A stretch of 64,000 bases of DNA from Macrostomum lignano (taxonomy: Eukaryota), in the NCBI GenBank assembly GCA_002269645.1, contig NIVC01001100.1, positions 124,001-188,000 on the forward strand, in the 5' to 3' direction. This document shows positions 1 through 64,000 of this stretch, piece after piece. The notes under the pieces were generated by a model that had not been told where the DNA came from, did no database searches, and was given only the letters and a program-made list of their open reading frames with translations. The translations under genes were made by a program, and so were the position numbers. Within the stretch, counting starts at the first letter, position 1. Each line of letters starts with the position of its first letter.

Positions 1-2069
1 AAACATCAATTTTTATCCTTGTTATTGTTTTCTGGTTTTGAACTTTCAAATTTAAACAAAAAATAATTTTGCAAATGAAATTGCACTATTGCCAAAAGGT
101 AATTTATTGTTGCAACACTGGCATATTTTTGAGAATGGGCTGCACTATATTTTTTTGGTGTGCATTTGTAATTATTCAATTTTTGTTTGGGCGTGCACCC
201 AGCATGATCTGGACTATAGATGACCATGGATTACTAAGAATACCTTTATAGCATCTGGCCTATACCAGTATGATTGAAATGGATATTAAACTTAGTTTTT
301 AGTTTATATTATCTATTGGCTTAACTATCATAAGTATAAAGCTAGTTTTGCAATGATTAATGATTCTAAATATTAGCCATAATACAGAAGGTGGCCTTTA
401 TGCCAGAATTTTCTGGCATATTTTTGCTCTTACTGACTATCAACTAAATACTGGCACTCCAATCTTATGGCTCCTACTAAATTATCATTAAAAATTAAGC
501 CGTCGTCCAATATACTCACCTTGCTTAGGTCTTTACCCTCTAAAAATCAGTCTATCCCCCTTAATAAATTTCTAGTTGCACTATTGATCCATAGAAAAAA
601 TTTATATAAAAGCCTATAGCTCAAGATTCAAAGATGACCAACATATTAAAACCTTATAACTGTAACATCATTTTGTATCAAACTCAGTATATGTGTATCA
701 AACAATTTGCCTTTGAAATAGTTGTCTTATTATATTCTCATGGCTATAGCCTGCAGTTGTGAAATAGGTAGTAATATTAAAGTTTTTAATTAATAAAGCT
801 AATTGGTTAGGTCTATGAAGTTTGCTAATAGGAAATAATTTTGTTAGTCTAATCTTCTAATAGGAAGTTTGCTGGTAGAATTTTTTTCTAATAATTTTAC
901 TTGCAGGCTTGTATATATACAGGTGTATTCTTTATGATATTCTACTAAATAAGAAAACAATTTCTTATAATTGATTTTGATAATTGCTAATAGGGTTTCT
1001 TTAATTATGCCAAAGGTACATTTTAGTATATCATTGGATGCATTTTGGTGTACTGTATTTATAGATATGGTTGATTTTCTATCAACAACTATACAGCAAA
1101 TTCCTGCTAGCAAATCTTGTATTCTTAATTGGCTAACTAGCTTATTTATATTAGAAATTGATTATATAAGATACTAGGCATAATAATTGTCTAGTTTCAA
1201 TTAGTGGTAACAAAACTAGCTTGTACTAGCAATCTAGTGCAGCCCCCCTTCAAGGTGCCCAATAAGAAAGGAGCAAAAATAGTTCATGGAAAACAATAAA
1301 ACTACTATTATTATTATAGCAGCATTACTTTTTTAATCAACTATAAAAAACATTTTACTTTAGTAAGTAGTTATTATAAATCTTATTATTAAAATACTGC
1401 CTTAGAAAATGTATCATCCAGGATCCATATATATGGTTATCTTTTATTTTTTAACACTTAAGATTATATTTGCACTAATGCCCTAATTAATGATATTTCA
1501 TAGAACAGATTTTTAGTATATGGAAAATTGAATGCTAAAATAATGTTGCAGAAATATCCTGCTTATTGCTCAAGTCTAATTTTAATTAGTGTGCAATTGT
1601 TAGCATGGTTGCTATAGAAACTTAGACAGTGTCATAATTATCTGACTCAATTCTATTCAAGTTTAGTCACTGTCCCAGTTCCAGCAATCATGGCCACATA
1701 CAGACCTTTCATGACCTTTTGTTGAGCTGCTATACAATTTGAAATGCAATTTCCTCCTGTTGCATTGTTCACCTCGTGATGAAGTGCTGTGGTGTTGAGG
1801 ATAAGAATACACAGGGCCAGGGACTGATCTACTACTGCCATCTGATAGTATGAATGAACTTGGCTTCATTATATCAGGATTAGTAATGGGATTTGAATGG
1901 GCTGTGCTATGCACCCCTCAAGCTGTTTTGGTGTATAATTGATGGCTCAGCTTCTTAATTTGGCTTTAAATTATCAGTTTACCAATCGCGCGTCTGTTTG
2001 TGCTTGTGTCTGTCCACCCAAGTCTGTCTTTATCTCTGTCTGTCTTTGTCCCTGCTTCTTTGTCCATCA

Positions 2070-2261
<192 letters not shown>

Positions 2262-2941
2262 CCTGGTGTGCATGTTATTCTCACCATCCTCTTGTCTTTT
2301 CCTCGCCATTTCCTCGCTTGTTCTATTCTGGCTTCAAGTTACTCCTCTTTTACCTTGGCAACATCCCGGTGCATTCCCATTAGTCCTTTTGTACTTTAAC
2401 TCGTCTTCAGGCTTCGCCATCAGGGCTCTATTTCTGCTTCCCAAATCCTCAAATTCCCTGTCTTCATATTTAATGATGCTTTCAGTTAAGCGCACGTTTT
2501 TGTTTAGTGGAGAGGAGCGGCTCTGCTGGTCTGTGCGCTCCACCTGCCTACCGCTCTCTCACCCTCTACGTCTCGCCCAGTCTTCCCCTTTTTTCCTGCT
2601 GAGCCGGCCACTTCTGCGCTTGCCTCGCTGCCCTCTGCTCTGAGCTGGTTGGTCTGGTTTTCTGTTTATCGCGCGCCCCCGCTGGCCTGTTTGCTCAGCT
2701 TGGTTGAGCACCCTATATGAGAAACTCACTGATTCGGCGCTTGTTCTCTCTATAGCGTCCCCAGCAACCCAGCCTGTGTATGCATAAAAAGCCTATTTTT
2801 AAAGCCCCTCTGATAAACGTAATATCTAATCTAATTTATTTGCAGACAGTCAGTGAAAAGTCCACCTTGAATTGAAATTCGAACCCTTAACGCGACGCGC
2901 CTCGGGAGAAATCGATTTTACAGTGCTGGGCCTCGGACTGA

Positions 2942-5900
2942 ATGTCCATCCATGACTGCCAAACCCTGCTGGCTATTAAGATGCGGGTGAGTGCTCTCCG
3001 TCCATCTATCTGTCTGTCCATCTATTGTCTATCTATCTGTCTCTGTCTGTCTATCTAATCTAATTTTACACAGTGAAATCTCATTCTGTTCTAAAGAAAT
3101 CCTACAGAATCTCACTATATTCTCACAGAATCTCACTATATTCTCACAGAATCTCACTATATTCTCACAGAATCTCACTATATTCTCACAGAATCTTACT
3201 ATATTCTCACAGAATCTCACTATATTCTCACATAATCTCACTATATTCTCACAGAATCTCATATTCTCACATAATCTCACTATATTCTCACAGAATCTCA
3301 CTATATTCTCACAGAATCTCACTATACTCAGTGAAATCTCACACTCGCTTTCAGGGCACAGTCCGCTGGTCCCCGCTGCAGTCGTCCACCATGCCGCAGC
3401 CGCAGCAGCGGCCGCCAAAGCAGCAGCAGCAGCGGTCCCTCCCGATCTCGGAGCAGCACCAGCGGCCTTCAGGCCGTTGGAAACAGGCCTGCGTCCTTCA
3501 CAACGGCTGGCTGTACGTGCACGGCGGCCGGTGCGGCCGGCAGCCGCTGAAGGATCTGTGGCGCTGGCGAGAGTCGGCCGGCTGGCGCCGGGTACACCTC
3601 AGCGGAGCGACGCCGCCGCCGTTGGAAGGCCACACGATGGTGGCCAGCCGAGGCCACCTGTACATCTTCGGCGGCACCTACGGCGGCTACCCGGACTGCC
3701 CACTGTGGATCGTCAGCCCCCAGTTCGGTCTGAGCAGGCAGTGGGAGGCCAGCAGCCGCGACCTGGTGCAGATCGGCAGCCGGCGCTGCCACTCCGCCGT
3801 GCTGCACCGCGGCGCCATGTGCGTCTTCGGCGGCATCGCCGACACCAGAGGCTCCTGCAGCGAGCTGTGGCTGCTGGACCTGGCCACCGAGAGCTGGCAC
3901 CTGGCCTGGTCACCGGTCACCCACCGGGGTCCCGGCCCGGCCGCCAGGTATGGTCACTCCGCCTGCGCCTACGATGGCGGAATGTACATCTACGGCGGCC
4001 TGGCGGGGCTGAGCCACTGCCCGGCCGAGCTGTGGCGCTGGTCGTTCCGCATCGGCCAGTGGAGCCGCCTGCGCTGCGCCTCAGCTGGCCGCGCCACCTC
4101 GCCGCCTCCGCTGGCGTTCCACGCGGCTACCGTCGTGCCCGGAGGCCGGATGCTCGTGTTTGGCGGCGAGCAGCGCGACGGCGCTTCACCGGCCTCGCTG
4201 TGGTGCTACCACTTCGCCGGCGAGGCCTGGTCGGCAGTGCCCAGCCAAGGACCGCTAAGGCCATCCGGCACAGTGCACCACTCGCTGCTGACTGCCGACT
4301 GCGGCCCTGACGGACCGCTGGCAGATGATGAGCAGGACTTGGCAGAGCGGCTCTTGCGGCGTTTGCAGCGTCGAAGGCGACAGCATCGCCGGTTGCAGCT
4401 GCGTCAGCTGGGAGAGTCGGCTAGCACCACCACCACGGAGTTGGTGCTGTCGGCGTCTCCGGCCGAGCGGCAGGCGGAGGCGGTGACAGCGCCTGAGCAA
4501 CCGCAGCAGCAGCAGCAGCCTTTGTCCAGGGCCACTACCGCTATGAGGTGCGATTTTAAAGCTCTCATTTCAATCGTTTTTTGGGTTGCAGCTCATCCGG
4601 TGTCCTACATATCTTAACTGAATTTCATCTGACGCTCACCTGAGTCTCATCCGACTCTCGCATAATTCTCACCTGAGTCTAGCATAATTCTCACCTGAGT
4701 CTCGCATATTTCTCACCTGAGTCTCGCATATTTCTCACCTGAGTCTCAGAATTCTCACCTGAGTCTAACAGAATTCTCACCTGAGTCTGGCATAGTTCTC
4801 ACCTGAGTCTCACCTGAGTCTCACCTGAGTCTCGCATAATTCTCACTTGAGTCTCGCATGAGTCTCACCTGAGTCTCACAGAATTCTCACCTGAGTCTTA
4901 CCTGATTCTCACATAATTCTCACTTGAGTCTCGCATGAGTCTCACCTGAGTCTCGCGTAATTCTCATTTGACTCTAACCACATACCTAGTCCCTATCGCA
5001 TTATCGTCTTACCAGTGCTTCCCCCATTCCCAATGCTTGTCACCCCTATGCCCCAGCCGTCTCACTTTGTTTGCCCCAAGTCAGCCAGAGAGGAAACTCT
5101 GTTTGAGCAGGCCAGCAATGGCCGTGCCTCGATTATTTTCTTGCCAAATGTCCCAGACTCAAATCCAGTTCCTCATCCTCCTCGTATGGGCGGTGAGGAG
5201 ATGCAAGAAGGGTAAAAGATTACCGGGGAATAGGAAGCGATAAGACGGGACGGGAATTATTCGAAGGCATTCGAGTGTGCAACTCATGGACTACTAGTTG
5301 AAACATCTGGATTGGAAAGCCTAAAACTAGTATGATGCTTAGGACAATAAAAATAGATTTAAATTAAAAAAATTGAGAGACAAAGTGATTTATTTTCGAT
5401 AGTCAGTTTGTTTCCAATCCAGATGCTTATATTTATAGATTTTTTGAGTCAAAAGTCACTGATTCACCCTAGTTAGCTTGATGTCATGGACTCCTTAGAT
5501 TAAAAATATGGCCAATAAATATTACTCTGTACAACAACTGAAGTAAATTCAGCTTTTATTAGTTTAATTGTCTTTCATAAGCCTCATATGATGCAGTCCA
5601 GATTCTCTCATTCATTTAGAAATCCACGGAGCATGGGAGGATGGTTTAGGATTTTTGGAGTAGAAAAGTATAGATAAGGGAAGGGAATTATGGGCCCCCG
5701 CTCGTTCGCAGCAGTGTAGAGCTAATCCGCTATGGGTTGCCATGGAAACGGGTGCAAATAAAGCCCAGTCTAGGGCAGTAGAGGGCGTGCACAGGCAGTC
5801 TCTCTCTCTCTCTCTCTCTCTCTCTTTGTTTTCCCTCGGAGCAATCTGACTTATTCTCTTCCTTCTTCTTCTCTGATTCTGAATGTCATCGGGGAGATTT

Positions 5901-7186
5901 TGCACTGCGCTCTGTGTAGGCCAATATTGATAATTAGATTGGTTATATATTTGCTAGGATGCAGATGCATGACTGACTGCCTGTCACAGCTGGAAGTTGC
6001 TCCCATAGGGATGTGATTAACTTGATGGTTCCATTTGCTGTGCCAGCAGCGTGCTTTCAACCACGTATTAGCATTGTCTTGGAATTTTGCACACCATCGC
6101 TTGCTGGGGTATTTATTAAAAGAAAATGGATTGCTAACCTATCCAACATAAATTATATAGAATGGATTGCTAATCTATCCAACATGAATTATATAGAATG
6201 GATTGCTAATCTATCCAACATGAATTATATAGAATGGATTGCTAATCTATCCAACATGAATTAAATAGAATGGATTGCTAATCTATCTAACATGAATTAA
6301 ATGGAAAGGATTGCTAATCTATCCAGCATGAACTGAATAGAATGGATTGCTAATCTATCCAACATGAATTAAATGGAAATGATTGCTAATCCATCCAGCA
6401 TGAACTGAATAGAATGGATTGCTAATCTATCCAACATAAATTAATGTTGCTAATCTACCTAAAACACAAAAATGCCTTAAAGTACATTCTGTCCTAATCC
6501 CAAACATCGCCAGCTATCGCAGCGCGGCCAGCGCCAAGGACTCCGGCTATTCCAGCTGCCTGCTCGACACCCTCGACGACGAAGAAGGCGACGCCGCGGC
6601 CGTTTTAGTCGACGGTGACGAGGAGTGTCGCGGCTGCAGCAGCGGCGAAGCGGTCGAGTTGCCGCCGCCGTCGCCGCCGCTGACCCTGGAGGACCTCGAA
6701 AGCGTGCCGGACTTGTTCAGCCTGTCCTCGGCCGCCCTGCTCGCCCAGCGACAGTCCGCATCGTCAACTCCTTCAACACCCGAGGCGTCGCGAGCTGCTT
6801 CAATGTCTCCGAATCGGTCGTTTCGTCCAGTCGCCGGCGGCGGCGGCGTGGCTGACTGGGCCTTCACCAACCAGTCCATGTCGATATCGTCGTTCGGCTC
6901 TGCCGGCGCCCTGACCTCTGGCAGCCGGAGAAATTGCGACAATGTCGATTTCGATGACGCAATTGACGATGATGAGGACAGCGAGGACTTGGACGCGTCG
7001 GAGAGCGACGGCGCGGCCTGGTCGGACGACAGCTCGTCGGTCGCTTCTTCGTCGATGATGTCACACGAGCTCCGGTCTAGAATGTCGGACTCAACAACCG
7101 TGTACAGCCTGGGTGCGCCTGAGAACGGCATCGCCAGCCACTGCCTGCTGGTGTGGCGCGGCTGCGTCACCTACTCGGCTCAGTAG
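2942..7186 (+). CDS. Kelch-repeat (beta-propeller) protein with a low-complexity acidic/Ser-rich C-terminus; exons 2942-2986, 3355-4547, 6514-7186
   Basis: Exon 3355-4547 encodes repeated Kelch motifs (LYVHGG..PLKDLWRW; GHTMVASRGHLYIFGG; HSAVLHRGAMCVFGG..SELWLLDLATESW; GHSACAYDGGMYIYGG; FHAATVVPGGRMLVFGG). Splice sites CGG|GTGAGT (2986), TTTCAG|G (3355), GAG|GTGCG (4547, phase 2) and CGCCAG|C (6514) join in frame; stop TAG at 7184-7186. The start could instead be ATG 2981 or CCACCATG 3391. It resembles invertebrate Kelch proteins often labelled LZTR1-like, but no BTB domain is seen. Confidence 0.85.
3103..3330. repeat. 21-nt minisatellite (acagaatctcactatattctc) in Kelch intron 1
   Basis: Direct reading; 7-aa periodicity in the ORF track. 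Confidence 0.95.
4625..4965. repeat. Degenerate ctcacctgagt-based tandem repeat in Kelch intron 2
   Basis: Direct reading. Confidence 0.9.
6126..6440. repeat. 36-nt minisatellite (atggattgctaatctatccaacatgaattatataga)
   Basis: Direct reading; 12-aa periodicity. Confidence 0.93.
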
Positions 7187-7322
7187 TAGTATGAGTAGAG
7201 TGATTCGCTATTTTTTGTGTAATGTACGGAGAAATTCTTATAAATCAGAATAAAAGAAGCGCTGGTCTAGTCAACCTTATGCACAAACATATATGCCATG
7301 AATTTCTGATCTACCGGGCATC

Positions 7323-9284
7323 AGGAAGAAAGGAATAGAATGGATTGCTAATCTAGCCAGCATCACTGATGAAGGAATAGAATGGATTGCTAATCTAGCC
7401 AGCATCACTGATGAAGGAATAGAATAAATTGCTAATCTAGCCAGCATCACTGATGAAGGAATAGAATAAATTGCTAATCTAGCCAGCATCACTGATGAAG
7501 GAATAGAATAAATTGCTAATTTAGCCAGCATCACTGATGAAGGAATAGAATGGATTGCTAATCTAGCCAGCATCACTGATGAAGGAATAGAATGGATTGC
7601 TAATCTAGCCAGCATCACTGATGAAGGAATAGAATGGATTGCTAATCTAGCCAGCATCACTGATAAAGGAATAGAATGGATTGCTAACCTAGCCAACATC
7701 ACTGATGAAGGAATAGAATAAATTGCTAATCTAGCCAACATCACTGATGAAGGAATAGAATGGATTGCTAATCTAGCCAGCATCACTGATGAAGGAATAG
7801 AATGGATTGCTAATCTAGCCAACATCACTGATAAAGGAATAGAATGGATTGCTAATCTAGCCAGCATAACTGATGAAGGAATAGAATGGATTGCTAATCT
7901 AGCCAACATCACTGATAAAGGAATAGAATGGATTGCTAATCTAGCCAGCATAACTGATGAAGGAATAGAATGGATTGCTAATCTAGCCAACATCACTGAT
8001 GAAGGAATAGAATGGATTGCTAATCTAGCCAGCATCACTGATGAAGGAATAGAATGGATTGCTAATCTAGCCAACATCACTGATGAAGGAATAGAATGGA
8101 ATGCTAATCTAGCCAGTCACTGATGAAGGAATAGAATGGATTGCTAATCTAGCCAGCATCACTGATGAAGGAATAGAATGGATTGCTAATCTAGCCAACA
8201 TCACTGATGAAGGAATAGAATGTATTGCTAATCTAGCCAGCATCACTGATAAAGGAATAGAATGGATTGCTAACCTAGCCAACATCACTGATGGAGGAAT
8301 AGAATGGATTGCTAACCTAGCCAACATCACTGATGAAGGAATAGAATGGATTGCTAATCTAGCCAGCATCACTGATGAAGGAATAGAATGGATTGCTAAT
8401 CTAGCCAACATCACTGATGAAGGAATAGAATGGATTGCTAATCTAGCCAACATCACTAATGAAGGAATAGAATGTATTGCTAATCTAGCCAGCATCACTG
8501 ATAAAGGAATAGAATGGATTGCTAACCTAGCCAACATCACTGATGGAGGAATAGAATGGATTGCTAACCTGGCCAACATCACTGATGAAGGAATAGAATG
8601 TATTGCTAATCTAGCCAGCATCACTGATAAAGGAATAGAATGGATTGCTAACCTAGCCAACATCACTGATGAAGGAATAGAATGGATTGCTAACCTAGCC
8701 AACATCACTGATGGAGGAATAGAATGGATTGCTAATCTAGCCAACATCACTGATAAAGGAATAGAATGGATTGCTAATCTAGCCAACATCACTGATGAAG
8801 GAATAGAATGGATTGCTAATCTAGCCAACATCACTGATGAAGGAATAGAATGTATTGCTAACCTAGCCAACATCACTGATGGAGGAATAGAATGGATTGC
8901 TAATCTAGCCAACATCACTGATGAAGGAATAGAATGTATTGCTAATCTAGCCAGCATCACTGATAAAGGAATAGAATGGATTGCTAACCTAGCCAACATC
9001 ACTGATGAAGGAATAGAATGGATTGCTAATCTAGCCAACATCACTGATGAAGGAATAGAATGGATTGCTAATCTAGCCAACATCACTGATGAAGGAATAG
9101 AATGGATTGCTAACCTAGCCAACATCACTGATGGAGGAATAGAATGGATTGCTAATCTAGCCAACATCACTGATGAAGGAATAGAATGGATTGCTAATCT
9201 AGCCAGCATAACTGATGAAGGAATAGAATGGATTGCTAATCTAGCCAACATCACTGATGAAGGAATAGAATGGATTGCTAATCT
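7323..9284. repeat. 42-nt minisatellite (gaaggaatagaatggattgctaatctagccagcatcactgat), about 46 copies
   Basis: Direct reading; 14-aa periodicity in minus-strand ORFs. Confidence 0.97.
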
Positions 9285-9627
9285 CGAAATTTCGATTTGC
9301 GGTCAGTACAGACCAGCTTCCAAATAGTAGTAGCTGCTTATATTACTTAAAGCAGAACCGGTGGAACATTGCCTTACAAAAATGCACCAACAGTGAATTC
9401 CATATTCTACGAATTGAAATGGTTTCTGTCACTTGCATGAGCTTTACAAATCCGTGATCGAATCATTCGATTGTAAGTAACCCTGCTTATTTTGTTTTAA
9501 CAAAGTGTTTTTTTGCGTGGTTGCTCGCAACCCCTGGCGGGGTTCCAAACTGGCTTAAGACTGTTTGACACTCCTTAGCCTCTCTCTTAGATGAACTTGG
9601 TTGTCTCTGCGCCAGTTTTTGCTTTTG

Positions 9628-10172
9628 ATTATCTCACCCCAGTGTCTCTTATCTATCGAGTATCTCACCCCAGTGTCTCTTATCTATCGAGTATCTCACC
9701 CCAGTGTCTCTTATCTATCGAGTATCTCACCTCAGTGTCTCTTATCTATCGAGTATCTCACCCCAGCGTCTCTCATCCATCGAGTATCTCACCCCAGCGT
9801 CTCTCATCCATCGAGTTACGAGTATCTCACCCCAGCGTCTCTTATCCATCGAGTATCTTACCCCAGCGTCTCTTATCTATCGAGTATCTCACCCCAGTGT
9901 CTCTTATCTATCGAGTATCTCACCCCAGTGTCTCTTATCTATCGAGTATCTCACCCCAGCGTCTCTTATCTATCGAGTATCTCACCCCAGCGTCTCTTAT
10001 CTATCGAGTATCTCACCCCAGCGTCTCTTATCTATCGAGTATCTCACCCCAGTGTCTCTTATCTATCGAGTATCTCACCCCAGTGTCTCTTATTTATTGA
10101 GTATCTCACCCCAGCGTCTCTCATCTATCGAGTATCTCACCCCAGTGTCTCTTATCCATCGAGTATCTCACC
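9628..10172. repeat. 31-nt minisatellite (tatctcaccccagtgtctcttatctatcgag)
   Basis: Direct reading. Confidence 0.95.
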
Positions 10173-10931
10173 CAAGCACCATATTCAATATCTCACTTCG
10201 GTGTGGCACTTTTATTCTCTCTTATCTCACTAAAGATTTGTGATCGCATTATTTGATGTTGCAACTATACAATTATAAATTTTTAACGCACAAAATTTAT
10301 CAAGTTGTCCTAATTTTACAACAAGCCAATTTATTGTTAAATGCTATCTGCCAGCAAATCTGTTGTCATGTTGTAGTAGCTTTTGGACGCCAAAATTTGT
10401 TGTTGATGATAAACTGAATTTGCACTTTTTCAACCACGATGAGTCAATCAAATTTATTGAAGGCTTGCTAAACTCGACTATAATTGATTTTATTATTAAA
10501 ATGACCTTTTATGCCTTTCTAGGCCACTCTGCTGTCCAACTCGTGACTGAGGTCTCAGTTAATAAGCCAGTGTATCGCATCTCCCGTGCCTTCTCTCAAG
10601 TCTAGTGCAATAATGAATTCCCTGATAGCCATCTCTGTTCACCCCGCTACCGCTTAATACGGCGTCTCCGTCCACTTCCTATAGTGATGAACTCTTTACT
10701 AATTATTTCTACGCTCGTATCGCCCACTTATCCTTATAAGCGTGCGCCAGCTTCACAACTGCTAGAAGCGGAAACGTTTCAGCAAAGATTGATTCTTGCG
10801 CGATATTTGTAATAAAATTGTGATTAAAAATATATTTTATTTTTCTTCTGCTGTGATGCTCAAAGCAATTATAAAATTTGTTTGTGGCTTTGCGATTTCG
10901 ATTTTCCTGCGGCCCGTCTAGCGCATTTAGC

Positions 10932-10994
10932 GTCTGTCTGTCTGCCTGTCTTATTGTCTGTCTTAGTGTCTGTCTATCTTAGTGTCTGTCTTAG

Positions 10995-11031
<37 letters not shown>

Positions 11032-11048
11032 TAGTGTCTGTCCTAGTG

Positions 11049-11090
<42 letters not shown>

Positions 11091-11121
11091 TATTGTCTGT
11101 CTTAGTGTCTGTCTATCTTAG

Positions 11122-11158
<37 letters not shown>

Positions 11159-12090
11159 TAGTGTCTGTCTATCTTAGTGTCTGTCTTAGTGTCTGTCTGT
11201 CTGTCTGTCTGTCTGTCTTATTGTCTGTCTTATTGTCTGTCTTAGTGTCTGTCTATCTGTCTTAGTGTCTTAGTGTCTGTCTGTCTTATTGTCTGTCTTA
11301 GTGTCTGTCTGTCTTATTGTCTGTCTTAGTGTCTGTCTATCTGTCTTAGTGTCTTAGTGTCTGTCTGTCTTAGTGTCTGTCTTAGTGTCTGTCTGTCTTA
11401 TTGTCTGTCTTAGTGTCTGTCTGTCTTAGTGTCTGTCTGTCTTAGTGTCTGTCTGTCTTATTGTCTGTCTTAGTGTCTGTCTATCTGTCTTAGTGTCTGT
11501 CTGTCTTAGTGTCTGTCTGTCTTAGTGTCTGTCTGTCTGTCTTATTGTCTGTCTTAGCGTCTGCCTGTCTGTCTGTCTTATTGTCTGTCTTAGTGTCTGT
11601 CTATCTCTCTTAGTGTCTTAGTGTCTGTCTGTCTTATTGTCTGTCTTAGTGTCTGTCTGTCTTAGTGTCTGTCTGTCTTAGTGTCTGTCTTAGTGTCTAT
11701 CTATCTGTCTTAGTGTCTTAGTGTCTGTCTGTCTTATTGTCTGTCTTAGTGTCTGTCTGTCTTAGTGTCTGTCTTAGTGTCTGTCTGTCTTATTGTCTGT
11801 CTTAGTGTCTGTCTGTCTTATTGTCTGTCTTAGTGTCTGTCTATCTGTCTTAGTGTCTTAGTGTCTTAGTGTCTTATTGTCTGTCTGTCTTAGTGTCTGT
11901 CTTAGTGTCTGTCTGTCTTATTGTCTGTCTTAGTGTCTGTCTGTCTTAGTGTCTGTCTGTCTGTCTGTCTGTCTTAGTGTCTGTCTGTCTGTCTATCTTT
12001 CTTAGTGTCTTAGTGTCTGTCTGTCTGTCCTAGTGTCTGTCTGTCCTTGTGTCTGTCTGTCTGTCTGTCAGTTTGTCTGTCTGTCTCTCT
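10932..12090. repeat. Compound TCTG / TCTTAGTG / TCTTATTG microsatellite
   Basis: Direct reading. Confidence 0.95.
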
Positions 12091-12411
12091 GTGCAGCAGC
12101 AATGCACAGTAAGGCACGCAGCCTTTGCTTATAATCCGTATTCCAGTCATATTCAGTGTCGTTAAATTAATGGAAATGTCGCTTCTGATAATAAAATTTA
12201 TTCGAAATTTCTTAACATTCCGCGCCTTCCTTTGCTGTCTAGCGGCGGGTATTTTTCCTATGGCGATTGGCGCTTTTCTTTATTTAGTCACTGTTAAAAT
12301 CTCTAGAGATTCGAATTTTAAGTAACACCCGGCACTTCGCTGAGATGCCGGCTTTAATTGACACGAAGAAATGAAGATTTTGGCCTCTTTTCTTTCTTGC
12401 TCGTATCTTCC

Positions 12412-12414
<3 letters not shown>

Positions 12415-12465
<51 letters not shown>
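12415..12465. repeat. (CT)n microsatellite
   Basis: Direct reading. Confidence 0.95.
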
Positions 12466-12467
<2 letters not shown>

Positions 12468-12754
12468 TTTTGCGTTTGCTAATTTCTCTATTTCCAGTCA
12501 ATTCGGTCTCGGTCGAATCCCCCCGAGGACTCATGCACCCATGCAGCGCCGGTCACTGTAGCTGGCACTCCCCCGGCCTCCTCGGCCTCAACTCCCGCTA
12601 AGCAACACGTGCAGCCTTCCAGCCTGCTTGCAGCTTCATTTCCCGTCCTCCTGCGGCCTCTAATCTGCTCCGGGCTGCTGAGCTGCTCCATTATAGCTGT
12701 GCGCCCCTGTTGCCGGGCTGTTGGACCGGGGGAAATTCGGTGCCGTAGGGCTGT

Positions 12755-13205
12755 GCCTGTCTTAATGCCTGTCTCAGTGTCTGTCTCAGTGCCTGTCTCA
12801 GTGTCTGTCTCAGTGCCCGTCTCAGTGTCTGTCTCAGTGCCCGTCTTAATGCCTGTCTCAGTGTCTGTCTCAGTGCCCGTCTTAATGCCTGTCTCAGTGT
12901 CTGTCTCAGTGCCTGTCTCAGTGTCTGTCTCAGTGCCCGTCTCAGTGTCTGTCTCATGTCTGTCTCAGTGCCTGTCTCAGCATCTGTCTCAGTGTCTGTC
13001 TCAGTGCCCGTCTCAGTGTCTGTCTCATGTCTGTCTCAGTGCCCGTCTCAGTGTCTGTCTCATGTCTGTCTCAGTGCCTGTCTCAGCATCTGTCTCAGTG
13101 TCTCTCTCAGTGCCTGTCTTGTGTCTGTCTGTCTATCTTTCTTTCCGTCTGTCCGTCTGTCTTAGTTTCTGTCTGTCTGTCTGTCTGTCTTTCCGTCTTA
13201 GTGTC
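12755..13205. repeat. gtctcagt(g/c)-based 12-nt degenerate tandem repeat
   Basis: Direct reading. Confidence 0.9.
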
Positions 13206-13544
13206 TTAGTACTGTTTTATTTTGAAGTCTGCGACATTTTCAAGACCCATTTACAATCCTCTGCAGACTCTTTCTCAACCCTCACTCCAAAGCGTTTAGT
13301 TCCTTGTTTGATTCATCCGACAAGGAATTTCATTTCAAAAGCTCGCCGTCACCGCCGCCACTGATTGGCATTTCACAAGCGTCCCGTGGAGCCCGAAATT
13401 TTCGGCTGCTGCTTCGTCTGAATCTTTAAATGCTTCGTGCCAAGATTTTAAATAGGCTCATTTCTGAATGCTCCATTCTGTTTGAGAATTCTCTGCTGGG
13501 TACTTTGATCATGTTGCAGCCGTATGTTGCATACATCACACCCG

Positions 13545-13960
13545 ATTATAATTTAAGTCCCATGGACACTCCAGACATTATAATTTAAATCACATGGACA
13601 CCCCAGACATTATAATTTAAGTCCAATGGACACCCCAGACATTATAATTAGGATCCCATGGACACCCCATCCATTATAATTAGGATCCCATGGACACCCC
13701 ATCCTTTATAATTAGGATCCCATGGACACCCCATCCATTATAATTAGGATCCCATGGACACCCCATCCATTATAATTAGGATCCCATGGACACCCCATCC
13801 TTTATAATTAGGATCCCATGGACACCCCATCCATTATAATTAGGATCCCATGGACACCCCATCCATTATAATTAGGATCCCATGGACACCCCATCCATTA
13901 TAATTAGGATCCCATGGACACCCCATCCATTATAATCAGAATTCCATTGACATCCCAGCC
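13545..13960. repeat. 32-nt minisatellite (ataattaggatcccatggacaccccatccatt)
   Basis: Direct reading. Confidence 0.93.
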
Positions 13961-14150
13961 ATTACACTTAGACAATTCCGTGGACACTAGTCAATAAAAT
14001 TAGAGCATCACAGACACCCCAATGCAGTTTAATTAGATTGGAATTCTCATCCGGACACCTCAGCAAACAGAATTAGAGTCACACGGACAGCAGCCATCGA
14101 AATATTCCTGGCATTGATGCGGCTCCGGAGTCCCTAAACCGGACTTCCTG

Positions 14151-14830
14151 ATGATCCCGTGCGCCAAGTTCCGCGGCTGCCTGCTGGCCGCCCTGGCTGG
14201 CGACTGCCTCGGCGCCCAGTTCGAGTTCTCTCCTCGGCGGTCCAGCTTCCGCACTGTTTGGCTGGCGTTCGACGCCAACATGCGCGAGCGGCGCCGCTGG
14301 CCGCTGGTGTACACAGACGACACGGCGCTGACAAGGGCCGTCTGCGAGTCGCTCGTCGACTGCCGCGGTCGCGTTGAACCGGCGTCGCTGGCCCGCTCGC
14401 TCACCGACGCCTACTTTAAGGCCACCGACCGTGGCTACGGCGCGGCCGCTGGCGGCGTCTTTGAAGACCTTCGAGACGCCAACTTCGCCGATCCATTTGG
14501 CCCGGCGGCGGCTCTGTTCGAGGGGCGCGGTAGCTATGGCAACGGGGGCGCGATGCGGGCCGCCCCGCTGGGTTTGATCGGTGCTGCGGCTGCGGCGGCT
14601 CCGAACGCCGAGGAGGTGCACCTGGCCACCCGGGTCACTCATTCCAATGCGCTGGCCCTGGCCGGGGCGAGGCTCATGGCTGCGGCCGTGCGACTGGCGC
14701 TGCGCTTCGACGGCGTCGACGTGGACAGGTAAGCCGGGAGCAGCCAGCAGGATCCGGGGAAAGAGGCCTCAGTCTGGTAGTCCTTGGCTATGCGATCTGG
14801 ATTGGAAGATTGAGAGCTGAGTATTCTTGG

Positions 14831-14875
<45 letters not shown>

Positions 14876-14905
14876 CAACAAACTAAATGACTAAGTAACT
14901 GACTG

Positions 14906-14943
<38 letters not shown>

Positions 14944-14945
14944 CG

Positions 14946-15020
<75 letters not shown>

Positions 15021-15125
15021 GACTAACTAACTGACTGACTAACTAACTAACTAACCGACTAACTAACTAACTAACTAACTAACTGACTAACTAACTAACT
15101 AACTGACTGACTGACTAACTAACTG

Positions 15126-15180
<55 letters not shown>

Positions 15181-15189
15181 GACTAACTG

Positions 15190-15236
<47 letters not shown>

Positions 15237-16695
15237 GACTGACTACCTTAATTCAGGGTAGGGTGGGGGTTAAGGTTAAACATTTCCTCTATCGAGTCCA
15301 ACCGGTCAATTTGCAGACTGTACGACTCGCTCGCAGCAGAGGCGGCAGCCGCTGACACGGCTTGCGGCCTTCACGAAGGCGAAGCTTCGTCCTACACGTC
15401 TTCGATGCGCCAGGTGAAGGAGTTTCTAGGAAAGCATCCGGCCTCATCGGCTGTCGACGAAGAGGCGCGCGCGGTGGCCGGCGCCCTCGGCACGGAGGTC
15501 ACGGCGCTGCGAAGCGTGCCGACCGCCATCTACTGCGCGCTGAGGTTGGTGACGCCTTTCTGTGACTTTTCTTCGAATTCATTGATGCGGCTTGGTGAAT
15601 GGAACAAAGGAATGCTGATGAACTTTGTTTCTTGGAATCGTTTAAAGTGTAAGAAATTATCACTCTTCCTTGAGCCATGGCATCTCAGCAACTCCCCATT
15701 GAGCCATGGCATCTCAGCAACTCCCCATTGAGCCATGGCATCTCAGCAACTCCCCATTGAGCCATGGCATCTCAGCAACTCCCCATTGAGCCATGGCATC
15801 TCAGCAACTCCCCATTAAGCCATGGCATCTCAGCAACTCCCCATTGAGCCATGGCATCTCAGCAACTCCCCATTGAGCCATGGCATCTCAGCAACTCCCC
15901 TTGAGTCATGGCATCTCAGCAACTCCACCATTGTAAACCATGGCATCTCAGCAACTCCCCATTGAGTCATGGCATCTCAGCAACTCCACCATTGTAAACC
16001 ATGGCATCTCAGCAACTCCCCTTGAGTCATGGCATCTCAGCAACTCCACCATTGTAAACCATGGCATCTCAGCAACTCCCCTTGAGTCATGGCATCTCAG
16101 CAACTCCACCATTGTAAACCATGGCATCTCAGCAACTCCCCTTGAGTCATGGCATCTCAGCAACTCCACCATTGTAAACCATGGCATCTCAGCAACTCCC
16201 CTTGAGTCATGGCATCTCAGCAACTCCACCATTGTAAACCATGGCATCTCAGCAACTCCCCATTGAGTTAATCCTTATCGTAACTCTGCTCTCAACGTTT
16301 ATCGCCTCATCACCTTGATTCTTGGCTTATTAGCATCTTGGTTTGCTCTTTATTTCAAACTCAGCCCAACCCGCCTACCCTTCAGAACCCTTCGGCCAAG
16401 CCACCGCGTTCACCCGTTGATATCCGAATGGCAACCGCCTGGCAACCAGAATCCGAGCATTGATGAAGCGCTCAGCATTGAGCAGCGGCAGCAGCAGCAG
16501 CGCTTGCTCGACTGCCTGACCTTCGCTGTTTCCCTCGGCGGCGACACGGACACCATTGCCTCCATGGCCGGCGCCATTGTTGGCGCGGCGCTTGGCGCCG
16601 ACGCCCTGCCGGCTTCGCTGATGCTGGCCTGCGAAGCCAGCGACGCTGTGGACTCTCTGGCCACTCGGCTGCATAGGGTGGCCTACTCCAGCTGA
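14151..16695 (+). CDS. ADPRS: ADP-ribosylhydrolase ARH3 (ADP-ribosylglycohydrolase family); exons 14151-14728, 15317-15544, 16365-16695
   Basis: ARH3 motifs: FRGCLLAALAGDCLG, YTDDTALTRA, DRGYG, GRGSYGNGGAMRAAP, SVPTAIYC, SLGGDTDTIASMAGAIVGA. Both introns are GT-AG and phase 2 (CAG|GTAAG 14728, TTGCAG|A 15317, GAG|GTTGG 15544, CTCAG|C 16365); stop TGA at 16693-16695. Confidence 0.93.
14830..15245. repeat. (CTAA)n/(CTGA) microsatellite in ARH3 intron 1
   Basis: Direct reading. Confidence 0.97.
15675..16265. repeat. 29-nt minisatellite changing into a 60-nt dimeric unit, ARH3 intron 2
   Basis: gagccatggcatctcagcaactccccatt, then gagtcatggcatctcagcaactccaccattgtaaaccatggcatctcagcaactcccctt. Confidence 0.95.
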
Positions 16696-16732
16696 TGATG
16701 GGGTGCCTCTGTGACTGGCAGCCCTTCCTGCC

Positions 16733-16815
16733 CTCCCTTATCAGTCTCTCCCTCCCTTATCAGTCTCTCCCTTATCAGTCTCTCCCTTATCAGTCTCTCC
16801 CTTATCAGTCTCTCC
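16733..16815. repeat. Short cccttatcagtctct tandem repeat just after the ARH3 stop
   Basis: Direct reading. Confidence 0.85.
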
Positions 16816-17154
16816 CTTCTCTTCTGTCACTTCATCTGCCTACAAATTTTGCCGTAGCTTTTTGAACTACGCTTTGCCCCAAGCTTATCTTACTATACTT
16901 ACTCATACTGAAGTGCAGTTGCTGCAGGCTATTTGAGTGTATACGACTAGCATATTTTATAATCTCATACGCCTGCCGAAGCTTATGGTGTGACACGGAC
17001 AGGCTGAGGCGCAGACGGTTGTCAGTCATGGAATAATTGTGCTGCCGCTGCTTGGAGATTTGCAAAAAAATATGTTACTCAGAAAAATTTCGTATTGGCC
17101 TTTCGACTCCTGATTCAGATGGACTGGTGGACTGGACTGCAACCTCGATTGCAG

Positions 17155-18695
17155 TTGCTCAGATGACCAGGGGCTCACGGGGAATTGCTCAGATAGTTCG
17201 GGGCTCAGGGGGAATTGCTCAGATCTTTAGCGGCTCACGGGGAATTTCTCAGGTGGTAAGGGCTCAGGGGGAGTTGCTCAGATGGTTAGAGGCTCACGGG
17301 GAATTGCTCAGATGGTTAGAGGCTCACGGGGAATTGCTCAGATGGCCAGAGGCTCACAGGGAATTGCTCAGATGGCCAGAGGCTCACAGGGAATTGCTCA
17401 GATGGCCAGAGGCTCACTAGGGAATTGCTCAGATGGCCAGAGGCTCACTAGGGAATTGCTCAGATGGCCAGAGGCTCACAGGGAATTGCTCAGATGGCCA
17501 GAGGCTCACAGGGAATTGCTCAGATGGCCAGAGGCTCACAGGGAATTGCTCAGATGGCCAGAGGCTCACTAGGGAATTGCTCAGATGGCCAGAGGCTCAC
17601 AGGGAATTGCTCAGATGGCCAGAGGCTCACAGGGAATTGGTCAGATGGCCTGAGGCTCACAGGGAATTGCTCAGATGGTTAGCGGCTCAGGGGAGTTGCT
17701 CAGGTGGTTAGAGGCTCACGGGGAATTGCTCAGATGGTTAGCGGCTCATGGGGAATTTCTCAAATAAGCAGGGGCTCACGGGGAATTGCTCAGATGGCCA
17801 GAGGCTCACGGGGAATTGCTCAGATGGTTAGAGGCTCACGGGGAATTGCTCAGATGGCCAGAGGCTCACAGGGAATTGCTCAGATGGCCAGAGGCTCACA
17901 GGGAATTGCTCAGATGGCCAGAGGCTCACAGGGAATTGCTCAGATGGCCAGAGGCTCACTAGGGAATTGCTCAGATGGCCAGAGGCTCACTAGGGAATTG
18001 CTCAGATGGCCAGAGGCTCACAGGGAATTGCTCAGATGGCCAGAGGCTCACAGGGAATTGCTCAGATGGCCAGAGGCTCACAGGGAATTGCTCAGATGGC
18101 CAGAGGCTCACTAGGGAATTGCTCAGATGGTTAGCGGCTCAGAGGAGTTGCTCAGGTGGTTAGAGGCTCACGGGGAATTGCTCAGATGGTTAGCGGCTCA
18201 TGGGGAATTTCTCAAATAAGCAGGGGCTCACGGGGAATTGCTCAGATGGCCAGAGGCTCACAGGGAATTGCTCAGATGGCCAGAGGCTCACAGGGAATTG
18301 CTCAGATGGCCAGAGGCTCACAGGGAATTGCTTAGATGGCCAGAGGCTCACAGGGAATTGGTCAGATGGCCTGAGGCTCACAGGGAATTGCTCAGATGGT
18401 TAGCGGCTCAGGGGAGTTGCTCAGGTGGTTAGAGGCTCACGGGGAATTGCTCAGATGGTTAGCGGCTCATGGGGAATTTCTCAAATAAGCAGGGGCTCAC
18501 GGGGAATTGCTCAGATGGCCAGAGGCTCACAGGGAATTGCTCAGATGGCCAGAGGCTCACAGGGAATTGCTTAGATGGCCAGAGGCTCATGGGGAATTGC
18601 TCAGATGGGCGGGGGCTCACGGGGAATTGCTCAGATAACCAGGGACTCACAGGGAATTACTCAGATGACCAGGGGCTCGCGGGGAATCACTCGGA
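17155..18695. repeat. 30-nt minisatellite (ggctcacagggaattgctcagatggccaga) with recurring variant blocks
   Basis: Direct reading; 31-nt variants shift the frame. Confidence 0.95.
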
Positions 18696-20179
18696 TGACT
18701 AATTTTGCGAGCAAAATTTATCTGTTATTTTGTTATAATGCTTTAGATTTTTATTTAGCTGCTGTTGTATATTATAATTACGAGCTACAATACATTTTGA
18801 TATATTGGTAATTAACAGAAAAAGTAAACGACTCGATCACGGATCGGTGATGTTTTGTTTTTATTTTGCGATCCTACGTCAGACTCTTAGTTCAGTGACT
18901 GTCCGTGCAGCTCAGGTTTATCTAATATTTATACAACTCCAGGCTCGGCAACTGCAGCGAAAAGCTGTAAGATTAATCGGGTTGGCCAGAAGCCAGTTAT
19001 ATGCAGACAGTAGATGTAGGCTTTAGTAGCTTCCGACAACCTGTCTATTGTGCCTGTCATGCGACCCCGCGTCTGCTAGCACGAGGTAGCGTATGGGCTT
19101 AAGCCCGGCCCGTGAGCCAGCTGCAGCACAGTAATAAAATAAAGGCTAGGTAGACCCCCAAATCCCCAATTAATCTGTCTGCGCCAGACTCCTCACCTGA
19201 CCTGAGTTCTCTGTCTTTTGTGGGGTGTAGGAGTTGAGGCCCAATGATTCTGTTCCCAATGCTTTGGCTCGCCCAGTACATCTGTTTATCATCCTCTCTC
19301 TCTCTGTAGAACCGCTTCCGGTCTAGCTAATTAATTAATCGTTCAAATTTTCATCTATTTATCGATTTGTTTATATCCCCGTGTTGTGTGTGTGTGTGTG
19401 TGTGCTTTCTGGGGCGTAGACCCAAATCATTTTTCGATTCATCTTGCAGCAAGATTTGGTCTATCCATACGTACTTTTTTCGGTTAGAGTTCGACATTTG
19501 AGTTAGAGTTAAAAGCAGTCTAAGTCAAGATACACACGCTGAGCTCCAGTTTGCCCTGGTGTAAGGTAGCAGCTCTTAACTGTGGTAAATATGGGGTTGG
19601 ATCTTCAGTCCACAATCTCAGCACTGTTACCAAACCGTACATCCTTAAAATTTGAATTTCAAAAATCGGAATTTTAATCCGGAAGGATAGTCAGGACTCC
19701 TCATTGGAGAGGGTGGCGCCATGTCATTTTCACTGGGCGGTATCATTACTCTGGCAGCCGACTGCCGGAGCCTGGCAACGCGCCTAAATAAATCGGCAAG
19801 TGACAACAACAGTTTTCTTTTTTGCAGATCACAATGAAATTTTATTGCGAATCCTTCATTCGGTTGGTTTGTTATCAGTGAATTCGCAGCTGGTTTATTA
19901 TTTAACTCTGTTAGGGGGATTAAAACGTTAAACTGCATCTTTCAAATGGACAAAATGTTCTGGAAACACATCGGATCTATGGTTCCATGGGCTTGAATCG
20001 AGTGACGAAAAATCAACTTCAGTTATTCTTCCAGTGTGTTAGGGACTCTGCGTGTTCTTTCATCCGTTGGCTGCTTGTCCGCGTTTTCCCGATCTGAAAT
20101 TATAGTTTATCGAATTTTTAAGGACATATGCTTCCCTGGTCTGTACTACTCAGCTATGTTTCTTACACGAATTGGAACT

Positions 20180-20750
20180 TCACTTGGACCTGAAGCCATC
20201 ACCGAGCCACTTCTTGGACCTGAAGCCATCACCGAGCCACTTCTTAGACCTGAAGCCATCACCGAGCCACTTCTTGGACCTGAAGCCATCACCGATCCAC
20301 TTCTTAGACCTGAAGCCATCACCGAGCCACTTCTTGGACCTGAAGCCATCGCCGAGCCACTTCTTGGACCTGAAGCCATCACCGATCCACTTCTTGGACC
20401 TGAAGCCATCACCGATCCACTTCTTTGACCTGAAGCCATCGCCGAGCCACTTCTTAGACCTGAAGCCATCACCGATCCACTTCTTGGACCTGAAGCCATC
20501 ACCGATCCACTTCTTAGACCTGAAGCCATCGCCGAGCCACTTCTTGGACCTGAAGCCATCACCGATCCACTTCTTGGACCTGAAGCCATCACCGATCCAC
20601 TTCTTAGACCTGAAGCCATCGCCGAGCCACTTCTTGGACCTGAAGCCATCACCGATCCACTTCTTGGACCTGAAGCCATCACCGATCCACTTCTTTGACC
20701 TGAAGCCATCGCCGAGCCACTTCTTAGACCTGAAGCCATCGCCGATCCAC
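20180..20750. repeat. 30-nt minisatellite (cttggacctgaagccatcaccgagccactt), about 19 copies
   Basis: Direct reading. Confidence 0.95.
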
Positions 20751-22851
20751 TTTTTAGTCAGGCGTTCGTCGTCATCATAGCCAGAAACTTCGTGGCTGGA
20801 ACTTTCCTGAAAGGTGTTTTGTTTTCAGTTGTAAATTTGTACTATCGGTTTTCATTCAACTCAAATATCAATCCGCTCACAAGAATGATCGGTAATAATA
20901 ACAGAAAGCTTACCAGCTTTTCGGAGAAGACCAGCGTACCACTCAGAGCCACTGTAATGAGAGATTGGGTGACCAGATATTTAAATTTAAGAGGTTATGC
21001 AAATTTTAGTCCATTTCTAAAAAAAATTCGAATATATAATTCTGCGCTGCAACGCAGAAGTCCTGTTCTACAGTTAAGAGAGAGGCTCAATACAGAATCA
21101 CGCTATAGAACACAGTTCTTTCTCTCCATCTCTCTGGCACACACAGATTTATTTCATGCAATCTGGATGGGCTGAGATAAATCCTCTCTCTTGAGTTCAT
21201 CTCTGAGCGAAAGCGAACAGGCGCGTGTTGACTGAGCAGTCGAACATCGAGACAGATGGCCGAAAGAAAGACACATGCCGTTTCTTTCGGGCTTCGCACC
21301 CGGGAAGTAGGTAGAGGTTTACGTAAGTCCTGTGCAACCGTGCAGATATTCGCAGTAATATAATATTTACGAGTAATTAGAGTGTTAATATTTGCTCTGC
21401 AGAAATGCTCCGGGATTGCGCGAATCTACTATAGCAGCATCCTATAGTGTCCATCTAGCAGTGAAATATTTAGCTAATGAAATTCCATACGACTCAGTGG
21501 TTTATGAATAAATGCAAATCGTTCAAAATTAACGCAAAGACACGCAAGTTGTCCCGAAATTCGAATATGGAAGCCAACTGTTCATAGAACTTTGCAACTG
21601 GTTAGCCGCTCACATCTCGCATCCGCTTTCCTTTGTATCATGTGTCTTCAAATATCCCGATCTCTCCCTGCATCAGCGATGACCTTGGAGACTTTCTGCT
21701 AGCAGTACAAAGAAAGACACACTGGCAGATGAGAGAGGAAGTGCGCCAGTGTGGGGGGAAGTGGAAGGCAAGAATGGCCTGCTCTGAAAGCCAGATTGAT
21801 GACTCTTGACGGCAGCTCGCAGCGGCTAATGGAAGGGAAAGCAATGAATCGGGGGCGCCCGAGTCACTAGCCAAGCTTTAGTGATTCAGCACTCTGACGT
21901 CGCATCTGGTTCTGCCTTTTACCCTCTCACCTTCGCTGCACACTAATGCTTTCAGTTTTGCTTTTGCTGTTTCATAGACAGAGCAATACTAATATTGCTT
22001 GCACTTTTTTCAAGCCGCTTTGCTAGGATAAATCGCTATGGCTAAACTCGATACCGGATTAGTTCGAACTACCCCCTAGTAACAAAATACTCGTAGCTGA
22101 AAGTCTATCAGCTAACTCAACATTCCAGAATCATTGCAGACTCTGAGCTGTCTGTGCGCTCAGAAGAGACTTTGCTAGGCATGGTAAAACTCACCGCAGA
22201 GGCACAGCATCAGAGCAGACATTGGCGCCATGGCTTAAGCTTTCGCTCCTGTTACCGCACTCTACTTGATTTGCTATGCGCTTCAAAAATGCAATAAATC
22301 AAAGCCTTCCAGCTTGACACGCGGTGAGCAAAAACCTTTTACACCCGGCTATGCCGGCTGTCTCTTATCGGTCGAGTGCGGCTCCACGGCTCAACCTGAT
22401 TGGACCGTCCACAGCCTGTCTCGCTTTGCTTATTCCACCTCTCCACCACCCGCACGGAGCGGTCCTATTGGCAGGAGATCGGAGGTCGACACTTTTTTGT
22501 TGCCAAATTTTGATAATCGTTGTTTAATTTGGAGAGAGACAGAGCCAGGAGTTGTTTAGCTTCAGCAGTCAGTTTCAGCCAATCAATTAATTAATATGCT
22601 ATGTCACTATGGGTTCTTAACTTTGAGTAAGCGCAGTAGCGTCTCCATGTCTGCTTTTGAAGCACTGATAAGAAATTCTTCATAACATCTGCATGTATAT
22701 GGAAACGTTAGTTTAATTAATTCAATTAGTTCAATTTATCAAGATATTTCATTTCATATGATTAACCTTATGTTATGAGCAGGCGGATGATTAACCTTAT
22801 GAGCAGACGGAGGATAAGCCTTATTAGAGCAGTTGGTGGTTTCTTTGAAGA

Positions 22852-23142
22852 GGTTCTAGCCTAGTGGTTGGAGCGTCGGACTCACGACTGGAAGGTCGGG
22901 GGTTCGATTCCCTATCCCACTCGGAGCAATTTGTGTCCTTGAGCAAGACACTCACTCTGCATTTCTTCAGTTCACCCAGCTGTAAACTGGGTGCCAGCAT
23001 TAGCTGGGGTAATTGAGGGTGTGTGGCGACCCCCCAGTCCTTGGACTGAACAGCCGTACGCAGCCTTCAGATGCGCCGCGCAATAGCTGCGGCTGAGCTG
23101 TCGGTTGCACATCTGCCCAATAGGGCAATTATAATCAATTAT
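22852..23142 (+). mobile_element. tRNA-derived SINE with a CORE(MIR)-like central domain, full length
   Basis: A box TAGCCTAGTGG and B box GGTTCGATTCC, then tgtgtccttgagcaagacact..cagttcacccagctgtaaactggg, which resembles the MIR CORE consensus. AT-rich tail; two more copies nearby. Confidence 0.85.
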
Positions 23143-23954
23143 GCCTTCTGCTCCTCTTTAGAATTTCTATTTCTATTGGCTAGACTCATGCTGGATCACA
23201 GTTAATTAAATAATTCAATGATTGAAAATCATGGCTAAAAGGAAATTACTATATTCGACTAGGTTTGAGTTTGAGCAGCAAAATTAGCTCGTAGGATGAG
23301 GCACCCCGGATTCAAACAGGTGCAAAGCACTAGCTGGTGACTGCATGGTTCCTCCTAATGGATGCCACTCGCCCCACAATGCGGACCAGTCAATACATTG
23401 GCTGACTTCTCACTCGGCCTCTACTAAAAGCGTCAGGAAGCAGCGCTGGCGCCCACAGATCCCTCAGTGTCAGCTAGGTCTTCTCTCTAATGGAAATTTG
23501 TTCTGCAATAAATATAAAAAGCAGTCTGCATCGCTGCCAAACACTGGATGGATGGGGGCGGGGCGGTGTGCTCTGAGAGGAGATATATACGTAGGTCGTA
23601 GTTACATAAATGCTGGCTGAGGTGTTCCAAAACTTGCACTGAAGTACACCCTACCGTGCAGTAGATTTTCTGATCAATTTTTTCTTTGCATATCATCAGT
23701 CTCCGCTGCGCTCAGGGACTCTCTGCTCAAATATTGGTGCTGACCGAGCCCAATGGCTATAATGTGTATATATAGAAATGCAGCTCGCCAGGTAGTGGGC
23801 TGCTTTAGTGAGAAATTAATTTCTCTGTTTGTTGACTTGTCAGTTGCAGCGGGTATTCGCACCGTTGGACAGATATGGGCATAAATGGAATAGCGATGGA
23901 AATGGCCTAATTTATTTGGGATGAGAACTGCTGCGTGTAAATGTGAAATACAGA

Positions 23955-24378
23955 TCGTGATTAAACACAGTGCAGATAGTGAATAAACAGTGCAGATCGT
24001 GAATGAACAACAATGGACATTGTGAATGAGCAATGCAGATAGTGAATAAACAGTGCAGATCGTGAATGAACAACAATGGACATTGTGAATGAGCAATGCA
24101 GATAGTGAATAAACAGTGCAGATCGTGAATGAACAACAATGGACATTGTGAATGAGCAATGCAGATAGTGAATAACAGTGCAGATCGTGAATGAACAACA
24201 ATGGACATTTTGAATGAGCAATGCAGATCGTGAATGAGCAATACAAATCGTGAATAAACAGTGCAGAGCGTGAATGAACAATTCACATCGTGAATGAACA
24301 ATTCACATCGTGAATGAACAATGCACATCGTGAATGAACAGTTTACATCGTGAATGAACAATGCAGATCGTGAATGAA
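23955..24378. repeat. cgtgaatgaaca-based repeat (about 20-nt subunits, 63-nt trimer)
   Basis: Direct reading. Confidence 0.9.
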
Positions 24379-25227
24379 AAAATGAATTAAGTGAAAGAGA
24401 AAGGCGCGAAGATGGCTAGGTGAGTGAGAACGGCTGGCCATTACTCTGAAGCACTGTGTATTGCAATGAAGTGCTGTTGAGCGCTGGTGGAGCGAGACGG
24501 TTGCCTCATTATTTCTACTTCTTGCTGTGTGATATGGCTGGATTGGTCGCGAGAAGCAATAGAGAAATTCATTTGTTTCGGAGAAGCAGCTCGGGGTAAC
24601 AGGCTTCCTACTCTGCATTGTAACTTTCATTGCACTTCGTGTTTTGCTGCTCTCCTAAAGTGACCTCCTCAGCCACTCTCTCCTCTTCTCAGGGCTGCAT
24701 TAGTTTTTGTTCCTATCGCTCAGGCCCGGGATTTGTCCCAGACTAAACCCTTCTAAGCAAACTACACATCTTAACCGTCTGCCCCATCCTTACAGCATCC
24801 TGCCTAACATCCGGCACTGCAACCCTCCCTGTTCGTCTTTTCCTATCTCCGGCTCCCAACTCCCATTGTTGCCAGAGGGGAAGCTCGGCTTTTTACTGAA
24901 AAAAGACGAAAATTTGAGGAAAAATTTCCCGCGCAAAGCAAACATCCGCTCCTCGCCGTGTGGACCAGGCCCAGGTCGCTTCTGACAATGCCAGGCTCTC
25001 CCCTGCTTCTGCTTTCAGCAATAATTTCCTTTATTGTCCAGAGCTTCTTTCGGAAGCAATTATTGCAGCTCCTCTCTGACTAAAAGATTCAAATCATTGT
25101 TCAGATGTTTTTATAAATAGAAATAAGGGGGCTAGGGAATGTGTTCTAATTAGCTTTAGCAGGTAGGGAGGGGACGAGTGGAGCTTCCTAATTAATATAA
25201 GTTCTGTACGTGTCTTGTTCCGTACGG

Positions 25228-25496
25228 AATAATAATATAATTATAATAACTGATTACACCTGCCCTAATGGACAGATGTGCAACCGACAGCTCAGCCGCA
25301 GCTATTGCGCGGCGCATCTGAAGGCTGCGTACGGCTGTTCAGTCCAAGGATTGGGGGGTCGCCACACACCCTCAATTACCGCAGCTAATGTTGGCACCCA
25401 TTTTACAGCTGAGTGAACTGAAGCAATGCAGAGTTAAGTGTCTTGCTCAAGGACACAAATTGCTCCGAGTGGGATCGGGAATCGAACCCCCGACCT
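25228..25496 (-). mobile_element. Same SINE family, 5'-truncated copy
   Basis: Reverse complement matches 22895-23140 from the B box onward; (TTA)-rich tail at about 25228-25250. Confidence 0.85.
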
Positions 25497-25537
25497 CAGA
25501 ACGCGAAACTGATAAGTAAACAAATAAGTATGAGAGT

Positions 25538-25968
25538 TCATGGGTTCCTGAGTTCATGAGTTCCTGAATTCATGAGTTCCTGAGTTCATGAGTTCCTGGG
25601 TTCATGAGTTCATGAGTTCATGGGTTCCTGAGTTCATGGGTTCCTGAGTTCATGGGTTCCTGAGTTCATGGGTTCCTGAGTTCATGGGTTCCTGAGTTCA
25701 TGAGTTCCTGGGTTCATGAGTTCATGAGTTCATGGGTTCCTGAGTTCATGGGTTCCTGAGTTCATGGGTTCCTGAGTTCATGGGTTCCTGAGTTCATGGG
25801 TTCCTGAGTTCATGGGTTCCTGAGTTCCTGAGTTCCTGAGTTCATGGGTTCCTGAGTTCCTGAGGTTATGAGTTCATGAGTTCATGAGTTCATGGGTTCC
25901 TGAGTTCATGGGTTCCTGAGTTCCTGAGGTTATGAGTTCATGAGTTCATGAGTTCATGGGTTCCTGAA
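25538..25968. repeat. 16-nt/8-nt repeat (gagttcatgggttcct)
   Basis: Direct reading. Confidence 0.95.
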
Positions 25969-26889
25969 TTATTTAAATAGCCCTTAAAAACTGCATCGCT
26001 AATTGCTTGGCCATAGTTTAATTGGCTACGTAAAATCTGCTCAAAAAGAGCATCTCTCAGCCGCAGATCTGTCCCCTCTGCGTAGATTTTAATTGACTGT
26101 TCGTCATTTCTGTTCCCGGGGATTATAAAGCCTGTGACGGTTGGGGGGTCTTTCTTCTTGAAACTAAAAATGATAGCTGGGGAATGGTGCTAATAATAAT
26201 TACCTTCGTGTGGCCGCAGTCCCACCTGTCTGCCTGTTTAAGGAAACCGTTAGTCGACTGGATTCGAGATTAAAAACCTCCACTAGGTTTAAAAAATTGG
26301 TTGTCAATTTATTAACTGATGGTTGATGAGTAAGAAGATTGGCTGACTTCACAAACGACGAAGTTTTATTAATAGAAATATCTTGTAGCGGGCGGCCCGC
26401 CAAGCCTCTCTATCTGACCCTCTGGTCCTTTGAAACTTCACAATAGCAATCCGGCCCGCTCAAGCCAAGGTTGGTGTCGCTTTTCAGCTCTCTTCTCTCT
26501 CCAATCTCCTCTCCTCTCCTCTCCCCTATATTCTCTCTTCTATCCCTTGTTCTATCCTTTCTCCTCTTCTCTCTCCTCTTCTCTTCTCTCCTCTCTCGGG
26601 CCCGGGAGATAGAGTTTGCCAACGGCCCTGCTAAAAAAGTCCGTATTCAATGGTAGCTACAAAAGGAAAATGATCATTTAGCCTAGAGAAATTTACGCCT
26701 AAAAGTTTCAATGTAAACTATTTTTTTTTCAAAATAAATGAACTGAACTTATATAAGGTTTAATTAGAGTCTTCGACTTTCATCTCTTTTAGACTACGAG
26801 TATCTTAATTGTACTAAAAGTGACGCGATTATGAGTGTAATCCGGACAAGAATTACACTAAGTTTGGCGGATTATTTGCTGGTCCTGCC

Positions 26890-28405
26890 GGCGTCCATGT
26901 AGGCGGAGCGCTTCGATCTTACTGGTGTCCCTGGAGGCGGAACGCATCTTACCGGCGTCCCTGGAGGCGGAGCGCATCTTACCGGCGTCCCTGGAGGCGG
27001 AGCGCATCTTACCGGTGTCCCTGGAGGCGGAGCGCTTCGATCTTACGGGTATCCCTGAAGGCGGAGCGCATCTTACCGGTGTCCCTGGAGGCGGAGCGCA
27101 TCTTACCGGCGTCCCTGGAGGCGGAGCGCATCTTACCGGTGTCCCTGGAGGCGGAGCGCATCTTACCGGCGTCCCTGGAGGCGGAGCGCATCTTACCGGT
27201 GTCCCTGGAGGCGGAGCGCATCTTACCGGCGTCCATGTAGGCGGAGCGCTTCGATCTTACTGGTGTCCCTGGAGGCGGAACGCATCTTACCGGCGTCCCT
27301 GGAGGCGGAGCGCATCTTACCGGCGTCCCTGGAGGCGGAGCGCATCTTACCGGTGTCCCTGGAGGCGGAGCGCTTCGATCTTACGGGTATCCCTGAAGGT
27401 GGAGCGCATCTTACCGGCGTCCCTGGAGGCGGAGCGCTTCTTACCGGTGTCCCTGGAGGCGGAGCGCTTCGATCTTACGGGTATCCCTGAAGGTGGAGCG
27501 CATCTTACCGGCGTCCCTGGAGGCGGAGCGCATCTTACCGGCGTCCCTGGAGGCGGAGCGCATCTTACCGGTGTCCCTGGAGGCGGAGCGCATCTTACCG
27601 GCGTCCCTGGAGGCGGAGCGCATCTTACCGGTGTCCCTGGAGGCGGAGCGCATCTTACCGGCGTCCATGTAGGCGGAGCGCTTCGATCTTACTGGTGTCC
27701 CTGGAGGCGGAACGCATCTTACCGGCGTCCCTGGAGGCGGAGCGCATCTTACCGGCGTCCCTGGAGGCGGAGCGCATCTTACCGGTGTCCCTGGAGGCGG
27801 AGCGCTTCGATCTTACGGGTATCCCTGAAGGTGGAGCGCATCTTTCCGGCGTCCCTGGAGGCGGAGCGCTTCTTACCGGTGTCCCTGGAGGCGGAGCGCT
27901 TCGATCTTACGGGTATCCCTGAAGGTGGAGCGCATCTTACCGGCGTCCCTGGAGGCGGAGCGCATCTTACCGGCGTCCCTGGAGGCGGAGCGCATCTTAC
28001 CGGCGTCCCTGGAGGCGGAGCGAATCTTACCGGTGTCCCTGGAGGCGGAGCGCATCTTACCGGCGTCCCTGGAGGCGGAGCGCATCTTACCGGCGTCCCT
28101 GGAGGCGGAGCGCATCTTACCGGCGTCCCTGGAGGCGGAGCGCTTCGATCTTACGGGTATCCCTGAAGGTGGAGCGCATCTTACCGGCGTCCCTGGAGGC
28201 GGAGCGCTTCGATCTTACGGGTATCCCTGAAGGTGGAGCGCTTCTTACTGGTGTCCCTGGAGGCGGAGCGCTTCTTACCGGCGTCCCTGGAGGCGGAGCG
28301 CTTCTTACCGGCGTCCCTGAAAGTGGAGCGCATCTTACCGGTGTCCCTGGAGGCGGAGCGCTTTTTACCGGTGTCCCTGGAGGCGGAGCGCTTCCTGCCG
28401 GCTTA
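26890..28405. repeat. GC/CpG-rich 30-nt minisatellite (ggcgtccctggaggcggagcgcatcttacc) with 34-nt variants and a 432-nt higher-order period
   Basis: Direct reading; equivalent minus-strand ORF boundaries at 27009, 27441 and 27873. Confidence 0.95.
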
Positions 28406-28658
28406 CCTAAGAGGGGGATGAGACTGGTGTTAGGACTACAATTGCTTATTCGTTCCTACAGTGGCACTTAATTCCTTAAAAATGGTACTGCACTTCTAAA
28501 AGAGGTCAAGCTGAAGATAGCAACACGCATACATCGAGCCAACAACTTAATGGAATGAGAAATCTTGCAACCAAGACTTCAATTTCAGTTTGTAGACTAT
28601 AGGCCGGGAAACGGACCTACATAGCATTACCAAATATTTTGAGATGTGTATAGGGGTT

Positions 28659-28963
28659 TAATATTAATAATAACTGATTACACCTGCCTAATAGGCAGAT
28701 GTGCAATCGACAGCTCAGCCGCAGCTATTGCGCGGCGCATCTAAAGGCTGCGTACGGCTGTTCAGTCCAAGGACTGGGGGTCGCCACACACACCCTCAAT
28801 TACCCCAGCTAATGCTGGCACCCATTTTACAGCTGAGTGAACTGAAGCAATGCAGAGTTAAGTATCTTTCTTAAGGACACAAATTGTTCCGAGTGGGTTG
28901 GGAATCGAACCCCCGACCTTCCAGTCGTGAGTCCGACGCTCTCACCACTAGGCTAGAACCCCC
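28659..28963 (-). mobile_element. Same SINE family, full-length copy
   Basis: Reverse complement begins gggggttctagcctagtggtgagagcgtcggactcacg and runs through the CORE-like domain to a TTA tail. A possible 6-bp TSD (ggttta) lies on both sides. Confidence 0.88.
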
Positions 28964-30454
28964 AGGTTTAGAAAAATAATATATTAGAGGTTGAAAATTT
29001 GAAAGCATGACCTAAGTATAGGCATCAGCAACAAGTCTCTGCACATGGTGTCATGAAATTTCCTTATACTTTGAATCGAATGTTAGCAGCTGTGTAAAAA
29101 TAACTGAGTTTTGTTTGTTTAAAATCAATTTAATCGATAGATTTCTAGCTGACACTTTCTCATTCGCCTCTGCAGGCTTAAGCCAACCTGCTGCAGAGTG
29201 TCTGATAATAGATTAACCCAAACCAAATTAAGCCAATGGGAACATTGTGCATCCAAATCCATTAAGCAGATTTCGGCTGTCGGCAATTGATGCTTAGAGT
29301 CATATAAAAGATCTCTCTGAGCTCCAATATAATTTATTTCCCTAGCTAGCCGCGGGCGATCGGTACAAGCGCAGTGTACATGTATGCAGCTGCACATGTA
29401 GAGATTAAATTATGCTATTCGGGTGTATCCTCCAGACTGTTTTGTACGGGCCGGGAATTTGCTTAACGTATTCAGAGAATGAAGTCGCAAGACTTGACAA
29501 ATCTCTCAAGATGTTATGTTATGATCGCAGCGGAGCCTTTCTGCCTGATTGAGACGTCGATCGGAATGCATCGTGACTAATGCGTCATTGGGAAGATGGA
29601 GGGATAATCTCCGTTAAGTGCAATCTGACTTGATTGAAGTGGTTCAATTGCCGCGAGTCCTGACTTTTCCTCGATACTAACTTTATCCTTTGTTTTTATT
29701 TCTGCAAAAATCAACCTTTGGTCCGCAGTTTAGAACTATACATGCAGATGATGCTGCTGATATTGGACAATATTTGTATTGATTTCAGTTTCAAAACTGA
29801 GATTATTTTTGCTAGCTGCGATATAATATTGTGCAGGTGGTCACTGGGAGTGGTGCGACAGAATTATGGCATATTGCAACAGACGCTCATGCTTTAGATC
29901 GGGAGAAGCGCGATATATTTAAACTCATAAAGAGGACTGCACAGTTCATGTTTGCCATTCAACTATTAGCTCTCGTTACAAACCTGTGCAATTACGTCTG
30001 TATGTATAGGTAATAAAATTCTTTGATCACCTTAATTAATTTCGCCCTAAATAGTAGTCTTTCCCCTCGACCCTCGATCACATCATATAGTCTCCCCCTG
30101 ACCAGATTAAACATGTATAGTTTCTCCCCTGACAAATACTATGCATCCAATATTGTATGACTCATGAGCAGTAGAGTTCAAATCTCCAATGGTATTGAAT
30201 GTTGAATCCCAAAAAGTCATTAGAAAGTGGAAGGTTATTTTCTGTTTTAATTTTTAGCCTTATATACTTCTATATATATATATATATATAGTATAATTAA
30301 CATTATTTAAACTTTATTGGACACACTTATTGGAAAGCTTAATTGAACTCGCTTAGGGTAGGCCTAGAGGATTCATTTGTTATTCCTACTAAATGGTAAA
30401 TTTTCGAATTGAATTTCGGCGAAATCTTTAATGATGATGATGATGATGATGATG

Positions 30455-32266
30455 AAACCCAGCCAATCCCAATATCTAAAGGTGTTCTTCAAGGCAACCC
30501 TCTCTCTACCATCCTTTTTGAACTATATATTGACGACATTGTTGAATATCTTGAACTCTCTAGCGCTAGGCGCTCTCTTACGAGATCTGCTTTCCCACTC
30601 ATCCTACTCTTTGCAGACGATCAAGCCATTCTAGCTAAAAACAAAGACGAACTTCAAGACACATTTACGACTATGGAAAATTACTGCAAACAAAATTACT
30701 TGAAAGTAAACGCAAGCAAAACAAAGTTCATGCAGGGCAATACCAGACAAAAAAACGACACAGAAAGCATTGCTACAAAAATATACTACGACAACCAAGA
30801 AATAGAGGAAGTAAATGAATTTAAATACCTGGGAATTATTTTTGAACCAAAAAACAGCTTTAAAAAATGTATTGAACACCAAACTAAGCAGGGATATACA
30901 GCCATGTTTTCCCTACTCCATAGGGTAAAGAATACGTCCCTAGACATCACACTCATTCGCAGACTATTTGACGCGCTTGTTACCCCCGTTATCACTTACG
31001 GTTGTGAGCTCTGGGGCCCTCTGGCTACCATGTCTGATACAAAAGCTATTGATAATATTCAGCTGAAATTCTACAAATATCTCCTCAATCTACCAAAATT
31101 TGCTAGCAACAGTGTGGTATCATCAGAACTTGAGCTTACTCCAATCTCTCAACGAATCGCTAAAACCTACCTCATCTACTGGCTGAAGATTAGACACAAA
31201 AAACTCTGCCAAACGACTCTAGAAATTTTCTACTCAAACACCGGCCAAAAAAATCCATGGAAAATGAATGTACTAAAGAAACTAGAAAGTATAGACCTAA
31301 AAGCACTAACTGAAGATAAACTTTCCCAAAGCTTTAATAACGAGAAATACCTAGTGAAAAAGCACCTCAAGATACACAGAGAAAGAGAACTTAGCCAAAA
31401 GCTAGAGAATCAGCAACATATTAAACTCTACAAAAACGCCTATCTCTACAAAAAAATCTGCAGGCCCGACCTTTCAGATTTCTTTCCATGTACATTTAGA
31501 AACAAAAAATTCTTAACAACCCTCCTAAAACTGAAATGCGAGATTACACCCAACTTTTTTCTCAAGAACCATGTAAAATGTGTGGAGCGCGAAATGGTTC
31601 TGACATTCTACACTACTTGACCGAATGTCCACAAACTGAAGAGATCAGGAAAAAATACTTCTGTCAATACCTCTTAAATAGCAATCAAATACACAAGATA
31701 GGATATGCTACAAATGAAAAAAGAGTCAGAAAAGAGCTCACTGGTGTAGCTAAAATATATGAAGTCATGAATAGCTAAAACAGTTAAACAAACTGAATCA
31801 GATACATCAGCAGTGTAACAAATCCGCTTTTCAGTTGTTTATTCATTTACTGTCTTTTTTAATTTCCTATATTTAAATCGTCGTTATTCGTTAAACGTAA
31901 AATTCTTTCGAAGTATTGTTTATGTTCGTTTTTCACGCTTTGAAATATCACGCGCTTTCAAAAATACTACATCTTTTTTTTTTTTTTACAAACTCGCTTA
32001 CCAAAGTAATCTCGCAATTAAAGCTATACCTCGTAATTTGTACTCATTTTTGTATTAATATTTATACTCGTTGTCACTTTTCGTCTAAAAATACCGTAAA
32101 AATTCTGGCGCGCTTTCAAATACTTTATCTTTTACAATAACTCAGCAAATCGTCGTCAAATCGTCTTTATAAACTTCTATATTCGAAAATTCCAAATACA
32201 TAGCTCTATAATATATTGGCCAAACAGGCTAATTGCCTGAGCCAAATTCTCTTACTACTACTTACT
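30455..32266 (+). mobile_element. 5'-truncated non-LTR retrotransposon (LINE); C-terminal part of reverse transcriptase plus a Cys/His motif, 3' UTR and short tandem tail
   Basis: GVLQGNPLSTILFELYIDD, LLFADD, LKVNASKTKFM and FKYLGIIF are RT motifs. CKMC..DILHYLTECP lies in a second frame (31536-31778). The element ends in cttactactacttact. Clade not assigned. Confidence 0.9.
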
Positions 32267-32651
32267 TTATAAATGAAATAAGAGCTAGGTCGATAGTTAC
32301 TCTGCCAAGTTTCTTTCGTACAACTCGTACCATAAGCATGATGGGGCCTACTATGGCGAGCATGCAGCATAAGCCTAAGCCTAACTTGGGCGAGGCTCTT
32401 AAGTAAATAAAATAGCAGAAAGCTGTCAGTTAAGGCCTATTCATTTAATTTGATAAACTTAGGCTATAGGCCTAGTCTTATTTATTTTATGGCCTAGATG
32501 GACGAAGTCTAAGCGGCCCCTAAGCCTTAAGTAAACTAGAATACTTATAATTTTTTGATGATCCTTTATTTTCTATGCAACAGAAACTCAATGGACTCTT
32601 TAAAAGCTTTAAACTCTGTGTTGTGCATAAACCATTTTCAAGGTAGTCATT

Positions 32652-33415
32652 ATTTGCATGGTACCTTGTAAATAGTGCCAGTGTTATTTACACAGTAACT
32701 GAAATAAATACCTTATAAATAGTTATCCTATCAGGGACTACCCACTATTTGTCTCTGTATCTTTTATTTTCATAATGAGTTTAAACTAATCAAAGTTGGT
32801 AGATGGAGTTTAGGTGTGATTTAAATGTTAATAATAGCTTAGCATTTTTTATTAACTTGTAGTACTTGTACTATTATTAATGCAAAGTATGAAGGATTTC
32901 TCAAAACAAACAAACAAGAATTAGCCTTCAAAAGGATAGATTTGTGGTCAAATGTTATTGGACCATAGAATAGGCCTAGTATATATATATATATATATAT
33001 ACAAAAAAATCAGAAAATGTTGTAGCAACAAAAAGCTATAAAATAACACCTAAAACACTAAAATCAGTTATAAAATAAAAAAAATTACAGATATTTTACT
33101 GCAAAAACATGCTTTTTTGCCCAAAACAGCATAGTTTCTAATGTATTTGACTTTGAGATAAAGAAAAAACATCATTTTTTGAAAGAAAAAACTTCATAAC
33201 TTTTTTATTATTTGATCAATTTTCAAAAGTCTAGTGTCATTTCACTTATAACATCCAGGGCTACAACATGGCATGCTTAAAAAATTGGATTTTGAAAAAA
33301 ATTTCTCATTGGACCTCCTAGTCCATAGCTACAAGTAGTAAATAGTATATAAAACTAGTCTTTTTTAGTTACTGTGTAAACAATACTGGCATTATTTATA
33401 CGGTACCATGCAAAT
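32652..33415. mobile_element. Non-autonomous TIR element (MITE-like), 52-bp inverted repeats
   Basis: 32652-32703 is the reverse complement of 33364-33415 at 46/52 positions (atttgcatggtacc...ggtaccatgcaaat). AT-rich non-coding interior; no clear TSD. Confidence 0.65.
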
Positions 33416-35159
33416 TACAAGTGCCCATTTTTCAACCTAATAATAATATTGAGAAAATTAAAATTTGTTCATTTATTAATTAGATATAATTTATCTAACT
33501 AGCTTAACCCTAACACCTAGGCCTAACAAGAAAATTTTAGGTACCATAGCTAAAAATTCCTTTATATTTTAAGCTAAGATTAGGCAAAAAGTGGCTAAAA
33601 TTAGGCATATTAGACAGTTAAAAATTAAACAGCTTGGGCCTAGCAAATACACACAAATTTGGCAATAAACAAATTTAGCAATTGAAATTTTTAATACAGA
33701 AAATTTAGCAAAAGCAAACTTGGCAACAATCTAAGTAAATTCAGTGATACATCTTTTTATAGCTAAAAACAAGTTTAGTAAAACTATATGTAAGCCTAAT
33801 ACTTTCTCAAAATGCTTGCAAAAGTTATAAAGATAAAATAATAGCTGCATAAGTATGTTAAAAAACCATAAATAAAATTGTGTTGTAAATTGGACATCCT
33901 CCATCTTTGAGATTATAGTGGTGCATGCAGGCCATTTAACATTTTAAATTTTGTCATTTTCTTTGCATGGCATATTTTTGTAAATCCTTTTCCCCAACAT
34001 TGTAACCAATTGAAGGACCTTATTAGGCATACAAGAAAATTGTGCATCTCATTTCTTCAAGTCTAAAAAGTTAGTTTTTTAGTAAATAAAACAAATAATA
34101 AAATTCAAAATGACACTTCACCATAAAGTTTAGGCTAATTCTTTTGTCAATTTTCTATGTGAGCTAAAAAACAGTTTTTAGTTTAAAAAACCCTATAAAA
34201 GTCAAAAGGTATGAAAATTTATCCATTTTTTAAATTTTTTTAATTGGACTTCTATCACTTTTAGTGGTACTCGAATTAGTGCTCTAGCTATGTTTTTGTC
34301 AGTAAACTAATATAGGCCTCAGCACATAAATTTGTATTTTAGTTTTGCGCATAGTGAATACTCCAAAAATTTGCTAAAATATATTCTTGCACATGTGACA
34401 CCTTCCTAAGTATGGCTGAATACTCTGTTTGCCAGGTCTTCAATTCTGAGGGGGGGGGGGTAGTTGTATTAATCATAGTCTTTGTCAGGCATGGTCATTC
34501 AGTTTGGGTCCTTAGATATTATAAATTCAAGATATGCCAATTTGCTGAGTTAGTTACTTTTAGTAGAGTAGCACTGCTACCACTGTATTACTGTATTTAT
34601 GTATTAATTACAGAATGTTAAATTTTTAGAACTCATTCGGAGTTAAGATTAATTGGTTATTTTATACCCTTGCAGGTAAATAACTCAATATAAAACTATG
34701 TCAAGTGTATATACAATTAAAACACAAACCAATTAAGGAAGGTATTAAAATGAAAGGTAATAAAATATTAAAAGTAGCAGGTTAGGAAAGAGGCATAAGA
34801 ACTGTGTGGCCTGGGCCAGGCCTTATAAATAGTAAGCAAAAACATTAGATCCACACATGGGGTGACAGATAAGGCAAGTGCAGGGGCAACAGGTGGGACA
34901 ATAGGTGGGGCCACAGAAAACATTAAACAAACAAAACAAGGCTGACAGAAGGGGCAAAGAATGGGACAAGGGAAGGCCACTAGAAGGGGCAAGTGACAGA
35001 AAATATGTCATGCAAATGTCCATCAAATAACTAGTGGTAGTTTGCGCTACTACAGGTGCAAAGGCAATAGCAAACAAAGATAGTCTCCTGGCTGTTACTG
35101 GAGTTGTCCACTACAGGATGAGCTGGAAGTGCATCCGCTGCGGCCAGATACATACATGT

Positions 35160-35309
35160 GCAACTTTGGGAATCACCTGGCCATTTCTATTGGCAACACA
35201 CACATGTAAGTCGCCATTGGCTGAGAGCAGTCACGTGACTACTTTTCTATCCAATAGCAACTTACATGTGTGTTGCCAATAGAAACGGCCGAGTGAATCC
35301 CAAGGTTGC
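35160..35309. repeat. Imperfect palindrome (about 60-bp arms) centred on AGTCACGTGACT
   Basis: 35160-35220 pairs with 35251-35309; perfect 12-bp palindrome at 35229-35240; several CCAAT/ATTGG motifs in the arms. Confidence 0.85.
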
Positions 35310-37810
35310 GCCCAAGCATAGCCAGATATGCGAGATTCGTGCTCTGCCTTGGCCATACTAGCAAGACGGCCTTGGTAGCAAAGCTGTAGGATAGCTGGCA
35401 GCATGCCTTGGCCCAGAGTGGCAACATACTCAACCCCTAGGCTAACAATGGCACTAAAAAATAAATTGGGGGCTTCACAAAGTAATGGAAATGCAATTGA
35501 GCAATAATTTATTGTATTGCATGTAGATATATATATTATATTGCTGTGTTGATGCAGGCTTTTACCATAAAGCCTAAGGCTAGATATCAGAGCATAGAGG
35601 TGCAGGTTTATTGTATTGCATTGATTAAATGTGAGTATAAGATTAAGCATAAGCGCCAAAATGAACACTGCTTTTATCCCTCAAGCATAAGGACTACTAA
35701 TAGTAATGTGCATTATTAGTTAGCTTCTAGGTGCAACATTAAATTTGTTATTACATACCTTAGAGTTCCACTTCCATGCCAATGCCAGACAGATCCAGGT
35801 CACCTTTGGCTAGCACTTTTGGATGGCGCAAGCTTGGTTCAAACAGCTGGCTGCCTTGTAGTTCAGGCTGAGTTGCGGCTTTCTGTTCTAGAGCAAGCTG
35901 ATTGGTTGGGTCTACTTCACTATGTCACTCAACTTGTAGGGCAGCATTGGCTGCTCAGTTTGGTGATGCAGCTCTTGCAGTTAATCTGCTATCATCTAAG
36001 AACAAGTTTATAAATTTATCACATTTCTTAATCAAGTGAAAATAGGGATGATTTTAAATAGACTAAATTGACAAAAGGCCCATTCATACTACTATCAAAC
36101 AATATATTAGGCCCTGACTCAATAAAAAAATATACAAAGACATAAATTTTAAGGGCAAAACTTCTTAAGAAATTAGGATTAATTATATAGTGAAAGTGAG
36201 TGAGCCTTTATAAAACAGGTTAACAAATTTCTTGGATAACATTTTGCATTGTCACAAATTATAGTCTAAGGGTTATATTGTCAAATAGGCCATTGTTGAA
36301 AACAAGCTTCCAAATAGAGCCTTGGTTCTCCTGGTCACTTAAGGCAATAGTAGATTGTATATTTTTCTGAAATCTATCGCATAGCTAGATAGATAGATAG
36401 ATACAGACAACTCATTTTTAGTATATGGGACTTGTTGCTTCTAGCTTAGTAGCAGATATGATAACACTTTGTTGGTCTTGGCTAGCTATCTTATTGTGCA
36501 ATCTTTTAGAAAATGTCTATAGATTGACAGGAATAGTTGCCTAAGCAGCCTTAGTTGCCTAAGTTGCTAATTTCTTGCTCCTTTCAGTGTGCTCTACCAA
36601 TTCCTATATGTTGGCCTCTAGAAACTTAGTGAACATTCTTTGTCTACTGCACCTCTTGTACAATATCCAAGCATTATAAAGCTTCAAAAACTACTTTTTT
36701 ATTTTCTTACCTGGCAGATGGGGCTGCATTTGACTATGTAATCTGTAAATGTTACCTATGCACCAATTGTAGGAAAGTGTTGACCTAATTTTTTGTACTA
36801 TTGTTTCTACAATAACAATAGTACAAAGGTGATTTGTTAATGGCCAGATCTTCGGCATAGTCAAAAACAGAGCAGACACAGAAGCTGTTTGAGCAGTCAT
36901 GAGAGAAAGCTTCAGCTGCTTAAAATTAAGGTGTTGTGTAATAGTTGCCTGTGTTCCAATACTCATTAATTTAGTAATCTTGTCAGAGACTATGTAGAGA
37001 TGCATTCCTAGGGCTTTCTTTATCTGATTTGCACTGCAGTCTCTCCATTGCCCAAAACTCACAGGTAGGTCCTCAGCATTGACTGAGTGAATTGCTGCTT
37101 ATTGGTCCACTTTGCAAGGTCTTCAGAGGCTTATCTAGCAAAATAGCCTAGAAATAAGGCAGTACTTGCTCAACAATTTTGAACTGTAATTACTAGATTC
37201 AGTCCAGGTATCCCTAGAAATTTGTTTATAGTCTTCAGCACATCTTGACCAGCAACTTCAGCATTCTAGGAAAGCTTGTCTATCTCTTCATCAGGTGTAA
37301 TTATGCCAGAAATCGATTGACTGTCTGTTTCATCCAGCAATGGTGGCATAGTTTTGAGTAGTAGATACTTTAAGAAGACTTGTTTCAGTTGCAAAATATA
37401 TCTAAGTTAGTTTATGAAGGCTTTGATTTTCACTGTTTCCCTAGGCTATACATTTTTAGCAGACTGGGTGACATAGTCATAGACTGGGAAAGCTATCCTT
37501 CTTAAGTGGAATATATTTTTATATTTATCAAAAAGTGGTACTCACCTTTCAAAGGATACCAGCTGCCATATCGATCCAAATTCTGGAATTTCGGGTATAC
37601 AATTTCCTCTACCAAGTAATACTTATGTATTGTGTATGTTTTTTATTCAATTTGTGACATATCTTGGGACATGTTTTATACTATAATCTATCCAATATTA
37701 ACTTTTCAGATTCTAACCTGACACATTCAATATTTAGCTTTAAAAGCTTTCTTAACGTGTTGTTTAAAACTTTGAAAAATTGAATTTCGACACTATCTAT
37801 GAGCAAAAAA

Positions 37811-40010
37811 ATGGACAACAATGGTGTTCTTGATGATGATTTGGCAACGAAAGTGAGTAACTAATTAAAATTATGATACTTCTAATGTATAGCACAAATA
37901 TTAAAAATAGCAAGCTAGTATTAGGTTGCTTTGTATCCACTAATTGCCACTGATTCCGATTTCTAAAAAAACCTTATAAATATGATCCACAGAATACTGA
38001 CTCTATGATCTACAGAATACTGACCCTATGATCCACAGAATACTGTCCCTATGATCCACAGAATACTGTCCCTATGATCCACAGAATACTGACACTATGA
38101 TCCACAGAATACTGACCCTATGATCCACAGAATACTGACCCTATCATCCACAGACTCCTGACCCTATCATCCACAGACTCCTGACCCTATCATCCACAGA
38201 CTCCTGACCCTATCATCCACAGACTCCTGACCCTATAATCCACAGACTCCTGACCCTATGATCCACAGACTCCTGACCCTATGATCCAGACTCCTGACCG
38301 TATGATCCAGACTCCTGACCCTATGATCCACAGACTCCTGACCGTATCATCCACAGACTCCTGACCCTATCATCCACAGACTCCTGTCCCTATGATGTAG
38401 GGAATATTTTCCCTTGTGAACTATCCTAGTTCATTCCATCCGTTTAACAATTATAGCGCTCTCCACTGATATTTAGTTATATAGATTAATTTTTTTCTAT
38501 TAAAAATTCAGCGCGACAGACAAAGCAGCGAGAGACGACAGCTGACCGCCACCGCTCGGGAGGTGAAACGACGCGAGGACGAAAATCGAATTAAACGGGT
38601 TTGTTTGCCTAGTTATGTGCTTTGTAACTGGGATATTTGCAGAAATCTGAACCCTGTGACCTCTGCTTTCATGACCTTGGTTTGACATCTGGACCCTGTG
38701 ACGTTTCATGACCTTGGTTTGAACCTGAACCCTGTGACCTCTACTTTCATGACCTTGGTTTGAATCTGAACCCTGTAACCTCTCATGACCTTGGTTTGAA
38801 CCTGAACCCTGTGACCTCTACTTTGATGGCCTTGGTTTGAACCTGAACCCTGTGACCTCTGCTTTCATGACCTTGGTTTGACATCTGGACCCTGTGACGT
38901 TTCATGACCTTGGTTTGAACCTGAACCCTGTGACCTCTACTTTCATGACCTTGGTTTGAATCTGAACCCTGTAACCTCTCATGACCTTGGTTTGAACCTG
39001 AACCCTGTGACCTCTACTTTGATGGCCTTGGTTTGAACCTGAACCCTGTGACCTCTACTTTCATGACCTTGGTTTGACATCTGGACCCTGTGACGTTTCA
39101 TGACCTTGGTTTGAACCTGAACCCTGTGACCTCTACTTTCATGACCTTGGTTTGACATCTGGACCCTGTGACGTTTCATGACCTTGGTTTGAACCTGAAC
39201 CCTGTGACCTCTACTTTCATTACCTTGGTTTGAATCTGAACCCTGTGACCTTGGTTTGAATCTGAACCCTGTGACCTCTCATGACCTTGGTTTGAATCTG
39301 AACCCTGTGACCTCTCATGACCTTGGTTTGAATCTGAACCCTGTGACCTTGGTTTGAATCTGAACCCTGTGACCTCTCATGACCTTGGTTGGAATCTGAA
39401 CCCTGTGACCTTGGTTTGAATCTGAACCCTGTGACCTCTCATGACCTTGGTTTGAACCTGAACCCTGTGACCTCTGCTTTCATGACCTCAGCAAGAAGAG
39501 CGCGCAGCGGACGGCGGCTCTTACACTTCTTCATCAAAGCGAGGCGGCGGCGGTGCAGGCCGTCGGGCCAGCGACTTCAGCGTCGACAGCTGCAGTCTGG
39601 GCAGCGACCAGCAGCCCGGCAACGCCGCCGATCGTCTGAACGCCCTGACGGAGCTGCGGGAGCAGCTGGCCGCCATGGAGGCTCAGTACGAGCGGGCGCT
39701 GTGCGGCAACGCGGAGCTGGCCAGCGAGAAGCAGGTGCTGGCTTACGAAGCCGCCCTGCTGGCCGACAAGCTGGAAGACGCCGAGGAGGCCAACAGGGAA
39801 CTGCAGAGAGCGTTTGCCGACAAAAGAAAGGAGAGCGCCTATTTGAAAAATCAGGTGGGTGCGCGTGTATTGTTTGTTGTTGTGGTTGTCTTGGCAACTT
39901 CAAATTGTCCATCCCATGCTTGCGTTGCGATGAATTCCTCAACCTCTAAATTCAACTAACAGTCCTGATGTGGCTTTCTGCTTCGGGGGAGTCAGGTCTG
40001 CCTGTCTTGG

Positions 40011-40099
<89 letters not shown>

Positions 40100-43000
40100 T
40101 AGTGTCTGTCTGCCTGTCTTGGTGTCTGTCTGCCTGTCTTGGTGTCTGTCTGCCTGTCTTGGTGTCTGTCTGCCTGTCTTGGTGCCTGTCTGCCTGTCTT
40201 GGTGTCTGTCTGTCTATCTAAGTGGCAATATGCCTGTCTGAGCCACTCTGCTCTTTAACCCTAGCTGCTAGCAGGCCTGTATTTAAAGCGAGTCGCGTGC
40301 CCTCCCCCCTGCCCGCCGCCAGGTGTCTGAGCTCACCCACCAGTGCGAGTACGTGAGGCGGCAGCTGGAGCAGCGAGATCAGCTGATCGCCCAGTCCGAC
40401 TGCGTGCTGCTGGGCGAATTTGACTCCATCGCCCCCAACGTCGAATCCAAATCGTCTGTTCACCATGACAACGGAGACGCCGGCGCCGGACTCCTGTTGC
40501 CAAGACAACTGGCCGAGCGGGTACAGGCGCTGCCGGGATCCAGCCTGGAGGGGAAGCTGCGCGGCGCTCTGGACGAACTGGCCGCAGTGCAGGCCAAGAA
40601 GGAACTGCTGGAGAAGGAGGTGCGTTTGTTATTCGATTGTTTGCCGTGATTAGTGTTGGTAACAGCTATAATGAGTGTCAGTAGCGGCCATAGACAAAAG
40701 TGTCAGTAGCGGCCATAGACAAAAGTGTCAGTAGCGGCCATAGACAAAAGTGTCAGTAGCGGCCATAGACAAAAGTGTCAGTAGCGGCCATAGACAAAAG
40801 TGTCAGTAGCGGCCATAGACAAAAGTGTCAGTAGCGGCCATAGACAAAAGTGTCAGTAGCGGCCATAGACAAAAGTGTCGGTAGCGGCCAATTATCGAAC
40901 CAAAGAGTCCTGAGAGGCTCCGCATCATCCACTCTAAGAGCCACCCCCTCCGTCCCGCCGCCCTGCAGGTGCAGCAGCTCCAAGACGATCTGGAGCGGGC
41001 CAATCGAGGCCGAGTGGACACCGATCAATTGGAGAAGCAGCGGGAGGCGGCCAGGCAGCTCAGCGATCACAAATACAAGCTGGCCACTGCGCAGCAGCAG
41101 ATCACAGCTCTGCAGGCCGATGTGAGCACATTTAGCGGGGACTCACGTCTGACTTTCATTTATTGTCACTGTTGCTAAGTTTTACTGGCGTTATTAAATG
41201 TTGTTTTAAACATGTTTAGCTACCAACGTAGAATATTTGCTCTCACTACATCGATATAGATGGCGAAATCATATTAATCATATTAGATGGAGATTAGAAC
41301 AAGATAAAGGTGCGATCAAGGTAGATAAAGGTGAGATTAGATTAGATAAGAGGTTAGATTAGGTTTGATGAGAGATGAGATATCGAGGTAGATAAGGATG
41401 AGATCAAGGTAGATAGATAGAAGTGAGATCAAGGTAGATAGATAGAAGTGAGATCAATGTAAATAGAGGTGAGATCAAGGTAGATAGAGATCAGATCAAG
41501 GTAGATAGAGGTGAGATAAAGGTAGATAGAGGTGAGATCAAGGTAGATAGAGGTGAGATCAAGGTAGATAGATAGGAGTGAGATCAATTTAGATACATAG
41601 AGGTGAGATCAAGGTAGATAGAGATGAGATCAAGGTAGATAGATAGAGATGAGATCAAGGTAGATAGAGATGAGATCAAGGTAGATAGATAGAGGTGAGA
41701 TCAAGGCAGATAGATAGAGGTGAGATCAAGGTAGATAGATAGAGGTGAGATCAAGGCAGATAGATAGAGGTGAGATCAAGGCAGATAGATAGAGGTGAGA
41801 TCAAGGCAGATAGATAGAGGTGAGATCAAGGTAGATAGATAGAGGTGAGATCAAGGCAGATAGAGGTGAGATCAAAGTAGATAGATAGAGATGAGATCAA
41901 GGAGGTAGATGGATTGAGATGAGATCAAGGTAGATAGATAGAGATGAGATCAAGGTAGATAGATGAGATCAAGGAAGATAGATAGAGGTGAGATCAAGGT
42001 AGATAGATTGAGATCAAGGCAGATAGAGGTTAAATCCAAGGCTAGAGTGAGATCCACAAATTAGATCAAGAATCTAATCTAGACAGACTGAATCGAAGTA
42101 GTTAGATTAGATTAATTTAATGAGTGATTAGATTCATTTAGAGGTTTAAATCCAACCTTATATGTTCAACAATTAAATGTTGGGTCTGAATTTGTCTAAT
42201 TCATTTTGCTCTGTAAAGCTGACAGCCTAAATTAGCTTATCTCACCTTGCAGGTGACACTGCAGAAAGACAAGGTTTGATTAAAATGGAATATTGTCCAA
42301 GTCTGTCCAGTTTTGTAAAGTGTCAGCCATCGGCAAGGCGGCATGCCTCGATCCCGTAGTGAAGTTTTTTTCCAGATAAACAAAGTGTTATTCGGTCTGC
42401 GCGTATTCACGTCGCAAAAATATGTTTTATTACGTATTACTACTTTAAATGCCTGATTAACTCCTTGATTGCCCTGGCATTCCGCTCTCTTCTCGTCTCG
42501 TCTCTACCCGCAATGTCTGGGGTCTTGCTGTTTTCTCTGCTTTTAGCAAAAGAAGCAATGCCGTGTGCAGCGAGGGGGGGGTGGTTTGGCCATCTGCGAT
42601 GCATTTTGGCCAGATTTGTGAACTGATGAACTTTTTCGTTTATGCACGCGTTTCGCCTACTTGTCAGTGCTAGTAGTATTATGCGGGCAATGCTAGCAAT
42701 ATGCAGTTAGTAGTAGTTGGAATGCCAATTGGTCTGTCATTTTTATCCTGCTAGATTGCTGATTTTTTTAACCAGAGATTGATGATCGCTTGCTTGTGTT
42801 TGTACGGGTCCTGACGGGTCTGAATTTATCTCAGAAGTCCTCAGGGAACCCCCATGGAATGCCAAGTCCTAGGTAATTTAAGGGTATAACAAGTCCTAAT
42901 AGAATTCCCAGGGTATTCTAAGTCCTAAGAGTATACCAAGTCCTAATGGAATTCCCCAAGGGTATTCCAATTCCTAAGGGAATTCCCCAGGGCATACCAA

Positions 43001-43466
43001 GTCCTAATGGAATTCCCCAAGGGTATTCCAATTCCTAAGGGAATTCCCCATGGCATACCAAGTCCTAATGGTATTCCTCAAGGGTATTCCAATTCGTAAG
43101 GGAATTCCCCAGAGCACGTCAAGTCCTAATGGAATTCCCAAGGGTATTTTTCCCAAGCGATTCCTCTGGCGCTTGCTCCTGAGCTGCTGGTTACCTTAGC
43201 CAACCTAGCCAAGCCAGTCTATTGCTAAACCGCTTCAGGTGATCCGGCTGGAAGGTCAGGTGAAGCGGCTCACGAAGAAGGCAGAGGAGGCTGACGAAGA
43301 GTGCGGCCAGGCCAAGGCGGAGGCGCGCAACCAGAAGCGGCTGGCCAGGGAGCTCGCCAGCGAGGTGGAGGATTTGAAATCTCAGAACAACAGCCTGCGC
43401 CGGAATCTGGAACGGCTGCGGGCGCCGGGCGGCGGCAAAAGTGCTGGCGGCGGCGACGCCTCTTAG
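37811..43466 (+). CDS. LRRFIP2: Leucine-rich repeat flightless-interacting protein (LRRFIP1/2 family) coiled-coil protein; exons 37811-37852, 38512-38598, 39492-39854, 40323-40619, 40969-41121, (42253-42273), 43239-43466
   Basis: Family motifs ELREQLAAMEAQYERALCGNAELASEKQVLAYE, QLEQRDQLIAQ, QREAARQLSDHKYKLATAQQQITALQAD and VIRLEGQVKRL..AKAEARNQKR..EVEDLKSQNNSLRRNLERLRA correspond to the LRRFIP coiled-coil blocks. All modelled exons are multiples of 3 with GT-AG phase-0 junctions. LRRFIP1 versus LRRFIP2 cannot be resolved. Confidence 0.88.
37980..38395. repeat. 23-nt minisatellite (tgatccacagaatactgacccta), LRRFIP intron 1
   Basis: Direct reading. Confidence 0.93.
38645..39488. repeat. Variable-length minisatellite (catgaccttggtttgaacctgaaccctgtgacctctacttt), LRRFIP intron 2
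   Basis: Direct reading; runs into the splice acceptor. Confidence 0.95.
39995..40218. repeat. (TCTG)n plus 20-nt cctgtcttggtgtctgtctg repeat, LRRFIP intron 3
   Basis: Direct reading. Confidence 0.92.
40675..40888. repeat. 25-nt minisatellite (tgtcagtagcggccatagacaaaag) x about 8, LRRFIP intron 4
   Basis: Direct reading. Confidence 0.95.
41310..42050. repeat. gagatcaaggtagatagatagaggt-type purine-rich repeat, LRRFIP intron 5
   Basis: Direct reading. Confidence 0.92.
42860..43150. repeat. About 30/60-nt caagtcctaatggaattcccc-type repeat before the last LRRFIP exon
   Basis: Direct reading. Confidence 0.85.
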
Positions 43467-43894
43467 GGTTCGAGTCTGAGCACTGCTCATGCTTTGAGAG
43501 TCCACTGCCTTAGCCCCAACCCCTGCCTGTTGATCGGCTCACTTCACTTTCACTGATATATAAAAGTTGTTTTTTAAAAACAATGAAAATTGAAACAATG
43601 TAAGCTTTATATTATAATATTCGGTTTCGTATGAAGGCTTACTAAGTCAAGTTAATGAAGGCCTTAGTTTAATTTGTAAAAAGTGCCTGTTTATTGCTGT
43701 GCTGTGTCTGCGAGAGATCAGATATTAGCCTGACTCTACATGTATGCTATATTTTATTACAGGTTCGATGCGCACTATGCAGCCTGCCATTTATAGAATA
43801 TACCCGGAGTCCGTATTGATGTAGTCCTTTACTCAGTTGAGGTTTGTTGAACTCCCTATGCATGTAGTCATGACCTGCATAGCTGGTTAGATCT

Positions 43895-44045
43895 TCCCCT
43901 CTCGCCTTTCCCACTCGCCTTCTCTCCCTCTCGCCCTCTTCCCCTCTCGCTGTCTCCCTTCTCGCCTTCTTCCCCTCTCGCCCTCTTCCCCTCTCGCCCT
44001 CTTCCCCTCTCGCCCTCTTCCCTCTAGCCTTCTTCCCCTCTCTTC
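43895..44045. repeat. ctctcgccctcttcccc-type pyrimidine repeat
   Basis: Direct reading. Confidence 0.85.
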
Positions 44046-44409
44046 ATATCATTTCCCTCCGAGCCCATTAAAACCAGCATTCACCTACTATGACTAATTC
44101 AGTATAATTGCATATTACTAATTGTCAATTGCTATCTACAGAACTGCTTTCACAACAAATTTGGTCTGCCTGCTATTATTTATCAAATTACGTACCAGTG
44201 TCACTCTGATCCGATGTGTATCTTGCTTTCTACGAGTATTTAATCTGGTGCGGCTGCCGCCCTGCCGTTATGATGCTAAGCAGATTAAATTAATCTGTCT
44301 TCCTCTCACCGAGTTTTGTTCGCATCGATTTATTGCTTTCAGTGGAGTCTGTTGGTATAAATACTATGTGAGTTTTGTCTGTTAAAATCATAATTTGACA
44401 AATATCTAT

Positions 44410-45116
44410 GGAATCTGACAATTAGCCCCTATGGGATCTAACAATTAGCTCCTATGGGATCTGACAATTAGCTCCTATAGGATCTGACAACTAGCCCCTA
44501 TGGGATCTGACAATTAGCTCCTATGGGATCCGACAATTAGCTCCTATGGGATCTGACAATTAGCTCCTATGGGATCTGACAATTAGCTCCTATGGGATCT
44601 GACAATTAGCTCCTATGGGATCTGACAATTAGCTCCTATGGGATCTGACAATTAGCTCCTATGGGATCTGACAATTAGCCCCTATGGGATCCGACAATTA
44701 GCTCCTATGGGATCTGACAATTAGCTCCTATGGGATCTGACAATTAGCTCCTATGGGATCTGACAATTAGCTCCTATGGGATCTGACAATTAGCTCCTAT
44801 GGGATCTGACAATTAGCTCCTATGGGATCTGACAAGTAGCCCCTATGGGATCCGACAATTAGCTCCTATGGGATCTGACAATTAGCTCCTATGGGATCTG
44901 ACAATTAGCTCCTATGGGATCTGACAATTAGCTCCTATGGGATCTGACAATTAGCTCCTATGGGATCTGACAATTAGCTCCTATGGGATCTGACAATTAG
45001 CCCCTATGGGATCTGACAATTAGCCCCTATGTGATCTGACAATTAGCTCCTATGGGATCTGACAATTAGCCCCTATGGGATCTGACAATTAGCTCCTATG
45101 GGATCTGACAATTAGT
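44410..45116. repeat. 23-nt minisatellite (gacaattagctcctatgggatct), about 30 copies
   Basis: Direct reading. Confidence 0.96.
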
Positions 45117-45886
45117 TTCGGTGCTTCATTTTTATTATAAAGTACATTTAACCGTGCTCACTTGTTCGCCAGCCTTCAGCATAGAGTGACCACGCGATTG
45201 GGTTCACTTTGTCTGTACATCAAATAATTGCTACAGCTTTTTAACAAAATTCAATCAAGTTCACTCGCACTTAGCTTTGAAAATTGGAGTTAGTTGTGTA
45301 TCTTACTATATAATTTCGTGATATATCTAGGCTGATGCACCAGTTCAGACTTCATAGCCTGTAAAGTTTAACGAAATTTATGATTGATTCATTTGTGTCA
45401 CTTGCCCTGTCACGATTGCAACAACTCGTGTTGTCCCTGTCCGCGTACGTGTGTTTAAATATATTATTCTATCTATATGACTATTGTTTTTGATTACCGA
45501 TTAAAACTGCAATTTTAAATTCAGCAACACGTGCTGTGTGTTTGTAGCTGAGCTAATTATGGCTAATTATAATTGCAATTTCTTTATCTATTATGCCCAG
45601 TGGTGAGGTCTCATCACACAATGGCATACATGTAACAGTGTCTGCACCGGTTCGCTCGTACTTACCAGTTAACTGTCTCACCTATGCTAGTCAAAAAGCA
45701 TTGAGAATTGGCACATGGCGTCTGTAGCTTCAAATTCTCAGCCTGGGAGTCTACGAATGGTTTTGAGTTTCGCGAATATCCCGCAGCCATGCAGGTACTC
45801 TTTGTCTGGCTGTACCCTAACCTGTTTCTGAACCTATTTTTCCTGCCTGCTACCCTTTCTACCTACTTCTCTCCCTACCTATACTC

Positions 45887-48192
45887 TTCGATGCAGAACT
45901 GGAGACTGCAGGACGTCAAGTCCAACTTCAAGGCCAACCAAGTGCGTCTTAAAAGTTTGCACTAGTTGTTAAAAAGCAGTATTTATTATTTAATTTCATT
46001 TTTATTCCTTTGTCATTATAAAAATTTCCCTACTCCTGTAAAATCACAGATAGCACCGCAACCGCTGCTCTACGATAAATCTTCCCTCTCAATCATGCAC
46101 GGCGTCACAGGTGGGCTAGCCGTGTCAACGCGAACTCGATATGTTCCAGACACTGCTCGGACAGAGATGCAGTACAGCATCAATATCCATGTCCAGGACA
46201 CATCCTCTTCGGAATTCCAAGCAGCAGTGCAGTGTACGCTGAAGCACACAAGTCAGGGTTCTCTGCTCTTGTTGCGTCATGGAGTGAGTTCAACGACCAA
46301 GTTCGTCGCTACGTAAAGGCCAACACTTCTGAATTTTCAGACCTCTTTACCTCATGGAGCGGATTCCAGGACGAAGTCCGCCGGTACGTAGAGCAGTACA
46401 CATCGAGATTCTGTGGCATATTTACCTCATGGAGCGGCTTCGATGCTCAAGTGCGGCAGTATGTACTAAGCCATGAAGGAGAATTCGCTACACTTCTTGG
46501 AGTGAGCTCTAAAGCTCCAGACACTTCATCGTCGGAATTCCGTGCTTTAGTTCTTAAATACATCGAAGAAAACAAAACAGACTTCACTAATATCTTTGCA
46601 AGTTGGAACACTTGGCGATCACGTGCGTCTCTATTTGAAGGCCCATACCTCCGAGTTTTTCGACATATTTACGTCGTGGAGTGGCTTTGAATCACAAGTT
46701 CGAATATATATTCAAACGTATAAAGAGCAATACAGCGACTTACAACTCTCCAAAACAGAGGAGATTGACACATCTCCAGAATTCCGCGCCTTGGTGCTGA
46801 GGTACTCCCAAGAGCACAAGCCAGAGTTCTCAGCCATCTTCATCACATGGAGCGAGTTTGGCGACCAAGTGCACCGCTACGCGAAAGAGCACACGTCGGA
46901 GTTCTCCAGCATCTTTGTCTCGTAGAGCGGATTCCGCAGCCAAGTGCGTAGCTACGTGCAGGAGAACACTTCGGAGTTCTCTGACATCTATCTCAACTGG
47001 GAGGGTTTCGAGCCGCAAGTGCGTGAATATGTGCAGAAACAGGAAAGCAAGTTTGTCGAGCTTCTCCCCGTCAGGACTAAAGAGATTGACACTTCGTCGC
47101 CAGAGTTCCGCGCCATGGTGCTGAGATACGTTGAGGAGCACAAATCGGAGTTTACCTTTATCTTCGCCACGTGGAACATTTTCAGCGACTACGTGCAGCG
47201 CTACGTTAAAGAGAACACGTGGGAGTTCACAGAAATCTTCTCCTGGAGCGGAGTCGAAAGTCAGATTAGAAATCATGTGCGTAAGAACTCAGAGAAATTC
47301 TCCGCCCAGATCACTGTGCAGGCGAAGGAGATCGACACGTCGTCGCCAGAATTCCGCGCCTCCGTGCGGAAGTACGTCCAAGCAAACAAGTCAGAATTTA
47401 CCGCCATGTTCGTTACCTGGAACGAGTTCGAGGATCAAGTGCGCCGCTACGTCGAAGAGCACACACATCGGAGTTCTCTAGCATCTTTGTGTCGTGGAGT
47501 GGATTCGAAACTCAAGTTCGGCAGTATATTCGAACACACGAATACAAGTTTAGTGAGCTGAAACAGCCTGATTCCTCGTCACCGGAGTTTCGCTCAATGG
47601 TTTTAAAGTACGTTCGAGAACACTTTCCAGAGTTTCTATGACCTTTTCATCTTAGAGCGCCTTTGAAATTCGGCGTTATGTTCTTCAGCACGATACAGAG
47701 TTTATTGCGTTGCTTGGCTGCATTCGCGAAAAGGATAAACAGACTTTGCAACTGATTTCCTCCAGTGGCTGTTGTAATGAGATTTCATGGACAATTTCTG
47801 AATCTGTTTTTCACTATGAACGAAACGATGAATCTTTATCTGTGATCCATTCAGGCAAACCAGCCGTTGGAATGACGGCCTTTGAGCCACCAAATGCAGC
47901 TGACGAAAGACTTGAAAGAAATTTGTCTGACTTAAGCACAGGATTCTCGTTCGTTCATAGACCTACGCTCGTACAACATCTGGCGACATCAAAACAACTG
48001 AATCAAGAGAGTACATGTCGTTCGGATCTCGAACAGAGTCGGTTCCCTTCGGTGTTCAGGGCATTGTATCGGGAGCTACTGGATCACGCGCCGTTAACAT
48101 CGGCGGATCGGACGGAGAGATGCTAGACTTATCCGGATCGAGAACTAGCCGATATTCAGCCTACCCAGGGAGAGTCGTATGGAATATCGGAT
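45887..48192 (+). pseudogene. Decayed partial duplicate of the plakin-like gene's penultimate exon end, intron and giant exon
   Basis: 45887 onward (ttcgatgcagaactggagactgcaggacgtcaagtcc..) matches 54295 onward, including the intron. It carries about 6 diverged DTSSxEFR units and one 207-nt unit (48009-48192), with frameshifts (about 46615, about 47465) and an in-frame TAG at 46923-46925. Confidence 0.8.
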
Positions 48193-49397
48193 CAACAGTT
48201 TTATAACTCATCTATTAGTATAGCATTTGAATAGGATATGAAGCTCAGAAAAAAAGTAAAATATTTTAGCATAACTTACAGAAACCAACTAACAAAAAAG
48301 CAGTTTAATTGAAGTGCATACTTTGCTGTTGGGATTTTTTTCAGCGACTATTTATCCATAGTTTTTCTTATTTTCGCACTGTTTAGAAAATCGATTTTAA
48401 CCCTGCATGGTTATTAATTTTTTACGCTCTTAAGTTTTACTTTGAACCAAATCTTTATATAGTGTGTAGCTGTCTTTAGTTTTAACAAAATTAACTAACG
48501 TAGAATTAGATTTAAAACTTATGACTACTAGCTCTTATTTATGGTTTTTTAAAGATTTTTCTGAATAACAAAGTTACCCATAATTACACATTTTGCTGAG
48601 TAGAAAGAATTTCAATTAGCTGCGAATTCTTTTACGTAACAATAAATTAACCATTTCTCTTTCGCCAAAAAACTTTTTTACATATTTTTTAAATTAAATA
48701 TATACCAACTAAAGTGCGAAATATTTAACACTCATTAAAACACGATAACTAGTACCAATTTCTTGTTAATCTTTATTTATTACGTCAACGGAAGCGATGT
48801 TCTGTAAGGCGTAAGAGGCACACTGAACAAGTGCGCCATAAGCTTAATTCTCTTGATACTCTGGTGTCCACGGAGAAACCTAGTTGTTTTCCAATTATGA
48901 GCGTAAATGAAAAAAGAGAATTAGAAGAAAACGAAGGTATGGAAAATAAGATTGGAGCAGAGGGGGTGTAAAGATGAATTCAACTCAGCGAGCAGAGCTT
49001 TGCAAAGCAGTTGCGATTCATATGGAGCTCAAGCGGCCAAGCCAAGGAGTGATGGCGAAAGGCTGCGGCTAAAGATGGAATTCTTGCAAACTTTGGAAAA
49101 CTGTCCACCTTGCTTCCTTTTATGAGACAAAAAGTGCCTTATTATTCAAAGCCAGCCGTTAAAGGCGTAAACGTTTTTACCCCGCGAGAGGGGTCAGAGT
49201 GAGCCTGCCAGGGGGGGGGGGGGCAAGAAGAGATGCAGACAGCCCTGAGTCCGTGGGTCGTTCGGTGCGCTTCAAGTAAGTTGGGCGGCAGACTGTCTGG
49301 CCTGCTTTAGAAATGCAGTTCTTCCCACTGTGCCACTCTGCTCTGGTGTGTTGTTTTACGTCTGCGCCTCCATTCTGCTCTGTCTGTGCTTCTCCGC

Positions 49398-49833
<436 letters not shown>

Positions 49834-50397
49834 CCCTATTATCTGTCCACATTAATTATTTATTTCTTTCTATTCTCTCGTGCAGAGCCACCTTTTAATT
49901 TCTATCTCACTTGGTTTTGTTGCATTTTTTAACTCAATGCTGGCTTGAAAAGCTGTAAGAGTTTTTCGCTGCATCTACTTGCTGTTCAAGCGTCGTCAAT
50001 AGGCTTACTTTGGACTCGGGAGGTGCAGTTGAGAAGCTCCACCGCCACTGGACAGTTGCTGAATGAATGCTAAAGGAACAATAGACAGGCAAAAAAGAGA
50101 TTCGGTGGGTCTTTCAATGCCTTTCAATGTTGGGGTTATTAAAGCGGGCAGCCATCTCCAGTATGCGCCTTCTCTGCTGCTCACAGAACCCAGCACTGTT
50201 TTTCTCGAAAGACAGCCCCAGTTCTGACTAAAAATTAGCAAAGCTTTTCAGCGCATTAAACCTACAGTAGCTTAACTCTCCTTGTATTTCAGAAATCTTA
50301 ACTACCCTTTTTCCGAACGGAAGAATCGAGATTTAGTGAGTGGTTTATATTTTTTCGAATCGCTGGAAATTCGATATAGTACTGTATGTTGCTATAT

Positions 50398-50717
50398 GGG
50401 ACTGGAGTGGGATTCTGTAGGGACTGGAGTAGGATTCTGTAGGGACTGAAGTGGGATTCTGTAGGGACTGGAGTAGGATTCTGTAGGGACTGAAGTGGGA
50501 TTCTGTAGGGACTGGAGTGGGATTCTGTAGGGACTGAAGTGGGATTCTGTAGGGACTGAAGTGGGATTCTGTAGGGACTGGAGTGGGATTCTGTAGGGAC
50601 TGAAGTGGGATTCTGTAGGGACTGGAGTGGGATTCTGTAGGGACTGAAGTGGGATTCTGTAGGGACTGAAGTGGGATTCTGTAGGGACTGGAGTGGGATT
50701 CTGTAGGGACTGGAGTG
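50398..50717. repeat. 22-nt minisatellite (gggattctgtagggactggagt)
   Basis: Direct reading. Confidence 0.95.
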
Positions 50718-50825
50718 AGACAATTAAACATCTTTATCATTTGCTTTTGCATGGACCTTGTTGGCATTTTTCGGTTATGGTGACAAAAAAATTTCGTGAA
50801 CTTCACCGCAAATACTCGCTGACAG

Positions 50826-53800
50826 GTGACCCTTGATCGCCTCTCAATGACGGCTGTGGCGACGGCGCATCAGCAGGAGATTGATCAGTGGCTGCAGGAC
50901 AACCGAGATGACGTGAAGTCAGCTGCCATCGGCTGCACTCAGCAGGCGCTGCTGTTTCAGCAAACCAAGCAGGCGGTCCTGCTGGAGGAGATCCAAGCGC
51001 TTGAGAGCCAGCTTGATGAGTCCAACAAGTCCGCGGCAGCGTCCCTCACCAAGCTGAAGGCAATGGAGAGTCAGATTGGCGTGAACCAGCAGGCGCTGAA
51101 TTACCTCCAGCAGGTGACGTCGCTTGAGACGGCAGTTATGTCAGCCGGTCAGCAAGTGATGGAGAAGGCACTGCAGATGTCCAAAGTGACCGATGGAGTC
51201 GTCCTGGAAGCTAAGAAGGTGAGAAAAGAACTCAACCTTATTGAAAATCTGTGCGAATACAATTGACCAAAGAAATCTACATACGAGCCTCGTATGTCAA
51301 TTTCTAAGCTGCAAGGGAGTAGGCTAATAAGATTGGGGTGAATTTATGAGTATGCCATGCGTATGAAGGTCCGATGTTACGGTGGGCGGCAACCTTGCTT
51401 GTGATCTGGGTGTATGAGTTTATCAAACTCAGGCGTCGACAAAATCTACATCCAGAGACAGATGAGAGAGGAGAGAGAATTAAGAAGAGAGAATAGTTGA
51501 GAGAGTAGAGAGGAGAGAGGAGAGAGAAGATTAGATGAGAGGTAGGATCAGAAAGTCTAGAAAACAATTTAATGTCCTATTTCAATCCAAAATCTTGACG
51601 GCTCTCTAGAAGCTACTGGTAGAACAAGACAGCTGATGAAGCAAGAAACGGGTAAAGCCATATACTACGCTACTCGTAGTTAGAAAATCGAATTGGCGAA
51701 TATTTCCTCCCAGGAGCTGTCGGCCGAGGTCCACGGCACCTGGAGCTGGGTGAGCCAGCTGGCCGACCTGAACCGGCTCCACACCCGCAACGCCGCGGAC
51801 TACCAGACCTTCCACCACAGCGCCTACGAGCTCAACGCCATGCTTAACAGCCGAGCCAGCAGCAGCAGCGCCGCCATTGCCGCCATTCCCGCCAACGGGA
51901 TGCTGGGCTCCATCAAGCGCATAAACACCGTGCTCACTGTAAGTAACCTCTTTTCAGTTTCAATATGGGCTTGAAATACTCAAACCGCACACTTCAAAAG
52001 TAAAAGCCTCCTCGAACCTCTGCAGGACAACTTGGCCCAGTTCAACCGGCTGTGGCAGCTGTCAGTCGACCTGACGCAGCGCAGCCGAGCTGTGGTGCCG
52101 CTGCACCTGCGTTTCAGCACTGACGCCATCCCGTTCGCGGGCAAGAACGTGTTCAAGTTCGATGACGGCGAGGTAAGTGCCAACTGTATTGCAGAGTTAA
52201 TTACATATTTGATGGCGCTCGCCCCATCATATTCGGACACCTGCGAGTGGAAGTTGCGCCTGAAAACCTCTGCACACTACTGACTGAGTAGTGCCGAGAG
52301 AAAATGAAATGAAAATGAAAAACGGCAAAGCAATTAGCATACCCACAATAAAAATGATGGGTGTCTACACGTACTCCTAGAATGCGGGACTGGTCCTGGG
52401 CTATCGCAAGGTTGTTTTACTTCCTCCTAGCCTTGCGTTACTTTTTCTCCTAATTGGAAACCAAGCACTTTTGAGTGGCGCATTTGCCAGTATTTCAAAT
52501 ATTTGCACACAAAAATCTGCTGTCTTCCGTACGATCGTATGGCCTCTCACTCCCCACAGACGGTCCTGGAGCCGGGAGAGCAGGTGACTGTCATCGACAA
52601 CTCCCAGTCCCACACGTGGACGGTGAGGCGCTCGGATGGAAGCGAGGTCGAAGTGCCCAGCACCTGTATCTGGCTTCCGCCGGCCGATCCGCAGGCAGTG
52701 CAGCTCGCTATCGGGTTTGTGGGAATCTTATTATAAAAATACTTCTTTATTGCTCACTCCTTGTCTTGAGCGCATGAAGTCTTAAAAGTGCTTTGATAAT
52801 TAAAAAAAGATTAGGCATTTAGAAAAGCAGTAGTTTTGCATTTAAGAACTGAAAAGCGAACTCGTTGCGGTTTTTAGGCTGAGAAGAAAGCTGCTGAACA
52901 CCTGGTCACAAGTTCTGAACAGTCTGCGACAGTGGATCGCCGAGTTCTTTGATTCCTACTTGACCCAGATGCTCAAGAGCCCTGTGGTGAGTGCTTTTTG
53001 ATCATTCGAGTGAAAATTTTCTGATCATAATAACCATACCGTTACACCTAAAAACAAAAGCCAGCTTTAGCGTGTAGTTAATATATAGGATAGCAGTTTG
53101 CGACGTTTGCAAAGTGCTTTCGGAGTGGAGATACTGAACGATCTGTGTTCGCTTTTATTGCAATCGAAACTCGCGACGAAATCGACTGCTTTGGGCGCGG
53201 TGGGCACTCTTGAGTTCTCAAAGAGCCAGGCGCAACAGTCAAGCTGTATCGGTGCACGTCTTAAAACAAAATTGTGCTATTCTTTGAACATTTATTCGTG
53301 CAGACAGATTCTTTATTGCATTTTGGTATTTCTTTCTATATAATACCAAATATGAAAAGTGATACATAGAATGGCTTTATTTCAAGTTGAAACATTAGTT
53401 TTTAGCGACTTTTATAATAGCATCCAAGGATTCTCCACCTCAGCTTATACATACGCCACTTGCATATAAATATACTTATGTATAGACATGCTTTTTATAG
53501 TACTCGTAAAAGTACAATTTTCAAATCTACTCATTGCCGTCTACAGGGGGTAGCCAAAAAAATCAAGGACGCTGTGACTGAATTTCTTAATTCGCTGCGT
53601 CAGTCGAGCCAAACATTCCTGGGCGTTGACGATCAGTTTACGGATCGCATTGTCAAATCCATCGATAAAGTGCTTGAAAAGATGACAATCTGCGGTGAGA
53701 ATCTGATTCAAAAATACCTTATTAATACCAGAATACTTTTCTGTAAACCAACTAATTCGATACAAGTTTTAGTGAAGAAATGTAACCGTAAATGCAGAAG

Positions 53801-56800
53801 TAAAGTACTTTGATGCTTATTAATGTCCCATGAACGAATTTTTTGTTTACTTTAGAAGGTCCAACGGCATCCCTAGTGGACAGAGAACTAATAATTCTAA
53901 AGGCCTGTCTAGCCAAGCTACAGGAGCACCTGAACGAATGGCGTCATTGCTCAAATGAAGCTACAGAAGCTGAGACCGAGCTGCAAGGCCGGACCGCTTT
54001 ATCGAAGGAGTCTTCTGAAGTTCTGGTGCGCATCGAACTGCTTTCGTAAGTCGGACGGACCATTTTGATTTGCTGGAATTTATCTTGTTAGGCGTGGCGT
54101 GCGTTCTGACACCTCCCACCTCTGAAGGCCACTTGTGGTCGGCGTGAGGTGCAAATTTTTGTTGTTCTTGTTAGACTTTTGTAATCACACGTGATTAAAA
54201 TACATGTAGTCTAAAGGGACTGCACTTTAATTTCTCTTTTCACAAGCAGACAGCTGCAAGAAGAGTCCCAGTCTAAGTTTGAGGAGCTACAGCGTTCGAT
54301 GCAGAACTGGAGACTGCAGGACGTCAAGTCCAACTTCACGGCCAACCAAGTGCGTCATAAAAGTTTGCACTAGTTGTTAAATGGCAGCATTTATTATTTA
54401 ATTTCTCTTTTTAATTAGTCATTATAAAAATTTCCCTACTCCTGTAAACATCGCAGAGAGCACCGCAACCGCTGTTCTACGATATATCTTCGCTCTCAAT
54501 CATGCACAGCGTCACAGGAAGACCTGCCGTGTCAACGCGAACTCTTAATGTTCCAGACACATCTGAGACAGACGAGCAATACAATAAAAGATCAGAAGAA
54601 AAAGTTACTGCTGAACTAACGGTGAAAAAATACAATATTGACACTTCGTCTTCGGAATTCCGTGCACTGGTACAGAAGTACGTCGAAGAGAACAAGTCGG
54701 ATTTCGCAGCGATCTTTCGCACCTGGAGTGAGTTCAAGGAGCAAGTGCGTCTGTACGTCGAGGAGCACACGTCAGAGTTCTTGAACGTTTTCACCAAGTG
54801 GAGTGGCTTCGATGATTATGTTCGAAAATATGTGCAGCAGAACCAAGAAAAGTTCATCACAGTGCCTGCCGTCAAGACTAAGGAGATAGACACTTCATCT
54901 TCGGAATTCCGTGCACTGGTGCAGAAATACGTCGAAAAGAACAAGACCGAGTTTATCGCCTTATTCGTTACCTGGAGTGAGTTCGAAGAACAAGTGCGTC
55001 GCTACGTCGAAGAGAACACATCGAAGTTCTCTAGCATCTTTTTTTCGTGGAGCGGATTCGAAAGAAAAGTCAAGCAGTACGTGGTGAAGAATGAAGAGAA
55101 GTTTGCTACGCTTCTTCCCGTCAAGACCAAAGAGATAGACACTTCGTCTTCGGAATTCCGTGCACTGGTACAGAAGTACGTCGAAGAGAACAAGTCGGAT
55201 TTCGCAGCGATCTTTAGCACCTGGAGTGAGTTCAAAGAGCAAGTGCGTCTGTACGTCGAGGAGCACACGTCAGAGTTCTCGAACGTTTTCACCAAGTGGA
55301 GTGGCTTCGATGATTACGTTCGAAAATATGTGCAGCAGAACCAAGAAAAGTTCATCACAGTGCCTGCCGTCAAGACCAAAGAGATAGACACTTCGTCTTC
55401 GGAATTCCGTGCACTGGTACAGAAGTACGTCGAAGAGCACAAGACCGAGTTTACCGCCATGTTTGTTACTTGGAGTGAGTTCGAGGAGCAAGTGCGTCGC
55501 TACGTCGAAGAGAACACATCGAAGTTCTCTAGCATCTTCTTTTCGTGGAGTGGATTCGAAAGCAAAGTCAAGCAATACGTGGTGAAGAATGAAGACAAGT
55601 TTGCTACGCTTCTTCCCGTCAAGACCAAAGAGATAGACACTTCGTCTTCGGAATTCCTTGCACTGGTACAGAAGTACGTCGAAGAGAACAAGTCGGATTT
55701 CGCAGCGATCTTTAGCACCTGGAGTGAGTTCAAAGAGCAAGTGCGTCTGTACGTCGAGGAGCACACGTCAGAGTTCTCGAACGTTTTCACCAAGTGGAGT
55801 GGCTTCGATGATTACGTTCGAAAATATGTGCAGCAGAACCAAGAAAAGTTCATCACAGTGCCTGCCGTCAAGACCAAAGAGATAGACACTTCGTCTTCGG
55901 AATTCCGTGCACTGGTACAGAAGTACGTCGAAGAGCACAAGACCGAGTTTACCGCCATGTTCGTTACTTGGAGTGAGTTCGAAGAACAAGTGCGACGCTA
56001 CGTCGAAGAGAACACATCGAAGTTCTCTAGCATATTTTTTTCGTGGAGTGGATTCGATGAAAAAGTGCGTTGGTATGTCGAAAGCCATGTGTCTAAGTTT
56101 AGTGATATCTTCGTTAATTGGACCGGTTTTGAAGCAAAAGTTCAACAGTACGTGATGCAAAATGAAGAAAAGTTTAAAATATTGTTTGATGTTAAAAGCA
56201 CTGAGCCTGATCTTTCATCACCAGAATATCGGGAATTGGTTTTAAAGTACATTCAAGAAAACATGTCCGAGCTTTTTATCATTTTTACAACCTGGAGTGG
56301 TTTTACGGCTCAAATCCGTCGCTATGTTCAGCAGCACGAAGACGATTTTATTAAGCTGCTAGGCTGCGTTCGCGAATCAAAAAGTTCAATCCACACAGGC
56401 GAATCGCTTAAAATATCGGATACAGTGAAGACGACCGAAAGCAGCGAGTACAAGTCGTTCGGATCTCGAACGGAGACGGCTCCTGTCGGTGTTCAGGGCA
56501 TTGTATCGGAAGCTACTGGGTCACGCGCCGTTAACATCGGCGGATCGGACGGAGAGATGCTAGACTTATCCGGATCGAGAACTAGCCGATATTCCGCCTT
56601 CCCAGGAGAGTCGTATGGAACGTCGGATACAGTGAAGACGACCGAAAGCAGCGAGTACACATCGTTCGGATCTCGAACGGAGACGGCTCCTGTCGGTGTT
56701 CAGGGCATTGTATCGGAAGCTACTGGGTCACGCGCCGTTAACATCGGCGGATCGGACGGAGAGATGCTAGACTTATCCGGATCGAGAACTAGCCGATATT

Positions 56801-59800
56801 CAGCCTTCCCAGGAGAGTCGTATGGAACGTCGGATACAGTGAAGACGACCGAAAGCAGCGAGTACAAGTCGTTCGGATCTCGAACGGAGACGGCTCCTGT
56901 CGGTGTTCAGGGCATTGTATCGGGAGCTACTGGATCACGCGCCGTTAACATCGGCGGATCGGACGGAGAGATGCTAGACTTATCCGGATCGAGAACTAGC
57001 CGATATTCAGCCTTCCCAGGAGAGTCATATGAAACGTCGGATACAGTGAAGACGACCGAAAGCAGCGAGTACAAGTCGTTCGGATCTCGAACGGAGACGG
57101 CTCCTGTCGGTGTTCAGGGCATTGTATCGGAAGCTACTGGGTCACGCGCCGTTAACATCGGCGGATCGGACGGAGAGATGCTAGACTTATCCGGATCGAG
57201 AACTAGCCGATATTCAGCCTTCCCAGGAGAGTCGTATGGAATATCGGATACAGTGAAGACGACCGAAAGCAGCGAGTACAAGTCGTTCGGATCTCGAACG
57301 GAGACGGCTCCTGTCGGTGTTCAGGGCATTGTATCGGGAGCTACTGGGTCACGCGCCGTTAACATCGGCGGATCGGACGGAGAGATGCTAGACTTATCCG
57401 GATCGAGAACTAGCCGATATTCAGCCTTCCCAGGAGAGTCGTATGGAACGTCGGATACAGTGAAGACGACCGAAAGCAGCGAGTACAAGTCGTTCGGATC
57501 TCGAACGGAGACGGCTCCTGTCGGTGTTCAGGGCATTGTATCGGGAGCTACTGGGTCACGCGCCGTTAACATCGGCGGATCGGACGGAGAGATGCTAGAC
57601 TTATCCGGATCGAGAACTAGTCGATATTCAGCCTTCCCAGGAGAGTCATATGAAACGTCGGATACAGTGAAGACGACCGAAAGCAGCGAGTACAAGTCGT
57701 TCGGATCTCGAACGGAGACGGCTCCTGTCGGTGTTCAGGGCATTGTATCGGAAGCTACTGGGTCACGCGCCGTTAACATCGGCGGATCGGACGGAGAGAT
57801 GCTAGACTTATCCGGATCGAGAACTAGCCGATATTCAGCCTTCCCAGGAGAGTCGTATGGAATATCGGATACAGTGAAGACGACCGAAAGCAGCGAGTAC
57901 ATGTCGTTCGGATCTCGAACGGAGACGGCTCCTGTCGGTGTTCAGGGCATTGTATCGGGAGCTACTGGATCACGCGCCGTTAACATCGGCGGATCGGACG
58001 GAGAGATGCTAGACTTATCCGGATCGAGAACTAGCCGATATTCAGCCTTCCCAGGAGAGTCATATGAAACGTCGGATACAGTGAAGACGACCGAAAGCAG
58101 CGAGTACATGTCGTTCGGATCTCGAACGGAGACGGCTCCTGTCGGTGTTCAGGGCATTGTATCGGGAGCTACTGGGTCACGCGCCGTTAACATCGGCGGA
58201 TCGGACGGAGAGATGCTAGACTTATCCGGATCGAGAACTAGCCGATATTCAGCCTTCCCAGGAGAGTCGTATGGAACGTCGGATACAGTGAAGACGACCG
58301 AAAGCAGCGAGTACAAGTCGTTCGGATCTCGAACGGAGACGGCTCCTGTCGGTGTTCAGGGCATTGTATCGGGAGCTACTGGGTCACGCGCCGTTAACAT
58401 CGGCGGATCGGACGGAGAGATGCTAGACTTATCCGGATCGAGAACTAGTCGATATTCAGCCTTCCCAGGAGAGTCATATGAAACGTCGGATACAGTGAAG
58501 ACGACCGAAAGCAGCGAGTACAAGTCGTTCGGATCTCGAACGGAGACGGCTCCTGTCGGTGTTCAGGGCATTGTATCGGAAGCTACTGGGTCACGCGCCG
58601 TTAACATCGGCGGATCGGACGGAGAGATGCTAGACTTATCCGGATCGAGAACTAGCCGATATTCAGCCTTCCCAGGAGAGTCGTATGGAATATCGGATAC
58701 AGTGAAGACGACCGAAAGCAGCGAGTACATGTCGTTCGGATCTCGAACGGAGACGGCTCCTGTCGGTGTTCAGGGCATTGTATCGGAAGCTACTGGGTCA
58801 CGCGCCGTTAACATCGGCGGATCGGACGGAGAGATGCTAGACTTATCCGGATCGAGAACTAGCCGATATTCAGCCTTCCCAGGAGAGTCGTATGGAATAT
58901 CGGATACAGTGAAGACGACCGAAAGCAGCGAGTACATGTCGTTCGGATCTCGAACGGAGACGGCTCCTGTCGGTGTTCAGGGCATTGTATCGGAAGCTAC
59001 TGGATCACGCGCCGTTAACATCGGCGGATCGGACGGAGAGATGCTAGACTTATCCGGATCGAGAACTAGCCGATATTCAGCCTTCCCAGGAGAGTCGTAT
59101 GGAACGTCGGATACAGTGAAGACGACCGAAAGCTACGAGTACAAGTCGTTCGGATCTCGAACGGAGACGGCTCCTGTCGGTGTTCAGGGCATTGTATCGG
59201 AAGCTACTGGGTCACGCGCCGTTAACATCGGCGGATCGGATGGAGAGATGCTAGACCTATCCGGATCAAGAACTAGCCGATATTCCGCCTTCCCAGGAGA
59301 GTCGTATGGAACGTCGGATACAGTGAAGACGACCGAAAGCAGCGAGTACAAGTCGTTCGGATCTCGAACGGAGACGGCTCCTGTCGGTGTTCAGGGCATT
59401 GTATCGGAAGCTACTGGGTCACGCGCCGTTAACATCGGCGGATCGGACGGAGAGATGCTAGACTTATCCGGATCGAGAACTAGCCGATATTCAGCCTTCC
59501 CAGGAGAGTCGTATGGAACGTCGGATACAGTGAAGACGATCGAAAGCAGCGAGTACAAGTCGTTCGGATCTCGAACGGAGACGGCTCCTGTCGGTGTTCA
59601 GGGCATTGTATCGGAAGCTACTGGGTCACGCGCCGTTAACATCGGCGGATCGGACGGTGAGATGCTAGACTTATCCGGATCGAGAACTAGCCGATATTCA
59701 GCCTTCCCAGGAGAGTCGTATGGAACGTCGGATACAGTGAAGACGACCGAAAGCAGCGAGTACAAGTCGTTCGGATCTCGAACGGAGACGGCTCCTGTCG

Positions 59801-60645
59801 GTGTTCAGGGCATTGTATCGGAAGCTACTGGGTCACGCGCCGTTAACATCGGCGGATCGGACGGAGAGATGCTAGACTTATCCGGATCGAGAACTAGCCG
59901 ATATTCAGCCTTCCCAGGAGAGTCGTATGGAATATCGGATACAGTGAAGACGACCGAAAGCAGCGAGTACATGTCGTTCGGATCTCGAACGGAGACGGCT
60001 CCTGTCGGTGTTCAGGGCATTGTATCGGAAGCTACTGGGTCACGCGCCGTTAACATCGGCGGATCGGACGGAGAGATTCTAAACTTATTCGGATCGAGAA
60101 CTAGCCGATATTCAGCCTTCCCAGGAGAGTCGTATGGAATATCGGATACAGTGAAGACGACCGAAAGCAGCGAGTACAAGTCGTTCGGATCTCGAACGGA
60201 GACGGCTCCTGTCGGTGTTCAGGGCATTGTATCGGAAGCTACTGGGTCACGCGCCGTTAACATCGGCGGATCGGACGGAGAGATTCTAAACTTATTCGGA
60301 TCGAGAACTAGCCGATATTCAGCCTTCCCAGGAGAGTCGTATGGAATATCGGATACAGTGAAGACGACCGAAAGCAGCGAGTACAAGTCGTTCGGATCTC
60401 GAACGGAGACGGCTCCTGTCGGTGTTCAGGGCATTGTATCGGAAGCTACTGGGTCACGCGCCGTTAACATCGGCGGATCGGACGGAGAGATGCTAGACTT
60501 ATCCGGATCGAGAACTAGCCGATATTCAGCCTTCCCAGGAGAGTCGTTTGGAACATCAGGTGCCGTCACCCACTTCAGTGAAAGTGACAGTGCTAGTCCT
60601 CTATTCTCATTCACGGGTGGCCGCATGCGAAATATTGTAGACTAG
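50826..60645 (+). CDS. Plakin-domain protein (spectrin repeats + plakin SH3) with a giant repetitive terminal exon; exons 50826-51218, 51714-51938, 52026-52172, 52560-52714, 52878-52986, 53547-53694, 53856-54045, 54247-54349, 54457-60645 (about 2545 aa from ATG 50847)
   Basis: VHGTWSWVSQL..NAADYQTFHH, RSRAVVPLHLR and VLEPGEQVTVIDNSQSHTWTVRRSDGSEVEVPSTCIWLPPADPQAVQLA match the plakin spectrin-repeat/SH3 region of desmoplakin, dystonin and MACF1. All eight junctions are GT-AG with matching phases and lead in frame into the 2047-aa ORF. The 5' end is uncertain (acceptor at 50825; first in-frame ATG at 50847). Confidence 0.8.
54457..60645 (+). CDS. Giant exon of the plakin-like gene (2062 codons): 83-aa aromatic repeats followed by 20 x 69-aa S/T/G-rich repeats
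   Basis: Uninterrupted 6.2-kb ORF. Acceptor CATCGCAG|A at 54456 is in phase with the upstream exon. All repeat units are multiples of 3 (249, 498 and 207 nt). Confidence 0.85.
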   Translation, partial: RAPQPLFYDISSLSIMHSVTGRPAVSTRTLNVPDTSETDEQYNKRSEEKVTAELTVKKYNIDTSSSEFRALVQKYVEENKSDFAAIFRTWSEFKEQVRLYVEEHTSEFLNVFTKWSGFDDYVRKYVQQNQEKFITVPAVKTKEIDTSSSEFRALVQKYVEKNKTEFIALFVTWSEFEEQVRRYVEENTSKFSSIFFSWSGFERKVKQYVVKNEEKFATLLPVKTKEIDTSSSEFRALVQKYVEENKSDFAAIFSTWSEFKEQVRLYVEEHTSEFSNVFTKWSGFDDYVRKYVQQNQEKFITVPAVKTKEIDTSSSEFRALVQKYVEEHKTEFTAMFVTWSEFEEQVRRYVEENTSKFSSIFFSWSGFESKVKQYVVKNEDKFATLLPVKTKEIDTSSSEFLALVQKYVEENKSDFAAIFSTWSEFKEQVRLYVEEHTSEFSNVFTKWSGFDDYVRKYVQQNQEKFITVPAVKTKEIDTSSSEFRALVQKYVEEHKTEFTAMFVTWSEFEEQVRRYVEENTSKFSSIFFSWSGFDEKVRWYVESHVSKFSDIFVNWTGFEAKVQQYVMQNEEKFKILFDVKSTEPDLSSPEYRELVLKYIQENMSELFIIFTTWSGFTAQIRRYVQQHEDDFIKLLGCVRESKSSIHTGESLKISDTVKTTESSEYKSFGSRTETAPVGVQGIVSEATGSRAVNIGGSDGEMLDLSGSRTSRYSAFPGESYGTSDTVKTTESSEYTSFGSRTETAPVGVQGIVSEATGSRAVNIGGSDGEMLDLSGSRTSRYSAFPGESYGTSDTVKTTESSEYKSFGSRTETAPVGVQGIVSGATGSRAVNIGGSDGEMLDLSGSRTSRYSAFPGESYETSDTVKTTESSEYKSFGSRTETAPVGVQGIVSEATGSRAVNIGGSDGEMLDLSGSRTSRYSAFPGESYGISDTVKTTESSEYKSFGSRTETAPVGVQGIVSGATGSRAVNIGGSDGEMLDLSGSRTSRYSAFPGESYGTSDTVKTTESSEYKSFGSRTETAPVGVQGIVSGATGSRAVNIGGSDGEMLDLSGSRTSRYSAFPGESYETSDTVKTTESSEYKSFGSRTETAPVGVQGIVSEATGSRAVNIGGSDGEMLDLSGSRTSRYSAFPGESYGISDTVKTTESSEYMSFGSRTETAPVGVQGIVSGATGSRAVNIGGSDGEMLDLSGSRTSRYSAFPGESYETSDTVKTTESSEYMSFGSRTETAPVGVQGIVSGATGSRAVNIGGSDGEMLDLSGSRTSRYSAFPGESYGTSDTVKTTESSEYKSFGSRTETAPVGVQGIVSGATGSRAVNIGGSDGEMLDLSGSRTSRYSAFPGESYETSDTVKTTESSEYKSFGSRTETAPVGVQGIVSEATGSRAVNIGGSDGEMLDLSGSRTSRYSAFPGESYGISDTVKTTESSEYMSFGSRTETAPVGVQGIVSEATGSRAVNIGGSDGEMLDLSGSRTSRYSAFPGESYGISDTVKTTESSEYMSFGSRTETAPVGVQGIVSEATGSRAVNIGGSDGEMLDLSGSRTSRYSAFPGESYGTSDTVKTTESYEYKSFGSRTETAPVGVQGIVSEATGSRAVNIGGSDGEMLDLSGSRTSRYSAFPGESYGTSDTVKTTESSEYKSFGSRTETAPVGVQGIVSEATGSRAVNIGGSDGEMLDLSGSRTSRYSAFPGESYGTSDTVKTIESSEYKSFGSRTETAPVGVQGIVSEATGSRAVNIGGSDGEMLDLSGSRTSRYSAFPGESYGTSDTVKTTESSEYKSFGSRTETAPVGVQGIVSEATGSRAVNIGGSDGEMLDLSGSRTSRYSAFPGESYGISDTVKTTESSEYMSFGSRTETAPVGVQGIVSEATGSRAVNIGGSDGEILNLFGSRTSRYSAFPGESYGISDTVKTTESSEYKSFGSRTETAPVGVQGIVSEATGSRAVNIGGSDGEILNLFGSRTSRYSAFPGESYGISDTVKTTESSEYKSFGSRTETAPVGVQGIVSEATGSRAVNIGGSDGEMLDLSGSRTSRYSAFPGESFGTSGAVTHFSESDSASPLFSFTGGRMRNIVD
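54638..56380 (+). repeat. Coding tandem repeat, 249-nt (83-aa) units alternating A/B (498-nt higher order), about 7 units
   Basis: EIDTSSSEFRALVQKYVEE recurs near 54638, 54887, 55136, 55385, 55634 and 55883, with a variant near 56207. Confidence 0.9.
56416..60555 (+). repeat. Coding tandem repeat, 207-nt (69-aa) unit x 20
   Basis: tcggatacagtgaagacga recurs every 207 nt from 56416 to 60349; unit SDTVKTTESSEYKSFGSRTETAPVGVQGIVSEATGSRAVNIGGSDGEMLDLSGSRTSRYSAFPGESYGT. Confidence 0.95.
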
Positions 60646-63144
60646 ATTTCTTTACCTGAGCTGGAAATTCTCAGGTAGGAAAGAAGCTGAGCGAAAAGTT
60701 AAAGAAATTTGGAACCTGCGCTCACTAACGTAAATTGTTTGGAGGAAATGGCTTTTTAGCTTTTTAGTACTTTTTTTGTAACAGTTGTATTACCTTTTTT
60801 CATATCGCCCTTCATTTTTTAGCGGAAAAACGTTGCGTTGTTTTAATTTCCCCAGCGAATTCTTTACTAGCGAAAGTGTCTCCAAAGTAACTATAGTGTT
60901 TGTATGGAATGTGTTTTAATTTTTTCCCTTGGAAGTTTTTAGCCATTGTTATTGTTGGTTTCTTGAGTCCTACTGGTAGGCCTTAAGCAAATTTTCAATC
61001 ACAATACCGTAGAAACATAACAATTAGATGGTTCACTCTGGAGCATTTTTGCTCTACATCTCAGGCTGGAATTGAAAAAGCAGAGAAGTTGCCAAAACTT
61101 CAGTTAGTGAGCTTTAGAGAGCAGTATATTGTATTGTCCAAGTCAATATCGTACTTGCAGATAGGAAAAGTATTAATGGCTGCTACTGAATCTGTGGTGA
61201 GTGGACTATCTAGTGTTTAAATTACTCGTAGTACCTTTATCCTTATCCAAATTTGAAATTAATTTGTGTGTTAATACCTGAATTGCACGTCGCGTGTTAT
61301 ATTTTATGCTTAGAAAAGTAACCCCACACCAAGACCATTTTTTCCATCTAACAACATCAATATTTATTTTTTTAGCGCCTTAGTAGAGTTTCCAATAAAA
61401 ATATATACTTTACTCTCTCGATGACTAGGTTGACTAGATGCTTTACGCTACATTAACACAGCATTGATTGATTCCGCACCGCTCACCACTCAAGTACTCG
61501 TAGAAGTAAAAAGCTCATTAGCGAATTAAGGAATTTTCCTGTTCCTAGCAGCAGCAAATTTTACTTGAGCCATCTCTGGCTTGCGTTATATCATGATAGA
61601 ACATTCACAACGATATGATTATGTGCCGTCGTGCCGAGATCTCCCACAAAAAAGACCGAAGACTTCGTGACCTATGCCGCTGAGAAAACTTCACAACAAG
61701 CGATTTTCCCCGCACCCTTGCACTAAGAACCCATGTTCTATCTACTATCTATCTATTGTATATACGCTAGTATAAACGTCTGTATTAACGTTTGACGTTT
61801 GAGAAGACCCACTCGTACTCTCATCTGAAGTTAAACAAGAAAAATCAGGAGGACTGTCGCAGCCGTCACGAAAAAAAGTACTAAACCGATATTTCCACAG
61901 TGGACTGGCCTTCGTCAGGGCTGCCAGCATATTCAACAAAATGCAATGAAAACATATGGTCATTGAGGACTAAAAAATATGCATTGAGAGTTAATTTATA
62001 CCCGGTAAAGTTGTGGTGACCCCGTCGCACGCTGCTCAATTGCTCACTCTATTGATAAAGATTTGATCAATGCCATCAGTGAGGCTAGGCAGTTTATAGG
62101 GCAGAGAATGTCCTTTAGAGAGCATGTTCGAGTGTACGCAGCAGCAGTTGCCCTTGTATATGGTTTCAGAGAACAGCGCGAATTTCGTGTACAATGCTTG
62201 TAGACCTGGGGACAGTGCTATGAAGCTCGGATTAGGAGTCAAGTGTCTCCTAACTCTTGATGCAGCAGCGCGTGCTAAGAAGAAGGAGCAAATTCTGGGA
62301 GTTAGAAGTGAATGAGGCCACGTTAGGGGTGAACTTAAAAAAGTGAGCGTATTATAAAACTAGGACTAAATATTCCACTCCTAACTGCTAAGCCAAGCGT
62401 TCAAGAGCCAATGGACTCTCCAAGATCAATCAAGAATAAGTCGTAGAGCATAAGAGACTGCACAAGGCTGCAAATCAACTTAGACTTGATTTAGATTGCG
62501 TAACCATATTGTTAATTGCTATGACTTCTTCTCTAGAGGAAGACAGTAAGACAAGATCAACAATGGTGGATTGTATATAGTAGGTAACCTCGTGAAATAA
62601 TGGCCAAACGCGAGTGCGCTAACGCACAGCGATGGTTCAATGAAAAATTTTTTAGCGGTCATTTCAGCCTATTTGAGTTTCGCGCGGCCATTGTTTCAGG
62701 CTAGCGAGGGCGGCCATTATTCAGCCCAACTGAAGGGACAGCTGGGTTGATTTGACCATAGACTATAAGAAACAGTATAGACTTGAACCAAGTGGTGTTT
62801 GGAACTTTGCATAAATGATCAAGAATTCAGACTTTAGTTGAAGTTTGGTCCCTAAAGCTTTCTGCTTTTTAACAGTTATTTTTATTTTTTATTATGGTGC
62901 TTATTACCTGGTCCAATCTTCCATTGGACAGCCTAAACGAAGTGAGTAGCAATGAATTAGAGTTTCTTTCTGAGATAAGTTTAAACGAGCATCAAAATGA
63001 CACCGGCTTGAGCGAGTTCATCAGCTGGATTGAAAATCCTGCGGCTGAGTCTGCAGACCTGCCCGAGCTGCCTATCGACGAAGATGCAATCTGCTCAATA
63101 TTGCCCTTGTAGTACCTCAGTAGTACCTCAGGTACTGCTTCTGT

Positions 63145-63490
63145 CGTGCAGGCAGTTGTCGTGCAGGCAGTTGTGCAGTCAGTTGTCGTGCAGGCAGTTG
63201 TCGTGCAGGCAGTTGTCGTGTTGTCGTGCAGGCAGTTGTCGTGCAGTCAGTTATCGTGCAGGCAGTTATCGTGCAGGCAGTTGTCGTGCAGGCAGTTGTC
63301 GTGTTGTCGTGCAGGCAGTTGTCGTGCAGGCAGTTGTCGTGCAGGCAGTTGTCGTGCAGGCAGTTGTCGTGTTGTCGTGCAGGCAGTTGTCGTGTTGTCG
63401 TGCAGGCAGTTGTCGTGTTGTCGTGCAGGCAGTTGTCGTGCAGGCAGTTGTCGTGCAGGCAGTTGTCGTGCAGGCAGTTGTCGTGCAGAC
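63145..63490. repeat. 15-nt (gtcgtgcaggcagtt) plus 8-nt (gtcgtgtt) repeat
   Basis: Direct reading. Confidence 0.95.
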
Positions 63491-64000
63491 ACTTGTCGTA
63501 GAAGTAGAACTATCTAAATTTGGGGGATCTGGAACGAGGTTGCTCTGAAAAAAACTTCCGCCCCCCCCCGAAGACAGGTGGCCTAATCTAAGGAAAAATC
63601 CTCCTGACTACACATTAGCATACCCGTGTCCGTCCCAAAAATTTAAATGAGAGAGAGAGAGAGAAGGCTGTGACAAAAAATAAATGGGTAAGCTTCACAA
63701 ACGTCCTCCAGCACAATGTCTGGCAAAATTGCGCAGGTCTTGCACGGCAGCAAGGCACAAGAAGGGTTAGGAAGCGGGTGGTGACTGGTTCTGTGCAAAG
63801 TTCGAGGCATTTTGTCTCCTTCTTTCTTCCTTACTTTTTGCTAGCATAACAATAGCTTATAGCTAAAAACCTAAAGAACTGTGGAGTGTGGAGGCAGGAC
63901 AAGGTTAGGTTGTGAGCTCTGAGTTGCCGCACCGAACTCCGCTCGCACCAGCAAAATCTTAGACGGCTGAGACTGCTAGACGTTCTATCGTTCAGAGGAG

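Follow-up and report, generated by a model that had tools for sequence, protein, structure and literature searches.

A plakin-type head joined to two kinds of tandem repeats: a candidate gene from a small tandem family in Macrostomum lignano

The window analysed in this study is a stretch of 64,000 nucleotides of the Macrostomum lignano genome (GenBank assembly GCA_002269645.1, contig NIVC01001100.1, positions 124,001 to 188,000); gene A and fragment B, described below, lie on its plus strand. Positions 50826-60645 hold a gene, here called gene A, in which eight small exons are followed, in phase, by one exon of 6.2 kb. Upstream of it lies a paralogue fragment (fragment B, 45879-48206), and a further paralogue (gene C) begins just past the window.

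When the gene was rebuilt from the sequence, all exon borders showed AG acceptors and GT donors with compatible phases, and no internal stop was present. Exon 1 (50826-51218) opens behind the AG acceptor CTGACAG/GTGACC, contains the first genomic ATG at 50847 (MTAVATAHQQ...) and codes for a helical region N-terminal of the part that can be aligned to known plakin domains. The region aligning to SR4-SR5 of plectin and desmoplakin begins with exon 2 (51714-51938, phase 0/0), the SH3_10 match starts at about 52098 in exon 3 (52026-52172), and the bulk of the plakin-type SH3, until about 52679, is encoded by exon 4 (52560-52714), which ends in phase 2. Exon 5 (52878-52986) codes for a helical segment after the SH3 and is followed by exon 6 (53547-53694) with a run of seven A at 53556-53562, exon 7 (53856-54045, with AG/GT borders) and exon 8 (54250-54349). 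The giant exon 9 (54457-60645) starts behind an AG acceptor and ends at the TAG stop codon (60643-60645); the sequence after it is AT-rich and non-coding, with the sole AATAAA at 61394. Counted from the ATG at 50847, the product has about 2,545 aa, about 277 kDa and a pI of 4.9. A ninth small exon at 53089-53250 was considered and rejected, as it is out of phase and missing from every paralogue and database model.

The in-phase joining of eight small exons to the giant exon, as originally predicted, is found with the same junctions in independent database models. The predicted junction 54349/54457 is used by the older-assembly protein models P0001 and P0015, an equivalent junction is retained in the paralogues, and the splice sites of gene A are conserved at two homeologous loci. 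Exon 8 has a NAGNAG tandem acceptor (54247/54250), of which all database models take 54250 and not 54247, the position assumed before. Likewise, the long repeat tail was described correctly apart from its length, which is 2,063 aa instead of 2,060 aa. An in-phase open frame of 2,063 codons, together with a head that gives significant domain matches, is far beyond chance, and we regard the gene structure as established. The open 207-bp array within this frame would alone not be strong evidence, because the amplification of a single open unit yields an open array. Partial models of gene A are already present in UniProt as uncharacterised entries.

The GenBank models P0005 and P0010 begin at the ATG equivalent to 50847, and older models begin exactly at the exon 1 acceptor (VTLDRL...). 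The spliced leader of M. lignano has an ATG at its end (PMC8629364), which would be in frame with exon 1 if trans-splicing took place at 50826. Exon 1 probably receives the spliced leader at this position, or else it may lie downstream of a 5′-UTR intron.

The head of gene A has about 483 aa and is 98% identical to the UniRef entry A0A1I8GR27. In Pfam it matches SH3_10 (PF17902) with an E-value of 1.3e-11 and 44.8 bits (cut-off 22.8), whereby the full profile (1-65) is covered by residues 231-295 of the 490-aa head. Single-sequence comparison with the PDB yielded plectin (3pe0, E 2.6e-8) and desmoplakin (3r6n, E 2.8e-8), and a family profile of the head found both again (E 5.6e-9 and 5.9e-9, respectively). 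The alignment to these crystal sequences spans head residues 114-328 approximately; only about 200 of the 483 residues can be aligned to known plakin domains, and by sequence nothing in Pfam or the PDB matched residues 1-113 and 329-483. A full-length plakin domain reaches from SR3 to SR9 and comprises about 900-1,000 aa, whereas the head of gene A would correspond to a plakin SH3 amid helical repeats, equivalent to approximately SR4-SR5 in plectin or desmoplakin, with flanking helices in addition. Judged by these matches, the head belongs to the plakin family, and the SH3 with its flanking spectrin-repeat region was placed correctly within the first 480 aa or so. The expected lack of CH domains was borne out as well: there is no CH-like ORF between LRRFIP, which ends at 43466, and exon 1, and a tblastn search of the whole window with two approximate CH-domain queries gave a best E-value of 2.3. 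CH exons beyond the window are conceivable, but LRRFIP is the gene directly upstream.

The giant exon starts with a non-repetitive linker of 61 aa (54457-54639, RAPQPLFYDISSLSIMHSV...), a motif of which is kept in paralogues B and C. The helical repeat region behind it (54640-56370) consists of 22 modules of 25-29 aa in seven units of the 83-aa type; five of these units are triplets, one has four modules and one has two. The 83-aa repeat itself had been noticed before, but its composition of smaller modules had been overlooked. Odd and even units make up a super-repeat of 166 aa. Tandem Repeats Finder reports a 249-bp period at 54640-56060, but the true repeat there is a super-repeat of 498 bp (2.8 copies, 96% matches). 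The 22 modules share the consensus SxFxxxVRxYVxxxTSxFxxIFxxW, in which the F/V/Y/V/F/F/W positions are conserved over all modules and over paralogues A, B and C, and aromatic residues are common (F 10%). AlphaFold2, supplied with an alignment, predicts two short helices per module, one longer than the other, in a helix-kink-helix arrangement (pLDDT 74, pTM 0.59). Among the module units dN/dS is 0.12-0.18, and when odd units are compared with even ones, synonymous sites come close to saturation (pS 0.67). These ratios indicate that the modules evolved as coding sequence and point clearly to a long-term coding constraint.

The second array (56416-60555) consists of twenty near-identical units of 69 aa, 207 bp each; Tandem Repeats Finder gives a 207-bp period with 20.0 copies and 97% matches at 56416-60554. 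Ser, Gly and Thr account for 44% of the unit, which has a net charge of -3, contains three GSR tripeptides (60 in the protein) and lies on the charge-hydropathy boundary. Variants common to several copies reveal traces of a three-unit higher-order period, and roughly half of the variable sites are synonymous. The unit is older than the split between A and B (pN 0.10, pS 0.23). A single-sequence AlphaFold2 model of 398 aa across both repeat types was unusable (pLDDT 37). The protein ends with a unique C-terminus of 29 aa (60556-60645, including the stop codon), SGAVTHFSESDSASPLFSFTGGRMRNIVD.

Both repeats had been called unfamiliar, which agrees with our searches. Plectin (plakin) repeats gave no Pfam match at E-values up to 1 or 10 and no match among PDB sequences, and Spectrin, EF-hand and GAS2/GAR gave no Pfam match in the tail; the lack of these modules had been anticipated from the sequence. 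PDB sequence searches with both repeat types returned nothing below E 0.3, and a Foldseek comparison of the module model with the PDB gave long-helix noise only (best E 2.3, TM at most 0.17). A coiled-coil rod after the head is not supported by the AlphaFold2 model with its helices of 4-13 residues, nor by the frequent aromatic residues, although this is indirect. Several Pfam matches on the module region were discarded (VQ motif with 68 bits, DUF3106, PfUIS3, DUF285, Mrr_cat and others), as they sum up tiny repeated matches and collapse on a single unit. For DUF285 (PF03382), a stretch of 162 aa reaches 25.3 bits at a gathering cut-off of 25 and a single unit 18.5 bits, which we read as two aromatic repeats of like period matching each other rather than as homology. 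When the module region and the 69-aa repeats served as queries in word-index protein searches, the gene itself or nothing came up; this is a weak result, as the same tool missed a paralogue head with 97% identity. An exhaustive search of 1.84 billion representative proteins with the module profile returned paralogues from M. lignano as the only real hits, and by this measure the modules appear restricted to M. lignano, as had been supposed when the gene was called lineage-specific.

One further protein, the bacterial LRV protein P0008, also reached E 0.001 in this exhaustive search, with a library-wide E-value of 1.9e-5, and Pfam confirms it as LRV. The module could on this basis be a very diverged LRV or HEAT-like small alpha-alpha solenoid, so that the 69-aa repeat alone would be unfamiliar. 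The likeness to LRV (PF01816) comprises a similar period (25 versus 26 residues), a common VRRYVxENTS core and the longer and shorter helix predicted by AlphaFold2 for each module, and hhalign against the repeats of P0008, a protein chosen after the fact, gives a probability of 94% over 62 columns at 31% identity. However, the Pfam models LRV, LRV_2 and HEAT miss the tail even at E 10, whereas P0008 as comparator scores 194 bits, and it is the only LRV protein at E 0.001 although LRV is an established and essentially bacterial Pfam family. Scores of this kind are inflated by repeats, there was neither a match among PDB sequences nor a Foldseek match to any solenoid, and the second half of the module reads KFSSIFFSW where LRV has TPPDVLTKL. 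That the module belongs to these solenoid families is unlikely in our view.

Gene A is not alone at this locus, a fact which had escaped the original prediction along with fragment B. This fragment is 5′-truncated inside exon 8. What it keeps are the short intron, which is conserved, some 18 modules in degenerate form and a single 69-aa-like unit. Its frame is interrupted by an in-frame stop (W to stop, 46923-46925) and by three or more frameshifts, and most likely it is part of a pseudogene. Gene C has a complete set of head exons of its own, its own ATG behind an acceptor and a repeat of 49 aa. In the family, three or more types of paralogue can be told apart, and their C-terminal repeats differ from type to type.

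In the GenBank annotation of the Mlig_3_7 assembly, which was guided by RNA-Seq (PMC5730564), the two homeologous loci carry no coding sequence over the giant exon, and with this gap in such an annotation the expression of gene A is something we infer. What the models at both loci contain is the first exon of gene A, or its first two, joined to gene C further downstream. PAA82667.1 and PAA76993.1 span 23-26 kb in this way, and their exon 1 is 100% identical to that of gene A and 85% identical to that of gene C. Such models do not connect the plakin exons to the giant exon, and transcripts of this kind had been named in the original prediction as speaking against it. Taken at face value, they would describe one complex transcription unit, in which alternative 3′ cassettes (exons 5-9 of A, or gene C) share the 5′ plakin exons of gene A and the giant exon belongs to one isoform, possibly a minor one, much as vab-10 and shot have 3′ ends that alternate. 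The RNA-Seq guidance of the annotation lends weight to this possibility, as does the comparison of genes A and C, which are 94-100% identical in exons 2-4 and 55-85% identical in exon 1 and exons 5-8. However, the two loci disagree on where A gives way to C, one switching after exon 1 and the other after exon 2, which is more readily explained by ambiguous mapping among near-identical exons than by a defined splice. Moreover, gene C has the complete head described above, and the older model P0012 represents gene C alone. The models that skip the giant exon look like mapping chimeras, and we consider a shared transcription unit improbable. Expression data under the gene numbers Mlig021572 and Mlig010347 were not found in full texts or paper supplements.

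The homeologous loci also bear on the question of whether gene A is effectively a pseudogene, a young duplicate that is decaying or silent and whose long frame persists by recent repeat amplification only. At one of them (L001) the giant exon is split by frameshifts into three ORFs, and at both L001 and L002 the A run of exon 6 has eight residues, a frameshift that only the use of an acceptor 7 nt further downstream would avoid. Together with the lack of annotated coding sequence over the giant exon, the clearly dead fragment adjoining gene A, the 97% identity of the 69-aa copies and the abundance of minisatellites with long accidental ORFs in this genome, these defects would fit a loss of function. 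Against this stands the intact 6.2-kb frame in phase with eight intact exons, and the ORF of the giant exon is intact in L002 too, where repeat copy numbers differ from the window. The low dN/dS of the module units at nearly saturated synonymous sites also speaks against a pseudogene, and a comparison of the homeologues shows more synonymous than non-synonymous changes in exons 2-8; in exon 1 the changes are mostly non-synonymous. The frameshifts fall on homopolymers or repeats, in an assembly built on PacBio data, and are possibly errors. On balance, we judge it quite unlikely that gene A is effectively dead. Even if gene A proved silent, it would illustrate how giant exons arise in this neopolyploid genome through tandem duplication and the growth of minisatellites.

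Taken as a whole, the reading that we favour, and which we hold to be rather probable, is that gene A is a protein-coding gene of M. lignano and member of a small, lineage-restricted tandem family, with a head that docks and a tail that serves as spacer or platform. Its predicted product comprises a plakin-type head, the 61-aa linker, seven module units, twenty 69-aa units and the unique end. The analogy to the plakin domain suggests a head that docks to a partner at junctions or associated with the membrane. The array of helical modules, which would be stiff, and that of 69-aa units, which is long, might form a spacer or a multivalent binding platform towards the cytoskeleton. In the paralogues, heads of one kind would be combined with different tail cassettes. 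The cytolinker role proposed originally, with junction anchoring, an elastic spacer and an epidermal or adhesive-organ function, is conjectural. A bolder version, to which we give little credence as a whole, takes the 25-residue module as a new helical repeat fold and the A/B/C family as flatworm-specific cytolinkers that replace the plakin-repeat domain in connecting junctions with the cytoskeleton; possible sites would be the epidermis or, in the adhesive organs, the anchor cells with their many filaments.

What defines the plakins is a small set of fixed combinations of modules. A head of this family with lineage-specific repeats alone behind it would, if true, be a new combination, and three tandem paralogues with near-identical head exons and different tails would present the plakin domain as a portable docking module with locally invented tails. 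The module repeat itself combines clear coding constraint with the lack of a structural relative, and its predicted model is of moderate confidence. In M. lignano, both transgenesis and in situ hybridisation are available, and its adhesive organs, which depend on filaments, have been studied (PMC5730564), so that the function of gene A is directly testable in this species.

Among known systems, plectin and desmoplakin come closest with respect to the head, which has in common with their plakin domain a plakin-type SH3 set in helical spectrin-like repeats (about 200 residues aligned at E-values around 1e-8) but is short, with about 483 aa, and can be aligned in its middle part only. The tails of desmoplakin and plectin contain Gly-Ser-Arg (GSR) repeat regions. 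With such regions at plakin C-termini, also that of MACF1, the 69-aa array shares GSR tripeptides, a Ser/Gly-rich composition and its C-terminal position; this likeness is compositional only, as the units of gene A are acidic (-3 each), 69 aa long and without detectable sequence similarity. In known plakins, the plakin domain docks to components of hemidesmosomes and desmosomes (PMC5979291). Literature searches on Macrostomum plakin, plectin or desmoplakin found nothing relevant. In Drosophila, the plakin repeats of gigantic Shot isoforms are encoded by one large exon (PMC2173965). The repeats in the giant exon of gene A are unrelated to the plakin (plectin) repeat, and other spectraplakin modules are missing, but both genes possess a very large repeat-coding exon within a plakin-family gene. 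A case similar to gigantic Shot is VAB-10A of C. elegans.

The gene under study (gene A, 50826-60645, forward strand) is intact and in phase. Its exons were defined from three-frame translation and inspection of their borders: eight small exons at 50826-51218, 51714-51938, 52026-52172, 52560-52714, 52878-52986, 53547-53694, 53856-54045 and 54247 or 54250 to 54349 encode a plakin-type head, followed by a giant ninth exon at 54457-60645. All introns start with GT and end with AG, the phases are compatible (0, 0, 0, 2, 0, 1, 2, 0) and the joined frame is open up to a TAG at 60643-60645. The rebuilt frame and borders bear out the original prediction of plakin exons joined in phase to a giant exon, the 54349/54457 junction being exact, and both repeat types noticed in that exon are detected as arrays by Tandem Repeats Finder. 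The acceptor of exon 8 is a tandem NAGNAG (54244-54250, CAAG/CAG/A), at which either site keeps the frame and the choice gives a product with or without one Arg; all database models use the downstream acceptor at 54250 (…ELLS/QLQEE…). UniRef A0A1I8GR27 of M. lignano and the spliced head share 98% identity, and UniProt already contains partial models of the gene, entered as uncharacterised "SH3_10 domain-containing" proteins. In exon 6, the run at 53556-53562 is A7 in the window and A8 in both GenBank homeologues (loci L001 and L002), and an A8 run leaves the exon in frame only if splicing uses a TAG acceptor located 7 nt further downstream. The discrepancy reflects either a homopolymer error of long-read sequencing or true allelic variation.

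The 490-residue head matches the Pfam plakin SH3 family SH3_10 over the whole profile (E 1.3e-11; 44.8 bits, cut-off 22.8). Significant matches among all PDB sequences are confined to the crystallised plakin-domain constructs from plectin (3pe0) and desmoplakin (3r6n), each with E of about 3e-8 over head residues 133-328, and a family profile gives a slightly better value (5.6e-9). These matches characterise the head as a short plakin-type domain centred on SR4-SR5/SH3, apparently lacking CH domains; the spectrin-repeat/SH3 region read from the sequence was thus recovered by alignment with plectin and desmoplakin. Pfam and PDB gave no sequence match for the first ~113 and last ~160 residues of the head, and Pfam detected no Spectrin, Plectin-repeat, CH, EF-hand or GAS2 family in the whole protein.

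Exon 1 lies immediately 3' of an AG (CTGACAG/GTGACC), and a TGA directly upstream closes the frame. The earliest ATG is at 50847 (MTAVATAHQQ…); the equivalent ATG is the start of the GenBank models at the homeologous loci, and older models start at the acceptor (VTLDRL…). The 5' layout of a downstream paralogue, gene C, is the same (CAG/GTGAATTCGGTCAAGATG). In M. lignano, 30-39% of genes are trans-spliced to a 35-nt leader ending in ATG (PMC8629364, PMC5730564). This ATG would fall in frame upon trans-splicing at 50826, where exon 1 may receive the leader. An upstream limit for any missing 5' exons is fixed by the adjoining LRRFIP-family gene, whose 3' end lies at 43239-43466 on the forward strand (also at 1-1391 of L001; Pfam LRRFIP on the homeologous GenBank product). 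Between position 43466 and exon 1 only a paralogue fragment and minisatellites are found, and tblastn of the whole 64-kb window with two CH-domain queries detected none (best E 2.3), as expected from the earlier reading that no CH domains lie upstream.

Two of these minisatellites (50398-50717 and 49313-49932) are located close to exon 1, in the would-be outron or promoter region. One consists of 14.5 copies of a 22-bp unit, the other of a short unit reading IYLS in one frame, and both yield long accidental ORFs. Further arrays at 1939-4310, 7277-10243, 12609-13364, 17704-18114, 20036-20780, 23674-24361, 26862-28166 and 63030-63548 likewise contain long ORFs, either on a single strand or on both, in agreement with reports that tandem repeats are abundant in this genome. 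Since open frames occur in so many minisatellites, repeat ORFs should be called genes only with caution. By eye, an ORF of 403 aa within AT-rich sequence (30409-31620, forward strand) shows a reverse-transcriptase-like FADD motif and is probably a non-LTR retrotransposon fragment. Long ORFs at 3073-4617 and 14151-14732, both on the forward strand, resemble real coding exons by eye; one contains repeated GG...W motifs that recall kelch repeats and the other appears ADP-ribosylglycohydrolase-like.

In the tail encoded by the giant exon, the 83-aa units precede the 69-aa units. Tandem Repeats Finder reports a 249-bp period at 54640-56060, although a 498-bp super-repeat (2.8 copies, 96% matches) describes this array better. 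Cut at the conserved Trp, the units resolve into 22 modules of 25-29 residues with the pattern SxFxxxVRxYVxxxTSxFxxIFxxW; five units hold three modules each, one holds four and one holds two. AlphaFold2 without an alignment was uninformative (pLDDT 37). With an alignment of the units of gene A, the upstream fragment and one paralogue, modelling of two units gave pLDDT 74 and pTM 0.59; each module is predicted to form an 11-13-residue helix followed by a shorter one, with the Pro-containing PVKTKEIDTSS as linker between units. Foldseek of this model against the PDB gave no match (best E 2.3, TM-scores at most 0.17), nor did the module profile against PDB sequences. The repeats had been described as unfamiliar, and these searches accordingly place the module outside both spectrin and plectin repeats. 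Pfam matches on this region (VQ, DUF3106, PfUIS3, DUF285 and others) are short matches multiplied by the repeats, which mostly vanish in a single-unit scan; the borderline DUF285 match (25.3 bits, cut-off 25) is read as two aromatic repeats of similar period and not as homology. By Nei-Gojobori counts, odd and even units differ with pN 0.19 and pS 0.67, and dN/dS is 0.12-0.18 in every unit comparison, the upstream fragment included, which shows protein-level constraint on the modules over a long time.

In an HMMER search of 1.84 billion representative proteins, seven reached E 0.001 with the unit profile. Three are M. lignano plakin-head proteins (database entries P0004, P0001 and P0005) and another three are either simple repeats in translation or repeat proteins of no relation. 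Within the reach of the libraries, the modules appear restricted to M. lignano plakin-head paralogues, so that for this part the proposed lineage-specific origin holds. The seventh match (E 1.9e-5) is a bacterial LRV-repeat protein, P0008, and homology of the modules to LRV repeats has to be considered. Its repeat of 26 residues is close in length to the module, and hhalign aligned the two over 62 columns with 94% probability around a common VRRYVxENTS core. However, such scores are inflated by repeats, this was the single LRV protein at the E 0.001 level, the Pfam LRV and HEAT models give no match on the tail, and Foldseek retrieved no solenoid structure. We therefore regard LRV as the closest known pattern and not as the family of the modules.

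The 69-aa units follow in a 207-bp-period array at 56416-60554 (20.0 copies, 97% matches), in which 21 nucleotide positions vary among the copies. Over 56416-60555, shared variants leave traces of a three-unit higher-order period: E32G together with G68E recurs in units 3, 6, 8 and 10, and T69I in units 4, 7 and 11, also in 12 and 17-19. This recurrence indicates amplification in 621-bp blocks. The upstream fragment holds one diverged copy (86.5% nucleotide identity, pN 0.10, pS 0.23), so the unit must be older than the present array, which then was amplified or homogenised recently. Each unit is rich in S (18.6%), G (14.6%), T (11.1%) and E (8.6%), with a net charge of -3 and three GSR tripeptides. 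The latter recall the GSR regions of plakin C-termini, but the resemblance is limited to composition, and the units are acidic. Pfam and the PDB contain no match, and a word-index protein search, a weak negative, returned none. The unit sits on the charge-hydropathy boundary, and a single-sequence AlphaFold2 model (pLDDT <40) has a few short strands; the alternating hydrophobic stretches VGVQGIV, AVNIGG and EMLDLS could equally form strands.

Gene A belongs to a tandem family. The upstream fragment B (45879-48206, forward strand) starts midway through exon 8 and retains the short intron and the linker motif. It contains some 18 degenerate modules and a single 69-aa unit, with at least three frame changes and a Trp-to-stop change at 46923-46925. 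In an older ab initio model, A0A1I8HNL6 (P0015, 2,314 aa), this fragment is interrupted by predicted introns and fused to exon 1 of gene A; we regard this join as a prediction artefact. L001 and L002 (GCA_002269645.1) are 92-99% identical to the window and have the order LRRFIP, fragment B, gene A in common. About 5-7 kb beyond gene A they carry gene C (L001 27676-43766; L002 25182-39922), whose equivalent would begin ~2 kb beyond position 64000. Gene C comprises eight head exons of its own, a single 83-aa unit and a giant exon of ~10 kb built of 49-aa SGCF…SGCY repeats. Exons 2-4 of genes A and C are 94-100% identical at both loci, but identity drops to 55-85% in exon 1 and exons 5-8, a mosaic which suggests gene conversion over the SH3 region. 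The giant exon of gene A is an intact 2,107-codon frame in L002, with 17 copies of the 69-aa unit versus 20 in the window and with more modules; in L001 it is split into three frames. Compared with the window, the head exons carry 12 synonymous and 15 non-synonymous changes in L001, and 9 and 13 in L002. Non-synonymous changes cluster in exon 1 and synonymous ones predominate in exons 2-8, which lends mild support to constraint.

The GenBank annotation, which draws on RNA-seq together with evidence from trans-splicing or poly(A) (PMC5730564), has no coding sequence over the giant exon of gene A at either locus. Instead, PAA82667.1 and PAA76993.1 join its exon 1, or exons 1-2, to gene C exons through the C tail. 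There may be a real arrangement in which both genes share 5' exons. However, the two loci differ in where the switch occurs, one having it after exon 1 and the other after exon 2, and an older model (P0012) consists of gene C alone, including the first exon of that gene; we therefore think that both proteins are mapping chimeras among near-identical exons. No expression entry was found for the GenBank gene numbers Mlig021572 and Mlig010347, and a literature search found no paper on plakins in Macrostomum.

Plakin domains dock to junctional partners (PMC5979291). By analogy, the head of gene A might dock to such a partner, and the tail could act as a spacer or multivalent platform. Both repeat types of this tail appear to be without known relatives. 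Compared with known plakin architectures, a plakin head followed by lineage-specific repeats only is a new combination, not a new kind of system.
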